Sequence record: OP312987.1
DNA length: 64,000 bases
Direction: 5' to 3' (one strand)
Source of the DNA: Escherichia phage vB_EcoS_Uz-1
Shown: in pieces, positions 1-64,000 of the stretch
Layout: the number at the start of each line of letters is the position of its first letter
Position numbering within the stretch: position 1 is the stretch's first letter
Position numbers and translations under genes: made by a program
Notes under the pieces: generated by a model
Seen by the model: the letters and a program-made list of their open reading frames with translations, nothing else
Database searches by the model: none
What the model was told of the DNA's origin: nothing

Positions 1-2015
1 TCTATTTTTCTGTAGGTGTAGACTTGGGTGGATACAAAGTCATTTATGATAAGACTACTCAACGCGCTTACTCATTGCCCGTACTTCCAGTAGGAACCAC
101 TGCTGTAAGTCTTAGTGAACATGCAGTCTTGGTTCATTCGGCAGGTACAGTTGATTTGGGTGAACTGGCTGCTGCACGTAGAGAGTTTGTATGCTTATCT
201 GATTCATTTACTACGGGCTTAGTAGTAAATACTCGAAATGAGCTTTTGATGCATAATGGTATTGGTTATACCTACTTAGGTTCTCTACCCGTAACTATTG
301 TTGAAGGGGCCAACCCTGTTGGCAACACGGATTGGAAGTCCCAAACGGATCCTAATTTGCGTGCTCAGTTGGCATCTCAGGATGGTATGACTTTAATTGG
401 TAGTGTACCCGACGTAACTGCCCTGGCTTCTGTTGGAGCAACAGTAGGGTCTAGTATAATGCTAGATTCGTACTCAGGCTCTTCCGTTGGTGGGGGTATT
501 ATGATTGCGGTTCCTAATACTACTCCTGTAGATGAAGTTGTAACTTTCACCGGTGCAGGAGTGGTCTGGAAGCGTAAGTTCTTTGATGGCACTGCTACGG
601 TATACGATGCAGGTTATACTGGTACGGGGGATATTGCCCCATTCATTAACAAGGTAAACTCTGCCGGTTACGATTGTCTTGTACCTACATCAGGGACTAT
701 TAGTACACCTATCTTACTGGATGTAGCTAAGGGGGCTTTAGTAGGAGCCAATAAGTGTACCCTTACGGAAATGGAAGGTGTAACAGGAGAGTATTATTTA
801 ACCGTAATCAATTCTAATACAGATTACACAGCCCGTGATGCCATTAATGCTACTGCCCTATTAACAGGTATTTCCTTTGTAGGTAAAGGTACTCGAAAGA
901 TGTGCTTGGGCAGTAGTACTGGAGGGGAGATAGCAGAATTACGTATATCTAACTGCGGGTTTATATCTACCGCAGGTATTGAGTTTAAAGATAATGCATA
1001 CCGTATCCTGTTTGATAAGTGCACCATTTCTCGCAGTTTTACTAACTCTGTAATCTTTAATTCCCCGGTTAATGCTGGTGAGGTTATAAAATTCAACCAC
1101 TGCTGGATGGTTGATAATGGGGGTCCATTTACATTTGAGAATGGGCAGTTCATCTTTGATTCATGCTCATTACCAGCAGGTAAAAAGGCAGGCTACTTCG
1201 ATCCAGTAGTGGCATTAAGTGATAATGCTACCTTAGTATTTGCTAACGGTAATATTGAGTATCAACCCGGGCAGAGTTTTGTAGGCTTTACTGTGAGTGG
1301 AAGCTCACGCCTCAGTATTAAAGATTCTACTATTCTGCTTCCAGAAGGCTACAGTACAGTGCCTATTGTTAGTAATGGTGATGGGGTAGTTAGTTTAAAT
1401 AACTGCTCATTGCCCCTCTACGGTAACACAACGATTGCTACTGGATTTGCTACAAGACAGTTGATAGGCGGTGCAAGTAAAAAAGTAATGTCCAGAGGGT
1501 GCTTCCCTCGTGCAGGATTTATTACAACTAACTGGAATCTAGGGAGCATTGTAAGCCCATATATTAATAGTATTAGCAATGGCTCAGGACAGTTTGGAAA
1601 TACATCTAACTGGACACTCTCGCAAACTGGAACAGGTGCTGTCACTGCTACTACAGCAAATGATGTTCCTAACGATTTAATGTTTACAACTTCTTTTGTT
1701 TTATCTGTACCATCAGCAGATGCAGCAGCTAACTTCACTCAAACAATCATTGATTGTGAACCGGGTCGTTATTTTCAGTTTGGTTTTTGGGCTAAAAATA
1801 CAACAACCACCTTGGCGTCAATTAGATTCCTGGACCAGCAAGGAAATGCTGTTGCGGATTCCATAGGATATATCATTCCAGTAGTAAACACGTTCAACTT
1901 TTACGCTTTGGTGGATTGCGTTCCTCCAGGAGCTTACAAAGCTGAAATTAATTTTAATGTTTCTTCAGTTGTTGGAGGCGTCGTAATACACAATGCAGTT
2001 TATGGATTGATTTAA
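1..2015 (+). CDS. tail fiber/tailspike-like protein with beta-helix-type repeats; 5' end probably outside the window
   Basis: ORF track 24..2015 begins with TTG and the frame stays open to the window edge. Repetitive G/N/S/T-rich segments resemble a right-handed beta-helix. Sits at the distal end of the late structural module. Confidence 0.5.
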   Translation, partial: YFSVGVDLGGYKVIYDKTTQRAYSLPVLPVGTTAVSLSEHAVLVHSAGTVDLGELAAARREFVCLSDSFTTGLVVNTRNELLMHNGIGYTYLGSLPVTIVEGANPVGNTDWKSQTDPNLRAQLASQDGMTLIGSVPDVTALASVGATVGSSIMLDSYSGSSVGGGIMIAVPNTTPVDEVVTFTGAGVVWKRKFFDGTATVYDAGYTGTGDIAPFINKVNSAGYDCLVPTSGTISTPILLDVAKGALVGANKCTLTEMEGVTGEYYLTVINSNTDYTARDAINATALLTGISFVGKGTRKMCLGSSTGGEIAELRISNCGFISTAGIEFKDNAYRILFDKCTISRSFTNSVIFNSPVNAGEVIKFNHCWMVDNGGPFTFENGQFIFDSCSLPAGKKAGYFDPVVALSDNATLVFANGNIEYQPGQSFVGFTVSGSSRLSIKDSTILLPEGYSTVPIVSNGDGVVSLNNCSLPLYGNTTIATGFATRQLIGGASKKVMSRGCFPRAGFITTNWNLGSIVSPYINSISNGSGQFGNTSNWTLSQTGTGAVTATTANDVPNDLMFTTSFVLSVPSADAAANFTQTIIDCEPGRYFQFGFWAKNTTTTLASIRFLDQQGNAVADSIGYIIPVVNTFNFYALVDCVPPGAYKAEINFNVSSVVGGVVIHNAVYGLI

Positions 2016-2023
2016 TTAAAACT

Positions 2024-2047
2024 AAGGCCCAAACTGGGCCTTTTCTT
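2024..2047. terminator. bidirectional intrinsic terminator between convergent genes
   Basis: Hairpin AGGCCCA-AAC-TGGGCCT followed by TTTTCTT, lying between the stop at 2015 (+) and the stop at 2046 (-). Confidence 0.5.
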
Positions 2048-2672
2048 ATATAGAGTTTACTGTTTGCATTACCTCAACCGATACTGCTGTTAGGGTAATT
2101 ACTTGCCCGGATAAGTTAAACATACCCAACTGAATACCATCTACCATGAAAGGGTCAGATGAACCAAGTGTGTAAGTAGCTAGTACGTTATCCCTATTAG
2201 CTATGTCCGTACCCTGTACCTTAACACTAGTGTCTGAACCAACTACTGTAGTTCCATTGGTTCGTCTTGTTTGTGTTCTCCATTCTCTTGCTGTACCAGC
2301 ACCTCCTGTAATAGTTCCTGATATACGTACACTGAACATTACCTGGGTATTCCTGGTTCTAATAGGGAATTTAAGATTACCTCCTTCAATTGTTAATGCT
2401 GCTGTACCCCCAGGTGATTTAGTTATCCATGGTAATGAAAAGTAATTGAGCCAGGACTGGTCATTTACTACCTGGCTCCCGGTCCATGTATACAAGTCCA
2501 GAAGGAAAGTATCTTCTAACTCTGTTGGTGGGATGGGTAGTAGTTCAGGGGGAAGCTCTGAAACGTTATTAGCAGAAACTATTCGTTCCCCATAGCTTCC
2601 CACGACCAACAAACCACCCTTCATTTTGCACACAACATCCTTACCACTTTGGAAAATATCTTTAATAGACAT
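2046..2672 (-). CDS. hypothetical beta-rich protein encoded opposite to the late module
   Basis: ORF track 2046..2699; the more likely start is the second Met (MSIKDIF) at 2672. Convergent with the tail fiber gene and divergent from the lysis genes. Confidence 0.45.
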   Translation of the reverse strand: MSIKDIFQSGKDVVCKMKGGLLVVGSYGERIVSANNVSELPPELLPIPPTELEDTFLLDLYTWTGSQVVNDQSWLNYFSLPWITKSPGGTAALTIEGGNLKFPIRTRNTQVMFSVRISGTITGGAGTAREWRTQTRRTNGTTVVGSDTSVKVQGTDIANRDNVLATYTLGSSDPFMVDGIQLGMFNLSGQVITLTAVSVEVMQTVNSI

Positions 2673-2796
2673 AGATACCTCGTAGTTGATACCAGACACT
2701 ATGTCTGGATGTACTCCATCATACTAAGTATTATCTAAGAGTCATCTTATGATACGACCCTATTGGGGTTTCTAACTTTACAACTACGGTAATATT

Positions 2797-3126
2797 ATGA
2801 ATGAATCGGGTGAACTGCTCCTAGTCAGACTGGAGGAACGATTGAAGACTCTGTTTGAGAACCATACAAGGGAAAGGCAGGACCGTGAGAAACTGGAGGA
2901 AACTCTGGTGGAACTACGGGATTCAATCAATGACATAGGCAATAGACTGAAAAATGTGGAAGAGAGCATCACTAAGTCTGAACCCACCATTGAAGAGTTC
3001 ATCACCATTAAACATAAGGTTGCTGGTGCTGGGATTTTTGGTAAGTGGGTATGGGCTGGAGCAGGTGCAATTATTGGTGTATTGGCTGCTGCAAGACGGG
3101 AGATATTCGCATGGTTCGCAGGCTAA
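2797..3126 (+). CDS. membrane protein with coiled-coil N-terminus and C-terminal TM helix; holin/antiholin candidate
   Basis: 109-aa ORF with a charged N-terminal half and a G/A-rich hydrophobic C-terminus (AGAGIFGKWVWAGAGAIIGVLAA). Immediately upstream of the holin-like gene and endolysin. Confidence 0.4.
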   Translation: MNESGELLLVRLEERLKTLFENHTRERQDREKLEETLVELRDSINDIGNRLKNVEESITKSEPTIEEFITIKHKVAGAGIFGKWVWAGAGAIIGVLAAARREIFAWFAG

Positions 3127-3371
3127 AAAGAAAAGTAGAGTTAGTACCTAACTGGAAAAGATGCTGGAAGTGGGCATCCATTCAGATTAGTACATTTGGG
3201 TTAATTATGTTTTCTGCTATAGATATCATTCAACCAATGCTGACAGGATTACCCCGTCACATCCTAGAAGACATTCCCCATGGTTCAAATATTGCAATCG
3301 CACTCTTTGCCTTAAACATCATAGGCAGATTAATACGATTCCGACCAAAGGAAGATTCACATGAAAGCTAA
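3111..3371 (+). CDS. holin-like protein with two TM helices
   Basis: Start re-derived as ATG 3111 with GGGAGA 7 nt upstream (track ORF starts at 3045). Two hydrophobic helices and a charged C-terminus, directly before the muramidase gene. Confidence 0.4.
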   Translation: MVRRLKRKVELVPNWKRCWKWASIQISTFGLIMFSAIDIIQPMLTGLPRHILEDIPHGSNIAIALFALNIIGRLIRFRPKEDSHES

Positions 3372-3996
3372 ACAGAAACTTGCTGCTAAAGGTGGTGCAG
3401 TGGGAGGAGTTGTCGCTGCTATCCTGGGGGCAGTGTTCTATATGGAAGGGGGATATGTAAATAATCCCCGTGACCCAGGTGGGGAAACTAATCATGGTAT
3501 TACCCAATCGGTAGCTAAGACTCATAAAGAAGTTCTGGCTACTGAGTACGGTTGGGATGGTTCTATGAAGGGTTTATCTAAAGAGATGGCTGCTGAGATA
3601 TACATTGATGACTACGTACTCAAACCTAACTTCGTAGCCTTCGCTGATATATCCCCTGCTGTAACACATAAGCTGGTAGATGCTGGTGTTAACACTGGTG
3701 TAACCCGTCCGGCTAAGTGGTTACAGTTATCTCTTAATGAAATGTCCCGTGATGGCAAAGACTACCCTAAAATACAGGTTGATGGTAAAGTCGGTACAAG
3801 TACTGTTAATGCATATAAAGCATTACAGAAAAAACGAGGCAAAGTTGCAGCATGTCAGGTAATGATTAAGCTGCTTGATGCTAAACAACTGAACCACTAT
3901 ACCTCATTAAACATGCCAGACTTTACGTATGGTTGGGTAGCTAACCGAATTGGCAATGTGCCACTGGAGGCATGTAATGAAGATGCTAATCTCTAA
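3361..3996 (+). CDS. endolysin, N-acetylmuramidase (GH108-like) with N-terminal signal-anchor (SAR-type)
   Basis: EGGYVNNPRDPGGETNHGIT motif typical of GH108 muramidases. N-terminal G/A-rich hydrophobic segment GGAVGGVVAAILGAVFY. AAGGAAG RBS before ATG 3361. Confidence 0.7.
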   Translation: MKAKQKLAAKGGAVGGVVAAILGAVFYMEGGYVNNPRDPGGETNHGITQSVAKTHKEVLATEYGWDGSMKGLSKEMAAEIYIDDYVLKPNFVAFADISPAVTHKLVDAGVNTGVTRPAKWLQLSLNEMSRDGKDYPKIQVDGKVGTSTVNAYKALQKKRGKVAACQVMIKLLDAKQLNHYTSLNMPDFTYGWVANRIGNVPLEACNEDANL

Positions 3997-4483
3997 AGGT
4001 TGGCCTTATCTTCTGGTGGTGGTCCTTGGGGCCACCATTTACTTTTGGGGTAATTCCAATGGACAGTCTACTGTTCAAAAGAAGTGGGATGCCCAAAAGG
4101 TTGAAGACCAGAAGGCAACGCAAAAACTACAGGATAAATACAATGCTCTCCAAAGAAACCATAGTTATGAAGTCGGGTTACTTACTTCCCGGTTGCAGAC
4201 GGCTGAGAGTAATTACGCAAGTGAGCTTGCTCGCGTTAGCAGTGATTACGACAGCCGGATGCAACAGTCTGAAAGACGAGCATCGGTATATAAACGTCAA
4301 GCCGAAGCCGGAACCCTTGAGTGCAGAAGTCTTGCAAGCCATGCAGCCAGACTCGACAACAGTCTTGAAGAAGGCAGACGTTTGGTTGAAGAACTCCGGG
4401 CAACTGTTAGACTCCGTGACAACCAACTAATTGAGTTGGGTAAACAAATTCAGGCTGACCGTAAACTTTTTGAACAGGAATAA
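3977..4483 (+). CDS. i-spanin (Rz-like): N-terminal TM plus coiled coil
   Basis: Start re-derived at ATG 3977 with GGAGG 6 nt upstream. N-terminal TM ([13 protein letters not shown]) then a long Q/R/E-rich predicted helix. Contains an embedded +1 frame lipoprotein ORF. Confidence 0.6.
4167..4430 (+). CDS. o-spanin (Rz1-like) lipoprotein embedded in the i-spanin gene
   Basis: +1 frame ORF wholly inside the i-spanin. [32 protein letters not shown] reads as a signal peptide with a lipobox-like TAGC. Start taken as ATG 4167 within track ORF 4026..4430. Confidence 0.55.
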   Translation: MKSGYLLPGCRRLRVITQVSLLALAVITTAGCNSLKDEHRYINVKPKPEPLSAEVLQAMQPDSTTVLKKADVWLKNSGQLLDSVTTN

Positions 4484-4485
4484 CT

Positions 4486-6756
4486 ATGGAACACCAAGAC
4501 ACTTTTAAGCCTTTACCAGACCCGGCTCAATCAGATAAGTTAACGGACTGGAAGAAGGAACCAAGTATCCAATTACTGAAGGGTGATTTGGAATCTGCTA
4601 AACCTGCTCACGATGCAATCATGGCACAGATTCGTGAGTGGAATGACTTAATGGAAGTTAAGGGTAAGGCTAAACCCCCAAAGGTTAAAGGACGCTCACA
4701 AGTCCAACCCAGACTGGTTCGCCGTCAGGCAGAGTGGCGATATGCTCCATTGTCTGAGCCGTTCCTCTCATCTAATAAACTCTTTAAGGTAACTCCGGTT
4801 ACTTTTGAAGATGAGTTAGCTGCTCGTCAGAATGAACTAGTCCTTAACTACCAATTCCGTACTCAGCTTAATAAAGTAAAACTGGTAGATGATTACGTGC
4901 ATAGTGTCGTAGATGACGGTACTGGTATTGCTCGTATTGGTTGGGAACGTAAGACTGTTAAGATTAAAACGGAAACTCCAGTCTTCCAGTTGTATCCTAT
5001 TGAGAACCAGGAACAAGCAGATGTTCTTCAGCAGGCTTTGCAGCTTCAGGCAGAGAATCCTCGTGAGTATGACGAAACAATGCCAGAAGATATTAAGGAA
5101 GCTGTTAACTACTTCAATGAAACTGGGGAAGCTACTTACGCAATCCAGACAGGAGTTACTGAAGTAGAAGTAGAGAAAGCACTGGTTAACAGACCTACCG
5201 TTGAGATGCTTAACCCTAATAATGTAGTTATTGACCCAAGCTGTAATGGTGATTTGGATAAGGCTCTGTATGCAGTTATCTCCTTTGAAACTTGCAAAGC
5301 AGACCTTATGAAAAACAAAGACCGTTATCACAATCTGGATAAGATTGACTGGGAGAGTTCCAGTCCCATTACTGACCCAGACCATGAAAGTAAAACTCCT
5401 AGCGACTTCCAGTTTAAGGATGCTCTGCGTAAGAAAGTAGTTGCTTATGAGTACTGGGGATTCTACGACATTAATGATGACGGTTCCCTGGAACCAATTG
5501 TTGCTACCTGGATTGGTTCTACTCTTATTCGTATGGAGAAGAACCCATTCCCGGATGGCAAGTTACCATTGGTAGTTGTTCCTTACATGCCACGTAAACG
5601 TGAACTTTACGGTGAAGCTGATGCTGAACTCTTGGGTGATAACCAAGCAATCCTTGGTGCAACTATACGTGGGATGATTGACTTGTTGGGCCGAAGTGCA
5701 AATGGGCAACGTGGTTACCCTAAAGGGATGTTAGATACTCTGAACCGACGTCGATATGATGATGGACAAGACTATGAATATAACCCAATGCAGGGTAATC
5801 CTAGTCAGTCCATTATGGAACACAAGTTTCCTGAGTTACCACAGTCGGCAATAGTGATGACTCAGATGCAAAACCAGGAAGCAGAAGCATTAACTGGGGT
5901 TAAGGCATTCTCCGGTGGTGTAACTGGTTCAGCTTACGGTGATGTTGCTGCTGGTATTCGTGGTGCACTTGATGCAGCATCCAAACGTGAGATGGCAATC
6001 CTTCGTCGATTAGCTAAGGGTATGGCAGACATTGGTACTAAAATTTGTGCAATGAATGCTGTGTTCTTATCTGAGAAAGAAGTAGTACGTATTACTAACG
6101 AGCAGTATGTAGAGATTAACCGTGAAGATCTTAAAGGTAATTTCGACATTGAGGTTGATATTAATACTGCTGAAATTGATAACCAGAAATCCCAGGACTT
6201 AAGCTTCATGGTTCAAACGTTAGGTAATACAGTTGACCAGACTATTACGTTATCCCTTGTAGCTAAGATTGCAGAACTTAAACGTATGCCAGACCTTGCA
6301 CATGAGTTACGTACATGGCAACCACAACCAGACCCTATGGAAGAACAGCTTAAGCAATTGGCAATTCAGAAAGCACAGCTTGAGAATGAAGAGTTGCAAA
6401 GTAAGATTGCACTCAATATGGCTAAGGCTAAAGAGGCTGCTTCTAGTGGTGACCTTAAAGACCTGGATTATCTGGAGCAAGAATCTGGTACTAAACATGC
6501 TCGTGATATGGAGAAACAAAAAGCACAATCCCAAGGAAACCAGAACCTTCAGATAACTAAGGCGTTGACAACACCTACTAAAGAAGGTGAAACTACCCCC
6601 AACATATCTGCTGCTGTTGGATATAACGCTTTGACTAATGGGAACTCTATACCAGAACGTGATTTAGCTGCTCAGCAAGACCCAGCTTATTCGCTTAGTT
6701 CCCAATACTATGACCCTAGCCAAGACCCAGCATCGGCTCTTGGCATGAACTTGTAA
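4486..6756 (+). CDS. portal protein (N4 gp59-like by size and position)
   Basis: 756-aa ORF directly after the lysis cassette and upstream of scaffold and capsid genes; size matches N4-like portal proteins. No motif search run. Confidence 0.6.
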
Positions 6757-6769
6757 GGCAGACCTTCAT

Positions 6770-7114
6770 ATGAGTAAAGAATCAACAATCGCTGGACTGG
6801 AACATCGACTGGAAGCTGCTAAAGGTGCAGTTGCACATGCAGAAGATGTACGTAAACTTCTGGAGAATCCACTGTTCCGTAAAGTAATTCTTCGCCAGTT
6901 CTGTGTGGAAGATTGTGCACGTTACGTGCAAGAGTCTGGTGACCCACTGCTTGAACCAAATAACCGTGCAGATGCATTGAACATGGCTCAAGCTGCTGGT
7001 CACTTACGTCGTTGGCTCGACCTCGCCATTCGTATGGGCGAAAACGAAGCTGACGTTATTCTACAGGTAGAAGAAGAACTCGACGCAGTTCGTGCTGAAC
7101 CTGAAGACGAATAA
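6770..7114 (+). CDS. hypothetical head-module protein
   Basis: 114-aa ORF between portal and scaffold-like genes, tightly packed on the same strand. Confidence 0.45.
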   Translation: MSKESTIAGLEHRLEAAKGAVAHAEDVRKLLENPLFRKVILRQFCVEDCARYVQESGDPLLEPNNRADALNMAQAAGHLRRWLDLAIRMGENEADVILQVEEELDAVRAEPEDE

Positions 7115-7133
7115 TTAACCGGAGATATTTCCT

Positions 7134-8354
7134 ATGACTACGGAAGCTGCAACCACAGCTTCCGACATTCTCGCAATGTCGGATGATGAGATTCTGAATA
7201 TGGAAGCCCCAGCAATTATTGCTGAGGAAGATACTTCCACTCAGAACAACCCAGAAACCAACGGCGTACAGGCTCCTGAAGAAGAAGTTGACACCCCTGC
7301 TGTTGAAGACCTACCAACCGAAGAAACCTCCCCCGAAGCCGAACCAGATGAAGAAGATTCAGCAAATCCTTTAACTTCTGATAAAGTTGATGATAAAGTT
7401 GTTGACACAGAAGTTGATAGTAACGGCGAGCCGATTACTAAAGCTGAACCTTCTACTACTGAACCAGGCCAGGAACAGGAAGAAGAAGGCAAACAGTCTG
7501 AAGGTCTGCCTGCTGACTTCAACTATAAGGAAGGTTACGAGAAGTTGATGGCTCCTTTTAAAGCTAACGGCAAAGTGATTACTCCCCGTTCACCGGAGGA
7601 GGCCATTAGCCTGATGCAGATGGGTGCTAACTATACTCGTAAGATGCAAGAACTAAAGCCTTACCGTAAGGTAATGCTGATGTTACAGAACAACGGTTTA
7701 ATGGATGAGGATAAACTTTCTTTCCTGATTGATCTGGATAAAAAGAATCCTGAAGCTATTAAGAAGTTGCTCAAAGACTCTGGTACAGACCCTCTGGATT
7801 TTAACCCAGATGAGGAAATTAACTACCAGGGTGGCAATCACCGTGTTACCGACACCGAAGCAGATTTTGCAACCGAAATTGACGACTTAAAGTCTACTCA
7901 AGAAGGACAAGCTACATTAGGTGTTATCGGCTCGACATGGGATGCTGCCAGTAAAGATGCTCTTTACCAGAATCGTGGCCTACTTCAGACTATTCACGAA
8001 CAACGTGAGAATGGTATTTATGACACCATTGCAAACGAAGTGAACCGTCTTCAGATGTTAGGCCAGATTCCGGTAGGTACTCCGTTCATTCAGGCTTATA
8101 ACCACGTCGGTAACCTCCTTGCACAGCAAGGGGCATTTAACCGAGTGACTAAGCCTGAACCGGTACAAGCAGTTAAACCAGTAGTTCAGCCGGTAGTGCG
8201 TGTAGCACAACCTAAGCAGACTCTGGCTAACAGTGAGCAAGCTAAAGCAGCTTCCCTTAATCGGGCTGCTACACGTAAAGCTACACCTATTGTAAACCCA
8301 CTCGCTATGAGTGATGAAGATTTCGCTAAACTCCCAGTACCGGGTAGTCTTTAA
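7134..8354 (+). CDS. putative scaffolding protein
   Basis: 406-aa ORF immediately upstream of the capsid gene with a highly acidic, low-complexity N-terminal region (E/D/P/T-rich). Confidence 0.4.
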   Translation: MTTEAATTASDILAMSDDEILNMEAPAIIAEEDTSTQNNPETNGVQAPEEEVDTPAVEDLPTEETSPEAEPDEEDSANPLTSDKVDDKVVDTEVDSNGEPITKAEPSTTEPGQEQEEEGKQSEGLPADFNYKEGYEKLMAPFKANGKVITPRSPEEAISLMQMGANYTRKMQELKPYRKVMLMLQNNGLMDEDKLSFLIDLDKKNPEAIKKLLKDSGTDPLDFNPDEEINYQGGNHRVTDTEADFATEIDDLKSTQEGQATLGVIGSTWDAASKDALYQNRGLLQTIHEQRENGIYDTIANEVNRLQMLGQIPVGTPFIQAYNHVGNLLAQQGAFNRVTKPEPVQAVKPVVQPVVRVAQPKQTLANSEQAKAASLNRAATRKATPIVNPLAMSDEDFAKLPVPGSL

Positions 8355-8370
8355 ACAGGAATAAGATGAT

Positions 8371-9573
8371 ATGTTAAACTATAACGCCCCAATTGACGGC
8401 CAGAAATCTAGCATTGATGGTGCTGGTTCCGACCAGATGAATACCTATTACTGGCTGAAGAAAGCTATTATTCAGTCTCGTAAAGATCAGTACTTCATGC
8501 CACTGGCTAACACCATTAACATGCCGAAGAACTATGGCAAGACTGTTAAGGTGTATGAGTACGTTCCGCTGCTTGACGATAAGAACATTAACGACCAGGG
8601 TATTGATGCCAACGGTGCTACCATTGTTAATGGTAACCTGTACGGTTCTTCCAGAGACGTTGGTAACATCACCTCTAAACTGCCTCTGCTGACAGAGAAT
8701 GGTGGTCGTGTTAACCGTGTAGGCTTTACTCGTCTGTCTCGTGAAGGTTCCATCCATAAGTTTGGTTTCTTCTACGAATTTACTCAAGAGTCCCTGGACT
8801 TTGATTCTGATGACCAACTGAAAGAACACCTGTCTCGTGAGCTGATGAACGGTGCTGTACAGTTGACTGAAGCTGTTCTCCAGAAAGACCTGTTGGCTGC
8901 TGCTGGTACTGTACTGTATGCAGGTGCTGCTACCTCTGATGCTACCATCACTGGTGAAGGTGCTACCCCGTCTGTAGTTTCTTATAAGAACCTGATGCGT
9001 CTTGACCAGATTCTTACTGAGAACCGTACTCCGACTCAGACTACTATCATCACTGGTTCTAAACTTACTGATACCAAAGTACTCGGTGGTACTCGTGTAA
9101 TGTACGTTGGTTCTGAACTGGTTCCAGAACTGAAAGCGATGAAAGACCTGTTCGGTAACAAAGCATTCATCGAGGTTCAGCACTATGCTGATGCTGGTAC
9201 TCTGATGAATGGTGAGATTGGTTGTATCGACAAGTTCCGTATTATCCAGGTTCCTGAGATGCTGCATTGGGCAGGTGCTGGTGCTCAGGTTACTACTAAC
9301 CCGGGTTATCGTTCTTCTATGGTTAGTGGTCAAGAACACTACGACGTATTCCCAATGTTGGTAGTTGGTGATGACTCCTTCTCTACTATTGGCTTCCAGA
9401 CTGATGGTAAGTCTGTTAAGTTCTCCATCATGACTAAGATGCCTGGTCGAGAAACTGCTGACCGTAATGACCCGTATGGTGAGACTGGCTTCAGTTCCAT
9501 CAAGTGGTACTACGGTATCCTGGTTAAACGTCCGGAACGTCTGGCTCTGATTAAGACTGTTGCTCCTCTGTAA
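8371..9573 (+). CDS. major capsid protein (N4 gp56-like by size and position)
   Basis: 400-aa ORF after the scaffold-like gene, followed by a strong intrinsic terminator; size matches N4-like major capsid proteins. Confidence 0.6.
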
Positions 9574-9589
9574 TAGTCCTAAATAAAAC

Positions 9590-9615
9590 GAGGGGGACTT
9601 ATGTCCCCCTCTTAA
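9590..9615 (+). terminator. intrinsic terminator after the capsid gene
   Basis: Perfect 9-bp GC-rich stem GAGGGGGAC-TTAT-GTCCCCCTC followed by TTAAC. Confidence 0.5.
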
Positions 9616-9640
9616 CAAAACTAATTGAACCACAGGAAAT

Positions 9641-10282
9641 ATGAACATGAGCATTAACGATAAACCGACCACTGACGTAGAACTGGGCGTACAGGGCAAC
9701 GAAGATACCGTTAACGATATTGCAATGCCTAGCGAACTTGAAGTTCTTAAGCAACGTGCAACGTTGATGAATATTAAGTTCTCTAACAACATCTCCGTTG
9801 AGAAACTCCGTGAGAAGATTGAAGCTGCACAAGCAAAAGATGAACCAGAAGTAAAAGAAGCTGCTGTTAACCCTTTAGGCGAAAAACAAGAAGCTGGTGT
9901 TAAGAAAATGACTCTGGGTCAGAAGATTCGTGCAGAGCAGACTCGACTGATTCGTGTACGTATTCAGAACCTTGACCCTAAGAAGAAAGATCTGCCAGGT
10001 GAGATTATCACCGTAGCTAACGAATATATGGGTACTGTACGTAAGTTTGTTCCATTCGGTGAAGTCACCGACAATGGTTATCATATTCCGTACTGTATCT
10101 ACGAGTTCCTTAAAGAACGTAAGTTCATCAACATTACGACTCGTAAAGGTAAGAATGGCTTACCGGATATCCGTGCAACAGAAGCACGAGAGTTCTCCAT
10201 TGAAGTATTGCCTCCGCTGACTGAAGCAGAATTGGCTCAACTGGCTCAAGCACAGATTGCTGCTGGTAGCCTGAACGATTAA
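9641..10282 (+). CDS. hypothetical virion-module protein
   Basis: 213-aa ORF in the structural gene block on the late strand. Confidence 0.45.
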   Translation: MNMSINDKPTTDVELGVQGNEDTVNDIAMPSELEVLKQRATLMNIKFSNNISVEKLREKIEAAQAKDEPEVKEAAVNPLGEKQEAGVKKMTLGQKIRAEQTRLIRVRIQNLDPKKKDLPGEIITVANEYMGTVRKFVPFGEVTDNGYHIPYCIYEFLKERKFINITTRKGKNGLPDIRATEAREFSIEVLPPLTEAELAQLAQAQIAAGSLND

Positions 10283-10300
10283 CGTATAAGCTACAGTTCA

Positions 10301-10338
10301 ACACGGCTCACTGGGGTAACTCCGTGGGCCGTTTCTTT
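10301..10338 (+). terminator. candidate intrinsic terminator
   Basis: ACGGC ... GCCGT stem enclosing a structured loop, followed by TTTCTTTTT. Confidence 0.35.
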
Positions 10339-10352
10339 TTGAACCAAGAGGA

Positions 10353-11195
10353 ATGATTATGTCTTGTTCTGCTGAGGTAGAAGCTAACCGACTCCTAGAA
10401 GAGTTGACTAAGGGTGATGACTTTACCCTTCCCGATGTTGATATGACTGGTCCCGAATGGGATATCCCTGGTGGGGATGATTCTCCAATCTTTGGTGCTA
10501 TTGATAAAATATCCAACGAATCTCTTACTACTCGAGAAGTGGGTGGTAGTGGTACGTTTGATGCATTAATGGAATCTGCTCACAATCATCTTAAAGCTGA
10601 GTTTAAAGCTAACCGTATTACTGGTGGTGAATATACCAAAGCATACATTGCTATGATGGAATCTTGCATGAGCAATGCTGTTCAGTTCTTACTTGGTCGT
10701 GACCAGGCATACTGGGCTGCTGCTATGGCACAGATTCAAGCAGTTACTGCTCGTGTTCAACTGGCAACGTCTAAAGCACAGTTTGTGCTGGCTAAGATTC
10801 AGGCACTGTCTGCTAAGAGTGAGTATGCTCTTACTAAGATGAAGATTGCTACTGAGTCTGAAACGTACTGTGCTGCACTGTTTAACGCTAACCAGATGTT
10901 ACCTCAACAGCTTAAATTGCTTACTGAGCAGACTGAAGCACAACGTGCACAGACACTTGATACCCGTAGTGATGGAGCTACTGTTACTGGTTCTGTAGGT
11001 AAACAGAAAGAGTTGTACTCACAACAGATTACTTCTTACCAACGTGATGCAGAAGTTAAAGCATCCAAGCTGTTTACTGATGCATGGATTACTCAGAAGA
11101 CTATTGATGAAGGCTTGAATCCACCTAATGGTTTCACTAATGCAAGTATTGATACCATTCTGACCAAGCTGAAGTCTAACAACGGGCTGAACTAA
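10353..11195 (+). CDS. hypothetical virion protein
   Basis: 280-aa ORF in the structural block; helical, Q/A-rich. Confidence 0.45.
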
Positions 11196-11196
11196 T

Positions 11197-13850
11197 ATGG
11201 GCTTATTCAGTGGGAAGACCAAAGTATACGTAGCATCCTCTGTCTATAACATGGCAGGGGATATACATAAGCGTCCAAACTATATGAAGACTGTAGTCAT
11301 CGGTAAGATTGTTGCTGATACAGGATTCACTATGGCAGATACTATCTCTGATAGTTATCTGAATGGACCGGGTATTCGTATGCGACTGTTCTCCAGCTGG
11401 AGTAAGAACCACTATGACTCAGAAGTTGGTATGGCAGGAGCTTCATTAGGTGTGCTGGCAAAGATTGACCCTACTGTTATAGAGGGTCAAATTACCCCAC
11501 CTGCTGGAGAATCAGTCTATGTTCAGGCAGCAGAGATTGGCTTTGCTGACTTTGAGCAATGGTGTGACCAGTATCTTTATGAGAATGCTCCAAGTCGAAT
11601 CATGGAACGATTCGACATAGACATTGATGAAGATACCAATGAAATTACTATGACCTCCCTTGATGGAGGTTCTACCATTACATTCACACCTACTAACTTT
11701 GAACCAGGTGCTTTATATCTCTATGCTGATTACTCATTCTATAAGTCCCCGGCTACCAATCCACCGGTAGTAGGACCGACTACTGTCTATGATGATGAAG
11801 ATGACTTACCGTCTACTTTGTTGTGGACTACCATCTCAAGTGATACGACAGCTAATACAACCAATCTTACTAAGACTATACAGACCCATTCTGTTTACTC
11901 TGATGGTAGGCCGGATGAAGACAGTACTGTTACTGAACCAAGTGTGGATAACTGGAACTCTTATGTTAAGGTTTACCGTAGAGGATTCACTGAAAAGCCT
12001 GATGACGTAACTGTAGTTGTATCTGACAGAGTAATGACTCATACAAAGTTTGGTGAGGTTCAATCCAGTACTACTGTAACTACCAATGTTGTTAATTTAG
12101 GTGGTGGTGTTACTCGCACTGACACAATCACCACAACTACAGAGACACTGGTTCGTAAGTACTCATCCCAGACTACTCGTACTGATACTGAGATGACTGC
12201 TGTTGGTACACCTAAGATGCTTATCTATAAGCAGAACTCTGGCAACGTTGCACTTGATTCCCTGTTTGAGACTGAAGCTACTGATAATCGATTCTACCAT
12301 TTATTCCAATCAGGAATGATAAACAATGGGTAGAGAATGACCCAATCTATCCTCACTGTAAGAAGGCACTCTATAAAGCTACTGGTGGTAAGCTCAATAA
12401 AGTAGTGACGGAGCTTAAGAAGAATGACGACATAGGTGATATTCAATACATCTATGGTACATTTGGTGTATCTCTTAATACTCCAGAAGATACGGCTAAG
12501 GAATACATCTACCGTTTCTTTCAGATGGCTACTGAAGCATTCCCACCTGACCCAACTTACCCTACATTGGAAGCAGTGATTGCAGGTTATCAGGCAGCAA
12601 ATGATGCAGTCGATGCATACGTAGAATGGTGGAACAGGCAGGAAGGTCAGATTGTTGGAACACCTCCATCTCTTCCAGAATACCCTGTTATACCTAAGCG
12701 AGAGTTTAGGATACATAGTAATAAGCAGTATAAGTACGACATGACCATTGGTTGGAACTACGTGTCTGAAACTACCCATTCCGGTGAAGCATGGGCTGGT
12801 GCTAAGCAAGGACAACTTCGAGCCAGATATGCAGGAGATATAACTCTTACCCGTAAGAACATACGTACTGCTAGTACCTACTGCTATGCTAACAAACTAG
12901 AAGTTACCACTACGTTTTATTCTATGCAGGAATACGAGTTACTTTGGCAGGATGGTAATGACACTTACCGTAAACTTAGAGTACTGGGTCTAAATCACAA
13001 CAATAGGGTATATAAGAATAAATCAGTAAGTATTGATGTTGCCGAAGCAATGGGAGATGCAGAGGAGAGTGGGTTCATTATCCCACTACACACTAATATT
13101 TACCGTTCAATGTCACTGGTTCGTAGTACACAACTGTCTACTGCCTGTTCCTACTTAGTGATGAACTCATACAAGAAAGTTAAGCAGAAATGGTATCAAA
13201 CCTCTGCTTTTAAGATTGTGGTCGTTGTAGTTGCTGTCGTTGTATCTGTATTCACTATGGGTACGGGTGGTGCAGGTATACTTGGGGCATATGGTGCAGT
13301 TGGTGCATCTCTGGGTTTTGTTGGATTAGCTGCTGTAATAGTTGGTGCTGTAGCAAACGCCATAGCTGCAATGATTCTGGTATCCATTATTACTAAAGTA
13401 TCTACTTCACTGTTCGGTGATAAGCTAGGTTTTATCATTGCTGCTATTGCCTCAATGGTAGCCATGAACGTTGGTACTGCTTTGTCTACTGGTACATCCT
13501 TATCCTCCCTAGCTGGTGAAATGATGAATGCTCAAAACATCATGCAACTTACCAGTTCGGTAGGTAATGGTATTAGTCAGTATATTAATGCATCCACGGC
13601 TGCTACTATTCAGAAAGCAGAGAATGTAATGCAGCAGTACAATACTGATATGATGGCAATCAATAAGCAGTATGAAGAAATGTTTGGTACTGCTGGGCAG
13701 GGTGTAATTGACCCTATGCAATTTGTGTCAATGGAGTCGTTGGATTCTTTCCTCTCACGTACTCTTATGACTGGTTCGGATATAGCTGACATGTCTTTAA
13801 ACATGGTTGGCAGCTACTCTGATATGACTCTTAATACAGACCTTGTTTAA
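11197..13850 (+). CDS. large virion protein with a long G/A-rich hydrophobic segment; apparently split by a frameshift near 12290-12400
   Basis: Track ORFs 11197..12333 and 12405..13850 (GTG start). The downstream frame is open and protein-like for about 39 codons before its annotated start, overlapping the end of the upstream ORF. Combined length about 884 aa. Hydrophobic glycine-zipper-like stretch encoded around 13196-13470. Confidence 0.4.
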
Positions 13851-14307
13851 CAGGAGAATCCCCATGGATTTGTCATTCTTAACAGGCAACCAAACCCCAC
13901 AGCCAGCTGCTATGTCTTGGATGTCTAATAACAATCAGAACTTTAATACCCCAGCTATGAACTACAATCCGGGTGCAGCTATTGGTATGAATGCAGGTAC
14001 AGGATTAACTACCCCTACCTCTTTCTTATCTGGTTCAGCTAATCAGTTGGGTATGAACGTACCTACCTTCCAGCTAGGACTTGGTGCACTTGGTTCATTA
14101 GCCAATATCTATAGTGGTTTCCAAGCTAATAAGTTAGCCAAAGACCAGTTGAACTTTACTAAGAGTGTTACTAACACTAACCTGAATAACCAGATTAAGT
14201 CTTATAACACTGCACTGGAAGATCGTGCTCGTAGCCGTGCTACAGCAGAGAACCGTGACCAGTCTACTGCTGATGCTTATATTGCAGCTAATAAACTAAC
14301 TCGTTAA
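13843..14307 (+). CDS. hypothetical virion protein
   Basis: 154-aa ORF, N/Q/G-rich, overlapping the upstream gene end by 8 nt. Confidence 0.45.
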   Translation: MFNRRIPMDLSFLTGNQTPQPAAMSWMSNNNQNFNTPAMNYNPGAAIGMNAGTGLTTPTSFLSGSANQLGMNVPTFQLGLGALGSLANIYSGFQANKLAKDQLNFTKSVTNTNLNNQIKSYNTALEDRARSRATAENRDQSTADAYIAANKLTR

Positions 14308-14319
14308 TAGGAAACTATC

Positions 14320-15186
14320 ATGGCTCAGATAACCTGGCGTAATGTTGATGCACCTAACTTCTCTGGAGTTGGTGACAGCATTCGCACATTTGGCAACATG
14401 ATTGGTAACGCCACCTCCGGCTTAAGTGATGCACTGGGTAATTTCCAGAACGCTGCCAAGCAGGAGGCTGGTAATGCCGTCATGATGAATGCTATGCAGT
14501 ACCAAGACCCAACTGAGTATCGTAATGCATTAGCATCTGGTGCACTGTTTCAGGGGGTTGACCCTTCATTGGTAAACCAGCGTACTCTCCAGAATCTGGA
14601 TGAGCGAGCAGGTACTCTTCTGTCTCAGCAAGGTCAGCAGGGGATCAATGACTACAATGCTTATCGTTTTGGTCGTTTACAGAATACTGACTCTGCATTA
14701 GATAATGCTTCCCCAGCTATTCGTTTACTGTCTGAGGCTTATCAGTCTGGTGACCAGAATCGTATTAATGCTGCATTAGGTCAGACCCGTGAGGCATTAT
14801 CTGCATTACCTGCTGACCAACAACTGGATATGTTGAGTCGTCTACAAGGACAAGGTGGTCAGGCTATTAACCAAGCACAGAATCGTTTTGATTTGGGTGT
14901 GGCTCAACGTAATGATGCGGATAGTCAGGCAGCTATGGGTGTAATGTCACAGATTACCCGTGGTTCTGAGAACCTAATGATGCTCGTTTGTTGGCAGAGG
15001 CGTATAGTAAAAACCTGTCCCCTGTTGCACAGGCACGTTTACAGGAAATGCTTGCTCGTGCATACCGGTGTTTATGGTAATAATGTTGGTGCTACGTCTG
15101 CTCCGGGTACTGCTGGTACTCGTCAGGGTTCCCCTTATGATGTTACTTACCAATTTGCTGGTACATCTACCCTATTACTCAAATGA
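14320..15186 (+). CDS. hypothetical virion protein; possible internal compensated frameshift pair near 14975 and 15070
   Basis: 288-aa ORF. Between about 14975 and 15070 the annotated frame reads as garbage (LMMLVCWQRRIVKTCPLLHRHVYRKCLLVH) while the +1 frame reads protein-like (EPNDARLLAEAYSKNLSPVAQARLQEMLARAY) and is bounded by stops. Confidence 0.4.
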   Translation: MAQITWRNVDAPNFSGVGDSIRTFGNMIGNATSGLSDALGNFQNAAKQEAGNAVMMNAMQYQDPTEYRNALASGALFQGVDPSLVNQRTLQNLDERAGTLLSQQGQQGINDYNAYRFGRLQNTDSALDNASPAIRLLSEAYQSGDQNRINAALGQTREALSALPADQQLDMLSRLQGQGGQAINQAQNRFDLGVAQRNDADSQAAMGVMSQITRGSENLMMLVCWQRRIVKTCPLLHRHVYRKCLLVHTGVYGNNVGATSAPGTAGTRQGSPYDVTYQFAGTSTLLLK

Positions 15187-15446
15187 GTATTGGTGATGTA
15201 ATTAAACACCAGGATGGTATGAAGACGAACCAAGGTGCTTCACCTGTTGGTGCATTCCAAATTAACCAAGCTACTCTGAAAGACTTCGCTCCTAAAGTTC
15301 TTGGTTCAGATTGGCAAAGCCAGCCTCTTTCTCCTGAGAACCAGGATAAGATTGGTAAGGCTATCTTTGAGGCCCGTAAGAATGGCAACCTTAAAGATAC
15401 CTGGGCTGCACTTCCTAACTCTACCCAGGTGCTTATAAGGATATGA
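15183..15446 (+). CDS. hypothetical protein, ATGA-coupled to neighbours
   Basis: 87-aa ORF; start overlaps the upstream stop (ATGA) and its stop overlaps the next start. Confidence 0.4.
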   Translation: MSIGDVIKHQDGMKTNQGASPVGAFQINQATLKDFAPKVLGSDWQSQPLSPENQDKIGKAIFEARKNGNLKDTWAALPNSTQVLIRI

Positions 15447-16279
15447 CTTGGGAACAGATTAAACCTGTTATTGCTCAAGCCGAGGTGGGAGCTGACCCAC
15501 TCGCTATGGTTCAGAATAATCAAGGTAATCAGGCAGTATCTACTCTGGCTCAGGGTATGATTGGTACACGTTCTATGCAGGATAACACCGGTAGTCTTAA
15601 CACTGACTTCCTTGGTACTGTCACTGATAATACCCCAGTAGGTGAGATTGCTAACCGTTTGTTGGAAGGTGACTTTAAAGGTGCTGACCGTAACTGGGTA
15701 CTGAACCGACTGAATGATATTTCTCAACGTGGGAATATGTCACCAGCTATGGCTGCTGCTGTTATGCAACGTGCACAGACCGGTGTTCCAGAAGGTTATA
15801 TTAGTCGTGCTATTGATGCAGTTAACCCATTCATTACCAATGAAGCTGGTAATGGTATGCGTCTTAATGACCGTCTGGTAGATCAGTTAATTGAGGGTGT
15901 ACAACGTGGTGAACCACTGGAAGGTAGTGTGCGTAATCTTGGACGTGCTCAAGCTATGCAGAATATTCAGGCAGCACAGACTGCTTATGATGCTGCTGTA
16001 GCTGCACTGACAAATACCCAGAACAAGATTAACACTGGACAAACTGGACTTACTGCACTGTTACCTGCACGTCAGGAAGCTGTTACTAAAGCTGCTGCAA
16101 TGCTTCAAGCTGCCCAAGCTCAAGTACAGGCTGACCCAGCTAACCTGGCTCCAAGAGGTTTTCAGTCTCAGGCTAGTGTGGACAGGGCACGAGCCAAGGA
16201 AGATGAAGAACGTGCTGCACGATACTTACGTCAGGCACAAGGTTTGCCTGAGTATATGCAACCAAGACAAAATCGGTAA
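15443..16279 (+). CDS. hypothetical virion protein immediately upstream of the virion RNAP
   Basis: 278-aa ORF, A/Q-rich, ending 76 nt before the giant polymerase gene; may belong with the two preceding ORFs as one gene. Confidence 0.4.
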   Translation: MTWEQIKPVIAQAEVGADPLAMVQNNQGNQAVSTLAQGMIGTRSMQDNTGSLNTDFLGTVTDNTPVGEIANRLLEGDFKGADRNWVLNRLNDISQRGNMSPAMAAAVMQRAQTGVPEGYISRAIDAVNPFITNEAGNGMRLNDRLVDQLIEGVQRGEPLEGSVRNLGRAQAMQNIQAAQTAYDAAVAALTNTQNKINTGQTGLTALLPARQEAVTKAAAMLQAAQAQVQADPANLAPRGFQSQASVDRARAKEDEERAARYLRQAQGLPEYMQPRQNR

Positions 16280-16285
16280 TACTAA

Positions 16286-16310
16286 TAAAAGCCCTTCGGG
16301 GCTTTTTTCT
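16286..16310 (+). terminator. intrinsic terminator
   Basis: AAAGCCC-TTCG-GGGCTTTTTTC, a GC stem followed by a T-run. Confidence 0.5.
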
Positions 16311-16354
16311 TAACAGGCTTACTGTAGAGTAAGCTTCCTATATACGATATAAGT

Positions 16355-19300
16355 TTGAACAGGAAACATGCTATGTCAACATTTGACCGTCTGGCAGGTT
16401 TCGCAGACAGCATCACTAATGCTAAGCAAGTCGATGTCTCTACTGCAACCTCCCAGAAGCAAGCTGCACAAGGGCAAAGCCCTTTCCAATTAACCCCAGA
16501 GAATGCTTACAATCTCCAAACAGGTCGTGTAGGTAATCTTGGAATCGGTGCATTCGAACCAGGTTCACTTCAGGCAGATTTCACTCAAGCCTCCCCATTA
16601 GAAATTCTTAATAAATACGGTAATGAGCAAGGTCTACAGATTCTTAATAGCCGAGCTAATGCTGCTGATGCTGTACGTCAGGACTTATCTAAACAACGTA
16701 CTAACGCAGAAGCATTTGGCGATACTCTTTCTGGTGTTGGTCTTGGTGTTGCTAATACCCTTGGGGGCATTGCTGCTCTTGGTACAGGTCTGGTCAATGA
16801 TAATGCCGGGGCATCCATTGCTTCTGGGATGGATTGGCTGAATGAAGGTGTACATAATCTACAGTCTGATGCACTGAATGCTACCCGTAAGGTTGTTCAG
16901 AATCAGAACCAGATTTCTGCACAAAAGAACCAGAAGCTCTATAAGCAAGACATTAAAAATGGGGAGAGCAATTTAGTTGCCTCCTTGTCTCGTATTGGTC
17001 GTGACGCTTTTGATTCTGTTGCTAATACACTCGATAATGGTATGTCTGCTACTGACGGGTTAAGTGAGGGTGTTGGTTCCCTCTTTACTGGTGGTCCACT
17101 CATCCGTGGTGTATCTGCACTTGGTAAAGTAATGGTAGGTGGTAATAAAGCTGTTAAAGGCATTACCCTAGCTGCTGAGTTAGGTTCACGTCCTGCACAG
17201 GTTGCATTGTCTGCTGGTCGTGTTGCTGCACCTGCTATTGCAATTGGTGGTATGGAAGCAGGTGGTGCATACCAACAGACTGCTTCTGAAATCATGAAGA
17301 TGCCCATCAATGAATTGGCAAGTAAGTCTCCTGTTTATCAACAACATATTGCTGATGGTTTATCTCCTGATGAAGCACGTCGTCAGACTGCATCTGAGAC
17401 AGGTATCACTGCTGCTGGCTTAACTGCTCCAGTTGCTGCTGCTACCGGTCCACTGGTATCTCGCTTTGAACTTAACCCACTTAAGGTAGGTTCACTGGCT
17501 GGTGCTGGCTCTAATATGCTGCGTGAAACTGTAGAAGAAGGTATTCAGTCTGGTACAAGTCAGTTTGCACAGAACAAGGCAATTCAGGGTAATGTAGATG
17601 CTAAGCGTGATTTGCTTAAAGGTGTCGGTGAGCAAGCAGGTCTTGGTGCACTTTATGGCTTCGGTAGTGCTGGTGTTGCTCAGGCTCCAGGTGCAACTGT
17701 TAAAGCTGTTGGTGCTTCTGCTGGGCCTGCTTTACGTACTACTCTGGCAGGTGCTTCTCTGGTTGGTAAGGCATTAGCAAAAGTAGCCTCTCCTCTTACT
17801 AACATCCTGGTTCAACGTGGGGAAGAAGTTGCTAAGCGCAATGAGCAAGCATCCCCTGTAGCTGATGCTACGGTTAATGCTGCTGCACAGGAAGCTGCTT
17901 CTCAGGCAGAACAAGCACAGGCAACTGTACAGGAAGCAGTAGATGCAATGGACATCTCTCCAGAAGAGAAGGCTGCTGCTACCCAGTATGCTGCTGACTT
18001 AACTCAGGCAATGAAGTTTGACCCTGTAGAATTGGAACAAGCTAACCCAGTAATCCGTGAAGCTGTTTCTGGTTCCACTAACCGTGTAGAAGCTATTCAG
18101 AAAATGGCTGACTTGGTTAATACTGCTGAAGACCCTAACGTTCAAATGGAAGCTGCAATCCAGATGTATGACAATATCATGTCTATGGATAGCTTCATTA
18201 ATCGTGACCCGGGTGCTCTGGCTAATCTGGAACAGGGATCTCCTGCTGCTACAATCGTAGACCAGTTCTCCGGCCTGATGGCTAACGTACAGAATACCCC
18301 TAAAGTACTTCGTGCATTCCGTGCCATCCATTCCATGATTCAGGAACAGGCTGAAGCAGGTAAGCTGAAGGCTACTGAAGAAGCTAATCAAGCCCAAGCA
18401 AACAACATTGCTATGGCTGCCGATGTATCTCCAGAAGTACTGGATGCAGATTCAGTGAACATGGTTCTGAAACATGCAAGTGAAGGTAAGATTACACTGG
18501 GGAATCGTCAACGTGCTGCCCTGCAATCTGCTGCTGCCTTGTTACAGGGTGCACGAGAGTTCGACGCTAAAGCAGAAGAACTAGGCTTACGTCCTCAGGA
18601 CATTGTTAGTAAACAGATTAAAACCGACGAGTCTCGTTCTAATGAAGGACAGTACTCTGCGTTGCAACATGCGAAACGCATTCGTTCTGCGTATAACTCT
18701 GGTAACTTCGATTTGGCCTCCGCTTATCTGAGCGACTTTATGAAGTTCGCCCAGCACATGCAGAATAAGGTCGGAGCGTTGAATGAGCATCTGATTTCGG
18801 GGAATGCGGATAAGAATAAGTCTGTCCATTATCAGGCTCTCTCGCCTTCCCGTGAATGGGTACGTAGTCGTACTGGTCTTGGTGTCAATCCGTATGATAC
18901 CAAGTCGGTTAAGTTTGCCCAGCAAGTAGGACTGGAGGCCAAGACCGTAGCTGATATTGCTAACGCACTTGCTACGGCTTACCCGGAGCTTAATGTTTCT
19001 CATGTGAAAGTTACCCCATTGGATTCACGTCTGGACAAGCCTGCTGCCCAGGTAGTTAAAGAGTTCCGTCAAGGTGGTCTTGATGCCACTCAGTCTCAAC
19101 AGACTAATGAACCAGTGAATCAGGTTGATGAAACTCCTGCACCTGTGCAAGAGGCCACTACTACTGTACAGCCTAAAGCTAAACCAGTGGTAGAAAATAA
19201 GACTGTTCCTGTTAAGGAGACTAGTTCAAAAGCAGAAGAAGTCTCTACTACCGAATCCGAAAGGGATGCTTATGTGAAAGAAAATACTATTTCACAGGAC

Positions 19301-22300
19301 ATCCTCAATAAGAGTGGTGATCGTAGAGAGAGTCCTTGGCTCTTTGCTGATGGTACTGTTGTTGGTTCTAACGGTGATCACATTAGCCTGTCCGATGTAT
19401 TTGGTCACGATGGTTATCGTGATATGTCTCTGGACACTGGTGCTGTACGCTCCACTTTCTACAAAGGTAGTGAGCAACCATTTGTATCTCTGCAATTGTT
19501 TGATAATCAGAAGTTGACTGCTAAACAGTTTGATACTGTTAAGTCCTTTGTTGATGCTAACAATGCACTGATTCAAGTAGGTGTAGATACTTCTGGTCGT
19601 AATACCAATAACGTTGAGAAGGTAGAGGTATCACTGGCTCAACTGAAAGCAGACTATACTGTTGGTGGTAAACCTTTGTCTGAGATGGAAACAGTGTTCC
19701 CTGTTTATAACAATGACAAGACACCGAACCAGTTCCTTAAAGCATTTACCCTACCAGAAGAACCTAAGTCTCGTACCATTGGCTCTGAATCTCCTTTGAC
19801 TGATGTTAAGAAAGCACTGTCTTCTGCTGCTCGCTTTGAAGCATTCACTCAAAAAGAAAATAACGCTCTCACAAGTGATGTGATTAAGCGTTATCAGGAC
19901 TTAATGGACTTTGGTGAAACCCTGAAGACTACCCTGTCTGACCGTCTGACTAAGTTCCTTGCTAACAAGAATGTCGGTAAACGCTTTGCAGAAGGTACTG
20001 AGGCTAACCGTTGGGTAGGTGGTAAGTTACTTAACATCGTAGAGAAAGATGGGGATACCTTTAAGTTTAATGACCAGTTGTTAGAGACTGCTGTACTTGC
20101 TGGTCTGCAATGGCGATTGACTGCTACACAGAATGCTGCCGTTAAAGATATGAAAGACGTAGCTGCTATTACTGGTGTAGAAGCATCTCTGTTACCTGAA
20201 GGTATTCTGGCTGACTTCGAGAATGCTCAGACCCTGGTTGAAGCTACTAACTCACTGGCTCAAAAGATTGAATCTTATTGGGGTCTGAATCGTAATCCTA
20301 ATGCACCACTGGGTTATACCAAAGGTATCCCAATGGCAATGGCTACGGAGATTCTGTCTTCTCTCATTGAGATGGGTGAAGTTAAAGAATCTATGCTTGA
20401 TGTGTCTGAGATTGACCCAGATTCCAATAAGACTGTTGGTCTGTATACCATTGAGAAGCTGGATGACAATGATGCCATTAATAAATTCCCTACTGCTATT
20501 GAGGAAGCTGTCCTCTTAGAACCAGAAGAGAAAATGTACTTCGGTGACGACATTCCTTCCGTGGCTCAAACTCAGTTACGTAACCCGGCTGTTAAGAATA
20601 CCCCTGAGCAGAAAGCTGCACTGAAAGCCGAACAGGCTACCGAGTTCCGTGTACACATGCCGATGGTTAACTTCTATGAAGCATTGGGACGTGACAACAT
20701 TCTGGAACTGATGGGTGCTGGTACTCTTAACCCAGAACTACTGAACGTGAACACTGCTAAATCTCTGGAAGGTAAAAACCTGTCCGTATCCATGGCATAT
20801 GATTCTCTGTTTGGTGTAATCAGCCAGATACGGGAACAAGAGAATGGACTGGATACACCTATCCATTACGGTTACAACATGACCCGTGTAGGTCGTATGC
20901 AGATGCTTGGTAAGAACAACCCACAATCCAGTAAACTGGTTCGTGAAGCAATCTTACCGACTTTCTCTACTATCGACTTGAGTAATGAAAACAGCCAAGC
21001 GTTCTCTGACTTCCAGTTAGGACTGGCTCAGGCATTAGGCATCAAGGTACATAACATGTCCCGTGAAGCTATGTCTGAAAAGTTGACCAAGGCTCTGGAA
21101 GGTAATCTGAAACCTGCTGTTGATATGATGGTTGAGTTTGATAAGTCTGGGCACTTACCTGCTGATGCAGTAGATATTCTGAAGACCTCCTGGGTGGATG
21201 ATAAATCCTTCGTAGCTCTCATGGCTCTGATGGAATATGCCCGTTACCTGAACAGTGATGACCGTGCCAACTTTACTACTCCACTTTACGTTGAAGCTGA
21301 TGGAGTAACCAACGGCCCGATTAACGCAATGGTATTAATGACTGGTGGTAAGTTCACCCCAGACTGGATTAAGAATACTGCCAAAGGTGGCTTGTTCTTC
21401 GGCAAAGCTGGTAAGACTATGAACGAACATCGTTCACAGGATGACAGTGTTGACCTGTATGAAGCATCTACCAATGGTCTGCAACAAGCCCTGAATGAGT
21501 TACGTACTACTTACCGTAACAACGTTCCGGTTATGAGCCAGATGAATCATCTCCAGAAGTTAATGGACCTGTTCATCAAAGACTTTAACCTGAACGAAGA
21601 CGGTACTCTGGACCTGAAACGTGGTATCGCTAAAAACCCACTGACCATTACCATCTATGGCTCTGGTGCACGTGGTATTGCTGGCAAGATGGTTAGTGCA
21701 ATTACTGACACCATCTATGAACGCTTCAGTGACGTTCTGCAAGCACGGGCTGCTGACCCTAGCATTTCCCCGGCTATGGCAATGTTTGGTAAGGAGGCTG
21801 CGTCTGAGGCTGATGCTCAGGCTATGCTGGATACTTTCCTTACTTCTATGGAAGCACTGACTGGTAATGTTCCAGTTATGCGTAAAGGTGAATTGTCTAT
21901 TCAGCAAGTAGAGGGTGCTCTGACTGGTAAGTTAGACCCTCAGAAATTTACCGTATCCGGTAACGCCCTGAAGAACTTACAGGAGAACATGCTCCATCTG
22001 TTCGTTGAACCAATGCGTACTGGTATCCGTAATACTGTTGGTGAAGGTCTGATGCACTCTACCGAGAACTTGCAGAAGGCTACCCAGATTCAGTCTCTGG
22101 TATTGCAGGATATGTTCCAACAAGCAGTACAGGCTAAGCTGGCAGAAAAAGAAAAAGACCCAACCTGGAAGAAGGGTGATTTCTTAACCCAGAAAGAACT
22201 GAATGAAATCCAGGAATCATTGTCTCCATTGGCTCCAATGATTGAGACTGGTTCGCAGACTTTCTACATTGCTGGTAGTGAGAATACTGATGTTGCTAAC

Positions 22301-25300
22301 CAAGTGCTGGCTACCAACTTAGATGACCGTATGCGTGTGCCAATGAGCATCTATGCTCCTTCGCAGGCAGGTGTTGCAGGTATTCCATTTATGACCATTG
22401 GTACTGGTGATGGCATGATGATGCAGACCCTTTCTACTATGAAAGGTGCTCCGAAGAATACCCTTAAAATCTTTGATGGTATGAACATTGGTATCAACAA
22501 CATCACCGATGCAAGTCGTAAAGCTAACGAGGCTGTGTACACTTCCTGGCAGGGTAACCCTATCAAGAATGTTTATGACTCCTTCTCTAAGTTCATGAAG
22601 AATGTAGACTTCAGCAAACTGTCTGATGAAACCAAACAAGCCATTGCTAAGTCTGCTCTGGAATATGACCAGCGTGAAGGTGCTACTGATGACCTGTTAC
22701 GTGTTGGTGCTGAACAGATTGAACGTAACCTGCGTAACATTGCTCTGGGTGTAGATATTCGCCACAAAGTAATGAACCAGGTACAGACTACTGTTGACCA
22801 GATGGCAGCTGTAGGTGCTCCTTACGTTAATAATGGTAAAATCTCTCTGGAAGGTCTGACCGTAGACCAGCAAGTAGCTAAGCTGAACGAACTGTTTGAT
22901 GCTGAGTTAAACAAGCGTCGTGATGCAGTACGTGCTGCTAAAACAGAACCAGAGAAAGAAGTACCAGCAATGGAACAGGTTGGTCGTGTACTGAAGTCTG
23001 GTGTACGTCTACTGTCTAATACTGCTATCTCTAAGCTGGCTAAAGAGATGTCTCCGGAACAGCAAGCAGTATTGAAAGAAGTACAGAAATCCCTTGCTGC
23101 TAAAGACTACAAGGTTGTTTACGGTACACCTTCTCAACTGGATGCATACGCTATTGAGAAGAATATTACTCGCCCAGCACCGGAAGATATTGAAGCTGCT
23201 GAAGCAGGTAATGCGTATGGCTGGACTAATTTCGAGGATAAGACCATCTACTTAGTTACCCCTTCCTTAGAGACTCTGGTTCATGAATTGGTACATGCTT
23301 CTACTTTTGAATCTGTACTGGCTCACTATGAGGGTACTCCTAATGAAGCAGTCCAGAACATTGAAGACCTGATGAACCAGTTCCGTGCTCTGGATGTTAA
23401 GGATGAAACTCCGGCAGTACGCGAAGCATACGCAGATGCACTTAATACTATTAATGGTCATTTATCTAATGGCTTCATTGAACCAGCAATGGCTAAAGCT
23501 GCTGCATTAAATGAGTACATGGCGTGGGGCTTAACCAACCGTGAACTGATTAGTAAGCAGAAGAAAACTACTGCACTTAAGACTATGGTTCAGGCTGTAT
23601 ACGAAGCAATCAAGCGTCTGGTATTTGGGCGTAAGAAAGCACCAGCTAATGCAGATGATATGTTCTCAGGCTTACTGTTTAACTCTGCTGTAGTAATGCG
23701 TGGACAAGCTCCTACTGCTGCTGTAGCCAAAGATACTACCTTGTTCCATAACAAAGCATACGGTGACAATACTCGTCTGGAAGAGCTAGGGAAAACCTTT
23801 GATAAGTTGATTACTGATTACATTGGCTCAGAACCAGTACAGCAAGTAATTCGTAAAGGTAAGTTCTCTGATGCAGTAGTGAATGCAACTAAAGTAACTC
23901 GTGATGTTCAGGCTCATGGCTTCACTATGAATATGCAGGAACAGCGTCTCTTTACTAACATCGTTGCTGCTCTGGCTATTGAAGCTGCTATTAATCCTGC
24001 TGTCCCGGCTCGTGCACAGGAATACTATACGCATGTTACTAAGAACCTGACTGTTGAAGCATTCATGGCTGACCCAGATAGTACTAACCCTGCTGACCGT
24101 TACTATGCTCAACAGAAGTTCGATACCATCATGGGTGCTAACAACATTGAGTTTGATGCACAAGGTCGTTCTTCCTTACTGCCTACCTTTGTTGGTCTGG
24201 CAATGGTAAGTGAAGAAGTACGTAGAGTATTGGCTGACATTCCAGTTATGAAAGCAGATAAGCAATCCGGTAATACAGTTGATGCAATGCTGACTAACAT
24301 CGGTACTGCTGCAATGGCTAGTCTTAATGCTCGTGTAGCAGGTGATACCAAAGCTACCAACGTACAGGAAGGTATGGATGCACTGGCTCAGACAATCATG
24401 CAGACAAGTCTTAATGCACAATCCTTCTACGATTCCGTTGCTACTCCTAGTGGTAATGCTATTGATCGTGCTAACCAGTATCTGGTGGACTCTATTGATG
24501 TACTGTCTACCCGTGCTTTAGAAGGTGCTCGTGAAGTTGCAGCTAATACTAAGAACCCGTTGGTTAAAGGTGCTGCTCATGCTGCACAACTAATAGCTGC
24601 TATTGCCACAGAAAAGAATGGTGCAATCGTAGCTGAGGGTGTTATGGCTGCAATGAACCAGGGTAAGGTATGGCAACCTTTCCATGACCTGGTTAATGAC
24701 TTAACTGGTCGTACTAAGAGCAATGCTTCTGTATATGATTTGATTAAAGCAGTTCGTGCACAGGTACAAGCTGACCGTCAGCAGTTCCGTGAACATTTGC
24801 CTACCACTATCGCATCTAAGTTCAGCCGTAAGCTTACTAATGATGAGTGGAAAGCAATGCATACTGGTATGGGTAAAGCTGACTTAGCTGTTTTACGCGA
24901 CACTATGTCTCTGGCTGAAATCCGTGACTTGCTGACTGACCAGAAGATTGTTGACCGTGAAGTGAATAAGCTGGAAGCAGACTTGCAGAAACAAGCAGGA
25001 CGTAACTGGCCTCTGATTAGTCGTAAATCTAAGCAACTGGCTCAGTACATGATTAATGGCACAGTTGGTAATAATCTGCTGCGTAATGCTACTGCAATTT
25101 CCCGTATGCTGGGTGAACGTCAGGCTGCACGTTCTACTGTAGATGTAGCTCAACTGGATAAACTGATTACTCTGTATGCACTGGAAGCAATGAGTAAGAC
25201 TGACCGTGAGATGTTATCTTCACTGGCTCAGACAGAAGTTGAGGGAATGGACTTTGCTACTTCTTATCTGGTTGGGCAGCGTAAGGATGAAATGGCTAAA

Positions 25301-27085
25301 GCCAAATCTGATACTCGTGCAACCCTGAACCAGTACAAAGGGTATATCCCCAGTGAGACTAAACAGGGTGTTAACCTGATTGTTGCTGAAGATAGTCAGT
25401 TTGCTGATTTGATTGAGAAGTCCTACGTACGTTTAGGTACATATCAAGGTAGTTCTGCTAATCGTGGTCCAGCACGTAGCTACTATTTTGCACCGGTACA
25501 GGCACAGGCTCCATTCTCACAGGGTATCCTACAGAACGTTCGCAATACTGCTGGTGGTGTAGACCTTGGCACAGGCTTTACGATGGGTTCTATGGTAGCT
25601 GGTCGTATCACTGACAAGCCGTCCGTAGACCGAATCACTAAAGCACTGGCTCGCGGCGAGCGTGGGAATGAACCACTGCTGCCTGTATATGATGATAAAG
25701 GTAATGTAGTTGCTTATGAGCAATCTATTGACCCTAATATGCTGAAGCACATTGAGGGTGAAAATCATCTTGCTCGTGCAATCGGTGTATGGCGTGGTCG
25801 TCAGGTAGAGGAAGCTAAGGCTCAGCGTTTCAACGATATGCTGATTGAAAACCTGCATAACATGTATGAGAACGACATTAAGATGTCTGCCTCTAATAAG
25901 TCCCAGTACGTGAATCTCCTTGGTTCTAAACTGGACCCAGTAACTGCCGATGCACTTAAACTTATGAACAGTGAAACACGTCAGAAAGCTGAAAGTCTGT
26001 TTGGTGAAGGTGAACTGTGGGTACGGCGTGACATGCTGAATGATGCATTGGGTTATCGTGCAGCTTCTGTAGGGGATGCCTGGTCTGGTAATTCTCGTTG
26101 GTCCCCGGAAACACTGGATACCTTCAAGAAAGCTATGCTAGGTGTATTCGGTAACCGTGCTTATAAGTATGTAATGGGTGGTGAGAACCTGGTTCAGAAT
26201 TTAGTTAAAGAAGCCAAAACTCTGATTGTAGTTAAGTCAGTAGTTGTACCTGCTGTTAACTTCTTAGCTAACCTTTACCAGATGGTTGGTCGTGGTGTAC
26301 CTGTTAAGAACATTGCCAAGAGCATTCCACAGAAAACTGCTGAGATTAACCAGTACCTGAAATCTCGTCTGCGTCAGGTAGATGCAGAAGCAGAATTACG
26401 CGCAGCTACTAACCCGAACCAGATTCGTAAGCTTAAGGCTGAAATTCAGTCCATTACTGATAGCCATAAGCGTATGAGTATCTGGCCTCTGTTAGAAGCT
26501 GGTGAGTTCTCTTCAATTGCAGATGCTGGTATTGGTCGTGATGACATCCTGATTACTGAAGGTAAACTTCACGAATACATGGATAAGCTGGCTGATAAGT
26601 TACCTAAGTCTGTACGTAATGCTGGACGTTATGCACTTATAACCAAGGATACTGCTCTCTTCCAGGGTATCCAGAAGACGGTTGAGTACTCTGACTTTAT
26701 TGCTAAAGCAATCATCTATGATGACTTAACTCAGCGTAAAGGTAAGACTAGTGAAGAAGCACTTGGACGTGTAACAGAAGAGTTTATTAACTATGACCGT
26801 CTGCCAGGTCGATTCCGTGGGTATATGGAGAGTGTCGGTTTAATGTGGTTCTATAACTTTAAGATTCGTTCTGCAAAAGTTGCAGTATCCATGATTCGTA
26901 ATAACCCGGTACATGCAGCTATGGCTATGTTGGCTCCAACTCCTACCATGTTTGGTAACGTTGGTCTGCCTATTCAGGACAACATCTTCAGTATTGCTGC
27001 ACAAGGTAATCTCGGTTACTCCTGGGGCTTCGGACAAGGGCTACGTGCCCATAACCTGAACCCTTGGCTCAATCTTACTAACTAA
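16355..27085 (+). CDS. virion-encapsidated RNA polymerase (N4 gp50-like giant vRNAP)
   Basis: Single uninterrupted 3576-aa ORF (10.7 kb) at the end of the structural module. This size and placement is the hallmark of N4-like phages. Polymerase motifs were not verified by alignment. Confidence 0.85.
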   Translation: MNRKHAMSTFDRLAGFADSITNAKQVDVSTATSQKQAAQGQSPFQLTPENAYNLQTGRVGNLGIGAFEPGSLQADFTQASPLEILNKYGNEQGLQILNSRANAADAVRQDLSKQRTNAEAFGDTLSGVGLGVANTLGGIAALGTGLVNDNAGASIASGMDWLNEGVHNLQSDALNATRKVVQNQNQISAQKNQKLYKQDIKNGESNLVASLSRIGRDAFDSVANTLDNGMSATDGLSEGVGSLFTGGPLIRGVSALGKVMVGGNKAVKGITLAAELGSRPAQVALSAGRVAAPAIAIGGMEAGGAYQQTASEIMKMPINELASKSPVYQQHIADGLSPDEARRQTASETGITAAGLTAPVAAATGPLVSRFELNPLKVGSLAGAGSNMLRETVEEGIQSGTSQFAQNKAIQGNVDAKRDLLKGVGEQAGLGALYGFGSAGVAQAPGATVKAVGASAGPALRTTLAGASLVGKALAKVASPLTNILVQRGEEVAKRNEQASPVADATVNAAAQEAASQAEQAQATVQEAVDAMDISPEEKAAATQYAADLTQAMKFDPVELEQANPVIREAVSGSTNRVEAIQKMADLVNTAEDPNVQMEAAIQMYDNIMSMDSFINRDPGALANLEQGSPAATIVDQFSGLMANVQNTPKVLRAFRAIHSMIQEQAEAGKLKATEEANQAQANNIAMAADVSPEVLDADSVNMVLKHASEGKITLGNRQRAALQSAAALLQGAREFDAKAEELGLRPQDIVSKQIKTDESRSNEGQYSALQHAKRIRSAYNSGNFDLASAYLSDFMKFAQHMQNKVGALNEHLISGNADKNKSVHYQALSPSREWVRSRTGLGVNPYDTKSVKFAQQVGLEAKTVADIANALATAYPELNVSHVKVTPLDSRLDKPAAQVVKEFRQGGLDATQSQQTNEPVNQVDETPAPVQEATTTVQPKAKPVVENKTVPVKETSSKAEEVSTTESERDAYVKENTISQDILNKSGDRRESPWLFADGTVVGSNGDHISLSDVFGHDGYRDMSLDTGAVRSTFYKGSEQPFVSLQLFDNQKLTAKQFDTVKSFVDANNALIQVGVDTSGRNTNNVEKVEVSLAQLKADYTVGGKPLSEMETVFPVYNNDKTPNQFLKAFTLPEEPKSRTIGSESPLTDVKKALSSAARFEAFTQKENNALTSDVIKRYQDLMDFGETLKTTLSDRLTKFLANKNVGKRFAEGTEANRWVGGKLLNIVEKDGDTFKFNDQLLETAVLAGLQWRLTATQNAAVKDMKDVAAITGVEASLLPEGILADFENAQTLVEATNSLAQKIESYWGLNRNPNAPLGYTKGIPMAMATEILSSLIEMGEVKESMLDVSEIDPDSNKTVGLYTIEKLDDNDAINKFPTAIEEAVLLEPEEKMYFGDDIPSVAQTQLRNPAVKNTPEQKAALKAEQATEFRVHMPMVNFYEALGRDNILELMGAGTLNPELLNVNTAKSLEGKNLSVSMAYDSLFGVISQIREQENGLDTPIHYGYNMTRVGRMQMLGKNNPQSSKLVREAILPTFSTIDLSNENSQAFSDFQLGLAQALGIKVHNMSREAMSEKLTKALEGNLKPAVDMMVEFDKSGHLPADAVDILKTSWVDDKSFVALMALMEYARYLNSDDRANFTTPLYVEADGVTNGPINAMVLMTGGKFTPDWIKNTAKGGLFFGKAGKTMNEHRSQDDSVDLYEASTNGLQQALNELRTTYRNNVPVMSQMNHLQKLMDLFIKDFNLNEDGTLDLKRGIAKNPLTITIYGSGARGIAGKMVSAITDTIYERFSDVLQARAADPSISPAMAMFGKEAASEADAQAMLDTFLTSMEALTGNVPVMRKGELSIQQVEGALTGKLDPQKFTVSGNALKNLQENMLHLFVEPMRTGIRNTVGEGLMHSTENLQKATQIQSLVLQDMFQQAVQAKLAEKEKDPTWKKGDFLTQKELNEIQESLSPLAPMIETGSQTFYIAGSENTDVANQVLATNLDDRMRVPMSIYAPSQAGVAGIPFMTIGTGDGMMMQTLSTMKGAPKNTLKIFDGMNIGINNITDASRKANEAVYTSWQGNPIKNVYDSFSKFMKNVDFSKLSDETKQAIAKSALEYDQREGATDDLLRVGAEQIERNLRNIALGVDIRHKVMNQVQTTVDQMAAVGAPYVNNGKISLEGLTVDQQVAKLNELFDAELNKRRDAVRAAKTEPEKEVPAMEQVGRVLKSGVRLLSNTAISKLAKEMSPEQQAVLKEVQKSLAAKDYKVVYGTPSQLDAYAIEKNITRPAPEDIEAAEAGNAYGWTNFEDKTIYLVTPSLETLVHELVHASTFESVLAHYEGTPNEAVQNIEDLMNQFRALDVKDETPAVREAYADALNTINGHLSNGFIEPAMAKAAALNEYMAWGLTNRELISKQKKTTALKTMVQAVYEAIKRLVFGRKKAPANADDMFSGLLFNSAVVMRGQAPTAAVAKDTTLFHNKAYGDNTRLEELGKTFDKLITDYIGSEPVQQVIRKGKFSDAVVNATKVTRDVQAHGFTMNMQEQRLFTNIVAALAIEAAINPAVPARAQEYYTHVTKNLTVEAFMADPDSTNPADRYYAQQKFDTIMGANNIEFDAQGRSSLLPTFVGLAMVSEEVRRVLADIPVMKADKQSGNTVDAMLTNIGTAAMASLNARVAGDTKATNVQEGMDALAQTIMQTSLNAQSFYDSVATPSGNAIDRANQYLVDSIDVLSTRALEGAREVAANTKNPLVKGAAHAAQLIAAIATEKNGAIVAEGVMAAMNQGKVWQPFHDLVNDLTGRTKSNASVYDLIKAVRAQVQADRQQFREHLPTTIASKFSRKLTNDEWKAMHTGMGKADLAVLRDTMSLAEIRDLLTDQKIVDREVNKLEADLQKQAGRNWPLISRKSKQLAQYMINGTVGNNLLRNATAISRMLGERQAARSTVDVAQLDKLITLYALEAMSKTDREMLSSLAQTEVEGMDFATSYLVGQRKDEMAKAKSDTRATLNQYKGYIPSETKQGVNLIVAEDSQFADLIEKSYVRLGTYQGSSANRGPARSYYFAPVQAQAPFSQGILQNVRNTAGGVDLGTGFTMGSMVAGRITDKPSVDRITKALARGERGNEPLLPVYDDKGNVVAYEQSIDPNMLKHIEGENHLARAIGVWRGRQVEEAKAQRFNDMLIENLHNMYENDIKMSASNKSQYVNLLGSKLDPVTADALKLMNSETRQKAESLFGEGELWVRRDMLNDALGYRAASVGDAWSGNSRWSPETLDTFKKAMLGVFGNRAYKYVMGGENLVQNLVKEAKTLIVVKSVVVPAVNFLANLYQMVGRGVPVKNIAKSIPQKTAEINQYLKSRLRQVDAEAELRAATNPNQIRKLKAEIQSITDSHKRMSIWPLLEAGEFSSIADAGIGRDDILITEGKLHEYMDKLADKLPKSVRNAGRYALITKDTALFQGIQKTVEYSDFIAKAIIYDDLTQRKGKTSEEALGRVTEEFINYDRLPGRFRGYMESVGLMWFYNFKIRSAKVAVSMIRNNPVHAAMAMLAPTPTMFGNVGLPIQDNIFSIAAQGNLGYSWGFGQGLRAHNLNPWLNLTN

Positions 27086-27091
27086 ATAAAA

Positions 27092-27119
27092 AAGCCCCTC
27101 TATTGAGGGGCTTCTATTT
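27092..27119. terminator. bidirectional intrinsic terminator between convergent late and early/middle units
   Basis: AAGCCCCTC-TATT-GAGGGGCTT with A-run on one side and T-run on the other, between the stop at 27085 (+) and the stop at 27120 (-). Confidence 0.55.
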
Positions 27120-27611
27120 TTACTGAGCTAACACCCAATCTTCTGCTAATACATCTGATTGAGATGGAACCCATGGCATAAACTGGTTATCAACGGTTTT
27201 AATACCCAGCCAATCCCGTTTCTCACAAACGGTATTTTCATGTTTATCCATGGCCCAATTTTCACCAGATACTAAGGTGATATACATTCCTTTTCCGTTC
27301 CAACCTTTACGGGTCATTCTAAAGCCTGATTTGAGAATCTCTACTGCATGACCAAAGGTACAACCTTTTTCTACGTCACGGTATGCAGCTTCGAATGTAG
27401 CTTTAGGTGACCAGCTAATATAGCCACGGAATTGGGGATGGTTGGACTTAGAGTCTGGATACTCGACTAAGTAGCCTTCTTCTAGCGGGTCTTCATCTGC
27501 TGGTACATCCCAACCACGAAGTTTGCAGTATGTTTCTTTGCTCATCGGGAAACCATTTACACACTTGGTTCCAATGTAGTTGGTGAAATGGACTTTAATT
27601 TCTTCTGACAT
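27120..27611 (-). CDS. DUF2829-like phage protein
   Basis: C-terminal KGWNGKGMYITL ... DW motif typical of DUF2829-type phage proteins, recalled from memory. Start re-derived at ATG 27611 with GAGG RBS. Confidence 0.45.
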   Translation of the reverse strand: MSEEIKVHFTNYIGTKCVNGFPMSKETYCKLRGWDVPADEDPLEEGYLVEYPDSKSNHPQFRGYISWSPKATFEAAYRDVEKGCTFGHAVEILKSGFRMTRKGWNGKGMYITLVSGENWAMDKHENTVCEKRDWLGIKTVDNQFMPWVPSQSDVLAEDWVLAQ

Positions 27612-27729
27612 AACTACCTCAAATGAGAAAGCCCTCACTAGGAGGGCTTGTTTTGTTTTGGCTTCATGAGCTTACTACTTTGTCGGGTAGTTCAGTACCT
27701 TTCGGTAAAAACTACCATACACCTTTGAA

Positions 27730-28110
27730 TCAAATGGTGCAACCACCACCATCACAGGTATTGTTTTCTGCAAAAGAAGCCAGAGCCTTAGCTGTTTCTT
27801 CTTTCTCATGCATTGCTTGACGTAGCAGGTAACCTTCTAATTCCCAAATCTTATTGAATGCAATTTCGTATGCATACTGACGGCCCTTCTGCTCATCATA
27901 GATGGCCGGGTCAACGCAGGCAGATACACCTTCAACTTTGAAGTCGTTTTCCAGGATGATAACACAATAGGTTACTAGACCCAGGTTAGCCAAATCGTCT
28001 GCCGGTAGTGCAGATGGATCAACGAATGCAGACTTCACTGCATCAGCACCATTAAAATAGTAAACGCTCTTAATCTTAGCTTCGATTGCTTCTTTACTTA
28101 CTGTTGCCAT
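27730..28110 (-). CDS. hypothetical protein
   Basis: Start re-derived at ATG 28110 (MATVSKEAI) with GAGG RBS; followed by a hairpin terminator. Confidence 0.45.
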   Translation of the reverse strand: MATVSKEAIEAKIKSVYYFNGADAVKSAFVDPSALPADDLANLGLVTYCVIILENDFKVEGVSACVDPAIYDEQKGRQYAYEIAFNKIWELEGYLLRQAMHEKEETAKALASFAENNTCDGGGCTI

Positions 28111-28170
28111 TATTAGCCTCATAGAGTGGTTTGAGTTTGTACTTAAACATGACTGCGTTCATTAATACTC

Positions 28171-28198
28171 AAATAAAAAAGTCCCCCAGAGGAGGGAC
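28171..28198 (-). terminator. intrinsic terminator (minus strand) downstream of the tRNA region
   Basis: On the minus strand a GTCCC/GGGAC stem is followed by TTTTTTTATTT. Confidence 0.5.
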
Positions 28199-28423
28199 TT
28201 AGTAGCTTTAACGCAGCTAACGAGGCTAGGCCAGTCAACTACTACCACTAGTGTTTGTACCAGCGATGCGGGTTGATAGCCCGATAGTAGTAAACTGGGT
28301 TTGAGATTTTTAGTGTTCTCATAGCGAAACCGTCAGGGAGAATAACAATAAATAGAGCCACGGACTGTCTTACCAGTGTTGTCTTTAGAATGCTATGCAA
28401 TCAGGACTATGTTCTCTATTAAT

Positions 28424-28500
28424 GGGTGTCCACTACTGGATTTGAACCAGTGACCTTCCGATTATTAGTCGGTTGCTTTCCCAGTCTAAGCTAAGTGGAC
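28424..28500 (-). tRNA. tRNA, canonical cloverleaf; anticodon reads AAU by hand fold (Ile-type), isotype unconfirmed
   Basis: Minus strand GTCCACT-TA-GCTT-AGACTGGGA-AAGC-A-ACCGA-CUAAUAA-UCGGA-AGGUC-ACUGG-UUCAAAU-CCAGU-AGUGGAC-A. Perfect 7-bp acceptor stem, D-arm, T-arm with TTCAAAT loop; anticodon stem has one mismatch. Confidence 0.6.
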
Positions 28501-28945
28501 ATAAATGAGTGAGTCATGCCAGGCTCTAACTGGCTCCTTCTTCGCAATCCTTACATACCCCTACATAATTATTGCGTTAAGCTTTTATTGTTTAAGTTTA
28601 AGTGAAGGCGTTCTTGCTGACTCATAATTGGGTGGGCGTTTGACGAATGACTAGTTCGTTACTACCCGTTTGCCATAAGTACCTGGCGACTTTGGTTTGA
28701 GGTGGGAGTCCGAGTCCTGTACAGCCTTACCGTTCACACATTGGCAGCATATCTAGAATTGCACTTCCGGCAACTGGATTTAACTGTTACACCTCAAATA
28801 TGGTAGGGGCGTCCAGAAGTCTCATCTGGTACTTACGCCGTCGTATGGTTACGACTTACCCCCATAATCTTACTAATTCAGAGTAGCACTGCTCCATGTT
28901 TGGCCTTTGAACTCCGGGATGGATTAGTGCAATGCTACTTTGAAT

Positions 28946-29069
28946 TGGTTACCAGTGAGGGATTCGAACCCCCGGTTGGAGTCTATAGCTTACCGCAGCA
29001 GCTCTCCAATCTAGCGGTGTCACACTTAGTCCAAACTTGAACATATCAAGCTATCTCGTGCAACTGATA
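28946..29069 (-). tRNA. tRNA-like element with encoded CCA; about 124 nt, non-canonical by manual folding
   Basis: T-arm GGGGG-TTCGAAT-CCCTC, then ACTGGTA-A-CCA. The only partner for the 3' acceptor strand (TATCAGT, one G-U) lies about 120 nt upstream. Confidence 0.3.
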
Positions 29070-29071
29070 AT

Positions 29072-29137
29072 TGGTTCCGGCGTCTGGACTCGAACCAGAA
29101 CACTTATGCCGTGCACGACACTAGTACCTACACCGGA
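29072..29137 (-). tRNA. tRNA-like element with encoded CCA; about 66 nt, lacks a foldable D/anticodon region
   Basis: Acceptor TCCGGTG pairs with CGCCGGA (one G-U). T-arm TCTGG-TTCGAGT-CCAGA, discriminator A and CCA, but only 29 nt between acceptor and T-arm. Confidence 0.3.
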
Positions 29138-29203
29138 ATTAATTGCCAGGGATTCCACCTGGTCCATCTGTTTTTATAGTCACTCAGATATCGTCTGGAC
29201 TGT

Positions 29204-29279
29204 AGGCATGGGTGGGAATCGAACCCACAAACCATTCAGCACTGTAGCCTCACGCTCTACCTATTTGAGCTATCACACA
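29204..29279 (-). tRNA. tRNA-like element, 76 nt, with canonical D-arm and T-arm but unpaired acceptor and anticodon stems in my fold
   Basis: D-arm GCTC-AAATAGGTA-GAGC and T-arm GTGGG-TTCGATT-CCCAC at canonical spacing; acceptor and anticodon stems do not pair by eye. Confidence 0.35.
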
Positions 29280-29572
29280 CCATTGATTAACTCCCCGTTT
29301 CTAATACACGGACGAGGACACTCCATGGTCGTTTGATAATCAGGACGACTCACTCCCGACTGACGCTTGGCTTATTAGGCTGCCATCAGAACAACATCAT
29401 CGTTTGCATTTATGTTATTGGTTCGTTTCTAAAAAACCGCATAATCGCTTACGAAAACTATCAAAGAGTACACTAAGCACAGGTAGCTACCCTGCCGTCT
29501 TCTCCACCTACACCGGCTACAGTGTAAACCTCCGCACGTTAGCTTAATGTACTCATTGATAGGATGTCAGTA

Positions 29573-29642
29573 GGTCGGGGGCTGGATTCGAACCAGCGAG
29601 AGAAGTAGCGACCATCTGCACATGCCTACGTGCTACCTCGAC
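29573..29642 (-). tRNA. tRNA-like element with acceptor, D-arm and T-arm but no clear anticodon stem
   Basis: GTCGAGG ... CCCCGAC acceptor (6 of 7 pairs), D-arm GCAC-GTAGGCAT-GTGC, T-arm GCTGG-TTCGAAT-CCAGC; only 20 nt between D-arm and T-arm. Confidence 0.35.
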
Positions 29643-30027
29643 CATTATAATAGGAGGGAGGGGACGAATCCTCCCTTTATATCCTATATTGCATGTAAGA
29701 TCTAACAGTTCGATGTTGTAGGTAGCTAGGCTATCCGACATTTAACCCAGCCATATAGGGCTTATGTGATTAGAATGCTCAACATTGAGCGGTTAGTTTG
29801 ATAAGGGATCTGAAGCCTTATCCTAAAGATACTAACCTTTGGGATATAGCCTAAGATTCAGAAATGGCCCCTATAGGGAGAGGCCATTGATTAACCCGAA
29901 TGTTGCTTTACATTTTCTGTGATAACCAATTCTTAAAATAGTCTACCTGACGGATGGGGGCCACCCCTAGCGTCAGTGCCATACGGCAAAGATTAAGTTA
30001 AGAAAGGTTATGATAGGAGTTCCTATC

Positions 30028-30228
30028 TCAAAGGATTCTAACAGAACCATTTACGATATTAACTACTCTTTTTAATGCTTCTACTTCACCCTCTCTATAC
30101 CAAGCATATGGTACTAAGATTTTGCAGCCTTCTGATTCAATGTGAAATGCTTTCTTTCCTTCAACGGGTTCTCCACCCATGAAAGAACTAACCTTTCCAT
30201 TGAGCCAGTGAATAGTAAATTTGTTCAT
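30028..30228 (-). CDS. small hypothetical protein
   Basis: Track ORF 30028..30327; the N-terminal 33 codons are poly-N/low-complexity, so the internal ATG at 30228 (MNKFTIHWLNGK) is preferred. Weak RBS. Confidence 0.3.
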   Translation of the reverse strand: MNKFTIHWLNGKVSSFMGGEPVEGKKAFHIESEGCKILVPYAWYREGEVEALKRVVNIVNGSVRIL

Positions 30229-30462
30229 ATTAGTCTCAGTTGAACCAATGGACTGGGGAGAGTATTCCAATCCACTGGTTCGGTTATTGTTGTTATTCTG
30301 GCGGCTTGTCACCACCGTGTTTACCACTGCATTTCCACAGGATAATGACAGTGATGATAAAAGCTATGTATGGAGCCGACACGTCTATAATCCTGACCAG
30401 TAGTAGCATCAGGACTATAAACACTACCACACCTAGCAGCAGCTTCTGAGCCACCTACCAGA

Positions 30463-30903
30463 TTAACTACGTTTAAGGCCAGCGAACAGTGAAGGCTTAG
30501 TAGCAGGTTTCTCTGCTGGTTCTTCAGCCTTAACTACTTCCTGCACAATTTCTTCTTGTGCTTCTGGTTCAGCTACAGCTTCTTCGTTAGGCTCCGACGT
30601 AGAACTCCCGTTCGGACCACCAGTAGAGGTCTGGGTTTCTTCTTCCTTTACCTCTTCAACCACTTCTTCCGGTTCCGGTTCTACCGGACGGTGTTTGGCT
30701 TCCTGTGGGTTCTTACGAGAACGACGTGTCTTCTTCTCTACTCCCACGGGTGGAGCATCATGACTTACCTCTTCGTTGATACCAACGGAGGCTGTACCAT
30801 CTGCATTGATGACAATACTAATGTCACCTGCAAGATTGATTTGATCATCGACATAAGCCTGTACAGCAGCTTCTACTTCGGACTGGTTCAAAATGATTTG
30901 CAT
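30463..30903 (-). CDS. hypothetical protein with acidic, proline/glutamate-rich C-terminal half
   Basis: 146-aa ORF with a folded-looking N-terminal 50 aa followed by a low-complexity E/P/V/K-rich tail. Confidence 0.45.
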   Translation of the reverse strand: MQIILNQSEVEAAVQAYVDDQINLAGDISIVINADGTASVGINEEVSHDAPPVGVEKKTRRSRKNPQEAKHRPVEPEPEEVVEEVKEEETQTSTGGPNGSSTSEPNEEAVAEPEAQEEIVQEVVKAEEPAEKPATKPSLFAGLKRS

Positions 30904-30904
30904 G

Positions 30905-31459
30905 TTACGCCTTTAATAATTTAATGAGGTTCTGGAAAGCTGGGAGATTTACACCAGCGTGGATTGCACCGATTGCATCTGCTAAGTGCTCATTCTTATT
31001 CAGAAGTTTGCCTTTCTTATCAGTGAGCCAGTTGGCTTCTGGATAGATGGCATGAGCAGCACGAATCATCGTGTCCTTAGATGCAGTTTTATCACCGACC
31101 AGTGCAAGTTTGTTTTCAATTGGGGATACTTCAAAGATTGGACAACCCAATGCACGAAATGCACCAATTAATCCTACGCATACACCATAGGATTTCATAC
31201 CGTTAGCAGACTGGGAGCCTACTGGTACTTCTACGAATACTGCTTTAGCAGACCGTAACCATTCCTCGCAACCGAGAAACAAATCATGAGCGGCTTGTAT
31301 ATCTTTGGAGTTGGTTCGAACTTGTTTGTTGTGGTCAACTTCAGTTTGAACCAGTTTAAGTTCGACCTGCTCGAAAACGCCGGACTCAATGTCCAGCATC
31401 CCACGAGCTAAACCCCAATTGCGGAGACTAATGTCTGCACCAACAATTGGGATTTTCAT
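30905..31459 (-). CDS. RuvC-like Holliday junction resolvase
   Basis: N-terminal MKIPIVGADISLRNWG and C-terminal EHLADAIGAIHAG resemble the RuvC catalytic and C-terminal motifs; by eye only. Confidence 0.5.
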   Translation of the reverse strand: MKIPIVGADISLRNWGLARGMLDIESGVFEQVELKLVQTEVDHNKQVRTNSKDIQAAHDLFLGCEEWLRSAKAVFVEVPVGSQSANGMKSYGVCVGLIGAFRALGCPIFEVSPIENKLALVGDKTASKDTMIRAAHAIYPEANWLTDKKGKLLNKNEHLADAIGAIHAGVNLPAFQNLIKLLKA

Positions 31460-32262
31460 TAACGCTTACCGAACAGTGATTTACCACCAGCAGGAGCAGT
31501 ACCCGTGCCAGCACCTGGTTTAGGTTTAGGAGGCAAGCCACCTTTGCCATTACCACCAGCAGAACCCTTGGTCTTATCACGGGTTTTGCCTTTGTTTTTC
31601 TCCAGCCATGCTGCATAGAATACAGCCAGTTCTGGGGTCAGTTCTTTTTCAGCCTTCTCTGCTTCCTGAGCCTCGACGACTGTGACCAGCAGTTCCGGAT
31701 GAAATACTTTCTGAATCTCGTTTACTTCACGAGTTTCACCGGAATCAACGTAACCGTTGTCACCCTTAACCTGCTTGGATTCCAGAACTTTTTCCAGAGC
31801 GAAGGTAACAGTCTGACCAACCAGGTCAACTGGAACCATGACAGATTTATTAACTTCTGCTTTGGCATCGAAGTCATAGACTTTAACAATCTTCTCTTCG
31901 AAGTCAGCTTCAGGCAGTTCCGTACCGGTAGCCATCAGCATCATGTCATTGATGACGGTATAACCTGGCAGGAAGTATTCTTTACCGTTCTTCTCGTAAG
32001 TAGGCTTATTACCTTTAGAATTACCAGAAGTGAAGTACACCTGTGCACGGAACTCACCAGCATGCATGCCAGCGGAACCTTTCAGGTTTTCAATGATTAA
32101 CTGCATCCAGTCTGCACCAGAGTCAGCTTTACCAACGTAAGCTACTTTGACCTCTCCGGTGTAGATATCAGTCTCTTTTGCACCGAATCCACCACCACCA
32201 AGGGTGTCTTTTACAGCTTCAACGTTTTTGGTTTTTTCTTTCAAGTTACTGAACAGGGACAT
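31459..32262 (-). CDS. putative single-stranded DNA-binding protein with G/K-rich C-terminal tail
   Basis: 267-aa ORF in the replication/recombination block, with a C-terminal KGSAGGNGKGGLPPKPKPGAGTGTAPAGGK tail. Size and position fit an N4 SSB-like protein; not alignment-verified. Confidence 0.35.
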   Translation of the reverse strand: MSLFSNLKEKTKNVEAVKDTLGGGGFGAKETDIYTGEVKVAYVGKADSGADWMQLIIENLKGSAGMHAGEFRAQVYFTSGNSKGNKPTYEKNGKEYFLPGYTVINDMMLMATGTELPEADFEEKIVKVYDFDAKAEVNKSVMVPVDLVGQTVTFALEKVLESKQVKGDNGYVDSGETREVNEIQKVFHPELLVTVVEAQEAEKAEKELTPELAVFYAAWLEKNKGKTRDKTKGSAGGNGKGGLPPKPKPGAGTGTAPAGGKSLFGKR

Positions 32263-32301
32263 AATATTTTCCTAATAAGTGATTAACAACCAGGCAAACG
32301 C

Positions 32302-33054
32302 TTAAGCGTAGTATTCAGCCAGATGGTCTAAGAGTTTCTGGGCATCGTTATCAATATAAGTCTCGGACTTATCGAACATACCCATTGGGGAACGAAGTCG
32401 TTTACCAACCGACTTCTTAGTTGGACGGGTCTGGAATACGTGCTTATACCCTAAGTCACGTTCTTCTTCCGTAATTTCAAGCATCTTGTTGCCATACTTC
32501 TCCAGTTCCTTAATGTCTACACGCTCTGCGTAAACCACTGTAGAGAAGTAAGCCTCAAGGCCATTGTTCTTCAGAGAGCCTTTCACTGGGATGAACGTTT
32601 TAATCACACCAGCAGCTTCGTCGAGTTCATCTTTGGCATGGGCAGTAATAATTACCGGCTTACCAAACTTAACAACTTTCTGTTGCAGCAGTATTTTAAA
32701 GAACTGTGCAAAGTCACCCCATGCTTTCTGGGTATTAGCAGATGGCAGTACATACTGGGATTCCAGCATATCCATCATGAAGGTAGCAGAGTCGATAATG
32801 ATACCGTCAACATCGTCTGCCATTTCTCCACCCGGGGATGCAACATCAAACGCTTCCCAAATCTGGTATGGGTCTTCAATGTTGTAGGTATTGAACTTGT
32901 TACGGAAAGGCAGACGTTTACCTGCTTCTGTATTCAGGTAGAGCCAGCGTTCCTGGTTCCTGATGTTACGCAGTGATGCTGATTTACCACTCGCTGAGAA
33001 TCCTGCAATCAGGATTAGCTGAGTGTTCATATCATTGGAGATTTCTTCGGACAT
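32302..33054 (-). CDS. RecA-like/Sak4-like P-loop ATPase
   Basis: Walker A GFSASGKS and Walker B IIIDSATF in a 250-aa protein. Confidence 0.5.
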   Translation of the reverse strand: MSEEISNDMNTQLILIAGFSASGKSASLRNIRNQERWLYLNTEAGKRLPFRNKFNTYNIEDPYQIWEAFDVASPGGEMADDVDGIIIDSATFMMDMLESQYVLPSANTQKAWGDFAQFFKILLQQKVVKFGKPVIITAHAKDELDEAAGVIKTFIPVKGSLKNNGLEAYFSTVVYAERVDIKELEKYGNKMLEITEEERDLGYKHVFQTRPTKKSVGKRLRSPMGMFDKSETYIDNDAQKLLDHLAEYYA

Positions 33055-33110
33055 TATTTTTCCTCGTTTAATTTAGGAGTCCTTCAAACCAAAGAAAGAC
33101 TCCTGTTTAC

Positions 33111-35263
33111 TTATTTGCCAGCGTAGCGTTTAGCCACGGTGACCATTACGGTTGCATTCAATTCATCATCAGGTAATGGATTAGCCAGCTTCTTATTGAA
33201 TGAGTGGACGGCTTGCTGTACTTGAGCAAAGTCCCAACCACTGTCAACCAATGCCAGTGCGTACTTAATCATTTGATTATTACGATTACCGGAGGCAATA
33301 CGACTAGCGAACCAACGCTCCAGATTATCCAACGACTGTACTTCCTTCATCTGGTTCTGGAACTGCTCGTTCTTACTAGTACGAGGAATAAAGTCACGCA
33401 CATCTAACAGATTTGCATCAAGGTTGTAATGATAAGAACCAGTCTCACAGGACATCCACTTCTTGGCTCGTTGGTTAGCTGACTCATCTGTTTCGAATGG
33501 TAGCCAAGCCATAACGTTATTCATGAACTCTTTGTATTCCTCTGTATCGAGGTGTAACTCATAGTTCATTGGAATAATCAGACGGAAGCGGTTCTCTTCA
33601 TCAGTATGACGCTTGGTGGTATAGGTCATGAACTTATATTCCTTCATCAGTTCATGGCACGTATGCAGTGGTACTCCACCATCACAGTCAATAACAATCA
33701 TGTTAAATCCTGGGATAACGTTCTCTTCAGAACGATGCCCATTCTTCATGTGATGGTTTACCCAGTGCATACCGGGAGCTTGGGTTAATACATGCAACTG
33801 GTCGAACGGTACGCGTTCACCAATGTAGTCATAAGCAAAGCTATCACTATATGCCACTATCATCTCATTGATGTCAGTCTCTTTAAGAGTTTCACCACGG
33901 AAGAACTCAATACCCTCATTGAAGGTCTTCTTAATGATGATGTGCTGTTTGTAACCCCATGCAGTAGCAAGAGTCATCATTTCATTACGAGCTGCATTAC
34001 CACTCTTATAGAATGGTAAAGACTCCAGCAAGTCAGCATGAGTTACTTCTTTACCTACGGAGGCAATGTACTTAGCCAGCTTCACATAGGCTTTTTCACG
34101 ATTAAGGATTGTCTGGAATGCTGCCCCAGATTCCTCTACAAGCAGAATTGCTTGTTTAAGGTGAGCCATCTCAATAAATGAACTCTGGTCAACAAATGCC
34201 AGTGCACCTGCCAGCTTAAGAGCTTTGAAGTAACGGTGGGAGATTTCAGCTTTACGAATCTCTTCGTGGTCAGCCATAGCTTCTGCTTGTTTCTCACAAT
34301 CAATTTTGTAAGTAATCAGGGCAATACCTACAGCATCTTCCACAATCATCTTAAAGCCAAACAAGTTTGGGTCAGCCAGACTATGGAAGTGGTTAGCCCA
34401 TTTACCAAGAGACTGTACGTTATCCTGTTTAATCAGGTTACGGTAGATTTCTTCTGGGGTTAGTGTTGCATGTGCTCGTTTGTCTAAATGCCCGATGGCA
34501 AACAAACAACGACGTGCATAACCTGTATCAAGGAAGTCATAGAACTGGTCCTCAGTCTGACCACCATCCAGCAGTTTACTCGGAGTACCAAACAACAGCA
34601 GGTTAGTTGGAGTCTTACCGTCCAGTTCTTCACCACGAACGCTTTCAGCAGTATTCTTGGTCAGCTTCTGCTTAACCTTACCCTGGTCATATAGCTCCAG
34701 AAACAGAGTTAATACATCAGAGTTAGCCAACAGATTTGAACCAATTTCATCAATTTGAAGATTGATTGAACCACATCCAGCCATTAACAGTTTATGACGT
34801 AGCTGTTTAACTGCTGGTGGAGTACCTGAGTCAAACGTAAACGGATATGCTCCGGCACGTTTATATTCTGCTTCAACTTTATCAAACTCTTCCTGCTGGT
34901 CAGTACCTTGACGTGCAGAGCGTTCGTTAGCAATCTTCCATAGACGGTCATTTGCAATGACGGGCATGGTGTCTTCCATAAAACGTTTACGGAAGCCAGT
35001 CATGAACCCGTCTTCGATGATATTACTGAGTGACCTTTACCGAAACCAGATGTAGCCAACGCTATAGCGTAGATGTTTACCGGCAGGTCACCACGGTCTT
35101 TAGTTACGATGGTTGCACCCATGCAGGATGCCATTTTAGCCAAGAAGTAGGCTACTTCGACACGGAAGAATCCCCGGTCATTGTTCTGGGTTTTATTGCA
35201 GAGCACATCTACGATTTCTTCAATCGCTGGATGGTGCACTACTCCGGTAAGGTCAATACTCAT
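33111..35263 (-). CDS. primase-like replication protein; apparent frameshift near 35028-35041
   Basis: Track ORFs 33111..35003 (630 aa) and 35000..35320, with real start at ATG 35263 overlapping the upstream stop as ATGA. The frames join at GGTAAAGGTCACTC (coding strand), consistent with a 1-nt deletion. Primase assignment is tentative (acidic DxD-type motif VIDCDGG). Confidence 0.4.
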
Positions 35264-36240
35264 GATGGAAAATATCTCTCTCTTTGTTTGCAAATGGTCG
35301 CGACAGGGCAGTATAAACAACGCTTAACCTGCCCCTCCACGACCTTGATAGCACCCTTGCCACCTTTTTCAGCCATGAAGATACGGGCAGATGCCATATC
35401 GTCAAAGTTTTTGGTACTTCTGGCTCCAGGCACATCTACCTTAGAAGCATCAGAGAAGTATTTGAATTGTGGCTCTGTTCGCCACAACTCCTCGTCAGTA
35501 CATTCAGGAATTTCCTCTTCAGGAGCATCCCAGTACTTTTCGATGAGGTGAATCTTCTCTTCCACCCAACGTTCAGTCTTCTCGACAGATAGCAGCGGAA
35601 TATCCTTATGCATAATACGATTAGCAGGATAGTTCGGGTTGCTATTAGCCATGTGTTTCATGAAGTCAGTGAAGATGTAGTTAATACGGATTACATCCTC
35701 CGTAATGATGTCGTTATGAATCCAACGGTACAAGCTGCCTTGCATCTTGTGTTCATCATCACGGGAACCGGCAACCCAGGAATAGGTTGAGGTAGACTTA
35801 AAGTCTTGCAACAGACCTTCCGTTACGATGTCGAACTTACCACCGATAGTCCAACCCTTAACTACCCTGGTTCCACGTTGTTCAATGTAGATTGGGATAA
35901 GGTCTGGGTTAGCATCAAAGTCTGCTTTGGTTGGGTTAATGACTACTGCATCAATGACTCGCTGAGGATAGCCTAGTTTCTTCAATGCAGTCTTATGCCC
36001 CAGCTTCCAGGCTTTCTCAATAGAATCATGCAAGCCAGTACCCATTGATGTGGAGACGAAATCCATAACATCAATGGATTGTTCACTGAGATCTACGCGA
36101 TGCTTCATGACGATTTGCTTAATGGGTTTAAGCAATGTAGTAGCAGACAAGTACTTAGGATTGTCTACATAATCATACTCGTCATGTAATAGCCATACAG
36201 CTAGTGCAAGACTAACGTCGTGTTTGTTGGTAAGTTTCAT
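35260..36240 (-). CDS. PD-(D/E)xK nuclease with C-terminal cysteine cluster (Cas4/RecB-like)
   Basis: GKFDIV ... LQDFK motif plus C-terminal CLYCPVATIC and an upstream Cys, compatible with a Cas4-like Fe-S nuclease. Its first 21 codons are duplicated upstream of the adjacent HNH gene. Confidence 0.5.
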   Translation of the reverse strand: MKLTNKHDVSLALAVWLLHDEYDYVDNPKYLSATTLLKPIKQIVMKHRVDLSEQSIDVMDFVSTSMGTGLHDSIEKAWKLGHKTALKKLGYPQRVIDAVVINPTKADFDANPDLIPIYIEQRGTRVVKGWTIGGKFDIVTEGLLQDFKSTSTYSWVAGSRDDEHKMQGSLYRWIHNDIITEDVIRINYIFTDFMKHMANSNPNYPANRIMHKDIPLLSVEKTERWVEEKIHLIEKYWDAPEEEIPECTDEELWRTEPQFKYFSDASKVDVPGARSTKNFDDMASARIFMAEKGGKGAIKVVEGQVKRCLYCPVATICKQRERYFPS

Positions 36241-36734
36241 AACAGTCCCAATTGCTTATTAGTTTTAGCAAACTCACCATAATGAGTTATAGCAGCTTCA
36301 TCATAGAGAACAGCAGCTTCTCTTGGGTCATCTGTAAAACCTAATGTAATTGGTTTACTGTTAACCCAAATAGTTGCTCTGTATTTACCTAAATTCTTTG
36401 AAAAGGATACCCCCTTAAATCCAGATGTGTTTGTTTTAGATAAAACAGCACTCTGGTTATTCTGCTTGTGGGTCGCTTCTCTGAGGTTATCTATCCAGTT
36501 GTGATGGCGAATATTGTCCTTATGGTCAATCCTATCCGTAGGCCATACACCGTGCACATAGAACCATGCAAGGATATGCCCATAGTACAACACACTATCT
36601 ACACGGAGTTGAACGTAACCACTCTTCATTAGGTAACCAGATACCTTTCCGGTATTCCTACGAGTAAAAATCCCGGAAATAGGGTCATAACTAACAAGCT
36701 GTAAAAGCCTGTCATGGGCAATCCTCTGTTTCAT
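36237..36734 (-). CDS. HNH homing endonuclease with AP2 DNA-binding domain (intact)
   Basis: HNH_3-type core (HGVWPTDRIDHKDNIRHHNWIDNL) and AP2-like C-terminus (SGFKGVSFSKNLGKYRATIW ... AAVLYDEAA). 165 aa, free-standing between replication genes. Confidence 0.7.
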   Translation of the reverse strand: MKQRIAHDRLLQLVSYDPISGIFTRRNTGKVSGYLMKSGYVQLRVDSVLYYGHILAWFYVHGVWPTDRIDHKDNIRHHNWIDNLREATHKQNNQSAVLSKTNTSGFKGVSFSKNLGKYRATIWVNSKPITLGFTDDPREAAVLYDEAAITHYGEFAKTNKQLGLL

Positions 36735-36740
36735 AATTAG

Positions 36741-36803
36741 TTACTCGTCATGCAATAGCCATACAGCCAGGGCCAGTGATACATCATGGTTGTTGGTTAT
36801 CTT
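36741..36803 (-). repeat. recoded duplicate of the first 21 codons of the nuclease gene, ending in a stop, directly upstream of the HNH gene
   Basis: 36741..36803 encodes MKITNNHDVSLALAVWLLHDE then stop; 36177..36239 encodes MKLTNKHDVSLALAVWLLHDE as the true gene start. About 76 percent nucleotide identity but 19 of 21 amino acids identical. Confidence 0.6.
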
Positions 36804-36805
36804 CA

Positions 36806-37282
36806 TTAGTAAGTAATCCTGTATCTGTGAACCCAGTTCCACTTAATTTCACTTAGCTGATTGAAGTTATACGAGTAAATTTCATCTCGTTCATCTTTAT
36901 AAACAATCTCAATGAATGAAAATTCTTTAGTGAAGTGAGGTTTACCATTGTTTGTATGGTGCCAATAACTACCAACGGTATTTACATTCGTAGCAGGATC
37001 CGGAAATAACTCACTAGCTAACTTCTCTTTAGCGAGAATACGATTAGCGTAATGAACCAGCTTCTCAGCATCATACACCGAAGAGTTTCCTGGTTTACCA
37101 TTACCCATACGGGCAGCAGCATTTCGCCATAGAGCCTTAAAGGCACAACCTTCATCGAAGGTCATGCCCAGTGCCTGGATAATATCCTCACACTCTGCTT
37201 GGTATGGCTCTTGCTCTTTCCGTTGGGGGTTCTTAACTGGTACTACATACCAGTTATTCAATCCACCGGAGAGCTTAGTCAT
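36806..37282 (-). CDS. hypothetical protein
   Basis: 158-aa ORF between the DNA polymerase region and the HNH insertion. Confidence 0.45.
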   Translation of the reverse strand: MTKLSGGLNNWYVVPVKNPQRKEQEPYQAECEDIIQALGMTFDEGCAFKALWRNAAARMGNGKPGNSSVYDAEKLVHYANRILAKEKLASELFPDPATNVNTVGSYWHHTNNGKPHFTKEFSFIEIVYKDERDEIYSYNFNQLSEIKWNWVHRYRITY

Positions 37283-37587
37283 TATTCCCCCTTGGGAATC
37301 ATGTTTGCCTGGAACTCTGGTTCAGACATCAGACCCAGGTTGTTAATGGACAGATAAACAATGTCTTTCAAATCAACCGAAGTGTCGAAACGCTGGTCCA
37401 GACTAATTTTAAGAGAGTGATTGGCACGGGCCAAATCTTTATAGGTCACATGAGGCTCGTCAGTGAGCAGCATTGTGTTCATAGTAAGCAGGGAGCCATC
37501 ATCAGCTTTGGGAAGCTGGAAGATTACCTGTGCTGCTACCATCCAATGATATTTTCTGACAACGGTTTCTTTAGTACTTTTAGTCAT
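37282..37587 (-). CDS. hypothetical protein
   Basis: 101-aa ORF directly downstream of the DNA polymerase gene. Confidence 0.4.
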   Translation of the reverse strand: MTKSTKETVVRKYHWMVAAQVIFQLPKADDGSLLTMNTMLLTDEPHVTYKDLARANHSLKISLDQRFDTSVDLKDIVYLSINNLGLMSEPEFQANMIPKGE

Positions 37588-40050
37588 GCGAATGCCTTTT
37601 GAATTATTTGATGAACTTCATCTGGGGTAGCGTGATTTGGAATTTCAATCTCGTTAGCCCACGTTGGATAAAACAAGGATAGTTCCCCACCCAAACCAAC
37701 TTCTGGATGAGCAATATCAGGATGGTCTTGCCAGTTAACGGCTTCAACCAAGTGCTTGTTCGTATACTGTAAGGTATCCATGTTGTCACGGATCATGAAG
37801 TATTGGGCATCATGAATGTGAATACAAGGACGGATATCTAACCTGAACTCACTGGTTCTGACTTTACGCATAAACTCTGAGCCAGCACGGTTATTAAGTA
37901 GACACCAGCTTTGACCTAATGCATTACCAGCAGTTCTGCCTTCAGCTTCTGCTTCATACGGAGTCTTACATGTCCCACGTAATACCTGAGCCAGTAAAGG
38001 AGTACGCACTCTTAAACCAAATGCAGCAGTTACATAACCAGTCTTAGCAGCTTCGTCTAGCTTAGCCTGAACCCACAAATCACTAACTACATAGAGATCG
38101 TGATAACGTTTCTCCGTAGTTTTAGCCTTCTCTTCGGAGAAGCCACAGTTTTCATTAAGCCCATGTAAGTACCACCATAGGTAAGCAGGAAGGTTGGAGC
38201 CTTCGAGTCACTACGTAATGATTTGTACTTATGCTGAATGGAATTAATGGATTCTACTGTGTCTTCTATGTCTGGCATCTGCTCACCAAAATAAGCATAT
38301 GCACGGAGACTGTGACCATCATAGCCATCGGTATATACCTTAAGCTTCTGCGGGTCTTTAGTAGTTAAAGCTGAGATACGGTCTTCAAGGCTTGCAAAGT
38401 CCAGTCCACAAAATATCCAACCTGGTGGTGCTTCGAAGCATTTCTTAATCTTCTTGGCGTATTTGGAACCACTGGGGATGGTCTGTAGATTAGGCTCGGA
38501 CGCTGAGAGACGTCCTGATACTGTGCCTCCAAATTGAGGTTACCGAACAGGTAGTGCCATCCATCTGGTCCAGGTTGTGCATTACGGAAAGCTGGGATGA
38601 ATGAAGTGATGATCTTATCCACCAGCTTATAGTCGATAAGTGCATTGAGCAGTTCCTTAACATCTTCACTCTGCGTATGTGTACGCAGTGCTTTAATAGT
38701 GTCACCGTCAGTAGCAGGTTGCTTGCTCTTAGTAAGACCAAGAACCGGTAAGCCGATGTAGTCAAATAACAATTTCTGTAATTGTGGACCAGAGTTAGGA
38801 TTAAACTCTATGTCACAATCAGCCAACGTTACCTGCTTCTTCTTAAGCTTGGCATTCTTATCGTCTACCCATTCCTGACGAAGCATCAGGGTGAAGTTCT
38901 TCATGAGCTTAGACTCACGAATAGTTTTCAGAGCCTGGTTCCTGTCAGTTTCCATTTCTTCAGCTACTTGGTTAACGGTTTCCATATTCATGGGCATACC
39001 GGTTAACTGCATCTGAATAATGTCTTCGCAGGCTGGTTTAAAGATGTTGTTATAAACATCTAGTTGGTTATCAGCTACCAGGGTATCCCAGTGTTTCTCG
39101 TAGGTGTACCAGGTACACAAACCATCAATAAGGTTGTATCGTAACAGTTGCTCATTAGGAATGAGACGAATGTCTTTAATATCATCCTGAGCATAGTTAC
39201 CAGCATACTCCTGAGCCTGCTCTTTTAGACTAAGGTGATTACCAGCACAACTGTTAGTAGCTAAATAAGTAATTAATTTAGTACAGTCCCAGTTACGCAG
39301 CATGATGTCCATGCCATGCAGTAAGCCTCCAGTATCAATCAGGTTATCCATGAATAACTGATAAATAAGTATGTACACATCATAACTAATGTTGTGATAC
39401 ATCTGCCGTTGGGTGTACTTAATGAAGAACTCACGGAGAAGATTTCGAACAATATCATTACGATTGATTCTCCCATAAGGTGCTTCAGTAGCTCCCCTAA
39501 TTGGCTCGTAATCCACATTAAAGGCTATGCCCTGTGTCTTACTCCAACAGAACGTAATTGTTCCTATACCTGCGTTATAGTGCTTTAAACCGAATGCCTC
39601 GATGTCTATAGCCAGAGGCTTATTCATCTCAAGCAACTGGTCTAGCCAGGCTTTAATCTTTTCTGGAGTATCTGGATAGGCTTCAAACTCAATGATTCCC
39701 TGACCTGGTTCAGCATACTGCCCACGTATGTGGTTTAGTAATGCATCCATACCCTGAGCAATTTTGGCTCTCACTACAGGTGGGTCATAAAAGACCTGTC
39801 TGTAACTAGGCGTATAGATAACTTTCTGTTTACCCCATACTGAATCACAAACATAGCCGAGATTAGCCTCTGCTTTAGCCTCTTTAGTCAGTATTTTGAA
39901 GTAATCAGAATCGGTGCAGATAATGTACTGGGTCTCTGCATCATCCAGTACTTGCTGCAATTCCTGCTTTATGAACTCCTTAATCTCTCTTGCTGGGGTC
40001 TTCTTCTTGCCCGGAGCAGAGTGAAGTTCAATAAAGATGAAGTCTTCCAT
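37584..40050 (-). CDS. DNA polymerase, family A, with 3'-5' exonuclease domain; at least two apparent frameshifts
   Basis: Fragments 38365..40050, 38087..38278 and 37584..38078. Exo motif LAIDIEAF; FNPNSGPQLQKLLF; motif A (GLDFASLEDRISA) readable only in a shifted frame after a break near 38531-38546; motif B (KAPTFLLTYGG); motif C (IHDAQYF). Second break at an A-run (ATGAAAACTGTGG) near 38143-38155. Confidence 0.7.
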
Positions 40051-40169
40051 GCTTAGGTCATAAGGCAGCAGGTAGGTTTAATCATCTCCTCCCTTCGGAT
40101 TTGATGACCGAGGATAGCAATAGGATACTTACCAGTATCCTGAGAGGTGATGTAACGCATAGCTTTACC

Positions 40170-40700
40170 TTAAAAGATCAGATGGGAAGCTGCATAATAC
40201 TCAATAGAGGGCAGAATCTTCTCATACTGCTTGATTGCCATAGCATCACCAGCAAGTGTCCAGGCTGCTTCACGAGTACGTGGCAGACCTTTGTACTGAC
40301 CAGTCTGATCTTGTGCTACCAGACATTCAGGCAGGGCATCTCGTACATCCTGATAAGACATACAACCACGAACCAGGCGATATACAGTCTGGTTCACAAG
40401 GTGTACTTCCATAATCAGACGACTGGAGGCTTTCAGATACTTGTCCATTGCAGGCCATAGTTCTGGATTAAGCGTTAATCGTTCACCATAGGTTGGGGGT
40501 CTGGTAGCATTAGAACGCTGATAGAACTCCCCTTGGTGAAGGAATCCAGCCGATACATCTACACCATTGATGCGATCATTCTTATCAATGATACCGTTTA
40601 ACACACCATCAAGACGAACCAGTTCTGCTAAGAACAGGTGTTTGACTATCTCGCTGCTATTGGCAACTTGACCAATAGTCGCTGAACCAATCTGAGGCAT
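40170..40700 (-). CDS. hypothetical protein
   Basis: 176-aa ORF between helicase and DNA polymerase. Confidence 0.45.
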   Translation of the reverse strand: MPQIGSATIGQVANSSEIVKHLFLAELVRLDGVLNGIIDKNDRINGVDVSAGFLHQGEFYQRSNATRPPTYGERLTLNPELWPAMDKYLKASSRLIMEVHLVNQTVYRLVRGCMSYQDVRDALPECLVAQDQTGQYKGLPRTREAAWTLAGDAMAIKQYEKILPSIEYYAASHLIF

Positions 40701-40710
40701 ATATCCTCCC

Positions 40711-42021
40711 TTAGAAAGTTAGACCACCATACTTACTGGCAAGATTGCCATAGAACACTACACGCTTACGGGCACGAGACACAGCTACGTAAAGCAGACG
40801 AGCAACCATATCCGGTTGGCGACAACTTGAGAGGTCATTTGCATCAATGAAGATTGTGTCGTAAGTAGAGCCTTGTGATTTATGGACAGTACATGCATGG
40901 GTAGCACGTAGGTCTGGAATGGTTTCTTTAAGACGGAAGTAAGGTTCCCAGTTTTTCTCTTTACCTAACCATTTAACCAAACGGTTGAAGTAGTCTGGAT
41001 CAGTAGGAACTGGAACTTCACTTACGATACCACCGTAACCAAGGTCAAGAGTACTATCACGAACTTCCAGTTCCAGGTCACCTGTAACCTTAATCATGCG
41101 AGTACTACTATCCTGGTCGATGAGTTTTACGTCTTGCTCGATAGACAGACGATTATCCACACCTAAGCGAACAGCAGAGTTAGATACTAGTTGCTCGCCG
41201 ATGGAGTACTCACCTACGTAACCATTAGCTTCACGGATGTAGTTATTGTAATTAATAACCTGGTCATTCGTATAAGCAACAATACGGCTGTTGGTAGGTT
41301 GAGTGAAGTGACTGAGAACCAGTCTCTCCATCTCTTCTTCCTGTACCCAGTCAATGATACCCGGAATACATTTAATAGGCAGGAAGCCTGTCTTACCCTC
41401 CACCGTATCACGCAATTGCTGGTGCAATGCTTTAAGTTCCGGTGCATCAGTACGCATCTGTTCAGTCAGATAGTGTGTTGGGATATTACCTGCATACACT
41501 GGAGACTTATTCTCTTTAACAGGTAAAAGCTGAGAAGCATCGCCTACGAATACCAGTTTGCACTGGTGAGTACCTTCACGAGCATACTTAAGTAACTGGC
41601 GGTCAATCATGGATGCTTCATCTACGAAGATGATTTTGTTCTTCTTAATATTGAATGATTTAGATGGTACGACATTAGCCTCACCAGTCTTAAAGTCATT
41701 CTTAACAATCAGACCCTGGAAGGAGTGATAGGTAGATGTTGGACGTCCTGTAGCTTGAGCCAGTACTTCAGCAGCTTTGTTCGTGGTCGCAGTCATGACA
41801 ACTTCGTTATACAGAGGCTTGGTTCCCATTAGAGAACAAGTTTCTATATATGCAGGCATAGTGTCATCAATGAGGTGCGACATCAGGAATGTCTTACCAG
41901 TTCCCCCAGGTCCACTAATATTGAATTCTGAGGCATTAGGGTCGAGCAGGAAGTCGAAGAACTCCTTCGCAACCGCTTCTTGCCCCTGGTTCAGTGGGGC
42001 TTTGGTAGGTTTGGAAAACAT
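40711..42021 (-). CDS. SF1 DNA helicase (Dda/RecD-like)
   Basis: Walker A GPGGTGKT, Walker B FVDEASM, motifs TVHKSQGSTYD and AVSRARKRVVF. GGAGA RBS before ATG 42021. Confidence 0.7.
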   Translation of the reverse strand: MFSKPTKAPLNQGQEAVAKEFFDFLLDPNASEFNISGPGGTGKTFLMSHLIDDTMPAYIETCSLMGTKPLYNEVVMTATTNKAAEVLAQATGRPTSTYHSFQGLIVKNDFKTGEANVVPSKSFNIKKNKIIFVDEASMIDRQLLKYAREGTHQCKLVFVGDASQLLPVKENKSPVYAGNIPTHYLTEQMRTDAPELKALHQQLRDTVEGKTGFLPIKCIPGIIDWVQEEEMERLVLSHFTQPTNSRIVAYTNDQVINYNNYIREANGYVGEYSIGEQLVSNSAVRLGVDNRLSIEQDVKLIDQDSSTRMIKVTGDLELEVRDSTLDLGYGGIVSEVPVPTDPDYFNRLVKWLGKEKNWEPYFRLKETIPDLRATHACTVHKSQGSTYDTIFIDANDLSSCRQPDMVARLLYVAVSRARKRVVFYGNLASKYGGLTF

Positions 42022-42032
42022 TAAAATCTCCA

Positions 42033-42056
42033 GTAAAAAACCCTCCGTAGAGGGTT
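42033..42056 (-). terminator. intrinsic terminator (minus strand)
   Basis: AACCCTC-CGTA-GAGGGTT followed on the minus strand by TTTTTTAC. Confidence 0.45.
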
Positions 42057-42516
42057 AGATGTATGGGGTTAAATCCGGGGGAGTGTAGTCTTTCCCCTTC
42101 ATGACTTTCTTGTTCTCATTGAAGACAGGTTCCCCATCCTCAAACTTAGAGTAGTTAGAGCGATTGACCTCACTCAATGCTCCCGGGACATTCATCCCAA
42201 GGAAAGTACCGACGCCAGTTGCTGTAACAATCTGGTCTGCCAGTGAATCCAGCAAAGCCAAGCGATTGCTATTTGCTGGGAAGATAGCCATGTGGTCTGC
42301 TTTCATCAGCAGAGATAATTTACCCAAAGCAGCCTGTGCATCGGCTAACACTTGCATACTATCCTCGCAGGATGGGGTCAACTCATCTAACATTTCTGCT
42401 ACTTCTTCCAGATGACAACCAATCTGGGTACTAATGTTCTTACTCGTCGGATTTGGTACTGCTTTCCGGAACCAGGCTTCCGTATTTACCAGCGTACAAA
42501 CGGATGAACTTGTCAT
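42055..42516 (-). CDS. putative MazG-like nucleotide pyrophosphohydrolase
   Basis: AWFRKAVP ... HLEEVAEMLDEL helical EE-x-x-E pattern resembling MazG/HisE-type NTP-PPases. Start uncertain (GTG 42522 or ATG 42516); overlaps the upstream gene by about 77 nt. Confidence 0.35.
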   Translation of the reverse strand: MTSSSVCTLVNTEAWFRKAVPNPTSKNISTQIGCHLEEVAEMLDELTPSCEDSMQVLADAQAALGKLSLLMKADHMAIFPANSNRLALLDSLADQIVTATGVGTFLGMNVPGALSEVNRSNYSKFEDGEPVFNENKKVMKGKDYTPPDLTPYI

Positions 42517-42835
42517 GCTCACTCTCTTGGTTAAGGTGGCGATTATTATATGCTTCCAGAATCAAGTCTCTTACATATGAGCGAATCTCATAAGCAGGAC
42601 CAACTTGTTCTGACAGCCAATCTGCCACATGGGTTGGTAATGGACGGAGTACATTCTCCATGAACGTCCGACGTGTGTCGGCTGGTTCAATGTTTAAAGA
42701 ACGCAATCGCAGAGTAACCGTAGTGGGGTGAACCCCCAACGTCTTAGCGATAGTTGCGAGGGACAGACCAACAGCATTCATACGAATGATGTCTTCATCA
42801 GTTGCTTTGCGATTACTTCTGAATACTTTAGACAT
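42440..42835 (-). CDS. helix-turn-helix DNA-binding protein
   Basis: 131-aa ORF with HTH-like segment LSLATIAKTLGVHPTTVTLRL. Confidence 0.5.
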   Translation of the reverse strand: MSKVFRSNRKATDEDIIRMNAVGLSLATIAKTLGVHPTTVTLRLRSLNIEPADTRRTFMENVLRPLPTHVADWLSEQVGPAYEIRSYVRDLILEAYNNRHLNQESEHDKFIRLYAGKYGSLVPESSTKSDE

Positions 42836-42897
42836 AGCTTATTTCCTCTTCAAAGATAGCCTCACTTTATTACAAGTGAGGGCATTTGAACAGGCTA

Positions 42898-44946
42898 TTA
42901 CTTAACGTGCTTTGACAGCTTAGTAGCCAATTTGCTCTCTTCTTCAGTCAGACCCATTGCAGCTGAAGACTTCTTAGCTGCACGCTTATAGTCTTGTAGG
43001 GCATGACCTTTCTGATAGTCAGAGATAGGACTATCTTCAGGATGTACGCAGATTATCATGGCATGTTTACCAGTAATGGCAGGCTTATATTTAGTGGGTA
43101 GAACGGTCTTAGCTTGCTTCACTGGTTTTGGTTTGCCGATGGGTTTAGCTGTGTAAGTTGTACGTACATCAGCAATCTTAGCCACTACATCGGAACCAAC
43201 TCCTAAAGCAGCCCATGGCTTACGGGCCTTGCCTCGCATTTCCACAAGCAAATCAGCAGCAGCTAATTTATCTTCTGGGGTTGTTGCATTGAGGAACTCT
43301 TTGACCAGTTCCTGGATTTGTTCTTTCACAGTAGGAGCCTTCTTAATAACGGGTTTAAGGTCAGTAGCCTTCACTGGTTCAGAAGCTACAGTTTCATTCA
43401 GTGACTCTTCCATATTCAGTGCTTCTTTATTAGCAACTGTACGGAATTGTTCTACAGAACCAGATGTGAGATTAGTATATTTGAGGTTAGTACCACGATG
43501 TCCACCAACCATAACAAGTGTGGTAGGTGAACTATGGTTCCCAACGATGGCATCATTAAGCAACTTCTTACCTACTTCTGTCTTAGACAGATAGATACCG
43601 TTGTTAACGTTGCAACGTTCCTCTTCCGGCAGTTCAGCAATAATGTGATATGCAGATACACGCATCTTATTAGTGCTGTACTGAGGAACAGCAAATACAT
43701 CTTCTGGTGCTACTTTACCAAGGATAGTTACGTTACCACCGAAGCTACGAATGTAGCTCATGGATGCTACATGCAGACCATTAGAACAGTCCTGGCGACG
43801 GTCAGGGTCTACCAGGTCTTCGCGTACCTGCACTTTACATCCTACCCATTGACGAATGTTGCCTGAGTGACAATCAACGAATACACGTTTACCATTCTCT
43901 AGACTTCTATACTTCAGACGTTTCAGGAACAGGATTGAACCATCATCAGCAATAGGTAGCTCAGCAGTTTCCATGAACTTCATCAGGTCTTCAACTGAGT
44001 GTAGACGGTCTTTAATTACTGGAGCCAGACGCTCAAGGAACTTAGTAAAGCCCTTGTAGTCTTTCAGTTGGGCAGACTGACGCAAGTGACGTTGCAGGTT
44101 CTCAACTCCAGGGATAACCCCATCGTTGGTAACAGCAACAACCACTTCATCTTCCTTCACATCAGTGTGGAAGTTAGCGTCATCAGTACTAATAGCACCC
44201 AATGCAGCCAGTTTCTCAGAAGCAGCAGCCAGCTTATCCTGATTCGTAACTTTAACCTCTTCTACATAAGGCAGTGGAGTTTCATCGCGACTGGTAAATA
44301 CAATGTGTACTCCTTTGATATGTTTGGCTTGTTTAGCAAACTCACTCATTTCATCATCGGATACTGCACGAATTGCAATAGGCCATTCTTGCTTAAGAAT
44401 GCTGTCAGTATGCTTATAACTCCAACACAGTACATCATTAATAAAACGAACCAGTGCAGGATGGTTATGGTCCTTGTCCCAACCAGTAACCCACATCAGA
44501 TTGTCACGTTTATCGTAACAACCGTCTGCTACTGTTACTTCTGGTTCATTAGCCTGGACAGCCAGGAAGGTATCCATAGCTCTAGACACCAGCGTCTTAG
44601 TGGGATTTCCCAGCTTAATATCTGAGACGATTCGGGCTGGTTGAGTACTTGTACCATCTTCGAAGAACTCTTTGAGTTTAGCCTTAGCTACCTTGAAGAA
44701 ACGGACGAATCCGTTAGTGTTCTTCTCTGCTTCCAGATATTCAGTACGCAGGTTTACTTCTGGTGCAATGTTTACTTCTATCTGGTCTTTGGTAGTTCCC
44801 AGACCTTTGGTTTGTGCTTCAGATACAATACGAGCAACCCGTGGGTCGCTCTGAGGATATACAATCGTGGAGCCATCAGGCTTCCACAGTGTAAGGTTAC
44901 GACTGTCAACTGCCAGTGCGATGATAGAAATCAGTTCGATTTTCAT
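42898..44946 (-). CDS. large hypothetical protein immediately downstream of rIIA-like gene (rIIB-like by position only)
   Basis: 682-aa ORF following the rIIA-like gene on the same strand. No motif recognised; the rIIB label is positional. Confidence 0.3.
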   Translation of the reverse strand: MKIELISIIALAVDSRNLTLWKPDGSTIVYPQSDPRVARIVSEAQTKGLGTTKDQIEVNIAPEVNLRTEYLEAEKNTNGFVRFFKVAKAKLKEFFEDGTSTQPARIVSDIKLGNPTKTLVSRAMDTFLAVQANEPEVTVADGCYDKRDNLMWVTGWDKDHNHPALVRFINDVLCWSYKHTDSILKQEWPIAIRAVSDDEMSEFAKQAKHIKGVHIVFTSRDETPLPYVEEVKVTNQDKLAAASEKLAALGAISTDDANFHTDVKEDEVVVAVTNDGVIPGVENLQRHLRQSAQLKDYKGFTKFLERLAPVIKDRLHSVEDLMKFMETAELPIADDGSILFLKRLKYRSLENGKRVFVDCHSGNIRQWVGCKVQVREDLVDPDRRQDCSNGLHVASMSYIRSFGGNVTILGKVAPEDVFAVPQYSTNKMRVSAYHIIAELPEEERCNVNNGIYLSKTEVGKKLLNDAIVGNHSSPTTLVMVGGHRGTNLKYTNLTSGSVEQFRTVANKEALNMEESLNETVASEPVKATDLKPVIKKAPTVKEQIQELVKEFLNATTPEDKLAAADLLVEMRGKARKPWAALGVGSDVVAKIADVRTTYTAKPIGKPKPVKQAKTVLPTKYKPAITGKHAMIICVHPEDSPISDYQKGHALQDYKRAAKKSSAAMGLTEEESKLATKLSKHVK

Positions 44947-44950
44947 CAGA

Positions 44951-47516
44951 TTAGTTACCTTTCAGTTTATTTAGACGATTACGGTAGAGGGACTTAAACC
45001 CAGGAATATCCTCTGGATTCTTCTTAAGGTGTTTGACCAAACTACCTAAGTCCAGCGTCTGTAGGATGTCATTTTTATTCCAGCTATAACTGAATAATTC
45101 TTTGTAATCATTAAGTATTTTAAAGTACTTATGATTACGCGGATTAGTCATTATTGCATATGGCTCTAAGTCATCCACTGACTTAATACAACCCATTTCA
45201 ACAAGTTTTTCTTTGTTGTCGTGTGGTCGATTCCGTAGAAAGTCATATGCCCATTCATATTCTGGTTTAAAAATCAGATTCTGTAATGGTTTGAAGGTTA
45301 GACCAGTATGTCTAGGATTTCCCAGTATTCCCTGTCATCCAGTCCTACGTATTCCAGAATACCAATACGGTGTTCAGTAACATATTTCTTGAAGCCTTTA
45401 CTGGTAATAACTGGCATCAGCTCCATAAAGCGAACATCATCAATGTGGATAGCACCTCTCCGTTTGGCCTTGTTAGCTTCGATTTGATTACGGCAGACAA
45501 CAGTCTCTGCTCTCATCTCATCAGATAACTCATACCATTTCCACATGGTTCCAATTCGAGCAGTTACTGGGCTACCTGAACCAACCTGATTGGCTAGTAC
45601 GTAGTACTTAGGTTGCTCTACTTCAACGAAACCAGACTTATCATGGCGACTTGGGTCTGCAAATTCCTTCTGAATATAAGGCTTTGGTTCCCAATCCCCA
45701 TTTTTATTCCGTATTTGGGTAGCACCAAGAACTGCATTCAATGAAATCAGAGAATTAGTTTTACCTCCTGCCTTGGTTTTATTGGCAGCGATTGTCTTAG
45801 ACCGTTTCTCAGCAGCTATCTTAGCTTTCTCTCTACGGAAGTTAGTTGGTTTGTCCCACTCATTATATTGAGTAAGGTCGATTACCCGATAACCCATAGC
45901 AGTGAACTTAGCCACAGCTTCTTCTGCTGCACCCTTCTTAGGTCCAACGACGTGAACAAAAGCTGTACGCTCCAGGTCACCTCGATCGTACTCAGGGAAG
46001 TACGAGAAAGAGTCTGCACAGTCAGACAAACGTCGGGTAACTACAACGTTTTTGGTAGTGAATATGCCAATACTTTGGTGGGAGTTATTGTATATCCTAA
46101 AGTAGTCAGTAAGTTTACCTTTTACCAAGTCAACACGGTTACCTTGATTCATTATGTAACCAGACCACTTAATACCAGAGGTTTTCAAAGCAGCCAGCTG
46201 AGGTAAGTGCAGATGGCGATATACTAATTCCGAGAATGGGGAGTATGTACTTTCTTCACGAGTATCCTTAAGAGCACGCATAGCCTTACCATACAGTTTC
46301 TTAAGACCTGCGTATTCAGGACGAGCTAATAATGCCTTATTGGATAAATTACGCCAGTGCTTGATGTAATGCTTACGTTGCTTAGCCCACAAACTAGAGG
46401 ACATATAGCGTTGAACAGTTCTGTCTGTAACAGCACCCAGGAATGATGGATACTCCCAGAAGCGAGTAGAGGATTTAGAAGCATATTCTTCAACCTGCTT
46501 AATGGCTTCAGGAATCTTAGCCTTAATCTCTTTCTCCATACGGTCTACTAAATCTACACATAGAGTAGTAATACCATCGTCGGTTAACTTCTGGTTAGAC
46601 AGCGTTTCTCGACTAGGAGCAATAGCTAAAGTGTCTGGTGCAGCCTGAACTACTAGATTAGAAGCACCAATAATATTCATGAAGTTGAGGATAAGGCCTA
46701 CAGCTTCTTCACTAGCTGGGCTGGATACAATTGGTACATTACATTACCGTAGCGAACGTATATGTTACTGCTACCCATATAGCCTTGATACCATCTATCA
46801 GACATATCATATGAACCAGGTTCAAATGGCATGCCTAGTGTATCCAGTAGAGTGTAGTCGCCTTGTTGAATACTATTACTCTCGTCTGTTCTAATGAGTT
46901 TGGGAGTACTTAGCTCAGCTTTAATTTCACCGTTAAACACAATTGATTTGATGTAATGAATAAAGGTATTTAAATCATGTTTGCCTAACTGGAATTTAAC
47001 TTCCAGACCAGATTCCTCAGTAGGAATACCAGTAATAATAGGAACAATACCAGGCTTACCATCATTCTCAATTGCAGCCTTAGCTACGTTATATACAGAC
47101 ATCTTCCCTTGGTTCCATGATGTAACCTGGAAGCTATCTGTATAAGCGAATGGGGATTTACATCCCAGACCAAAGCCACCAGTAACACTACTGTTGGACT
47201 TCTTGGTAGATGCACCATAGACACCATAAATGGAGCCAATGAGTTCATCTTGGATACCGTTACCGAAGTCACGGAAGGTAATAAAGTTGTCAGTATCAAT
47301 GGTAATACGGATAGGAGTATCAGTCTTACCTGCTTCAATATGGGCATCCCAACTGTTACAGATAGTTTCACGGACTACTGCCAGAGTAGGGTTGTTATAC
47401 AAGGAAGTACTTAATACATGAAAGAATGCCGGGTCATCAGAGATGCCAAAGGCGATTGCTTCTTTGCCACCCAGTGTCGCTGAAGTGGCTGATTGATTGG
47501 TATCTGCAACTAACAT
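44951..47516 (-). CDS. rIIA-like protein with GHKL-type ATPase N-terminal domain; two apparent frameshifts
   Basis: Fragments 46698..47516, 45298..46680 and 44951..45196, about 855 aa combined. GHKL-like motifs ETICNSWDA, RDFGNGI, GGFGLG. Adjacent frames are open and protein-like across both junctions; the second is at an A3 run (TGGGAAATCC, coding strand) near 45315-45324. Confidence 0.55.
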
Positions 47517-47543
47517 TTATTTACTCTCCAGTTTAAATGTTGC

Positions 47544-47735
47544 TTACATTAGAACTTGTTTACACTTATCAAAAATAGCTTTACGAAGTTCAGCTTCTTC
47601 CCGTGGTTCATCATTAGGATGGTGACCTACAGGACTATTTTGAAAAGCATTCATTAGGAATAAGACCTGATACTCGGTTAAACCATTAATCTGAATGCTA
47701 TACGTTTTCTCTGAGGCGATATTTACATTAGCCAT
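47544..47735 (-). CDS. small hypothetical protein
   Basis: Track ORF 47544..47792; start preferred at ATG 47735 (MANVNIASEK), overlapping the upstream gene end by 8 nt. Confidence 0.35.
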   Translation of the reverse strand: MANVNIASEKTYSIQINGLTEYQVLFLMNAFQNSPVGHHPNDEPREEAELRKAIFDKCKQVLM

Positions 47736-48102
47736 TGCGTTTACCTGCCATTGCTTGTAATACAAACACAGCCATATCTGATGCCATGTCATCTGTTATA
47801 TCGTTGACCGTTCCATATGGTAGTGGGCCGTTCTCTTCCCAGTTATCTAACGTGTTTTGTACTTCAGCTAAACCAGCCTGAATCATTTCCTTGCTTGGTT
47901 CCAGCCATAACTTACGTTCCTCTGCTAGTGCAGCGATGCATATGCATAGAGAGGCAATGTTAGCTGGACAAGCAGCAATATCACCAGTTACTGCAATCTC
48001 ACTGAGTGGGACAGCCTTACCGGTTTTACTATGAATTACTTCAGGGTTAATCATGAATTTGCTCCAGGTTATGGGCAGGAATAGGGAAGCATGGATAGTC
48101 AC
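47728..48102 (-). CDS. hypothetical protein
   Basis: 124-aa ORF. Confidence 0.4.
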   Translation of the reverse strand: MTIHASLFLPITWSKFMINPEVIHSKTGKAVPLSEIAVTGDIAACPANIASLCICIAALAEERKLWLEPSKEMIQAGLAEVQNTLDNWEENGPLPYGTVNDITDDMASDMAVFVLQAMAGKRNG

Positions 48103-48259
48103 CGGTAGGGTCCAGTGTTACTGACACATGCAGTGTATTTGTCATTTGGGTTAGCATCTGAGCAGCATTGAAATCATCCTGGATACAGGCATATACAATG
48201 TCGCCCTTCTCACCCTCACACATTACGGGTGTGTCTTTGATACGGTATTTAGCAGGCAT
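48047..48259 (-). CDS. hypothetical protein
   Basis: 70-aa ORF immediately downstream of a terminator hairpin. Confidence 0.35.
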   Translation of the reverse strand: MPAKYRIKDTPVMCEGEKGDIVYACIQDDFNAAQMLTQMTNTLHVSVTLDPTGDYPCFPIPAHNLEQIHD

Positions 48260-48286
48260 ATGCCCTCCTGAAAGAGTTAATTGAAA

Positions 48287-48314
48287 CCAAAAAAGACCTC
48301 CCGGAGGAGGTCTT
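48287..48314 (-). terminator. intrinsic terminator (minus strand)
   Basis: AAGACCTCC-CGGA-GGAGGTCTT followed on the minus strand by TTTTTTGG. Confidence 0.5.
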
Positions 48315-48318
48315 AGGT

Positions 48319-48534
48319 TTACTTACGATTTTGTTCTACAAATCGTATCATTTGTTTTTTCACTTCTTCTTGCTCACGAATTGCTTCGTAGTCACGAGCA
48401 AAGTAGTAAACACACCATAAACCAATCTCGCTTACAAAGAACAGAATACTAGCTCGAATGAACTGCATATCTGTTTCTACGACAAAGGCAACTTTGTATG
48501 CGTAGGTCAGTGTTAGTAGGGTACTAATTAGCAT
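48319..48534 (-). CDS. small membrane protein
   Basis: 71-aa ORF with two hydrophobic helices. Confidence 0.4.
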   Translation of the reverse strand: MLISTLLTLTYAYKVAFVVETDMQFIRASILFFVSEIGLWCVYYFARDYEAIREQEEVKKQMIRFVEQNRK

Positions 48535-48553
48535 TGCGTATAGAGCTAGTTTT

Positions 48554-49498
48554 TCATTCTGTAATTGTTTCTCCGGGGATTAGTTTACGGAATTGGATGA
48601 AATCCAGTAAGTTGCCAGAATACAGCTTACCTTCACGGTCCATAGATGTAACACCCTGTTCCCATGTTAATGGGTTCTGGTTGTTCACATACTTATCACC
48701 AACAGTCATAGGAGTTGCCTGGTGTTCGGTAGGGGATGCATGAATAGGTTGGTTTTCAACTAACTTAGCAAACAATCCTAAGTCCTCTTCAATAGTAGAT
48801 GGACGGCCTTCGAAATTGTTGTAAGAAGCACGAGCACAACGAGCAGCACTTACTTTAAGAAGTAAGCCATACACTTCTTCACGACTTGGCTCATCACGAG
48901 TAATTCGCTGATGTTTGCAGTAATTATAAGCCCCGACACGATCAATATGAGCAATATACGGTAAATGCCATTCCCCTTGTGGGAGTGCTCTCGTAGTGCT
49001 TTCATTGTGTGCCTTACGCATTGCTTGAGCCAGTTCACGAATCTCTGGTTGAGCGTCCTCATGGTCACGCAATCCATAGAAGTTAGTCCAGCTAGTTGAA
49101 GTTACCACTACACGGATATGTGTGAATGGTTCCAGAATACGGTTAACAATCTGCTTATGTACTTGACCACGACGAAGCATTTCTGCATAGGTAGCAGCAC
49201 TGGACGCAGCCTGATTCCAGATAAAGATTGCATCTACGTTGGTCTTCGGACTGAGTTCCTCAAATGCCTGCATACCCTTCTGGTTCTTACCCCAGTGACT
49301 TGGCATCACTGGTTCATTACGAACCTGTTCGATGAACTTAGAAGTAGGGATAGCACGACTACTTGAAGCATTTCGGTTGAATACACGGTGAGTCATAAAC
49401 TCACTGTGGATGAATCGGGGGTAAACCAATTCAAAGGTAGTAATACGAGTTCCTGTTTCTGGGTGAACGGAATCTGCAATGACAGTTGCCTTAATCAT
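48554..49498 (-). CDS. thyX: flavin-dependent thymidylate synthase (ThyX)
   Basis: ThyX signature RHRxxxxxS present (EFMTHRVFNRNASSSRAIP); 314 aa. Confidence 0.7.
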   Translation of the reverse strand: MIKATVIADSVHPETGTRITTFELVYPRFIHSEFMTHRVFNRNASSSRAIPTSKFIEQVRNEPVMPSHWGKNQKGMQAFEELSPKTNVDAIFIWNQAASSAATYAEMLRRGQVHKQIVNRILEPFTHIRVVVTSTSWTNFYGLRDHEDAQPEIRELAQAMRKAHNESTTRALPQGEWHLPYIAHIDRVGAYNYCKHQRITRDEPSREEVYGLLLKVSAARCARASYNNFEGRPSTIEEDLGLFAKLVENQPIHASPTEHQATPMTVGDKYVNNQNPLTWEQGVTSMDREGKLYSGNLLDFIQFRKLIPGETITE

Positions 49499-49941
49499 TA
49501 GAATGACCTTAGATAGTTGGTGATACCACTTCTCGTCTCTGTAATCCTCTTAACCTGAACATATACCAGCTTAAACTCACTACGAGGTAGTTCTTGTAAT
49601 ACTGCTATACCTTCGGTAAGGGCCACAGAACACGCTACAGCGGTTTCTTTTTTAAAGGAGTACAAGTCTTCATACATGAGGGCTTCATACTCCCTACGGA
49701 GCATACAGAGAGCATCTCTTGCTTTATCACTTACTTCTTGTGAACCAGCAGACATAGCTAAGCTGTATATGATAAAGACTTGTTCAAAAACAAAGTCCAG
49801 TAATCTATCAGGATTGTTAGTCCCCATAAATAATTTTGTTGTGTAGGAACGAGCTTTACGGTTGAGTTCATACTCATCCTCTATGCCTTTATTGTAAAGA
49901 ACAGGATTTCGTTCCCTTTTCCGTAGGAATGGGATACGCAT
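49498..49941 (-). CDS. hypothetical protein
   Basis: 147-aa ORF, start overlapping the upstream stop. Confidence 0.4.
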   Translation of the reverse strand: MRIPFLRKRERNPVLYNKGIEDEYELNRKARSYTTKLFMGTNNPDRLLDFVFEQVFIIYSLAMSAGSQEVSDKARDALCMLRREYEALMYEDLYSFKKETAVACSVALTEGIAVLQELPRSEFKLVYVQVKRITETRSGITNYLRSF

Positions 49942-50321
49942 TAGTATTTACTGCCTCTTCTATACCAAGGATAGTGATGGGTAGTACTTTTACCTTTGAA
50001 CACATCCTTAGTACGCGGATTCTTTTGTATTTGAGCCAGGTAAAGAGGTATTTCGTCATAACACGGGTTAAGCCAAAACAAATCTATGATTCGGTCTACC
50101 TTAGTTTTCAGATTAGGTTCTAGGGGAATGTATGAATTAAAAGGTCTGCTAGTAGTCCATCCTCTCTGAACAAGAACCTGCATTGTTGTATAAAGATCTA
50201 ATTCATTTCCATTCTCTACTTGATCATGAATAGTTTTACCTAAAGTAAGCATTGCAGTTTGTTCCAGCTTACTTAAGTCCAATCCTTGCAGGATAGACTT
50301 ACCATTTTGTCTACTTGACAT
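49941..50321 (-). CDS. hypothetical protein
   Basis: 126-aa ORF following a terminator. Confidence 0.4.
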   Translation of the reverse strand: MSSRQNGKSILQGLDLSKLEQTAMLTLGKTIHDQVENGNELDLYTTMQVLVQRGWTTSRPFNSYIPLEPNLKTKVDRIIDLFWLNPCYDEIPLYLAQIQKNPRTKDVFKGKSTTHHYPWYRRGSKY

Positions 50322-50334
50322 AAGAGTACCTGTA

Positions 50335-50364
50335 AATAAAAAAGCCCACTGGTTAGGTGGGCTT
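50335..50364 (-). terminator. intrinsic terminator (minus strand)
   Basis: AAGCCCAC-TGGTTAG-GTGGGCTT followed on the minus strand by TTTTTTATTT. Confidence 0.5.
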
Positions 50365-50476
50365 GGGTTAGGAGATGGATAAGCAATGAGCTGGAAGTAA
50401 CTTCCGCAAGCACCACTATGTAATGATGCTTAGATTAGTTACTCTGCTTTGCTACTACCGTTTGAGACTACAACAG

Positions 50477-50716
50477 TTACGATTGTAGTCTGAGACTGCC
50501 TTTATTAGACAGTGCCCAAATTAGTGCTACTACCCAGAAGACTAAAGACCAGCCTAATACGATATTGAGCACACCAATGCCCCACTTGGAGGCATGGCCT
50601 CGTGCAAAAGCAATGATAGTAGGGATGAGGTATACAGCTATTATGAATAAGAAAACAAGGATTGCTGCTAAAGATTCCATGATGGTTCCTATGTGGGGTT
50701 GAGTTAGTTTCTTCAC
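50477..50716 (-). CDS. small membrane protein (two TM helices)
   Basis: 79-aa ORF, strongly hydrophobic. Confidence 0.45.
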   Translation of the reverse strand: MKKLTQPHIGTIMESLAAILVFLFIIAVYLIPTIIAFARGHASKWGIGVLNIVLGWSLVFWVVALIWALSNKGSLRLQS

Positions 50717-50753
50717 AAATAGCCCAACTATGCTGGGCTATTTAGGCAGCTAC

Positions 50754-50963
50754 TTACTCAGCATCTTTGCTTGCAGAAGCAAGAGCTTTCTTCAGGTAAT
50801 TACGTACTGAACGATAGGTTTCTTTAGTATCCATAGCATTATCATTTACGAAAGTGATACGTGCACAATCAGACAGCGGAATCTGCTCCACTGCAATTAC
50901 ATTTGCAGCATTAATGGTTACACGTACATCTGAGGTTGCATGAGTTACTTGAAATACTGACAT
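50754..50963 (-). CDS. hypothetical protein
   Basis: 69-aa ORF. Confidence 0.35.
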   Translation of the reverse strand: MSVFQVTHATSDVRVTINAANVIAVEQIPLSDCARITFVNDNAMDTKETYRSVRNYLKKALASASKDAE

Positions 50964-50972
50964 GTTGTTTCC

Positions 50973-51479
50973 TTAATTAAGCCGTCTAGCAGCTACTGGT
51001 TTATCTTCCTGGTTCTGATACTTGCCATTGTAATTAGCAGGTTCTTGAACCAGATGAAATAATACTTGAGCTATCCCAGCACCAGCCGGGATATGCAATT
51101 TCTTACGACCATGATAGACCAGTTCGAGGGTAAGATACCCTTTCCATCCTGGTTCTATTACGGTATTGAACACTGATAATGCACGTCTTGCCCACGTAGA
51201 CTTATCGTGAACGATGGCTACACAGGACGGGGACATATTAAACTTCTCAATTGCTGAGGCCAAGGCGAACTTACCGAGATGGCGTGATACTTGATTTCCA
51301 TCAACGACTTTCACCATTGGAATCAACCCAAATAAGCGATAGAAGGTAATATCCTGTTTGATACGAATATCATAACCAGCTTCACCTAATCCGTAGCTTA
51401 CACCATGCTTAGATACCTTACGGTCTGGGACATCCAGCAGCTGAGATGAACGGTATAGAGAATTACCATTAACAACCAT
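50973..51479 (-). CDS. dCTP deaminase/dUTPase-family protein
   Basis: SYGLGEAGYDIRI and GWKGYLTLEL motifs resemble the dCTP deaminase/dUTPase fold. Confidence 0.55.
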   Translation of the reverse strand: MVVNGNSLYRSSQLLDVPDRKVSKHGVSYGLGEAGYDIRIKQDITFYRLFGLIPMVKVVDGNQVSRHLGKFALASAIEKFNMSPSCVAIVHDKSTWARRALSVFNTVIEPGWKGYLTLELVYHGRKKLHIPAGAGIAQVLFHLVQEPANYNGKYQNQEDKPVAARRLN

Positions 51480-52651
51480 TATTTCATTCCTTTAGGGATA
51501 TGAACTACCTCCCCAAAAGGTACGGTAGCATTGGGATTATTCAGAACACACCAGATGATAGGAATATCAAATGGCAATTCTTCCATTGGACGAACATACA
51601 TATCGGAGAATATGATTGCAGCGGTTGGCTTATTCTTAATAATCCAATCACGTACTGGTTCCAGGTTTGTACCACCACGACCTGTAATCTTAATCTCTTC
51701 AAATGTATCTTCTTCAGTGATGTCTATCTCTTCTTGGATAATATCGTCGAAGGTAATTAGGGACATCTTCTTAGGATTGAACTGGCTTTTAACGTAGGCA
51801 ACCTCTGAGTTAAATCGCAGAGAGTCTGCACTACTAATAGAACCAGATACATCTTCAAAGTAGGCCAGGTGTCGTAAACGTCCTTCATCATCTTCCATAG
51901 AAGGTAGATAGATATCAGTAAAACGACGGTTAGGTCTGGCCCATGTATAACGTGATTCATCAATGTCGGTAAAAAGTTCATCAGAACTTCTTGCCATGGA
52001 ACCACTGGTTTAAGAAATTGGGTAATAACCTCTTCCATACGACCAGCACCCTTACCTGGCATCTGTCCACCAGCCATTTTCTGGCTTTGCATTGCACGTA
52101 CTACGTTGTTGACAACAGCACCCTGGGACTGCCCGGAGTGGGGATTTCATGTCGCCAGCAAGACCTGCTCCAGCACCCCCTGACGGCTTCTGCCTTTTCT
52201 GAGGGTTCTTCATCAAGTCATCGTAGATATCTTCTTCGACCCATCCTTTATATTGAGGGTCTTTGCAAATACCTTTGTCGATACCAGTGAATTTGTAACC
52301 ATCTTCTTCTAACTGAAGGTTAATGAAGTGGTCACATGCCTGGTTCCAGACTTCTGGGTCACGGCTTCCACGACGGATGTCATGTAGATATGCCACATGC
52401 CAGAGTTCGTGCATTAACACTGTTTCTCTTGCGTCTGGACACATCCAGATAAAGAAATCTGGATTGAAATGGAGTTCTATCCCATCGGTACATGCAGTGG
52501 GACAATCCTCGCGTTTCCACGAGAACTTAAGACTACATAGTAATGAACCAAAGAACGCAGCGCTTCGACCTAGGAAAGCCTGAGCTTGAATACGATCATA
52601 TTCACGCATGAGTTGTTCATCTGTGAGACTATGCGTAGGTATACTGTTCAT
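51479..52651 (-). CDS. metallopeptidase-like (HExxH) plus VWA domain protein; two apparent frameshifts
   Basis: Fragments 52052..52651 (HELWH motif), 51757..52092 and 51479..51997 (VWA MIDAS-like DVSGS). First break at a C4 run on the coding strand (plus strand GGGG at 52140..52143). Confidence 0.5.
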
Positions 52652-53129
52652 TAGGGTGCTCCATGATTGGGGTGATAGCCATACAGTTTTTCAGCCGCTT
52701 TTCTGGCGTCTATGGCATCTTGCTTGTCTGCAAAAGTGCCCAAACTTACCAGACGTGTTCCATCAGATATAGCTGCATACCAGATGGAATCACGCTTGTG
52801 CCAGTACACACCAGTAACACCACTGGAATTAGTTACCCGTTTCTTTTGGTTTCTGGTGTTAGTTCTGCTGTCTACTAATCTAAAGTTACTTAGAAGGTTA
52901 TTAACCCTATTGTGGTCTAGGTGATCAATCTGCATACCTTTCGGGATAGGTCCATTGTGCATTTCCCATATGACACGGTGCACTTTGTAACTTTTGCCCT
53001 TATAGTTGAAGCATAAATAACCATCGCTATTTAGATTACCTACCTTTTTCCAGCAATGCCTCTGGAGGCTACTGTAACTTTCCAGAATAGCTCCCCATTT
53101 ATGTAAACGAGTATGTCATTCCAGTTCAT
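52651..53129 (-). CDS. HNH homing endonuclease with AP2 domain; disrupted by a 1-nt deletion in an A-run
   Basis: True start ATG 53129 gives MNWNDILVYINGELFWKVTVASRGIAGKR then stop; the downstream frame continues VGNLNSDGYLCFNYKGKSYKVHRVIWEMHNGPIPKGMQIDHLDHNR (HNH_3) and an AP2-like C-terminus. The frames join at GGAAAAAGG (plus strand T5 at 53045..53049). Confidence 0.6.
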
Positions 53130-53136
53130 GTTGTGA

Positions 53137-54188
53137 TTATCCGTGAATGTAGCGGGAGATGTTAGCAGCAGCCTTACGCCATTCAGGGGTAGCCTGAAGT
53201 TCTGGCAATGCTCTGCCTACTGTACGAAAGTACAGAATCTTATGAGTGAACGTTTTAAAGCGTTCAATGTACTGAAGAACATCAGCGAAGTTTTCCTCAG
53301 TAGTTTTGTTAGCCAGATGGTTAACGGTAGCCCAACACAGGTTATTATCTTCCGGTAGTGTACAGCCCATAGGGTCTTTGACTACCTTATCAATCGTAAT
53401 GATACGATTGTACACCTGTGTAAATTGAACAAACTCTGTAGCCTTACCAGCAGTAACGTGTCCTGCATAGTAGATAGAATCTTCATCAGGCAGAGCACCT
53501 TCAGGACGGTTCTTGAGGTCTTTGTTAACAAAGTCCCAGGTACGAGGGCAACAGAACGTTTTGTTCTTATGTGCTGGGTCGAAGTCATGCAGATAACCGG
53601 GGTTAGCATGTAAGAATGCAACCAGACGTTCATCCATTGTTGTGGAATCATTACGTCTTCAACAAAGATGTCGAAGTTAAGTTCCATTTCGAAGTGGACA
53701 ACACGGGACTGCATTGCAGTACCCAGTGGGTTAACGATGGCACGGTCAGTAGCTTTGTTACCAGCACAGATAATCATCACATTAGGATGAAGTTTTTTCT
53801 GACCAGTCATACGGTCTAGAATCAGTTTATATGCAGCAGCTATTACTTCTTTGCGAGCAGATGGGAACTCATCAAGGAATAAGAGCCAGCCATTATATCC
53901 TTCCGGTATTTTATCCCCTTCAATTGGGAATAAGTCAGCGAATGGAATAAACTCTGCACGGTCACCATTACGGAATGGTAAGCCAGAAAGGTCTTCCGGG
54001 GCAGAAGTTGACAGACGATGGTCTATCAACTTCATACCAAATTCTTCTGCAATAGAACGAATGATTGCAGATTTACCCATGCCAGGTGATGAAGTCAGGA
54101 ACGGTACGTTACCTGCTTTCAAAGCACGGATAATAAAGTTACGAGCTTGACGTGAATTACATACGGTCAAGGAGTCAATGCTTGCCAT
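53137..54188 (-). CDS. MoxR-like AAA+ ATPase; N- and C-terminal parts in different frames
   Basis: Walker A SSPGMGKS, Walker B LLFLDEF, sensor-1-like ICAGN in 54188..~53650; a protein-like C-terminal ORF 53137..53637 in another frame, while the N-terminal frame continues as low-complexity garbage. Could instead be two genes. Confidence 0.5.
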
Positions 54189-54222
54189 TTACTTACTCTC
54201 CTAAAGCTAATGGAATTACTGA

Positions 54223-54552
54223 TTAAGATTTAGTGCAGGGATAGGCCTTGTGTACTGAGTACACAACAATTTGAGATGTATTCTTCATCTTGAGGATTGC
54301 AGAGTCATAAATAACCACTTTGGCAATCTTAGGCAGAATGACCGAATATTTAATACCTTCTGGAACACAGTTATCTGTGCTCTCGATGTAAGAGATCATA
54401 CTGCCCATGAAGAAACCTTGTCCGAACGCATCACGAGTGTCATCCAGGTAAGCCTGAGCACCTTCCAGAATTGGTTCTGGTTCAATTGCTTGTGCACTTG
54501 GGGCTAAAGCTATCAGTGCAGCTACTGCAATACCTTTAAGTAAAGTTTTCAT
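54223..54552 (-). CDS. small secreted protein with Sec-type signal peptide
   Basis: N-terminus MKTLLKGIAVAALIALAPSAQA with an AxA cleavage-like site; 109 aa. Confidence 0.5.
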   Translation of the reverse strand: MKTLLKGIAVAALIALAPSAQAIEPEPILEGAQAYLDDTRDAFGQGFFMGSMISYIESTDNCVPEGIKYSVILPKIAKVVIYDSAILKMKNTSQIVVYSVHKAYPCTKS

Positions 54553-54738
54553 TTAGTTACCTTTCATTTCATTGAGTTTAAGTACACCGATAGGGGTTAA
54601 TGACCACCCAAGACCAGCATTGAACTGAACTAAGCCCAGCTTCTTAAGAGACTGTGCGGTTTTGTTATTACGGTTGCTGGTGGCAGAACCACCTTGAACC
54701 ATACGAAGGAAGATTGCTTGGGACTGAGTTAATTTCAA
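54553..54738 (-). CDS. hypothetical protein
   Basis: 61-aa ORF, start overlapping the upstream stop. Confidence 0.35.
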   Translation of the reverse strand: MKLTQSQAIFLRMVQGGSATSNRNNKTAQSLKKLGLVQFNAGLGWSLTPIGVLKLNEMKGN

Positions 54739-54944
54739 AGGTAATATCCTTCCAGGTTTATTGGTGTTACAAATGTATTTGCTGATAGATAGAATGATTT
54801 ACCAGTTTCTACAGCAACAGCAGCAGGTTTGCCTTCAGGTAGGTGAATCTTTAAACACACTGTCTGGTTATAAATAAAACCATTAGCAGGCTCTACATCA
54901 CCGAAAGTTACTTCATTGTTCTCAGAACGATTTGTTACTTTCAC
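54735..54944 (-). CDS. hypothetical protein
   Basis: 69-aa ORF, ATGA-coupled. Confidence 0.35.
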   Translation of the reverse strand: MKVTNRSENNEVTFGDVEPANGFIYNQTVCLKIHLPEGKPAAVAVETGKSFYLSANTFVTPINLEGYYL

Positions 54945-55201
54945 TCATCTTCTCCTTCATCCGGTAGCGGTGATAAATCTACACCTAAATGCTTCAGGCG
55001 TTTCTCTAAGTCATCTACCTTATTTTGATAAAATGACAGTAGCTCAGGTAGTATTCTTGTACGAGCTTGCGGTCCTAAATCCTTATCGTAAAAGGATACT
55101 TTCACCATATGTGGAGCTTTCTTCAAACTAGCTAATTGCTGTCGGTTGTCGTTGTATTCTTCATACAATTTCTCAACCAAATGTAGATTGTGGATATTCA
55201 T
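54941..55201 (-). CDS. hypothetical protein
   Basis: 86-aa ORF, ATGA-coupled. Confidence 0.4.
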   Translation of the reverse strand: MNIHNLHLVEKLYEEYNDNRQQLASLKKAPHMVKVSFYDKDLGPQARTRILPELLSFYQNKVDDLEKRLKHLGVDLSPLPDEGEDE

Positions 55202-55386
55202 TTCTTCTCCGGTACGAACTGCATTACACAGCTTTGATTACGAGGGATATTAAGTTCACATTCATGCTTGAGGGTTTGTGTTACAGAGTTTGGAGTAGAA
55301 CCAAAATAGGTATTGGAGATAGCTACGAATCCTGCACCTATTAAACCACCTAGTAAGAATGAGAAGAATGCAATCTCTTTATACAT
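55198..55386 (-). CDS. small membrane protein
   Basis: 62-aa ORF with an N-terminal TM helix. Confidence 0.4.
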   Translation of the reverse strand: MYKEIAFFSFLLGGLIGAGFVAISNTYFGSTPNSVTQTLKHECELNIPRNQSCVMQFVPEKK

Positions 55387-55446
55387 TTCCTGGCTCCAGA
55401 TGTAGAAAACCCAGTCAATGCTGGGGTTTATCTATCAGTTTATACT

Positions 55447-55707
55447 TTATAGACCATGTGGTCGGCATAGACTACCCGAACCAAACGAACGGTGTCCAAG
55501 TCGGCCCAGGATTAGATTGCTTACTTCAGCAGCAGCACGACTGAATGCTTTAAAGTCAAAAACTACGATACCAAAGAGTGGGGCTGCAATAGCAGCTACC
55601 ATGATTGGAGTCAGGTCAACCAGTGACATACCCAAGATTAAGTGAGCAGCGTAGGCAATAATACCCATTCCAACACCACAACCATATCCAATAGCAATTT
55701 TACGCAT
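55447..55707 (-). CDS. small membrane protein
   Basis: 86-aa ORF with two G/A-rich hydrophobic helices. Confidence 0.4.
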   Translation of the reverse strand: MRKIAIGYGCGVGMGIIAYAAHLILGMSLVDLTPIMVAAIAAPLFGIVVFDFKAFSRAAAEVSNLILGRLGHRSFGSGSLCRPHGL

Positions 55708-55844
55708 AGTTACCTTCTTAGTTAGTAAGTTGATTTACATATTCATATAACAGACAAACAATAGTCAAAAAAGACTCCCTTCAATAGGGAGGTCAAACTT
55801 GAGGGTTTCATTTCAGGGTTTATAACCCCAAACAAAGAATACCC

Positions 55845-56678
55845 TTATTCTGCAACAGTAATAGCGATGGTTACATCGACCTTACCGTTGGTAACTACTA
55901 CAGAAGTAGCTTCACCAGCAGCTACAGGTTTAACTGTCAGTACATTACCAGCAATGGTAGCTGTAGCACGGGCAGAATCTGGGGCAGTCTTGATAGACAA
56001 AGTACCCGCAGATGAACCAACAGGCATAGCAATAATGGTTACAGTCTTACCATCAGTGGTATCGTCAGCAACAGACAGAGCCAGTGAAGCAGGAGTAGCT
56101 ACCAGTGAGCTTGCTTCGTAGTAGCCTACAGCCAGCAGTGATTCATCTTCTACAGTGGTTCCATTAGCATCAGTAACAATCACTTTATAAGTACCAGCAG
56201 AAGCAGCGGTTACGTCATTAAGAGTCAACGTTGCAGTAGCAGCAGATGCGTTATCACCAGAATCAATATCAGCGAATGCTGCACCAGCAGTATCAGCTTT
56301 GAATTGCCATTTATAAGTAAATGGTGCTTTACCGCCTGCTACATCAACATGCCAGTTAATGTCTTCGCCTTCGATAGCGGAGACTAAACGGGGCAGTTTG
56401 GTAGCAATAGTTAATCGTGGGGTAGCTTTCATATCAATAGAGATGGACTGCATATCCACGATGTTGTTAGGCCAGAAGCCTTCTTCAGCTGGGTCTTTAG
56501 CAGAACGTTTATATAGCAGATCACGTACACCATGAAAGATAACTAAGCTATCTGGGTAAGTGGCATCTGGATGTACAAAAGTACCTACTTCTACGGAACC
56601 ACCTGGGATAGAACCACTGGCATCCAGTACAGTTGCGACATTGGTGGTTTTGTTAAAACCTACTTTTAAAGTTGGCAT
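55845..56678 (-). CDS. Ig-like domain protein; capsid decoration protein candidate (N4 gp17-like by position)
   Basis: Start re-derived at ATG 56678 with GAGGA RBS. Ig-like patterns (APFTYKWQFK ... GTYKVIVTDANGT) and a Big_2-like C-terminus, adjacent to the RNAP II genes. Confidence 0.5.
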   Translation of the reverse strand: MPTLKVGFNKTTNVATVLDASGSIPGGSVEVGTFVHPDATYPDSLVIFHGVRDLLYKRSAKDPAEEGFWPNNIVDMQSISIDMKATPRLTIATKLPRLVSAIEGEDINWHVDVAGGKAPFTYKWQFKADTAGAAFADIDSGDNASAATATLTLNDVTAASAGTYKVIVTDANGTTVEDESLLAVGYYEASSLVATPASLALSVADDTTDGKTVTIIAMPVGSSAGTLSIKTAPDSARATATIAGNVLTVKPVAAGEATSVVVTNGKVDVTIAITVAE

Positions 56679-56724
56679 ATCAATTTCCTCATAAGTAAAT
56701 AGCAGGATTAGTATACATGACATG

Positions 56725-56753
56725 TAAAAAATAAACCCTCCGTTAAGAGGGTT
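56725..56753 (-). terminator. intrinsic terminator (minus strand)
   Basis: AACCCTC-CGTTAA-GAGGGTT followed on the minus strand by TTTATTTTTT. Confidence 0.5.
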
Positions 56754-56934
56754 AGTTGTTTACACAGTAGATAGCGAAAGCTATCCATCCTGCCATTACA
56801 AAGCATCCTAGTGAATATGCCCCATAGTAGCAGTAAGCAAACTTAGACTTGTGGGCACGGACTATCGTAGCCAGAACCAGTACAGATAAAACTATCAGTA
56901 TTAACTGAGAGATTACTTCAAAAGGGATTAGCAT
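56752..56934 (-). CDS. small membrane protein
   Basis: Track ORF 56752..56967; internal start at 56934 (MLIPFEV) preferred because the first 11 codons overlap a terminator hairpin. Confidence 0.35.
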   Translation of the reverse strand: MLIPFEVISQLILIVLSVLVLATIVRAHKSKFAYCYYGAYSLGCFVMAGWIAFAIYCVNN

Positions 56935-56951
56935 AGTTGTTACCTCCAAGC

Positions 56952-56984
56952 AAAAAATATGCCTCACTCCCGAAGGAATGAGGC
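56952..56984 (-). terminator. intrinsic terminator (minus strand) after RNAP II large subunit gene
   Basis: GCCTCA-CTCCCGAAGGAA-TGAGGC followed on the minus strand by ATATTTTTTG. Confidence 0.45.
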
Positions 56985-56991
56985 TAGTTTA

Positions 56992-58209
56992 TTAACTCAA
57001 CGCATAGTCTGTTTCAAGAATGTCCTGCCAGAGGCTGTCATCCAGCTTACCAGCAGAGAACTCTTGCCCCAGTACCTGAGACAGGATGAAGCCCAGTAGG
57101 TCACTCTTAGCAATATCAGACAGGATCTGATTGTACTGACGACGCAGGTCATTACCGTAGTTAGGATGGCAACGGAAGCAGTCATGTACAGTCATTACAG
57201 GGAATGGTTTCTTAGGCAGAGTGTCAATCATATCTGCTACTACCTGACGGTCTACATAAGCAATAGTACATGGGTCAAGATAGTCCAGGATGGATAAAGA
57301 TAAGAAGCCAGACTTCTCATAATGGCTCCATAGCTCTTGTACCTTCTCCAGATTACCTGCAATCTCCCCATATTCTGATGGACCTTCATCACAGAGTTCT
57401 CGCACAGCTTCCACTAAGTCACGTTCGAAGTTACAACGACGTAGCATCTCACGCACTACCATCCCATCAATAGAGTGAGTGATGTTAGCAGAGAGCATAC
57501 GGGTCTTCTCTTCAGTACCCTGAACCATACGGGTGATATCAAATGGTTTACCTAAGAAGTTAACAGTCTGTACTTCTGGAACCATGACCTTAATCACAGC
57601 ATGGAAGTTGTCAGGCAATACCCATACGTAACGATTAGCATCCGGGTTACCACATTGCAGTAAGAACTTGTTCAATGCCCAAGGACCACTCGCAACCGTT
57701 TCCATTACATTCTCAAAAGTCTTGAGACGAATACCTTCACCGAATACTTCTTTAGGCTTAGCTTCTGAACCGTAGAACGCAGTCATAACTGCCTGCTTAG
57801 TGTCACTACGTTTAATACGTGAAGCTTCACCAAGGATGTCCAGCATCTTGTGATAGATAACTGTATAAGCATCACGACGTAATGGCTTACCATTCTCTCC
57901 CATGTAGTTAACTACGTTACACAGTTCAGCAGCAGAGCGGTCACCAGTCAGACAGGCCAGTAACTGTAAGCCAGATGATGTAGCATCCAGAGCTACAGCA
58001 TAACCAATAGGCTTACCAGCTTTCATATCCTTCCATGCGTTTACACCAGCATAAAACAGTGCAGATTCTTCAGCTTCATCTACCAGATTAAGTAGGTTAG
58101 CTTCATTCTCATCGAACCAGCTAATACGTTCATCCCATGTCTTCTTATCTAAGCCATAGTTGTTAGCGATATCTATTTTCAGGTATTGTTTAGCGGTTAA
58201 CAGTTGCAT
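56992..58209 (-). CDS. phage RNA polymerase II catalytic (large) subunit, T7-like single-subunit RNAP C-terminal half
   Basis: T7-RNAP-like motifs LDATSSGLQ (A), TAFYGS (B) and HDCF (C). Start re-derived at ATG 58209 with AAGGAA RBS; the track ORF starts at a GTG 30 nt upstream. Confidence 0.75.
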   Translation of the reverse strand: MQLLTAKQYLKIDIANNYGLDKKTWDERISWFDENEANLLNLVDEAEESALFYAGVNAWKDMKAGKPIGYAVALDATSSGLQLLACLTGDRSAAELCNVVNYMGENGKPLRRDAYTVIYHKMLDILGEASRIKRSDTKQAVMTAFYGSEAKPKEVFGEGIRLKTFENVMETVASGPWALNKFLLQCGNPDANRYVWVLPDNFHAVIKVMVPEVQTVNFLGKPFDITRMVQGTEEKTRMLSANITHSIDGMVVREMLRRCNFERDLVEAVRELCDEGPSEYGEIAGNLEKVQELWSHYEKSGFLSLSILDYLDPCTIAYVDRQVVADMIDTLPKKPFPVMTVHDCFRCHPNYGNDLRRQYNQILSDIAKSDLLGFILSQVLGQEFSAGKLDDSLWQDILETDYALS

Positions 58210-58415
58210 TTTATGTTCCTTTTGCTTCTTGCTCCCCACTATGGAGAGCCTGCTTATTGGATGGTTAGGCAGTTACTACGTCGGCAGATAGTTTATAAAT
58301 AATGGTTTTACTCTCAGGGTTTTGAAGCTTGTAAAGCTTCTCAAAGTATAAGCACTTCACATATGTACCTGAGTAGACACACTCTTCATTAACCCATAAT
58401 TCATAGGAGCCAATG

Positions 58416-59234
58416 TTAGTCTTCATTTACTAACTCTTTATCTGCGAACTCTATGACTGCTTTGTTATAAGAGGTTCCCGCATAGTTAATGTGGTATCCA
58501 CAGGCATAGGTTCGCCCACTCTTGTCATACTTATGCGCTAGTGAGAAGTTATTACCTTCTTTGGTCACTAATTCCATTACTTCCTTAGCAGTACGGCTGT
58601 ACTTTTCAAAGGCTTTAACACGTTTCTCATATTCCTGACGGGTTTCACCCTCTTTGGGCTTATCCATATTAGGACGAGAGTCTTTTACATAGTTAGCAAC
58701 GTCCCAGTTAATGCTTAGGCGTTGATTATTCATACGGTTGATATGGTCAAGACAGACATCCATCTCGTGATGGTTCTTCTTGAGGATGATGCTTCCCCTG
58801 CTCTCGTAGTAACCTGTATCACGGTTACACAGAACAGGCTTAGGAGCACTTACAATAGGTAATGGATACTGGAATGCTTCCAGTTCCATCTGAACATCTT
58901 CACTAATCTCATAGATAACACCGAACTTGTCGATGGTAGGGTCATAGTTGAAGCAGTCATTCTCTGCCATCTTATACAGACAGTCAGCAATGTACTGAGC
59001 ATCATCTGAGTGACTCATTAGGGAGCCAATCATAGTCTGAATGTCAGCACGTTTATGTAGGGCAATCTGCACCATTGCATCAATGAGCAGCTTATAATCA
59101 ATTTCCAAATAGGCAGCAAATGCCTTAAAGTCAATTTCTTCGGAGTCCTCAAATTCCTTCCTCATGCGAGGCAGTAATTGATTTTTATTGAATAGGACTT
59201 CAAGCTGCTTCTGATGTTCAATAGATGAGTACAT
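58416..59234 (-). CDS. phage RNA polymerase II small subunit, T7-like RNAP N-terminal half
   Basis: 272-aa ORF immediately upstream of the catalytic subunit on the same strand, AGGAG RBS. Assignment by synteny with two-subunit N4-like RNAP II. Confidence 0.55.
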   Translation of the reverse strand: MYSSIEHQKQLEVLFNKNQLLPRMRKEFEDSEEIDFKAFAAYLEIDYKLLIDAMVQIALHKRADIQTMIGSLMSHSDDAQYIADCLYKMAENDCFNYDPTIDKFGVIYEISEDVQMELEAFQYPLPIVSAPKPVLCNRDTGYYESRGSIILKKNHHEMDVCLDHINRMNNQRLSINWDVANYVKDSRPNMDKPKEGETRQEYEKRVKAFEKYSRTAKEVMELVTKEGNNFSLAHKYDKSGRTYACGYHINYAGTSYNKAVIEFADKELVNED

Positions 59235-59268
59235 CGCATATTCTCCTAATTGTTATTTAAATCCTTAA

Positions 59269-59283
59269 GCTGCGGAGCAGCTA
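59269..59283 (-). promoter_or_regulatory. candidate virion-RNAP hairpin promoter (5-bp stem, GGA loop) upstream of RNAP II genes
   Basis: Plus-strand CCTTAA-GCTGC-GGA-GCAGC, 35 nt upstream of the start at 59234. Shares the CCwTAA-NNNGC-GGA-GCNNN pattern with two other sites. Confidence 0.6.
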
Positions 59284-59287
59284 TTAC

Positions 59288-59548
59288 CTAACGCTTAGTC
59301 CAAAAGGTAATACGAATACTGTTCTCTTGGCCAAGGTAGTTGATACGTACATATAAACCATTACCGCTAAATTCATTACTTTTTTCTTTATAAGGCCATA
59401 CTAGACTACGCATTGGTATTTTAACGAAACCTGATATGTGACCTAGCTTAGTACGACCCTTTAGTTCGTTCTGCAATGCACAGTAGATATCATGCCGTGT
59501 GAGTGCTCTGGCTCTAACCTGAGCAGCCCATAGTTCTTCATATGTCAT
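59288..59548 (-). CDS. hypothetical early protein
   Basis: 86-aa ORF, ATGA-coupled to the upstream gene. Confidence 0.4.
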   Translation of the reverse strand: MTYEELWAAQVRARALTRHDIYCALQNELKGRTKLGHISGFVKIPMRSLVWPYKEKSNEFSGNGLYVRINYLGQENSIRITFWTKR

Positions 59549-59928
59549 GAGAAGGTTCCCCAGTAGATATAGTCATCTCCCAGAATAGGCTTCCAGGCTT
59601 CATCAAACATGACATTGCCTGTAGCATTGGCAAACATAGGAGCAATTTCTTCATCCTTATAGCCAGCCAATCCACAACCAATACGTGTTACTTTAAAGTC
59701 CCACTCTGGGTGTGCTGCTGCATATCCCATGAAATATTTTACGAACATATCAATAGCTTCTAAGGGCATTGTTTTAATGTTCTGGTCTTTAGTAGGAATT
59801 GCATAGCTGCAACCATAATGACCAGCTCCCATACCCCAGCGAGCACCGTGTTTCTTATACGCAACTTTCGCTGCACCAGCACCGTGACGGCCTGCTAAAT
59901 TACTACCGAATACGAAGATTTCTTTCAT
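59545..59928 (-). CDS. hypothetical early protein with glycine-rich nucleotide-binding-like motif
   Basis: 127-aa ORF; N-terminal IFVFGSNLAGRHGAGAAKVA resembles a Rossmann-like phosphate-binding loop. Family not identified. Confidence 0.4.
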   Translation of the reverse strand: MKEIFVFGSNLAGRHGAGAAKVAYKKHGARWGMGAGHYGCSYAIPTKDQNIKTMPLEAIDMFVKYFMGYAAAHPEWDFKVTRIGCGLAGYKDEEIAPMFANATGNVMFDEAWKPILGDDYIYWGTFS

Positions 59929-60004
59929 TTGCAGTGATTCCTTACTTCTTTATAAAAGATAAGTGCAGTCGGCCTTGTATTCACATTGGCTAGCTCTGAA
60001 CACA

Positions 60005-60109
60005 TCAGAGCATACTCATGTCATGCTGTTCTTTCTTGGTTCGACAGTGACCACACTTGCTATCCCATTGGGATGCATAGCCTTTCCCACAATTACATTG
60101 TTTGTTCAT
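60005..60109 (-). CDS. 34-aa zinc-ribbon-like micro-ORF (below the 60-aa track cutoff)
   Basis: MNKQCNCGKGYASQWDSKCGHCRTKKEQHDMSML with a four-Cys CxC...CxxC pattern; its ATG overlaps the upstream stop as ATGA. Confidence 0.3.
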   Translation of the reverse strand: MNKQCNCGKGYASQWDSKCGHCRTKKEQHDMSML

Positions 60110-60354
60110 TTAAAAGTACTCCATGGTATGGACTCCAAGTAATTAATTTTGTAAATAATCTTACTTCTTATTTCTCCACCAACATCTTGTACATGGATTA
60201 GGTTTAACCTTTGTGCTTGGGTTATAGTAGCTGCAAGAGTTCTCCCCATAATATTTGATATTTCTATAAAAGATTTATTGGATTCTACTAGTATCTTTAA
60301 ATTAGTATTATCTAAGTTACTCCACTCTTTAGAATGATTTGCTGGCTTATCCAT
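60106..60354 (-). CDS. hypothetical early protein
   Basis: 82-aa ORF. Confidence 0.4.
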   Translation of the reverse strand: MDKPANHSKEWSNLDNTNLKILVESNKSFIEISNIMGRTLAATITQAQRLNLIHVQDVGGEIRSKIIYKINYLESIPWSTFK

Positions 60355-60727
60355 TTGGATTCTCCACGAAATAGTTATACATAGCCTTCACTAGCTTCTC
60401 TTTAATAACCTCACCATGACATGGTTTCGGATAACAGAAGCACTGTAAGGCCAGTCCTTTCTCGTCAATGGCTTTATTACCCAGACGATTGAGTTCATCC
60501 AGTACAACTGGATTCTTTATCATTATCTGTTCTTGCAGCCAGACTTTATACTTAGCAATTACTTGCTCCCTGGTTCCATGTTTACCAATGACGAATGGAT
60601 TTCCAAGAGGTGAACCACGTCCAATATACTCACCGGATTTACCGTGATGTTTGTTAACAATACTAATTGGACGTGCAGATACACCCAGCAGAGCATTGGT
60701 GTTATCACCTAATGAGATAGTTTTCAT
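60347..60727 (-). CDS. DUF4326-like protein
   Basis: YIGRGSPLGNPF motif followed by a conserved W, recalled as characteristic of the DUF4326 phage family. Confidence 0.45.
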   Translation of the reverse strand: MKTISLGDNTNALLGVSARPISIVNKHHGKSGEYIGRGSPLGNPFVIGKHGTREQVIAKYKVWLQEQIMIKNPVVLDELNRLGNKAIDEKGLALQCFCYPKPCHGEVIKEKLVKAMYNYFVENPNG

Positions 60728-61038
60728 GGTTTAAGTACCTGGAATGCGAATACTGGACGTTTACTACGCCATTGGTTCATGGCTAGTTCACTGGCAGGAG
60801 AGCCATCATGTAAGTCATATATGAATGTAATCATATACTCTGGTTCTTCCGGGAAGTTCTCTGTAGAGAAGGGTAAACCAGCTTCTTTAATACAGGTAAT
60901 CAATGGTGATTCTGGTTCACAATAAACAGTGAACTCTTCGTTGAATGCTTTACTAGTCTGAGATACATAATCAATATTACGCATCATCTTATCGACGTCA
61001 GTAAATGTATTATCATGTACTACTACAATAGTTTTCAT
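60724..61038 (-). CDS. hypothetical early protein
   Basis: 104-aa ORF, ATGA-coupled. Confidence 0.4.
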   Translation of the reverse strand: MKTIVVVHDNTFTDVDKMMRNIDYVSQTSKAFNEEFTVYCEPESPLITCIKEAGLPFSTENFPEEPEYMITFIYDLHDGSPASELAMNQWRSKRPVFAFQVLKP

Positions 61039-61226
61039 ACTGGCTCCCTGCCTGTAAATGCTACTACTTTTCCTGACATATTCCGTAGGGTTACCTGTGC
61101 TGAGTTAACATCAGCAAATTGCTCTGCAACCCAGTTAAGCATCTCAGGGTCATTATTTAATTGTTTGTTAATCACAGTTTTACTGTCTGCTGTTACTAAA
61201 GTGATTTCATAATTTTCAATATTCAT
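61035..61226 (-). CDS. hypothetical early protein
   Basis: 63-aa ORF, ATGA-coupled. Confidence 0.35.
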   Translation of the reverse strand: MNIENYEITLVTADSKTVINKQLNNDPEMLNWVAEQFADVNSAQVTLRNMSGKVVAFTGREPV

Positions 61227-61480
61227 GCTACTTTCTCCAGCGTTAGGTAAACGTTATTATTGACAATACTCAAATCACAAAAACCAATCTCTTCTTGTCT
61301 CCCAGAGGATACCCAGATATTGTTTTCTGTTAGCTTAGGTTTTTTAGAGAATCCTATTAGTGAGGTATTAGCACTCTTATATTGACGAGGTAGTAATGCT
61401 ATATACTTAACCCAGTGAGGCACTTGAATAGTATGCTTCATATATTCCACAGTCTTGCCTGTAGGATATGCAATAATCAT
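61223..61480 (-). CDS. hypothetical early protein
   Basis: 85-aa ORF, ATGA-coupled. Confidence 0.35.
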   Translation of the reverse strand: MIIAYPTGKTVEYMKHTIQVPHWVKYIALLPRQYKSANTSLIGFSKKPKLTENNIWVSSGRQEEIGFCDLSIVNNNVYLTLEKVA

Positions 61481-61698
61481 TTCTGATACCCCTGTATATA
61501 GTTAATACGGCGAATACGTTGAGTAGATGCTTTAACAGCCATCTGTTGATTCTCTTCTTTATGCTGATTATTCAGCACCTTATCCCATTCTTTCTGATTC
61601 CGTTGTTTCTGTAATATACGACTACACTTCTTATGATTAGCAACTCCTCTTCCTTTATTGCAAATTGGGCAAATACCATAATTAGTGCTGAACAACAT
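61477..61698 (-). CDS. small basic protein with CxxC motif
   Basis: 73-aa ORF; GICPICNKG near the N-terminus and a K/R/Q-rich remainder. Confidence 0.35.
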   Translation of the reverse strand: MLFSTNYGICPICNKGRGVANHKKCSRILQKQRNQKEWDKVLNNQHKEENQQMAVKASTQRIRRINYIQGYQK

Positions 61699-61703
61699 TT
61701 TGT

Positions 61704-61934
61704 TTATTCCTTAGTAATGTGATTGGCAGTATAGAAGTCATTAATCTCTGATTGGGTAGTATCAGCATAACCGGATACACCGGTTTCTTTATTAACCCAT
61801 TTATCGAAGCACTCACTGTGTCCATGTGTACTAACTTTTACCCATGTACTGGTTCCAAAGAATGTTTTTTTCTCTACTTCTGCACCAATACCACGTTCAT
61901 TATCTGCAAAGCGTATTACCTTATATTTAGCCAT
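61704..61934 (-). CDS. hypothetical early protein
   Basis: 76-aa ORF. Confidence 0.35.
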   Translation of the reverse strand: MAKYKVIRFADNERGIGAEVEKKTFFGTSTWVKVSTHGHSECFDKWVNKETGVSGYADTTQSEINDFYTANHITKE

Positions 61935-62235
61935 TTAAAGCCTCCATTAATATTTTGCGAATAACGTTAACATCAGATTCAGTACCAATTAAACCAACAG
62001 GTTTCTTTGTACTATCTGTGACAAAGGATGCAATCCTTTCCATCTCTGCTGTAATTAGTTTGTCCCCACTAATAAGACGATTACGGAGGTAAGCTTCATA
62101 AGCTACCTCTACATCTTCTACTGTGGTTCTTTCATTACGAGTGAATGGATTACTTAATTGAAAGGGTAAGTGGATACGGATATTCCTGTCAGCTATCTTA
62201 GCTGATTGAGGAAGTATACAAACAATTTCATTCAA
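61927..62235 (-). CDS. hypothetical early protein
   Basis: 102-aa ORF. Confidence 0.4.
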   Translation of the reverse strand: MNEIVCILPQSAKIADRNIRIHLPFQLSNPFTRNERTTVEDVEVAYEAYLRNRLISGDKLITAEMERIASFVTDSTKKPVGLIGTESDVNVIRKILMEALNG

Positions 62236-62277
62236 GGTTATTTCTCCTATTTAAATACATATCTAACTATTCAGGAA

Positions 62278-62306
62278 TAAAAAATAGAAGCCCTCCTAAT
62301 GGAGGA
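62278..62306 (-). terminator. candidate intrinsic terminator (minus strand)
   Basis: CCTCC-TAAT-GGAGG stem followed on the minus strand by CTATTTTTTATT. Confidence 0.35.
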
Positions 62307-62426
62307 CTCCTAGTTACTTGATACATGAATGGTTGAAGGTAACAATCTTACGTACTGGTTCAGACGTCTGTTTCTTAGCAACCAGACGTTCTTTCATCTT
62401 TTGCACGTCTTCTCTGGTTCCCATGA

Positions 62427-62609
62427 TTAATGATTTACGCATGATTTAGTACTCCACATAAAGTTAAAAGGTTTATTCTTACGTACAATTCTTACAACCA
62501 TTTGATAGCCATTGAGTTGTACAACACCATAGTGTCGTTTCTGTACACCAGTGTGATACCTACGAAAGATACATTCTTCAATGGCATCATCTATGTTAGT
62601 GAATATCAC
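62427..62609 (-). CDS. hypothetical early protein
   Basis: 60-aa ORF, ATGA-coupled to the upstream membrane protein ORF. Confidence 0.3.
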   Translation of the reverse strand: MIFTNIDDAIEECIFRRYHTGVQKRHYGVVQLNGYQMVVRIVRKNKPFNFMWSTKSCVNH

Positions 62610-62794
62610 TGGTTCCTCTTTGCAAACTCTTCTGCTTGTTGCTTGTAGTACTGAGTCATTGCTTTCTTGTGTTTAATACTAGCAATGAGACACTCGATAG
62701 TAACGAATGGCAGTTTAGCAATAAGCAACCATTTATGACGTAACTTCCAACCCAGAAAGTAGAAGATTACACAGAAAGCGATGAAGTCTAACAT
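62606..62794 (-). CDS. small membrane protein
   Basis: 62-aa ORF with an N-terminal TM helix. Confidence 0.35.
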   Translation of the reverse strand: MLDFIAFCVIFYFLGWKLRHKWLLIAKLPFVTIECLIASIKHKKAMTQYYKQQAEEFAKRNQ

Positions 62795-62896
62795 GGTTAC
62801 TCCTTCATCTAATATAAATCTATATCTATCTGGTTACTGTTTTAGTACCCTTCGTCTAAAGATGCTCAAAAAGTAGAAATAGTTTATCGTCTAGTT

Positions 62897-62926
62897 AAAA
62901 ATAAAAGACTCCCCGAAGGGAGTCTT
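62897..62926 (-). terminator. intrinsic terminator (minus strand)
   Basis: AAGACTCCC-CGAA-GGGAGTCTT followed on the minus strand by TTTTATTTTT. Confidence 0.5.
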
Positions 62927-62934
62927 ATGGTTGA

Positions 62935-63315
62935 TTAGAAAGTCAGTTTACGAGCATATTTATTCTCGTCTGCTGGGATGTCAGCAGCCTCTGCTTTCAC
63001 ACGACGAAGTTGAACTTGCAGGTTAATGATACCTTCTTCACCTGGTTCCAGGTTCTGAGCATATTCGATTAACTGTTCCAGCAAATCGTTCTGTGCACAA
63101 CGCATAGCACGGAAGTCAGCATTGCTGCTGTTAGTAGGCAGTGGTTCCTGAGTATCCAGTGGAATACCAGTAGGCAGAGAGATGAATTTCTCATCTTCAG
63201 AGCCTTCATTAGCAATATAACCAATGTTCAACCAGAACTGAGCCTTAGGCTTAGCAGTTTTAGCAGTGGTAGCAGCAGTGTTAGATTGACCGAAAGTGAA
63301 TTTTTGAATAGACAT
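62935..63315 (-). CDS. early protein with acidic C-terminal tail
   Basis: Start re-derived at ATG 63315 (MSIQKF) with GGAGA RBS 8 nt upstream; track ORF 62935..63408 extends further. C-terminus [18 protein letters not shown]; lies 100 nt downstream of a hairpin promoter. Confidence 0.45.
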
Positions 63316-63421
63316 TTTGTACTCTCCAGATTTATGTGATTTACGGGTGAACTCGTCGGTGAGAACACCCAAACAAAGGGATAAAAGTTCAATGATTAGT
63401 GGATGCATTTACATCATCCAT

Positions 63422-63438
63422 AAGACGCGGAGCGTCTT
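63422..63438 (-). promoter_or_regulatory. candidate virion-RNAP hairpin promoter (GGA loop)
   Basis: Plus-strand CCATAA-GACGC-GGA-GCGTC (stem extendable to 7 bp), upstream of the gene starting at 63315. Confidence 0.6.
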
Positions 63439-63533
63439 GGTTTTTAGAAGTAGAAGTAAAGTAGATAGTTATCTACTTTTGACTATCTATCTAATGTTCA
63501 AAACAGGAGACTCCGAAGAGCCTCCCAGGTGAT

Positions 63534-63857
63534 TTAGTCTTTAGTCAGGATGTCAATTACTTTTGAATATTCTGCGTTATAGATACGAGCGTTTTCTGAA
63601 TCTTTGCAGAATTCCTCAATACTTTTCTTACGCAGAGTCTCGTTCATAGCTGTTTCTTCAGCTAATTTGTTTACGAATGTATGCATTTCTAACTTAGTAC
63701 GGATGGCTTGTTTCTCTGCCATAGTAGATACATATGAGTTAAGCATACCTACTGCTTTAGTAGCTGTGCCAAATGTATCTGCAACAGTAGTAGCAGCTGA
63801 GTTAACAGTACCAAGTAAAGTTCCTGCGGTCATACGTACAGTAGCTTGAGTAGTCAT
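63534..63857 (-). CDS. hypothetical early protein
   Basis: 107-aa ORF directly downstream of a hairpin promoter. Confidence 0.4.
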   Translation of the reverse strand: MTTQATVRMTAGTLLGTVNSAATTVADTFGTATKAVGMLNSYVSTMAEKQAIRTKLEMHTFVNKLAEETAMNETLRKKSIEEFCKDSENARIYNAEYSKVIDILTKD

Positions 63858-63900
63858 GATGATAGCTCCAATAGTTGATGATAGGACGACATGTCCATAA

Positions 63901-63913
63901 CATGCGGAGCATG
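63901..63913 (-). promoter_or_regulatory. candidate virion-RNAP hairpin promoter (GGA loop)
   Basis: Plus-strand CCATAA-CATGC-GGA-GCATG, 44 nt upstream of the start at 63857. Confidence 0.6.
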
Positions 63914-64000
63914 TGTAACGTGTAAGGTGGGGTAGGGTAGTGGCTACAGGGTCAACATACCGGGGGGGGTAGTTGAGTGTAAGGGTGTAGCCCCTGCCAC

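What the first reader, a model, noticed from the sequence alone, without database searches (positions are those of the whole stretch)
2024..2796. Single opposite-strand gene embedded in the late structural module
A 209-aa beta-rich protein gene is encoded on the minus strand between the tail fiber gene (convergent, sharing a bidirectional terminator) and the lysis cassette (divergent, 125-bp intergenic region). All other genes across 27 kb of late module are on the plus strand. Such islands are often morons or host-range-related acquisitions.
Basis: seen in the sequence. Interest (0 to 1): 0.35.

Follow-up and report, generated by a model that had tools for sequence, protein, structure and literature searches.

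The report
Optional head-fibre-like knob protein gene
The lone backward-facing gene in this N4-like coliphage's structural block is a real but dispensable gene whose protein joins the capsid-attachment segment of a known head decoration protein to a TNF-like knob, so it is most likely an optional head fibre and not a tail-fibre helper.

Summary
The window is a Gamaleyavirus (G7C-like Schitoviridae), 98% identical to phage Bp4. ORF 2046-2672 (minus strand, 208 aa) is Bp4 orf14, the only opposite-strand gene in the roughly 27-kb late block. It sits between a bidirectional terminator and a 124-bp divergent spacer. It is under purifying selection (dN/dS 0.07-0.17).

The protein has two modules. 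Residues 1-45 are homologous to the N-terminus of Shigella phage B2 decoration protein gp45 (PDB 9d82; hhalign 98%, E 9e-14). That is the part of gp45 modelled on the B2 capsid. Residues 55-208 form a TNF-like jelly roll (Sf6 needle knob, PRD1 P5, TNF-like lectins). In other proteins this domain always lies at the extreme C-terminus.

In Ithacavirus and Triduovirus the homologue directly follows the head-fibre gene. In one N4-like metagenomic contig the same locus carries the same N-module fused to an Sf6-type knob.

Within Gamaleyavirus the gene is patchy: about 11 of 81 records are near full-length, and the others carry deletion remnants. A 3' fragment travelled with a tailspike gene into Ackermannviridae.

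Best reading (about 0.45): an optional trimeric head fibre or adhesin. No virion evidence exists, and the B2 virion mass-spectrometry table omits the homologue. Modest interest; a new variant of a known kind.

The parts
2046..2672 (-). CDS of 208 aa (Bp4 orf14 homologue; PHROG 17779), the gene in question
   Evidence: dN/dS 0.07-0.17
2538..2672 (-). N-module, aa 1-45, ending in the conserved ELP motif. It is homologous to the capsid-ordered N-terminal segment of B2 decoration protein gp45.
   Evidence: phmmer against PDB 9d82_J E 0.0034; profile E 4e-8; hhalign 98.1%, E 9e-14; top Foldseek hits 9d82_M/J, which have only 44/47 modelled residues
2511..2537 (-). Pro-rich flexible linker, aa 46-54 (PPELLPIPPTELED region). 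Its length varies among homologues.
   Evidence: pLDDT below 50 at residues 46-53; indels in alignment A1
2049..2510 (-). C-terminal TNF-like jelly-roll knob, aa 55-208, with the invariant motif GGAGTxREWRTQTRR
   Evidence: Foldseek PDB hits: Sf6/HS1 needle knob, ExsFA, PRD1 P5, lectins PLTL and BC2L-C; BFVD hits; the domain always lies at the extreme C-terminus of 170-1457-aa proteins
2024..2042 (.). Bidirectional intrinsic terminator shared with the tailspike gene
   Evidence: retained in all relatives, and in Ackermannviridae carrying the fragment
2673..2796 (.). 124-bp divergent intergenic region, about 95% conserved even in Gamaleyaviruses that lack the gene
2692..2708 (.). Perfect palindrome CCAGACA-CTA-TGTCTGG (7-bp stem, 3-nt loop); function unknown
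   Evidence: does not fit the N4 vRNAP promoter rules
2718..2745 (-). Weak sigma-70-like promoter candidate for the ORF (ATGACT-16-TATGAT), 9 of 12 matches, not above chance
2678..2681 (-). Shine-Dalgarno GAGG, 5 nt before the ATG
   Evidence: read from the sequence
1..2015 (+). Tailspike gene (gp63.1-type, 5' end cut by the window), convergent neighbour
2797..3126 (+). gp63-like gene, the first gene of the divergent lysis cassette

Best explanation
The gene encodes an optional head fibre, that is, a capsid-displayed adhesin built from two exchangeable modules.

Proposed mechanism (inferred):
1. The N-terminal roughly 45 residues dock on the T=9 capsid in the way the homologous segment of B2 decoration protein gp45 does.
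2. A short proline-rich linker follows.
3. The C-terminal TNF-like jelly roll trimerises and projects outward as a knob. It probably binds a conserved carbohydrate or surface ligand and so helps virions stick to cells or matrix.
4. The protein is not needed to build an infectious particle, which explains why most Gamaleyaviruses have deleted the gene.

Shown here: the gene is real and under purifying selection. The N-module homology is established. The N-module corresponds to the part of gp45 that is modelled on the B2 capsid. The C-domain fold class is TNF-like. The knob has been swapped at the same locus. The gene has been lost repeatedly.

Inferred only: binding to this phage's capsid, trimerisation, ligand binding, and late expression.
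For: 1. N-module homology to B2 Dec gp45.
- phmmer E 0.0034; profile E 4e-8; hhalign 98.1%, E 9e-14.
- B2's own homologue gp46 against gp45: 49% identity over 45 aa, E 1e-14.

2. gp45 is a capsid decoration homotrimer by cryo-EM (PMC11654681). The 9d82 chains hold only 44-47 of its 99 residues. These align with the N-module at 39-41% identity and are its top Foldseek hits. So the capsid-ordered part is the N-module.

3. The C-terminal tip of gp45 (aa 65-99, PF11133) is shared with head fibres of unrelated phages. The N-module is not. This fits a lineage-specific anchor carrying a generic tip. In phi29 gp8.5 the N-terminal base also contacts the capsid, and the fibre is dispensable (PMC7602432).

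4. The capsid is similar. The window's MCP is 60% identical to the B2 MCP.

5. In B2 and TR2 the homologue lies immediately after the head-fibre gene and in the same orientation.

6. Knob swap. N4-like contig L017 has, at the same locus, the same N-module (66% identical to Jgk1's) fused to a PF16532 Sf6-type knob.

7. The C-domain has a TNF-like fold. It is always C-terminal in fibre-like proteins with collagen, Mtd_N or tail-repeat regions.

8. The C-domain has head-module links elsewhere.
- In Uetakevirus PAT1 its gene lies between the portal gene and the protease and MCP genes.
- In Klebsiella phage PA45-9 its gene follows a paralogue that shares its N-terminus but ends in a Hoc-like Ig domain.

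9. The protein has no signal peptide or transmembrane segment (read from the sequence). Natural deletions match the dispensability known for head fibres.
Against: - No proteomic or structural evidence places this protein, or any full-length homologue, on a virion. The B2 virion mass-spectrometry table lists gp45 but not gp46.
- This phage already encodes the Ig-like gp17-type decoration protein (Bp4 orf76). The B2 paper says that the Ig-like Dec of Moo19 and gp45 occupy the same capsid axes. In N4, gp17 domain I sits on every quasi-3-fold axis. The docking site may therefore be occupied.
- The N-module structural match is weak (TM 0.35-0.39, E 0.03; pLDDT 68).
- The C-domain is more conserved across genera than the N-module (dN about 0.25 against 0.58). 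That is unusual for a host-specific adhesin.
Confidence: 0.45

Rival explanations
1. It is a non-virion accessory protein made inside the infected cell, a moron-like cargo gene. It might act on a host or phage glycan or protein, or against a host defence. Under this reading the shared N-module is an oligomerisation or partner-binding element and not a capsid anchor.
For: - Opposite polarity to the late genes, the same as early and middle genes.
- Its own terminator and a possible own promoter.
- Patchy distribution.
- B2 gp46 is not in the virion mass-spectrometry table.
- The docking site is possibly taken by gp17.
Against: - Both modules belong to families otherwise seen in virion surface proteins.
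- In B2 and TR2 the homologue sits in one co-oriented gene block with the lysis cassette and the head-fibre gene.
- No match to defence or anti-defence models or to any enzyme family.
- gp17, a proven decoration protein, is also encoded with early/middle polarity, so polarity says little.
Confidence: 0.25
2. It is a tail-associated knob or auxiliary receptor-binding protein, as in the 'tail needle knob' annotation of phage UE-M3. On this view it attaches to the tail or tailspike complex and influences host range.
For: - Its best solved-structure matches are the Sf6 and HS1 tail needle knobs.
- The C-domain ends many tail-fibre-like proteins. In Aeromonas Chaseviridae its gene closes the tail-fibre cluster.
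- The gene abuts the tailspike gene and travels with it.
Against: - No PF16532 match and no gp26-type coiled-coil needle.
- The N-terminus is homologous to a capsid protein segment, not to any tail adaptor.
- The gene is kept next to at least three unrelated tailspike types: the window/Bp4 type, a K5 lyase type and the nithesis type. It is also deleted in ECBP1, which has the same tailspike as the window. So it is not tied to one spike.
- Cryo-EM tails of Moo19 and B2 show no such component, although the distal plug density there is unresolved.
Confidence: 0.15
3. In Gamaleyavirus it is a decaying relic. It would have been inherited or acquired from an Ithacavirus/Triduovirus-like ancestor whose capsid it fitted. 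It would now be functionless and simply not yet deleted in the Bp4 lineage.
For: - Most relatives have deleted it. VTCCBPA_322 has a split copy.
- There is a competing gp17 decoration protein.
Against: - dN/dS is 0.07-0.17 in both modules across copies with dS 0.15-0.37.
- RBS, start codon and terminator are intact.
Confidence: 0.1

Closest known systems
Shigella phage B2 decoration / 'head fiber' protein gp45 (PDB 9d82; Ithacavirus)
   Same: The N-terminal roughly 45 residues are homologous (39-49% identity; hhalign 98%). In B2 the two genes are neighbours. The phage family is the same and the MCPs are 60% identical.
   Different: gp45 is 99 aa and ends in a phi29-type head-fibre tip (PF11133). 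This protein ends in a 150-aa TNF-like knob. gp45 is proven to be on the capsid, and this protein is not.
Sf6/HS1 tail needle knob (PF16532; PDB 3rwn, 4k6b)
   Same: TNF-like jelly-roll fold. These are its best solved-structure matches (Foldseek E 4.5e-6, TM 0.57 by target). A genuine PF16532 knob replaces this domain at the same locus in contig L017.
   Different: No sequence-level PF16532 match. No coiled-coil needle. It is not encoded among tail genes.
phi29 head fibre gp8.5
   Same: The proposed logic is the same: an N-terminal capsid base, a distal trimeric tip, dispensability, and a role in adhesion.
   Different: There is no homology to its beta-tulip base or helical shaft, and PF11133 is not matched.
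Ig-like decoration proteins T4 Hoc / N4 gp17
   Same: They are non-essential capsid surface proteins thought to mediate adhesion. gp17 is also encoded with non-late polarity.
   Different: The fold is unrelated and the proteins are monomeric. This phage has a gp17 homologue as well.
TNF-like lectins (Burkholderia BC2L-C N-terminal domain, Photorhabdus PLTL) and PRD1 spike P5
   Same: Same fold class (Foldseek E 1e-4 to 1e-3). All are trimeric, and the lectins bind sugars at protomer interfaces.
   Different: There is no sequence similarity. Sugar binding was not tested here.

Membership tests
B2 gp45-type capsid decoration / head-fibre proteins | N-terminal capsid-bound segment (about 45 aa ending in ELP) homologous to gp45 | tested here: met
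   the modelled residues of 9d82 chains (44/47) align to it
B2 gp45-type capsid decoration / head-fibre proteins | Physically present on the capsid | not testable with these tools
   No virion data exist for this protein. The B2 mass-spectrometry table lists gp45 but not the homologue gp46.
B2 gp45-type capsid decoration / head-fibre proteins | C-terminal phi29-type head-fibre tip (PF11133) | tested here: not met
   No PF11133 hit; the position is taken by a TNF-like domain
Sf6-type tail needle knob (PF16532) | Sequence match to PF16532 | tested here: not met
   0 Pfam families at E <= 0.1. P0184, encoded at the equivalent locus, does match (E 1.9e-32).
Sf6-type tail needle knob (PF16532) | TNF-like jelly-roll fold | tested here: met
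   Foldseek 3rwn_A E 4.5e-6, TM 0.57 by target, on a model with pLDDT 79.5
Sf6-type tail needle knob (PF16532) | Carried on a gp26-type coiled-coil tail needle | tested here: not met
   The N-terminus is a 45-aa alpha/beta module plus a Pro-rich linker
Moron (independently transcribed cargo gene inserted between conserved genes) | Own terminator and own promoter | tested here: inconclusive
   The terminator is clear. The promoter is only a 9/12 consensus match, no better than shuffled sequence.
Moron (independently transcribed cargo gene inserted between conserved genes) | Presence/absence among close relatives caused by insertion | tested here: not met
   Relatives lacking it carry deletion remnants of its 3' end. 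The polymorphism is therefore loss, not gain.
Tail fibre chaperone / assembly protein | Homology to Tfa, gp38, gp57 or S74 intramolecular chaperone families | tested here: not met
   No such hits in Pfam, PHROGs or NCBIfam
N4 vRNAP hairpin promoter (for the 2692-2708 palindrome) | GC-rich heptamer centred on the loop, G:C closing pair, -11 purine, -10G and -8G; location at the left genome end | tested here: not met
   The stem closes with A:T, the centre is AT-rich, and the site lies in the late region (against the rules in PMC4496689)

The most novel reading that the evidence does not exclude
Schitoviridae may carry a plug-and-play capsid display system. A roughly 45-aa anchor docks at the quasi-3-fold sites and can carry interchangeable trimeric tips: a phi29-type tip, an Sf6-type knob, or this TNF-like knob. 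In Gamaleyaviruses the knob-bearing version would compete with, or substitute for, Ig-like gp17 at a fraction of sites. That would give the capsid a lectin-like second adhesin that measurably changes adsorption or retention on particular hosts or mucosal surfaces. The conserved palindrome and leader would control its dose.
Probability: 0.15. Interest if true: 0.6.

Novelty: new variant of a known kind. Interest (0 to 1): 0.4.

Why it matters
If the protein does sit on the capsid, it gives N4-like phages a second, swappable surface adhesin besides the tailspikes. The roughly 45-residue anchor would then be a natural and very small tag for displaying foreign domains on T=9 Schitoviridae capsids. 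That would be useful for phage engineering and for understanding non-tail contributions to adsorption.

It would also assign a role to PHROG 17779. That family is currently 'hypothetical', or mislabelled 'protease' or 'tail needle knob', in dozens of therapeutic-candidate coliphage and Salmonella phage genomes.

Independently of function, the shared deletion allele and the fragment carried into Ackermannviridae mark the exact right-hand boundary of the tailspike-exchange cassette in these phages.

Tried and rejected
- Pfam, NCBIfam and PADLOC scans of the protein gave nothing.
- The 'protease' label on Salmonella phage homologues has no support. No protease domain was found. In PAT1 a true protease is merely the neighbouring gene.
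- Promoter search. The sigma-70 scan found one weak minus-strand match, not above the shuffled expectation.
- A 12-mer search for motifs shared with other intergenic regions gave only chance-level hits. The best hit, at 60304, lies inside an ORF and does not extend.
- The palindrome is unique in the window. It is not an N4 vRNAP-type promoter and is not conserved in N4.
- I looked for concerted evolution between the paralogous N-modules of gp45-type and gp46-type proteins within one phage, which would have signalled a shared binding partner. Orthologues turned out more alike than paralogues, so the test is uninformative.
- Literature searches found no proteomics or transcriptomics for any phage with the intact gene.
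- The supplement of the B2 paper does not mention gp46.
- GC content does not mark the gene as foreign.

Full report
**Identity of the window.** The first 5 kb are 98% identical to Escherichia phages Bp4 and PD38. These belong to Gamaleyavirus (Enquatrovirinae, Schitoviridae), the G7C-like branch of the N4-like phages. Window position 1 corresponds to Bp4 position 8584.

**The observation.**
- ORF 2046-2672 on the minus strand has an ATG start preceded by GAGG and encodes 208 aa. It is Bp4 orf14, annotated 'hypothetical protein'.
- It converges on the gp63.1-type tailspike gene, whose stop is at 2015.
- An 8-bp GC-rich stem at 2024-2042 has T-runs on both strands.
- The gene diverges across 124 bp from the gp63-like gene that opens the lysis cassette. 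That cassette comprises holin, GH108 endolysin, and Rz with an embedded Rz1.
- In the Bp4 annotation it is the only minus-strand CDS from orf8 to the virion RNA polymerase gene orf31. That block is window 1 to about 27085.

**It is a real gene.**
- It matches PHROG 17779 end to end (E 5e-116).
- It has 39 close homologues in a 5.8-billion-protein collection.
- Pairwise dN/dS is 0.07-0.17 against copies in UE-M3, nithesis and pSb-1, with dS 0.15-0.37. Both halves of the protein are constrained.

**Two modules.** The alignment of homologues and the AlphaFold2 model (pLDDT 79.5) show three parts:
- a small alpha/beta N-terminal module, aa 1-45, ending in a conserved ELP;
- a low-confidence, indel-rich, proline-rich linker, aa 46-54;
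- an all-beta C-terminal domain, aa 55-208, with an invariant GGAGTxREWRTQTRR stretch.

**The N-module.**
- The only solved structure with sequence similarity is chain J of PDB 9d82, 'B2 Dec Gp45' (E 0.0034 for the single sequence; E 4e-8 for the family profile).
- A profile-profile comparison with the gp45 family gives 98.1% probability, E 9e-14, over 46 columns.
- gp45 is the 99-aa capsid decoration homotrimer of Shigella phage B2 (Ithacavirus, Schitoviridae), seen by cryo-EM and found in virions by mass spectrometry (PMC11654681).
- B2 also has a full-length homologue of the protein studied here, gp46. It is encoded immediately after gp45, and its first 45 residues are 49% identical to those of gp45.
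- Triduovirus TR2 has the same pair of genes.
- The Pfam 'phi29 head fibre' match of gp45 covers only its C-terminal 45 residues. That tip recurs in head fibres of many unrelated phages, whereas the N-module does not.
- A model of the N-module alone has as its two best Foldseek hits 9d82_M and 9d82_J. These chains hold coordinates for only 44 and 47 of the 99 residues and align at 39-41% identity. The segment of gp45 that is ordered on the B2 capsid is therefore the segment shared with this protein.
- The structural score itself is weak (TM 0.35-0.39). The argument rests on sequence homology plus the length of the modelled chains.
- The window's major capsid protein is 60% identical to that of B2.

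**The C-domain.**
- Foldseek against the PDB returns trimeric TNF-like jelly rolls. These are the Sf6 and HS1 tail needle knobs (E 4.5e-6), the exosporium protein ExsFA, PRD1 spike P5, the TNF-like lectins PLTL and BC2L-C, and TNF-family cytokines.
- The viral library returns knob-ended and collagen-like proteins.
- An exhaustive profile search of 1.84 billion representatives found 160 proteins. In the listed full-length ones (170-1457 aa) the domain reaches to within about ten residues of the C-terminus, except for two multi-stretch hits (P0117, P0139).
- The N-terminal parts of the long proteins include collagen repeats, Mtd_N, phage tail repeats, a GDSL esterase and a carbohydrate-binding module.
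- The domain is thus a fibre-tip module.
- In Aeromonas Chaseviridae its gene closes the tail-fibre cluster.
- In the epsilon15-like Salmonella phage PAT1 its gene lies between the portal gene and the prohead protease and MCP genes.
- In Klebsiella phage PA45-9 its gene follows a paralogue that shares its N-terminal roughly 80 residues but ends in a Hoc-like Ig decoration domain. That arrangement parallels the gp45/gp46 pair.

**Knob swap at the same locus.** The representative search also found P0184. It carries the same N-module (66% identical to that of phage Jgk1) fused to a bona fide PF16532 Sf6-type knob. Its contig is N4-like: the adaptor is 68% identical to Bp4's, and a gp63-like gene lies divergently upstream. 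The gene sits in the same place, convergent on a tailspike gene. Anchor and tip are therefore exchanged as modules.

**Distribution.**
- Full-length copies occur in Bp4, PD38, nithesis, UE-M3, UE-M6, UE-S5a, UE-S5b and pSb-1.
- VTCCBPA_322 has a split copy, and Jgk1 carries a divergent allele.
- Copies also occur in Salmonella and Shigella phages of Ithacavirus and Triduovirus.
- That is about 11 of roughly 81 Gamaleyavirus-like records.
- ECBP1 has the same tailspike as the window, and ZQ2 has a different one. Both share one identical 535-bp deletion (window about 2150-2684). It removes the RBS, the start codon and codons 1-174.
- St11Ph5 keeps only the last roughly 8 codons. N4 has no such gene.
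- The polymorphism is therefore repeated loss of a resident gene, and the gene is dispensable.
- The intact gene sits next to at least three unrelated tailspike types.

**Interpretation.** The most economical reading is an optional head fibre. It would consist of a capsid anchor, a linker and a trimeric, probably lectin-like knob. The logic resembles phi29 gp8.5, whose N-terminal base contacts the capsid and which is dispensable and aids attachment (PMC7602432).

The weaknesses are real.
- No data place the protein on any virion.
- The B2 mass-spectrometry table lists gp45 but not gp46.
- This phage also encodes the Ig-like gp17-type decoration protein.
- The B2 paper states that the Ig-like Dec of Moo19 and gp45 occupy the same capsid axes. 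In N4, gp17 domain I sits on every quasi-3-fold axis. The site may therefore be contested.

I put the head-fibre model at about 0.45. The rivals are an intracellular accessory protein at 0.25, a tail-associated knob at 0.15 and a decaying relic at 0.1.

**Expression.**
- The gene has the polarity of N4 early and middle transcripts, whereas late transcripts run the other way (PMC4496689).
- The proven decoration gene gp17 has the same polarity.
- In B2 and TR2 the homologue is co-oriented with the lysis and head-fibre genes.
- Polarity is therefore uninformative.
- The spacer holds one weak sigma-70-like match on the minus strand.
- It also holds a perfect 7-bp/3-nt palindrome at 2692-2708. The palindrome is unique in the window, is conserved even where the gene is deleted, is absent from N4, and does not fit the vRNAP promoter rules.
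- As RNA, part of the palindrome can pair instead with the start-codon region and bury the SD and AUG (MFE -18 kcal/mol, z -2.3). Its role is unexplained.

**Comparison with what is known.**
- The protein shares a defining segment with the gp45-type decoration proteins but lacks their tip.
- It shares a fold, but no sequence-family membership and no needle, with Sf6-type knobs.
- It is neither a phi29-type head fibre nor a chaperone.
- It is not an inserted moron.
- The literature held here does not discuss it.
- I rate it a new variant of a known kind, namely capsid fibres or decoration proteins with adhesin tips, and of modest interest.

Noticed in passing
L005:6001-8581 (Escherichia phage A221, ON862890.1), compared with window 2017-2321 and L013:693-2990: An Ackermannviridae phage carries a tailspike 95% identical over all 765 aa to that of Gamaleyavirus 'nithesis'. 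Convergently after it come the same terminator and the last roughly 80 codons of the ORF studied here (92% aa identity). Similar fragments occur in RPN242, PC3, PH4, LHE287, SKML-39, fGh-Ecl02, YX22 and CAU_YEP3. This indicates cross-family transfer of a tailspike cassette, probably from Gamaleyavirus to Ackermannviridae, since the fragment is a passenger.
   Followed up: partly
window 2692-2708 and 2660-2725: The perfect palindrome CCAGACAcTAtGTCTGG is conserved in Gamaleyaviruses whether or not the ORF is present. On the ORF's mRNA it can alternatively pair with the CUAUGUCU around the start codon and hide the SD and AUG (MFE -18 kcal/mol, z -2.3). Its function is unknown.
   Followed up: partly
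window 2718-2723 (minus) and 2748-2753 (plus): Two identical -10-like hexamers TATGAT lie back to back, 24 bp apart, in the divergent spacer. They may be paired divergent promoters for the ORF and the gp63/lysis operon. This was read from the sequence; only the minus-strand one was flagged by the scan.
   Followed up: no
L019:3185-4450 (Klebsiella phage PA45-9): Two adjacent genes share an N-terminal roughly 80-aa module. One ends in a Hoc-like Ig head-decoration domain and the other in the same TNF-like domain as the ORF studied here. This is a second, unrelated example of a shared anchor with alternative tips.
   Followed up: partly
window 4143-4430 (+), inside the Rz gene 3950-4483: An embedded o-spanin (Rz1) frame has a lipoprotein-like signal ending ...ITTAGC. 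It is annotated in St11Ph5 (gp60.1) but not in Bp4, whose spanin annotation is a short fragment.
   Followed up: no
L016:1511-2163 (phage VTCCBPA_322): The homologue is annotated as two CDS, and tblastn matches it in two pieces. This is either a pseudogene in the making or a sequencing error.
   Followed up: no
L009:5986-6624 and other Salmonella phage homologues (TR2, S5; P0020, P0033): These homologues are annotated 'protease', and UE-M3 and UE-S5b annotate theirs as 'tail needle knob'. Neither label is supported by family searches. In PAT1 a true prohead protease is simply the next gene.
   Followed up: yes
L010 / L012 (Bp4 annotation), corresponding to window about 11200-13850 and 37500-40050: In the Bp4 annotation several conserved N4-like genes are listed as two or more CDS (gp53, DNA polymerase gp39, primase gp43, rIIA). 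HNH endonuclease genes are annotated at other positions in the replication region (orf42, orf66/orf67). Whether the window shares these splits was not checked.
   Followed up: no

What the first reader, a model, noticed from the sequence alone, without database searches (positions are those of the whole stretch)
11197..16279. Late virion genes upstream of the vRNAP show probable frameshifts and a long glycine-zipper-like hydrophobic segment
ORFs 11197..12333 and 12405..13850 behave as one gene of about 884 aa whose frames overlap open for about 39 codons. Its C-terminal half encodes an approximately 90-residue hydrophobic G/A-rich stretch (AFKIVVVVVAVVVSVFTMGTGGAGILGAYGAVGASLGFVGLAAVIVGAV...), unusual for a virion protein and suggestive of a membrane-inserting ejection protein that might help deliver the giant polymerase. 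ORF 14320..15186 contains a 34-codon segment that reads as protein only in the +1 frame, and the next two ORFs are ATGA-coupled in different frames.
Basis: partly seen in the sequence, partly recalled or inferred. Interest (0 to 1): 0.45.

Follow-up and report, generated by a model that had tools for sequence, protein, structure and literature searches.

The report
Sequencing-error frameshifts in N4-like tail genes
The apparent frameshifts are missing bases copied from one error-prone database record (phage Bp4), splitting two ordinary, already-characterised N4-type phage genes: the tail plug, whose known 'hydrophobic knot' is the hydrophobic stretch, and an ejection-tunnel protein.

Summary
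ORFs 11197..12333 and 12405..13850 are one gene cut by a 1-nt gap at 12296/12297. ORFs 14320..15186, 15183..15446 and 15443..16279 are one gene cut by gaps of 1, 2, 1 and 1 nt. Restoring these bases gives 884-aa and 654-aa ORFs that match N4 gp53 (tail plug, PDB 9YFT) end to end and N4 gp51 (periplasmic-tunnel ejection protein, PDB 11MN).

The frameshifts are not biology. Among about 49 related phage records, only Bp4 (KJ135004.2) shares them. The window aligns to Bp4 without a single indel over 64,000 nt despite 3,811 substitutions. Phage PD38 is 99.98% identical to Bp4 here, has all seven bases, and shows each site to be a homopolymer. DNA polymerase, primase and rIIA are broken in the same way.

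The roughly 100-residue hydrophobic stretch (aa 666-765) is the conserved segment that in N4 gp53 forms a 'hydrophobic knot' corking the tail tube. It is not a canonical glycine zipper, and no membrane insertion has been shown for it.

Verdict: known genes plus a sequence artefact. Low interest.

The parts
10353..11195 (+). gp54-like tail-tube gene (280 aa), immediately upstream of the plug gene
   Evidence: Matches N4 Gp54 (PDB 9LC0/9YF4/9YFT, E 6e-124) and a 279-aa 'Tail protein' 9D80_C (E 4e-148). Hits phrog_2050. The protein is identical to that of phage PGN829.1.
11197..13850 (+). gp53-like tail-plug gene. It is one gene of 2655 nt (884 aa) in relatives, written here as two ORFs (11197..12333 and 12405..13850).
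   Evidence: Adding 1 nt after 12296 gives an 884-aa ORF with no internal stop, 96.6-97.3% identical to Bas96 and E20. It matches N4 Gp53, PDB 9YFT_FA, over residues 1-883 (1057 bits). Relatives annotate a single 2655-nt CDS.
12296..12297 (.). Site of the missing nucleotide that splits the plug gene (TCTA-CCATT)
   Evidence: In 47 of 49 phage records the 301-nt query spans 302 nt; only Bp4 and its RefSeq copy span 301. Three IMG/VR contigs all carry the extra base. PD38 has CCC where Bp4 has CC.
13191..13490 (+). Coding region of the 100-residue hydrophobic A/V/G-rich stretch (aa 666-765 of the restored protein). Aa 674-720 correspond to N4 gp53 670-716, part of the 'hydrophobic knot'.
   Evidence: Hydropathy. 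Alignment to N4 gp53. Structural role from PMC13434306. Conserved in 9ZE4_M, 'N4 gp53-like protein'.
13864..14307 (+). gp52-like small ejection protein (147 aa; outer-membrane complex in N4)
   Evidence: Matches the N4 '16.5 kDa protein', PDB 9YF4_OA (E 5.5e-45), and the N4 gp52-like protein 8VXQ_A. Hits phrog_2646. Role from PMC13434306.
14320..16279 (+). gp51-like ejection protein gene (periplasmic tunnel in N4). It is one gene of 1965 nt (654 aa) in relatives, written here as three ORFs (14320..15186, 15183..15446, 15443..16279).
   Evidence: Adding 1+2+1+1 nt gives a 654-aa ORF, 95.4-96.0% identical to Bas96 and E20. Residues 1-357 match N4 gp51 ('66 kDa protein', PDB 11MN_A, E 2e-128) continuously across the first three gap sites (14972/3, 15066/7, 15170/1); the 15424/5 site (about aa 370) lies beyond that match and rests on the relatives' proteins. 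The three fragments hit phrog_6126 at 1-294, 299-381 and 388-666.
14973..15066 (+). 94-nt segment that is out of frame within ORF 14320..15186, bounded by a 1-nt and a 2-nt gap
   Evidence: The homologous peptide appears only in the other frame and aligns to N4 gp51 residues about 217-248.
15170..15171 (.). Missing nucleotide that creates the stop at 15184-15186
   Evidence: PD38 CCCC versus Bp4 and window CCC; E20 and Bas96 have CTCC.
15424..15425 (.). Missing nucleotide that creates the stop at 15444-15446
16287..16306 (+). GC-rich hairpin (AAAAGCCCTTCGGGGCTTTT) between the gp51-like gene and the vRNAP gene; likely terminator. Its T-tail is shortened by a seventh shared gap at 16311.
   Evidence: A 'terminator' is annotated under the match in the PhAPEC5 and PhAPEC7 records.
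16355..27085 (+). Giant virion RNA polymerase gene (gp50-like; probable true start is the ATG at 16373), downstream context
   Evidence: 3576-aa ORF. Annotated as virion RNA polymerase in Bas96 and Bp4.

Best explanation
The stretch is the standard Schitoviridae (N4-like, genus Gamaleyavirus) tail-tip and ejection cassette. The order is tail tube (gp54-like), tail plug (gp53-like), outer-membrane ejection protein (gp52-like), periplasmic-tunnel ejection protein (gp51-like), terminator, then vRNAP (gp50-like).

The plug and tunnel genes look split because six nucleotides are missing at five coding sites, plus one in the intergenic T-run. These gaps are homopolymer under-calls of the GenBank record of phage Bp4. 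The window sits in that record's exact coordinate frame, so it inherited them. It is most likely a substitutions-only, reference-scaffolded consensus, or is otherwise derived from Bp4. The real phage almost certainly makes one 884-aa plug and one 654-aa tunnel protein.

By homology with the N4 cryo-EM structure, the long hydrophobic stretch folds with residues 29-56 into a knot of short helices that corks the 12-mer tail tube. The remaining C-terminal residues lie in the tail lumen. Receptor binding displaces the plug and lets gp52, gp51 and the vRNAP leave.

Shown here: the gaps, their exclusivity to Bp4, the homopolymer origin, and the homologies. Inferred: how the window was built, and the structural role by transfer from N4.
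For: 1. Restoring 1 nt and 5 nt yields uninterrupted 884-aa and 654-aa ORFs, 95-97% identical to E20 and Bas96. The plug matches N4 gp53 end to end. The tunnel protein matches N4 gp51 over residues 1-357, across the first three of its four gap sites. The fragments map to consecutive parts of single PHROG profiles.

2. Only Bp4 shares the gaps. 47 of 49 records carry +1 nt at the gp53 site. Every full-length gp51 match except Bp4 carries +5 nt. Three IMG/VR contigs are intact.

3. The window aligns ungapped to Bp4 8584..72583 over 64,000 nt at 94.0% identity, with 3,811 substitutions and no indel. Bas96 versus the window needs 20 alignment blocks and many indels. Eleven blocks of 100% identity to Bp4 mostly coincide with segments absent or strongly divergent in Bas96, for example 1-2960 and 36191-37027. 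That is what is expected where a scaffold is left unchanged.

4. Around each gap the window differs from Bp4 within 2-12 nt on the left and 4-57 nt on the right. At five of the six sites the surrounding 200 nt are no closer to Bp4 than to either intact phage; at 15170 E20 is slightly more distant than Bp4 (17 versus 15 mismatches). So the gaps are not Bp4-derived recombination patches.

5. PD38 differs from Bp4 by 2 substitutions in 8.4 kb yet has all 7 bases. Every site is a homopolymer in PD38: CCC, CCC, CCCGGG, CCCC, CCCC and a T-run. At 12296 and 15170 the window's nearest relatives have T, not C, so the window's 'TACC' and 'TACCC' can only come from the Bp4 text.

6. The same kind of gap breaks genes on the other strand. 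DNA polymerase needs 3 restored nt and primase needs 1 to regain the Bas96 lengths of 2580 and 2154 nt. rIIA and the gp24- and gp25-like genes are also split. A phage with such a polymerase gene would not be viable.

7. The role of the hydrophobic stretch comes from the N4 gp53 structure and text (PMC13434306).
Against: No reads are available, so I cannot prove how the window was made or that its source phage has intact genes. The substitutions between window and Bp4 look natural (third-codon-position bias, transitions over transversions), so a real relative underlies the window, and in principle it could carry real mutations. The Bp4 paper (Zhang et al. 2016) is not held in the library, so the sequencing platform is unknown. 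The structural role of the hydrophobic stretch is transferred from N4, with high identity over that segment, and was not tested in a Gamaleyavirus.
Confidence: 0.92

Rival explanations
1. The gaps are independent sequencing errors. On this view the window's phage was sequenced and assembled de novo on the same error-prone platform as Bp4, which under-called the same homopolymers.
For: In the Bp4/PD38 lineage all seven sites are homopolymers. Platform errors recur at the same runs.
Against: At 12296 and 15170 the haplotypes closest to the window (E20, Bas96) have TATCC and ACTCC, which offer no homopolymer to under-call. A de novo assembly of a phage 6% divergent from Bp4 would not show zero indels over 64 kb, including accessory regions that are 100% identical to Bp4.
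Confidence: 0.04
2. The frameshifts are genuine mutations of a real phage lineage (Bp4 plus the window's phage). That lineage would make a two-piece tail plug and a three-piece tunnel protein, or would carry pseudogenes.
For: Two sequences share the gaps. Downstream fragments still show purifying selection, with third-position substitutions.
Against: The two sequences are not independent, since they have zero indels between them. PD38, 99.98% identical to Bp4, is intact. The gaps sit on non-Bp4 haplotypes. The essential DNA polymerase and primase genes would be destroyed as well. The N4 plug knot is built from residues 29-56 and 670-716 of one chain. The GTG at 12405 has no obvious ribosome-binding site (read from the sequence).
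Confidence: 0.02
3. The gaps are programmed ribosomal frameshifting or another recoding mechanism that joins the frames during translation.
For: The second frame is open for 39 codons upstream of 12405 and overlaps ORF1. The 94-nt out-of-frame segment in the gp51-like gene contains no stop in the ORF's own frame.
Against: In 47 of 49 relatives the genes are simply in frame, so no recoding site is conserved. There is no X XXY YYZ heptamer at the 12289-12333 overlap (read from the sequence). Five shifts of mixed size (-1, -2) would be needed within 1.1 kb. Identical gap types occur in minus-strand genes and in intergenic DNA.
Confidence: 0.01

Closest known systems
Bacteriophage N4 gp53, tail plug of the tail-gating complex (PDB 9YFT; Bellis et al., Nat Commun 2026, PMC13434306)
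   Same: It is collinear over residues 1-883 (1057 bits), has the same position between the tail-tube and gp52 genes, and has nearly the same length (884 versus 885 aa). The hydrophobic stretch and the N-terminal 29-56 segment that form the knot are conserved.
   Different: As written in the window, the gene is cut by a 1-nt gap. The middle region (about aa 100-360, the beta-feather region in N4) is more divergent. In Gamaleyaviruses the partner that holds the plug may differ from the N4 gp65 sheath; this was not examined here.
Bacteriophage N4 gp51 ('66 kDa protein'), periplasmic-tunnel ejection protein (PDB 11MN, decamer), functional analogue of T7 gp15 and DEV gp72
   Same: Residues 1-357 align to the solved N4 fragment 1-359 at E 2e-128. 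The gene lies directly upstream of the vRNAP gene and has the same overall length class (654 aa).
   Different: It is written as three ORFs with an internal out-of-frame segment. No Kyte-Doolittle segment >=1.6 was found in the restored protein, whereas the N4 paper reports predicted membrane helices at the gp51 termini.
GenBank record KJ135004.2 / NC_024142.2 (Escherichia phage Bp4)
   Same: It has identical ORF boundaries (1137, 867, 264 and 837 nt fragments) and identical gap positions. The coordinate frame is identical over all 64,000 nt.
   Different: There are 3,811 substitutions (6%), of natural-looking type. In this region the window's bases are closer to E20 (93.8%) than to Bp4 (92.2%).
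Pseudomonas phage DEV plug (gp74 in PMC13434306; probably the 'N4 gp53-like protein', PDB 9ZE4_M)
   Same: 9ZE4_M shares the hydrophobic stretch and the C-terminal region (E 1.6e-15, query 626-870). The DEV gp74 plug seals a homologous 12-mer tail tube.
   Different: 9ZE4_M is 740 aa. The DEV gp74 plug lacks the beta-feather domain and is held by a different receptor-binding assembly. That 9ZE4_M is DEV gp74 is my inference: entry 9ZE4 also holds the 'gp75 tail tube' chain, and gp75 is the DEV tail tube.

Membership tests
N4 gp53 tail-plug family (phrog_2220) | Full-length collinear sequence homology to N4 gp53 | tested here: met
   The restored protein aligns 1-883 to 9YFT_FA residues 1-883, 1057 bits. 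The fragments hit phrog_2220 at 1-354 and 394-847 of 850.
N4 gp53 tail-plug family (phrog_2220) | Conserved knot-forming segments (N4 29-56 and 670-716), hydrophobic | tested here: met
   Both segments align with high identity. Hydropathy is >=1.6 over aa 666-765.
N4 gp53 tail-plug family (phrog_2220) | Gene sits between the tail-tube gene (gp54) and the gp52 gene | tested here: met
   Searches identify the neighbours. The order is the same in Bas96, E20, PD38 and Bp4.
N4 gp53 tail-plug family (phrog_2220) | Encoded as one uninterrupted polypeptide | tested here: not met
   As written, the window has a 1-nt gap at 12296/7. The feature is met after restoring one base. The gap is attributed to an error inherited from Bp4.
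N4 gp53 tail-plug family (phrog_2220) | Single copy plugging the distal end of the 12-mer tail tube in the virion | not testable with these tools
   This needs cryo-EM of a Gamaleyavirus. It is known for N4 only.
N4 gp51 periplasmic-tunnel ejection protein (phrog_6126) | Homology to the solved N-terminal 359 residues of N4 gp51 | tested here: met
   Residues 1-357 versus 11MN_A 1-359, E 2e-128.
N4 gp51 periplasmic-tunnel ejection protein (phrog_6126) | Single ORF directly upstream of the vRNAP gene | tested here: not met
   The position is met. The single ORF is not met as written, because four gap sites are present. It is met after restoring 5 nt.
N4 gp51 periplasmic-tunnel ejection protein (phrog_6126) | Forms an oligomeric tunnel and shows membrane activity | not testable with these tools
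   Biochemistry exists for N4 only.
Programmed ribosomal frameshift site | Shift conserved in relatives, with a slippery heptamer in the overlap | tested here: not met
   47 of 49 relatives are in frame. There is no X XXY YYZ motif in 12289-12333.
Glycine-zipper membrane motif ((G/A/S)xxxGxxxG or GxxxGxxx(G/S/T)) | At least one canonical tandem motif in the hydrophobic stretch | tested here: not met
   A regex search finds none. There are only two isolated GxxxG (positions 703 and 741) and a period-3 GxxG run at 689-710.

The most novel reading that the evidence does not exclude
About 45 hydrophobic residues lie beyond the resolved knot (aa 721-765), followed by a 119-residue C-terminus. In N4 these are unresolved and lie in the tail lumen. 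Once the plug is displaced they might insert into the outer membrane, which would make the tail plug a fourth, membrane-active component that primes the channel for gp52, gp51 and the vRNAP. Nothing here tests this. The N4 data show only that the plug stays tethered and that its C-terminus may act as a 'ripcord'. The alternative novel reading, that the frameshifts are real and functional, has a probability of about 0.02.
Probability: 0.12. Interest if true: 0.4.

Novelty: already known. Interest (0 to 1): 0.07.

Why it matters
It matters mainly as quality control. The split 'structural protein' ORFs annotated in Bp4, and reproduced in this window, should not be taken as separate genes, translational coupling or recoding. 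The window as a whole should not be treated as an independent genome. At least seven genes, including DNA polymerase, carry the same inherited gaps, so any frameshift-type finding elsewhere in this window deserves the same suspicion.

Biologically, the region adds one more member to the tail-gating and ejection cassette of N4-like phages. Its parts were assigned structurally in 2024-2026.

Tried and rejected
- Pfam scan of the restored gp53-, gp51-, gp52-, gp54- and gp55-like proteins gave no family at E <= 0.01. This offers no support for a lysozyme or transglycosylase domain in the gp51-like protein, despite one record's 'lysozyme containing protein' label. The N4 paper also finds no PG-hydrolase in the ejection proteins.
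- Exact-protein look-ups of the window's fragment ORFs (11197..12333 and 15443..16279) found nothing on record, so the window's source could not be identified. The gp54-like protein is identical to that of PGN829.1, whose contig has intact 884-aa and 654-aa genes.
- An IMG/VR scan for the gp53 junction, allowing 0 or 1 extra base, returned 3 contigs, all intact.
- The Bp4 genome paper (PMC8193434) is not held. The Schitoviridae review and the UPEC-phage paper mention Bp4 but not its frameshifts.
- I first suspected a 'T/C lost before CC' sequence-context artefact, or a modification-site effect such as Dcm or SmaI-like sites. I dropped this when PD38 showed that the sites are plain homopolymers in the Bp4 lineage.
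- Natural recombination as the source of the mosaic was rejected. Imported patches would carry the donor's intact indel state, yet the gaps sit on non-Bp4 haplotypes.
- My first lax-gap BLAST produced many spurious compensating gaps. It was redone with stricter costs.
Full report
**What the window is.** The region belongs to an N4-like coliphage of the genus Gamaleyavirus (Schitoviridae). A megablast of 11000-16400 finds 73 phage records. The best are E20 (93.8%), KKP 3715, Bas96 and others, and 43 of them cover at least 80% of the query. The gene order is major capsid protein, gp55-like, gp54-like, gp53-like, gp52-like, gp51-like, then the giant virion RNA polymerase.

**Checking the observation.** These are 11197..12333 (378 aa), 12405..13850 (481 aa, GTG start), 14320..15186, 15183..15446 and 15443..16279.

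The frame of the second ORF is open from 12288. That is 39 codons upstream of its GTG, and it overlaps ORF1 by 46 nt.

In Bas96, E20 and PD38 the same DNA is annotated as one 2655-nt gene and one 1965-nt gene. A four-way alignment shows the window lacks:
- 1 nt at 12296/7
- 1 nt at 14972/3
- 2 nt at 15066/7
- 1 nt at 15170/1
- 1 nt at 15424/5
- 1 nt at 16311, in the intergenic T-run

There are no other indels in 8.2 kb.

The 94 nt between the first two gp51 gaps are therefore out of frame inside ORF 14320..15186. The homologous peptide PNDARLLAEAYSKNLSPVAQARLQEMLARAY is seen only in another frame. The two 'ATGA couplings' are internal Met codons that happen to follow the third and fourth gaps.

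Putting the six coding bases back gives uninterrupted ORFs of 884 and 654 aa. These are 96.6-97.3% and 95.4-96.0% identical to the Bas96 and E20 proteins. The fragments hit consecutive parts of single PHROG profiles.

**Are the frameshifts biological?** No, for six reasons.

1. They are exclusive to one record. For a 301-nt query across 12296, 47 of 49 records span 302 nt; only Bp4 (KJ135004.2) and its RefSeq copy span 301. For the gp51 stretch, every full-length match except Bp4 is 5 nt longer than the query. Three IMG/VR contigs also carry the extra base. Bp4 is annotated with exactly the same fragments of 1137, 867, 264 and 837 nt.

2. The window is not independent of Bp4. It aligns to Bp4 positions 8584-72583 with no gap at all over 64,000 nt, at 94.0% identity. 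That is 3,811 substitutions and zero indels. By contrast, Bas96 against the window needs 20 alignment blocks, kilobase-scale insertions and dozens of small indels. The substitutions look natural: third-codon-position bias and 2,568 transitions against 1,243 transversions. Eleven blocks of 100% identity to Bp4 mostly coincide with segments that Bas96 lacks or where it is very divergent. Examples are 1-2960 (tail spike), 36191-37027 (HNH endonuclease), 52617-53139 and 61027-61938. This pattern fits a substitutions-only consensus laid on the Bp4 record, with unchanged scaffold where nothing mapped.

3. The gaps do not sit in Bp4-like patches. The window differs from Bp4 within 2-12 nt to the left and 4-57 nt to the right of every gap. 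At five of the six sites the surrounding 200 nt are no closer to Bp4 than to either intact phage; at 15170 E20 is slightly more distant than Bp4 (17 versus 15 mismatches). Natural recombination would have imported the donor's intact state.

4. Phage PD38 belongs to the same species as Bp4. It differs from Bp4 by 2 substitutions in this 8.4 kb (99.98% identity) but has all seven bases. In PD38 every site is a homopolymer: CCC, CCC, CCCGGG, CCCC, CCCC and a T-run. The Bp4 record therefore carries homopolymer under-calls.

5. At 12296 and 15170 the window's closest relatives have T (TATCC, ACTCC). No homopolymer error could arise there, yet the window shows Bp4's text. The gaps were copied, not re-made.

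6. The same kind of gap breaks other genes, including ones on the opposite strand.
   - DNA polymerase regains a 2580-nt ORF after three 1-nt restorations.
   - Primase regains a 2154-nt ORF after one restoration. Both lengths are exactly those of Bas96.
   - rIIA and the gp24- and gp25-like genes are split as well.
   
   As written, the genome could not replicate.

**Programmed frameshifting** is excluded. Relatives are in frame, there is no slippery heptamer in the overlap, and the shifts are of mixed size and occur regardless of strand or coding status.

**What the genes are.**
- The restored 884-aa protein matches N4 gp53 (PDB 9YFT chain FA) over residues 1-883.
- The restored 654-aa protein matches the solved N-terminal 359 residues of N4 gp51 (PDB 11MN, ten chains) at E 2e-128. 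The match runs continuously across the first three of its four gap sites (14972/3, 15066/7, 15170/1). The 15424/5 site (about aa 370) lies beyond the solved fragment, and continuity there rests on the relatives' full-length proteins.
- The neighbours match N4 gp54 (tail tube; 9LC0, 9YF4) and the N4 16.5 kDa protein gp52 (9YF4).
- Pfam has no model for any of them.

According to Bellis et al. 2026 (PMC13434306):
- gp54 forms the 12-mer tail tube.
- A single gp53 plugs the tube and is held by the receptor-binding sheath protein gp65.
- gp52 sits in the tail lumen before ejection, and gp51 sits around the portal.
- After ejection they form the outer-membrane complex and the periplasmic tunnel through which the vRNAP leaves. 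The body text and figure legends assign gp52 to the outer-membrane complex and gp51 to the tunnel, while the abstract states the reverse.

**The hydrophobic stretch.** In the restored protein it spans aa 666-765 (window 13191..13490). It has 18 A, 18 V, 13 G and 10 I, and only four charged residues. It aligns almost identically to N4 gp53 and is still recognisable in the 740-aa 'N4 gp53-like protein' 9ZE4_M.

[quoted passage not shown] So the segment is a known, conserved feature of the family, with a structural role in gating. Membrane insertion has not been shown.

It contains no canonical glycine-zipper motif. There is a period-3 GxxG run at 689-710 and two isolated GxxxG.

**Verdict.** The cause is a sequence artefact inherited from the Bp4 record. 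The genes are ordinary members of the N4 tail-plug and ejection-protein families, and the hydrophobic segment is already explained structurally. Novelty: already known. Interest: low.

The one open point is what the unresolved hydrophobic C-terminal part of the plug does after displacement.

**Limits.** I have no reads and no access to the Bp4 paper. The source of the window could not be identified.

Noticed in passing
window 1-64000: The whole window is in the exact coordinate frame of Bp4 (KJ135004.2 positions 8584-72583), with 94.0% identity, 3,811 natural-looking substitutions and zero indels. Eleven blocks of >=500 nt are 100% identical to Bp4: 1-2960, 27115-27735, 28882-29667, 36191-37027, 44684-47096, 47533-48559, 52617-53139, 53920-55796, 56872-57423, 61027-61938 and 62021-62799. 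Most lie where Bas96 has no or only divergent homologous DNA. It looks like a substitutions-only consensus on a Bp4 scaffold.
   Followed up: yes
window 37584-40160 (minus strand): The DNA polymerase gene is broken by three 1-nt gaps (near 38153, 38533 and 40080). Restoring them gives a 2580-nt ORF, the same length as in Bas96.
   Followed up: yes
window 33111-35263 (minus strand): The DNA primase gene is broken by one 1-nt gap near 35023. Restoring it gives a 2154-nt ORF, as in Bas96.
   Followed up: yes
window 44951-47516, 51479-52651, 53137-54188 (minus strand): The rIIA-like, gp25-like and gp24-like genes are also split into two or three ORFs, as in the Bp4 annotation. Isolated gaps relative to Bas96 lie at 45303, 46733, 51974, 52138 and 53636.
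   Followed up: partly
window 16287-16311: There is a GC-rich hairpin (AAAAGCCCTTCGGGGCTTTT) between the gp51-like gene and the vRNAP gene. PhAPEC5 and PhAPEC7 annotate a terminator in this stretch. The seventh shared gap shortens its T-tail, and the simple scan then reports the hairpin only on the minus strand.
   Followed up: partly
window 28423-28501, 29202-29280, 29572-29643 (minus strand): ARAGORN predicts three tRNA genes: Ile (aat), Cys (aca) and Ala (cgc). The unusual anticodons aat and aca match the Bp4 annotation. They lie in or next to blocks identical to Bp4.
   Followed up: no
window 16355-16373: The mechanical vRNAP ORF starts at the TTG at 16355. Bp4 annotates the start at the ATG corresponding to 16373 (MSTFDRL...).
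   Followed up: no
L012 (PD38, MH669274.1) versus L003 (Bp4): PD38 and Bp4 differ by only 2 substitutions and 7 homopolymer-length differences over 8.4 kb. In effect, PD38 is a corrected version of the Bp4 sequence for this region.
   Followed up: yes
PMC13434306 (literature): The abstract of the N4 paper assigns gp51 to the outer-membrane complex and gp52 to the periplasmic tunnel. The results, figure legends and discussion say the opposite (gp52 = OMC, gp51 = PT). I followed the body text.
   Followed up: partly

Follow-up and report, generated by a model that had tools for sequence, protein, structure and literature searches.

The window analyzed here, a 64,000-nucleotide stretch of DNA, contains on its + strand a single uninterrupted open reading frame (ORF) from position 16355 to 27085. 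The ORF listing counts it from a TTG and gives 3576 aa; the absence of internal stops from this 10.7-kb gene had been described in the earlier note. Within this frame, the ATG at 16373 has an AGGA Shine–Dalgarno sequence ahead of it (16361–16364), is the annotated start in both close relatives (PhAPEC5 and VTCCBPA_322), and yields an N-terminus that agrees with that of N4 gp50, MS(V/T)FDRLAGF. Therefore, the true start of this virion RNA polymerase (vRNAP) gene is almost certainly ATG 16373 and not TTG 16355. The previously given length of 3576 aa thus holds for the mechanical ORF, and that of the protein is 3570 aa (387.7 kDa), within the range of about 3400–3600 aa for the single giant polypeptide of an N4-like vRNAP. 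The protein contains no cysteine at any of its 3570 positions, compared with about 33 expected from the other genes of the window; a lack of cysteine is a noted hallmark of vRNAP (PMC2784036). The features of the locus and the promoters discussed below are listed in Table 1.

Table 1. Positions of the vRNAP gene, its domains, terminators and candidate cognate promoters in the window
Feature	Position	Strand	Remarks
Intrinsic terminator hairpin between gp51-like gene and vRNAP gene	16287..16306	+	8-bp stem, TTCG loop, T-run
vRNAP gene (N4 gp50 orthologue)	16373..27085	+	3570 codons plus stop; mechanical ORF from TTG 16355
N-terminal domain	16373..19075	+	aa 1–901, corresponding to N4 residues 1–906; colinear alignment
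Low-complexity T/E/V/Q-rich linker	19076..19282	+	aa 902–970; equivalent of the first part of N4 linker residues 907–1006 (PMC13434306)
Inserted globular accessory domain	19283..19690	+	modelled aa 971–1106; insertion proper about aa 966–1085
T7-like single-subunit RNA polymerase domain	19724..22936	+	aa 1118–2188, aligned to N4 1028–2101
C-terminal subdomain C1	22979..23710	+	aa 2203–2446, conserved HExxH (PMC5512222; PMC13434306)
HExxH motif HELVH	23282–23296	+	aa 2304–2308; aligns with N4 2228–2232
C-terminal subdomain C2	23711..27082	+	aa 2447–3570; colinear with N4
Bidirectional intrinsic terminator	27092..27113	both	shared with convergent – strand gene
vRNAP hairpin promoter P3	59266..59284	+	AGCTGC-GGA-GCAGCT, +1 C 59264; upstream of RNAPII subunit gp15 homologue (59234..58416, –)
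vRNAP hairpin promoter P2	63420..63440	+	AAGACGC-GGA-GCGTCTT, +1 C 63419; upstream of gp2 homologue (63408..62935, –)
vRNAP hairpin promoter P1	63898..63916	+ (template)	ACATGC-GGA-GCATGT, +1 C 63896; drives gp1 homologue (63857..63534, –)

The gene is flanked by two hairpin terminators, which the earlier note had placed at 16286–16310 and 27092–27119, correctly to within a few bases. The upstream hairpin, AAAAGCCC-TTCG-GGGCTTTT, is followed by TTCTT and has an RNA minimum free energy of –11.1 kcal/mol (z = –2.3). In a scan for the terminator consensus it was flagged on the – strand alone, since the T tract of the + strand overlaps the stem; read on the + strand, it has the usual form of a stem with a T-run. 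The downstream hairpin is more stable (–17.5 kcal/mol on the + strand and –18.6 on the – strand, z about –5), carries T-runs on both sides, and adjoins the end, at 27120, of the convergent – strand gp49 homologue (27120–27638). Terminators are annotated at both equivalent positions in PhAPEC5. A sigma-70 scan from the upstream terminator to the start codon found no promoter, and the gene may be transcribed by read-through or from an SSB-activated late promoter. We speculate that the upstream terminator may hold vRNAP expression low by attenuation; the N4 virion contains roughly four copies of vRNAP, in line with low expression.

The protein is colinear with N4 gp50 over its full length (66.7% identity across 3471 aligned positions). 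The comparison with N4 gp50 and T7-like RNA polymerases that had been suggested earlier was positive at every level: phmmer gave E = 0 against the full-length and mini-vRNAP PDB chains 9PNQ, 9PNR, 2PO4, 3C2P and 3Q0A, four Pfam vRNAP domains matched in the central third (N4_RNAP_helical, 6.6e-101; vRNAP_dom_2; vRNAP_dom; and vRNAP_plug, 4.5e-26), and PHROG 2206 ‘virion RNA polymerase’ matched with 4120 bits. At the DNA level, 87 phage records matched the gene, and the best (93.9%) was Escherichia phage VTCCBPA_322, a G7C-like member of the genus Gamaleyavirus in the family Schitoviridae, whose annotated vRNAP shares 97.7% protein identity across all 3570 aa. The window and VTCCBPA_322 are colinear almost throughout, with most blocks at 84–98% identity and the lowest at 71%, except for the tailspike region at 1–2035; nucleotide identity and synteny with members of the genus place the window in Gamaleyavirus. 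Between the gene and that of its nearest relative, 550 codon differences are synonymous and 81 are non-synonymous, and the gene is under strong purifying selection.

The three-part architecture of N4 gp50, namely an N-terminal domain, a T7-like RNA polymerase and a C-terminal domain with HExxH, is retained. In N4, the N-terminal domain binds the membrane and is needed for injection (PMC13434306). A Kyte–Doolittle scan of this domain found no strongly hydrophobic 19-aa window, with maxima of 1.47 in N4 and 1.38 in the protein studied here; this simple measure thus gave no confirmation of the proposal that N4 residues 224–278 form membrane-spanning helices. The zincin-like HExxH subdomain at the C-terminal side has been described for vRNAPs (PMC5512222; PMC13434306), and encapsidation in N4 depends on the mostly helical C2, which also autoinhibits the polymerase (PMC13434306; PMC5512222).

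Within the central polymerase domain, the catalytic residues of N4 vRNAP (R424, D559, K670, Y678 and D951; PMC2784036), whose aspartates the earlier note had proposed to locate, are all conserved in identical local contexts as R1508, D1643, K1754, Y1762 and D2035. They fall into the TxxGR motif (T1504–R1508), motif A (D1643), motif B (R1750/K1754/Y1762) and motif C (D2035). The residues with which N4 reads its promoter hairpins (K114, R119, W129, D901 and R904; roles from PMC4496689) correspond to K1199, R1204 and W1214, which read the hairpin loop, and to D1985 and R1988 of the specificity loop. Identity to N4 peaks (0.87–0.90) at residues 1901–2100, a stretch that takes in D2035 of motif C and the residues of the specificity loop. 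The polymerase motifs, the hairpin readers together with the plug module, the C-terminal HExxH and the absence of cysteine thus all correspond to an N4-type vRNAP. As a caveat, the protein has N at the position of mini-vRNAP K267, which we take to be a DNA contact, and the lysine is shifted by one position.

An N4-like vRNAP had been expected to come with hairpin promoters, and three were indeed found upstream of the gp1, gp2 and gp15 homologues, syntenic with P1–P3 of N4. The three GCGGAGC sites (at 59272, 63427 and 63904) belong to the template strand, are situated ahead of early genes and have 6–7-bp stems, 3-nt GGA loops, G at –8 and –10, R at –11 and C at +1. In N4, the P1 loop is GAA (GCGAAGC), whereas all three promoters here have GGA. 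The 7-mer GCGRAGC is not above chance in the whole window (4 found compared with 5.6 expected); the promoters are supported by where and on which strand they lie, by their flanking stems and by the +1 C. The fourth GCGRAGC, at 23421 inside the vRNAP gene, was rejected as a promoter, since its flanks pair only as GC/GC and form no inverted repeat.

The gene order gp53-gp52-gp51-vRNAP, followed by the convergent gp49/gp48, tRNAs and SSB, is that of PhAPEC5 and N4. The gene was said to close the late module, and indeed no gene of the + strand virion/late block comes after it; it faces the replication genes in convergent orientation, as it does in N4. The RNAPII genes gp15/gp16 and the SSB gene gp45 are also present.

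Homology, motif conservation, promoters, terminators, synteny and purifying selection, all observed here, lead us to conclude with great confidence that the ORF encodes the virion-encapsidated, injected vRNAP (the N4 gp50 orthologue) of a G7C-like coliphage of the genus Gamaleyavirus, Schitoviridae, acting through the N4-like mechanism set out below. The initial reading of the element as an N4-like phage is likewise upheld by the gp50 homology, the vRNAP motifs, the context and the hairpin promoters, and nothing contradicts the assignment. By analogy with N4, a few copies of the vRNAP would be packaged in the capsid via the C-terminal domain. Upon receptor binding, they would leave through the tail, following the gp52- and gp51-like ejection proteins, and the vRNAP would become anchored to the inner membrane by its N-terminal domain. 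In the cytoplasm, the central T7-like polymerase would then refold and recognize the three DNA hairpins (template-strand loop region 5΄-GCGGAGC-3΄, with C at +1), presumably extruded by gyrase supercoiling and stabilized by host SSB. Transcription of early genes from these hairpins, including the gp1, gp2 and gp15/gp16 (RNAPII) homologues, would help genome entry, and the C-terminal domain would, again as in N4, subsequently damp polymerase activity.

Many shorter genes had been reported to carry apparent frameshifts, and these are present in the sequence: about 13 indel events break seven genes, including gp51, gp53, primase, DNA polymerase, rIIA-like and ATPase genes, compared with none in the 10.7-kb vRNAP gene. 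This contrast, together with the strong purifying selection on the vRNAP, could indicate a decaying or defective N4-like phage with real frameshifts, in which the vRNAP stays intact because it alone is selected or has been co-opted. Real frameshifts in the gp51-like and gp53-like ejection genes would make the phage non-viable and its vRNAP undeliverable. However, deletions account for 12 of the 13 events (eleven single-base and one two-base), and most lie in or beside short homopolymer runs (CCC to CC, TTTTT to TTTT, GGG to GG), which is the signature of under-calling. The broken genes keep 90–100% protein identity in each frame segment and thus show no sign of decay, and N4-like phages are, to our knowledge, strictly lytic, so that there would be no resident copy to decay. 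The vRNAP gene also has fewer homopolymer runs (33 against 42 per kb), and only 1.1–2.1 errors would be expected in it, with P(0) = 0.13–0.33; the emphasis that the earlier note placed on its being intact among frameshifted genes is accordingly not justified. Because almost all events are 1-nt deletions, mostly in short homopolymers, and hit essential genes, the frameshifts are probably sequencing errors caused by homopolymer under-calling, and we regard phage decay as highly improbable. As sequence-quality problems, they call for repair, and not interpretation, of the gp51, gp53, primase, DNA polymerase, rIIA-like and ATPase gene calls.

Among the large polyvalent proteins of phages and conjugative elements, N4-like RNA polymerases fused to variable accessory domains such as ART, lysozyme and PBECR have been described (Iyer et al. 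2017, PMC5512222). The HExxH domain of the protein, and its accessory domain shared with polyvalent proteins, might suggest a generic injected protein whose polymerase module is no longer active, with another enzyme performing early transcription. This is more improbable still, to the point of being negligible, given that the five catalytic and five promoter-reading residues are all conserved, that identity to N4 is highest in the very region with motif C and the specificity loop, and that the cognate hairpins upstream of early genes retain every known determinant. The gene is an ordinary intact copy of the giant vRNAP of N4-like coliphages. This main result matters only as annotation (a G7C-like N4-type phage, the start codon, the domain map and three promoters), and the sole unusual feature is a small extra domain.

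This 120-aa insertion, which N4 lacks, lies in the linker that joins the N-terminal domain to the polymerase, where the N4 linker (residues 907–1006) is partly replaced; the protein is 70 aa longer than N4 gp50. The vRNAPs of the Gamaleyaviruses G7C, Bp4, ECBP1, PhAPEC5 and VTCCBPA_322 share 91–94% nucleotide identity with the gene, have the same length (3570 aa in VTCCBPA_322) and contain the insertion, and the gene differs from these G7C-type vRNAPs by point substitutions only. In contrast, the PGN829.1/PhAPEC7/IME11-type vRNAPs of the same genus, near-identical in sequence on either side of the linker, are 3450 aa long and cleanly lack the domain; the natural junction in PGN829.1 shows that a vRNAP can do without it.

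An AlphaFold model of the insertion from a 19-sequence alignment predicts a confident fold (pLDDT 92); a single-sequence model was poor (pLDDT 51.7) and was discarded. A word-indexed protein search with a 155-aa query spanning the insertion retrieved no homologues. Those used here came from an exhaustive search of representative proteins and share 30–64% identity, with S987, P988, L990, G994, D1002, H1003, R1026 and Q1052 invariant. They occur inside metagenomic giant polyvalent proteins of 1000–3700 aa, of the kind described in PMC5512222, which also carry LPD22/38/39, SLT, InPase, ddrB-ParB, and SNF2-helicase plus methyltransferase domains; on a P22/SU10-like podophage contig, one such protein is encoded where the virion module ends. 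The insertion also differs in its placement, being found in the linker that precedes the polymerase and not in the C-terminal region. The 19 members matched none of the Pfam LPD, PBECR or ART models even at E ≤ 5, and no Pfam family or solved structure matched the inserted domain.

Any role of the domain is speculative. The invariant SPWL..G, DH, R and Q, and its occurrence in giant proteins of unrelated phages, whether ejected or polyvalent, leave some room for a doubtful but possible reading as an undescribed, horizontally exchanged effector module, an injected cargo that might be, for example, nuclease-like or host-factor-binding at the inner membrane during DNA entry. If so, its presence or absence among near-identical Gamaleyaviruses would reflect selection by host defences. 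Recent structural work on N4 depicts vRNAP as beads on a string passing through a channel of ∼35 Å, with a disordered 100-residue linker that tethers the polymerase to the membrane. The inserted domain, which would enter the cell together with the polymerase, adds a further folded bead to this very tether. It is a modest lead, and close relatives that carry the domain and others that lack it are available for comparison.

The earlier note had taken the long open frame for the gene of an N4 gp50-like virion RNA polymerase (vRNAP), and similarity searches bore this out. The protein matched the solved N4 'Virion DNA-directed RNA polymerase' structures with E = 0; full-length N4 PDB chains were matched in two stretches that jointly cover nearly the whole chain, and mini-vRNAP crystal chains were matched as well. 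Four vRNAP-specific Pfam domains (N4_RNAP_helical, 6.6e-101; vRNAP_dom_2; vRNAP_dom; vRNAP_plug) lay in the middle third, and residues 25-3569 matched phrog_2206 'virion RNA polymerase' in PHROGs (4120 bits). Aligned globally with N4 gp50 (the translation from NC_008720), the protein was colinear and 66.7% identical, with a peak of 0.87-0.90 over window-protein residues 1901-2100, which include the motif C aspartate D2035 and specificity-loop residues. DNA-level matches were found in 87 phage records, the best being Escherichia phage VTCCBPA_322 (93.9% across the whole gene), followed by PhAPEC5, U1G, PD38, Bp4, ECBP1 and others; these phages all belong to Schitoviridae, Enquatrovirinae, Gamaleyavirus. 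The vRNAP of VTCCBPA_322 is 97.7% identical over all 3570 residues, and its codon differences, 550 of them synonymous and 81 non-synonymous, indicate strong purifying selection. The identification is correct, and the gene is an ordinary find: its type is well known, and the genus of the phage is well sampled.

Polymerase motifs, including the catalytic aspartates, were present as proposed. PMC2784036, which attributes the list to Kazmierczak et al. 2002, gives R424, K670, Y678, D559 and D951 as the catalytic residues of N4 mini-vRNAP, spread over motifs T/DxxGR, B, A and C. They correspond to R1508, K1754, Y1762, D1643 and D2035 when the mini-vRNAP numbering is offset by 997, as derived from PDB alignments, and the local sequence context is identical to N4 around all five. 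Counterparts of the hairpin-reading promoter-recognition residues of N4 (K114, R119, W129, D901 and R904; PMC4496689) are K1199, R1204, W1214, D1985 and R1988. The HExxH motif described in C-terminal subdomain C1 (PMC5512222, PMC13434306) appears as HELVH at residues 2304-2308. Cysteine is absent from the 3570 residues (16373-27082), compared with about 33 expected from its frequency in ten other window genes; this absence is a noted property of N4 and roseophage vRNAPs (PMC2784036).

The single frame at 16355..27085 on the + strand, 3576 aa when read from a TTG, contains no internal stop, so the gene is intact as claimed, and only its start had to be moved. An in-frame ATG at 16373, 18 bases past the TTG and preceded by AGGA at 16361-16364, is the annotated start in both close relatives compared (PhAPEC5 and VTCCBPA_322), and gives the N-terminus MSTFDRLAGF, in agreement with MSVFDRLAGF in N4 gp50; the product is therefore 3570 aa and 387.7 kDa. 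Hairpin terminators flank the gene, as the earlier note had it, and are annotated at both equivalent places in PhAPEC5. The upstream hairpin folds with -11.1 kcal/mol (z = -2.3), and the downstream one with -17.5 and -18.6 kcal/mol on the two strands (z about -5); the latter is a bidirectional terminator, common to the vRNAP gene and the convergent gene ending at 27120. A scan found no sigma-70-like promoter in 16307-16372, the stretch from the upstream terminator to the start codon; the gene may be transcribed by read-through of the terminator or from a late promoter activated by SSB. The upstream terminator may keep vRNAP expression below that of more abundant virion proteins.

Features located in the window (breaks are relative to VTCCBPA_322)
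Feature	Position	Strand	Description
Small gene fused to neighbour (ORF 2046..2699)	2529		1-nt insertion
gp53-like gene	12299		break
gp51-like gene	14976, 15067, 15171, 15428		breaks
Upstream terminator hairpin	16287-16306	+	AAAAGCCC-TTCG-GGGCTTTT, then T-run
Inserted domain	19283-19690		vRNAP aa 971-1106; linker between N-terminal domain and RNAP; 120-aa insertion
Downstream hairpin	27092-27113	both	9-11-bp GC-rich stem, T-runs on each strand
tRNA-Ile (AAT)	28423-28501	-	ARAGORN
tRNA-Cys (ACA)	29202-29280	-	ARAGORN
tRNA-Ala (CGC)	29572-29643	-	ARAGORN
Primase	35023		break
DNA polymerase	38153, 38533, 40080		breaks
rIIA-like gene	45303, 46733		breaks
350-aa ATPase	53636		break
P3 hairpin	59266-59284	+ (template)	AGCTGC/GCAGCT stem, before gp15 homologue
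P2 hairpin	63420-63440	+ (template)	AAGACGC/GCGTCTT stem, before gp2 homologue
P1 hairpin	63898-63916	+ (template)	ACATGC/GCATGT stem, before gp1 homologue

The earlier note had considered it notable that so long a gene is intact while shorter ones carry apparent frameshifts. Such frameshifts do occur: compared with VTCCBPA_322, seven genes are broken by about 13 indels. Deletions account for 12 of the 13 events (a single base is lost in eleven, two bases in the twelfth), most indels coincide with or adjoin short homopolymer runs (CCC to CC, TTTTT to TTTT, GGG to GG), and the protein segments on either side of the breaks are 76-100% identical to the reference. The frameshifts hit several essential genes, and N4-like phages have a strictly lytic life cycle. 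The simplest and most likely reading is that the frameshifts are sequencing errors, with homopolymers under-called in the assembly of the source. Homopolymer runs of at least three bases number 354 in the vRNAP gene and 2218 elsewhere in the window; when 7-13 events were scaled by run count, 1.1-2.1 indels were expected in the gene, and the probability of observing none is thus 0.13-0.33. The contrast with the frameshifted genes is real but unremarkable.

The hairpin promoters that the earlier note expected were located. In N4, the vRNAP promoter is a hairpin on the template strand whose loop is 3 nt long, determined by -8G, -10G, -11A/G, +1C and a G:C pair closing the loop (PMC4496689); on that strand, 5' to 3', it reads C-N7-GCGRAGC. 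The template strand of the N4 left end has exactly three copies of the 7-mer, at 93, 562 and 4551, preceding gp1, gp2 and gp15 (0.34 matches expected by chance). Since the early genes of the window are on the - strand, its template is the + strand, on which GCGGAGC was found at 63904, 63427 and 59272, directly upstream of the gp1, gp2 and gp15 homologues. In all three predicted promoters, a 6-7-bp stem carries a GGA loop, and a C stands exactly 8 nt to the 5' side of the first G; alignment of these with N4 P1-P3 left CC, AA and GCG.AGC as invariant columns. Over the whole window, the 7-mer count is at chance (4 found, 5.6 expected), and the case for these promoters rests on position, strand, stems and the +1 C. 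A match within the vRNAP gene, at 23421, is the fourth; it is without a stem and was discounted.

By analogy with N4 (PMC13434306, PMC4496689), vRNAP most likely works as follows. About four copies would be packaged in the virion; after receptor binding, expelled gp52 and gp51 would build a trans-envelope channel, and vRNAP would come next, its chain partly unfolded into 'beads on a string'. The N-terminal domain would remain at the inner membrane, while the polymerase and C-terminal domain would refold in the cytoplasm. Transcription from the P1-P3 hairpins, extruded by gyrase and stabilised by SSB, would express the early genes and help pull in DNA, and the enzyme would afterwards be autoinhibited by its C-terminal domain.

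The protein departs substantially from N4 at one place only, the linker that joins the N-terminal domain to the polymerase domain, where approximately residues 965-1117 stand in place of N4 ~971-1027 (net gain of about 97 aa in the global alignment); N4 residues 907-1006 form a low-complexity disordered tether (PMC13434306). A three-way alignment including PGN829.1, of the same genus (vRNAP of 3450 aa), showed identical flanks and a clean 120-aa presence/absence, with boundaries ...STTESE[RDAYVKEN...GGKPL]SEMETVFPVY. N4 and the PGN829.1/PhAPEC7/IME11-type Gamaleyaviruses lack the domain. In the phage collection, the linker segment matched 54 records, all Gamaleyavirus-type phages; it was full-length in 28 (G7C, Bp4, ECBP1, PhAPEC5 and others), and in PhAPEC7, IME11, PGN829.1 and UE-type phages the match was limited to the conserved tail.

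Neither Pfam, even at E<=1, nor a word-indexed protein search returned a match to the inserted segment, whereas an exhaustive search of 1.84 billion representatives yielded 20 proteins with the domain. Most are metagenomic giants of 900-3700 aa carrying polyvalent-protein domains (LPD22, LPD38, LPD39, SLT, InPase, ddrB-ParB, SNF2 helicase plus methyltransferase); domain identity to these and to a distant schitovirus vRNAP is 30-64%. The closest homologues outside vRNAP (P0002-P0004) share 60-64% identity. P0004, a 3253-aa polyvalent protein with ddrB-ParB, LPD39, methyltransferase and the small inserted-type domain, is encoded at 10001-19762 of the P22/SU10-like podophage contig L007 (ENA metagenome contig NODE_43, 42.9 kb); it lies at the end of the virion module, adjoining P22-type antirepressor and Arc genes, and is probably a giant protein that is ejected as well. 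A distant N4-like contig of 74.7 kb encodes P0015/P0021 as its vRNAP, with the domain at the same place relative to the polymerase. In an alignment of 19 sequences, S987, P988, L990, G994, D1002, H1003, R1026 and Q1052 (vRNAP numbering) were invariant, and AlphaFold run with this alignment predicted a compact alpha/beta domain (pLDDT 92, pTM 0.87). Searches by fold and by profile gave no convincing match: Foldseek against PDB returned nothing at E<=0.001 for the model, BFVD returned only the pSb-1 orthologue, a profile against PDB sequences gave a best E>=0.04, and no Pfam family was common to the 19 members. Because fusions of N4-like RNAP modules to variable accessory domains (ART, lysozyme, PBECR) were described by Iyer et al. 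(PMC5512222), the general theme is already known; our literature search found no description of this linker domain or its tether position, although one may exist. Among the readings compatible with the evidence, the most interesting is a possible role as cargo or effector, and the domain offers a small, testable lead beyond ordinary vRNAP identification.

As the earlier note had placed it, the vRNAP gene closes the late/virion block: it is the last + strand gene of 2797-27085, following lysis, portal and capsid genes and then gp53-, gp52- and gp51-like genes, and the - strand genes converge on it. These comprise gp49 and gp48 homologues, three tRNAs, SSB, primase, DNA polymerase, helicase, rII-like genes, RNAPII subunits and early genes; N4 has the same arrangement in reversed orientation. 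Positions 63458-64000 align to the reference genome at its two ends (1-410 and 71973-72512), so the right end of the window reaches the terminal-repeat region, on the side of the genome where the early genes lie. At the tailspike/tail-fibre position, a 663-aa ORF (24-2015, + strand) is unlike its counterpart in the nearest relative: only about 100 N-terminal residues align, at 57% identity, the remainder has no DNA match, and Pfam gave no hits. It is probably a swapped host-range module. The three tRNA genes lie in a poorly conserved stretch from the gp48 homologue to the gp47/gp46 region, and PhAPEC5 has a tRNA-Ile annotated at the equivalent place.
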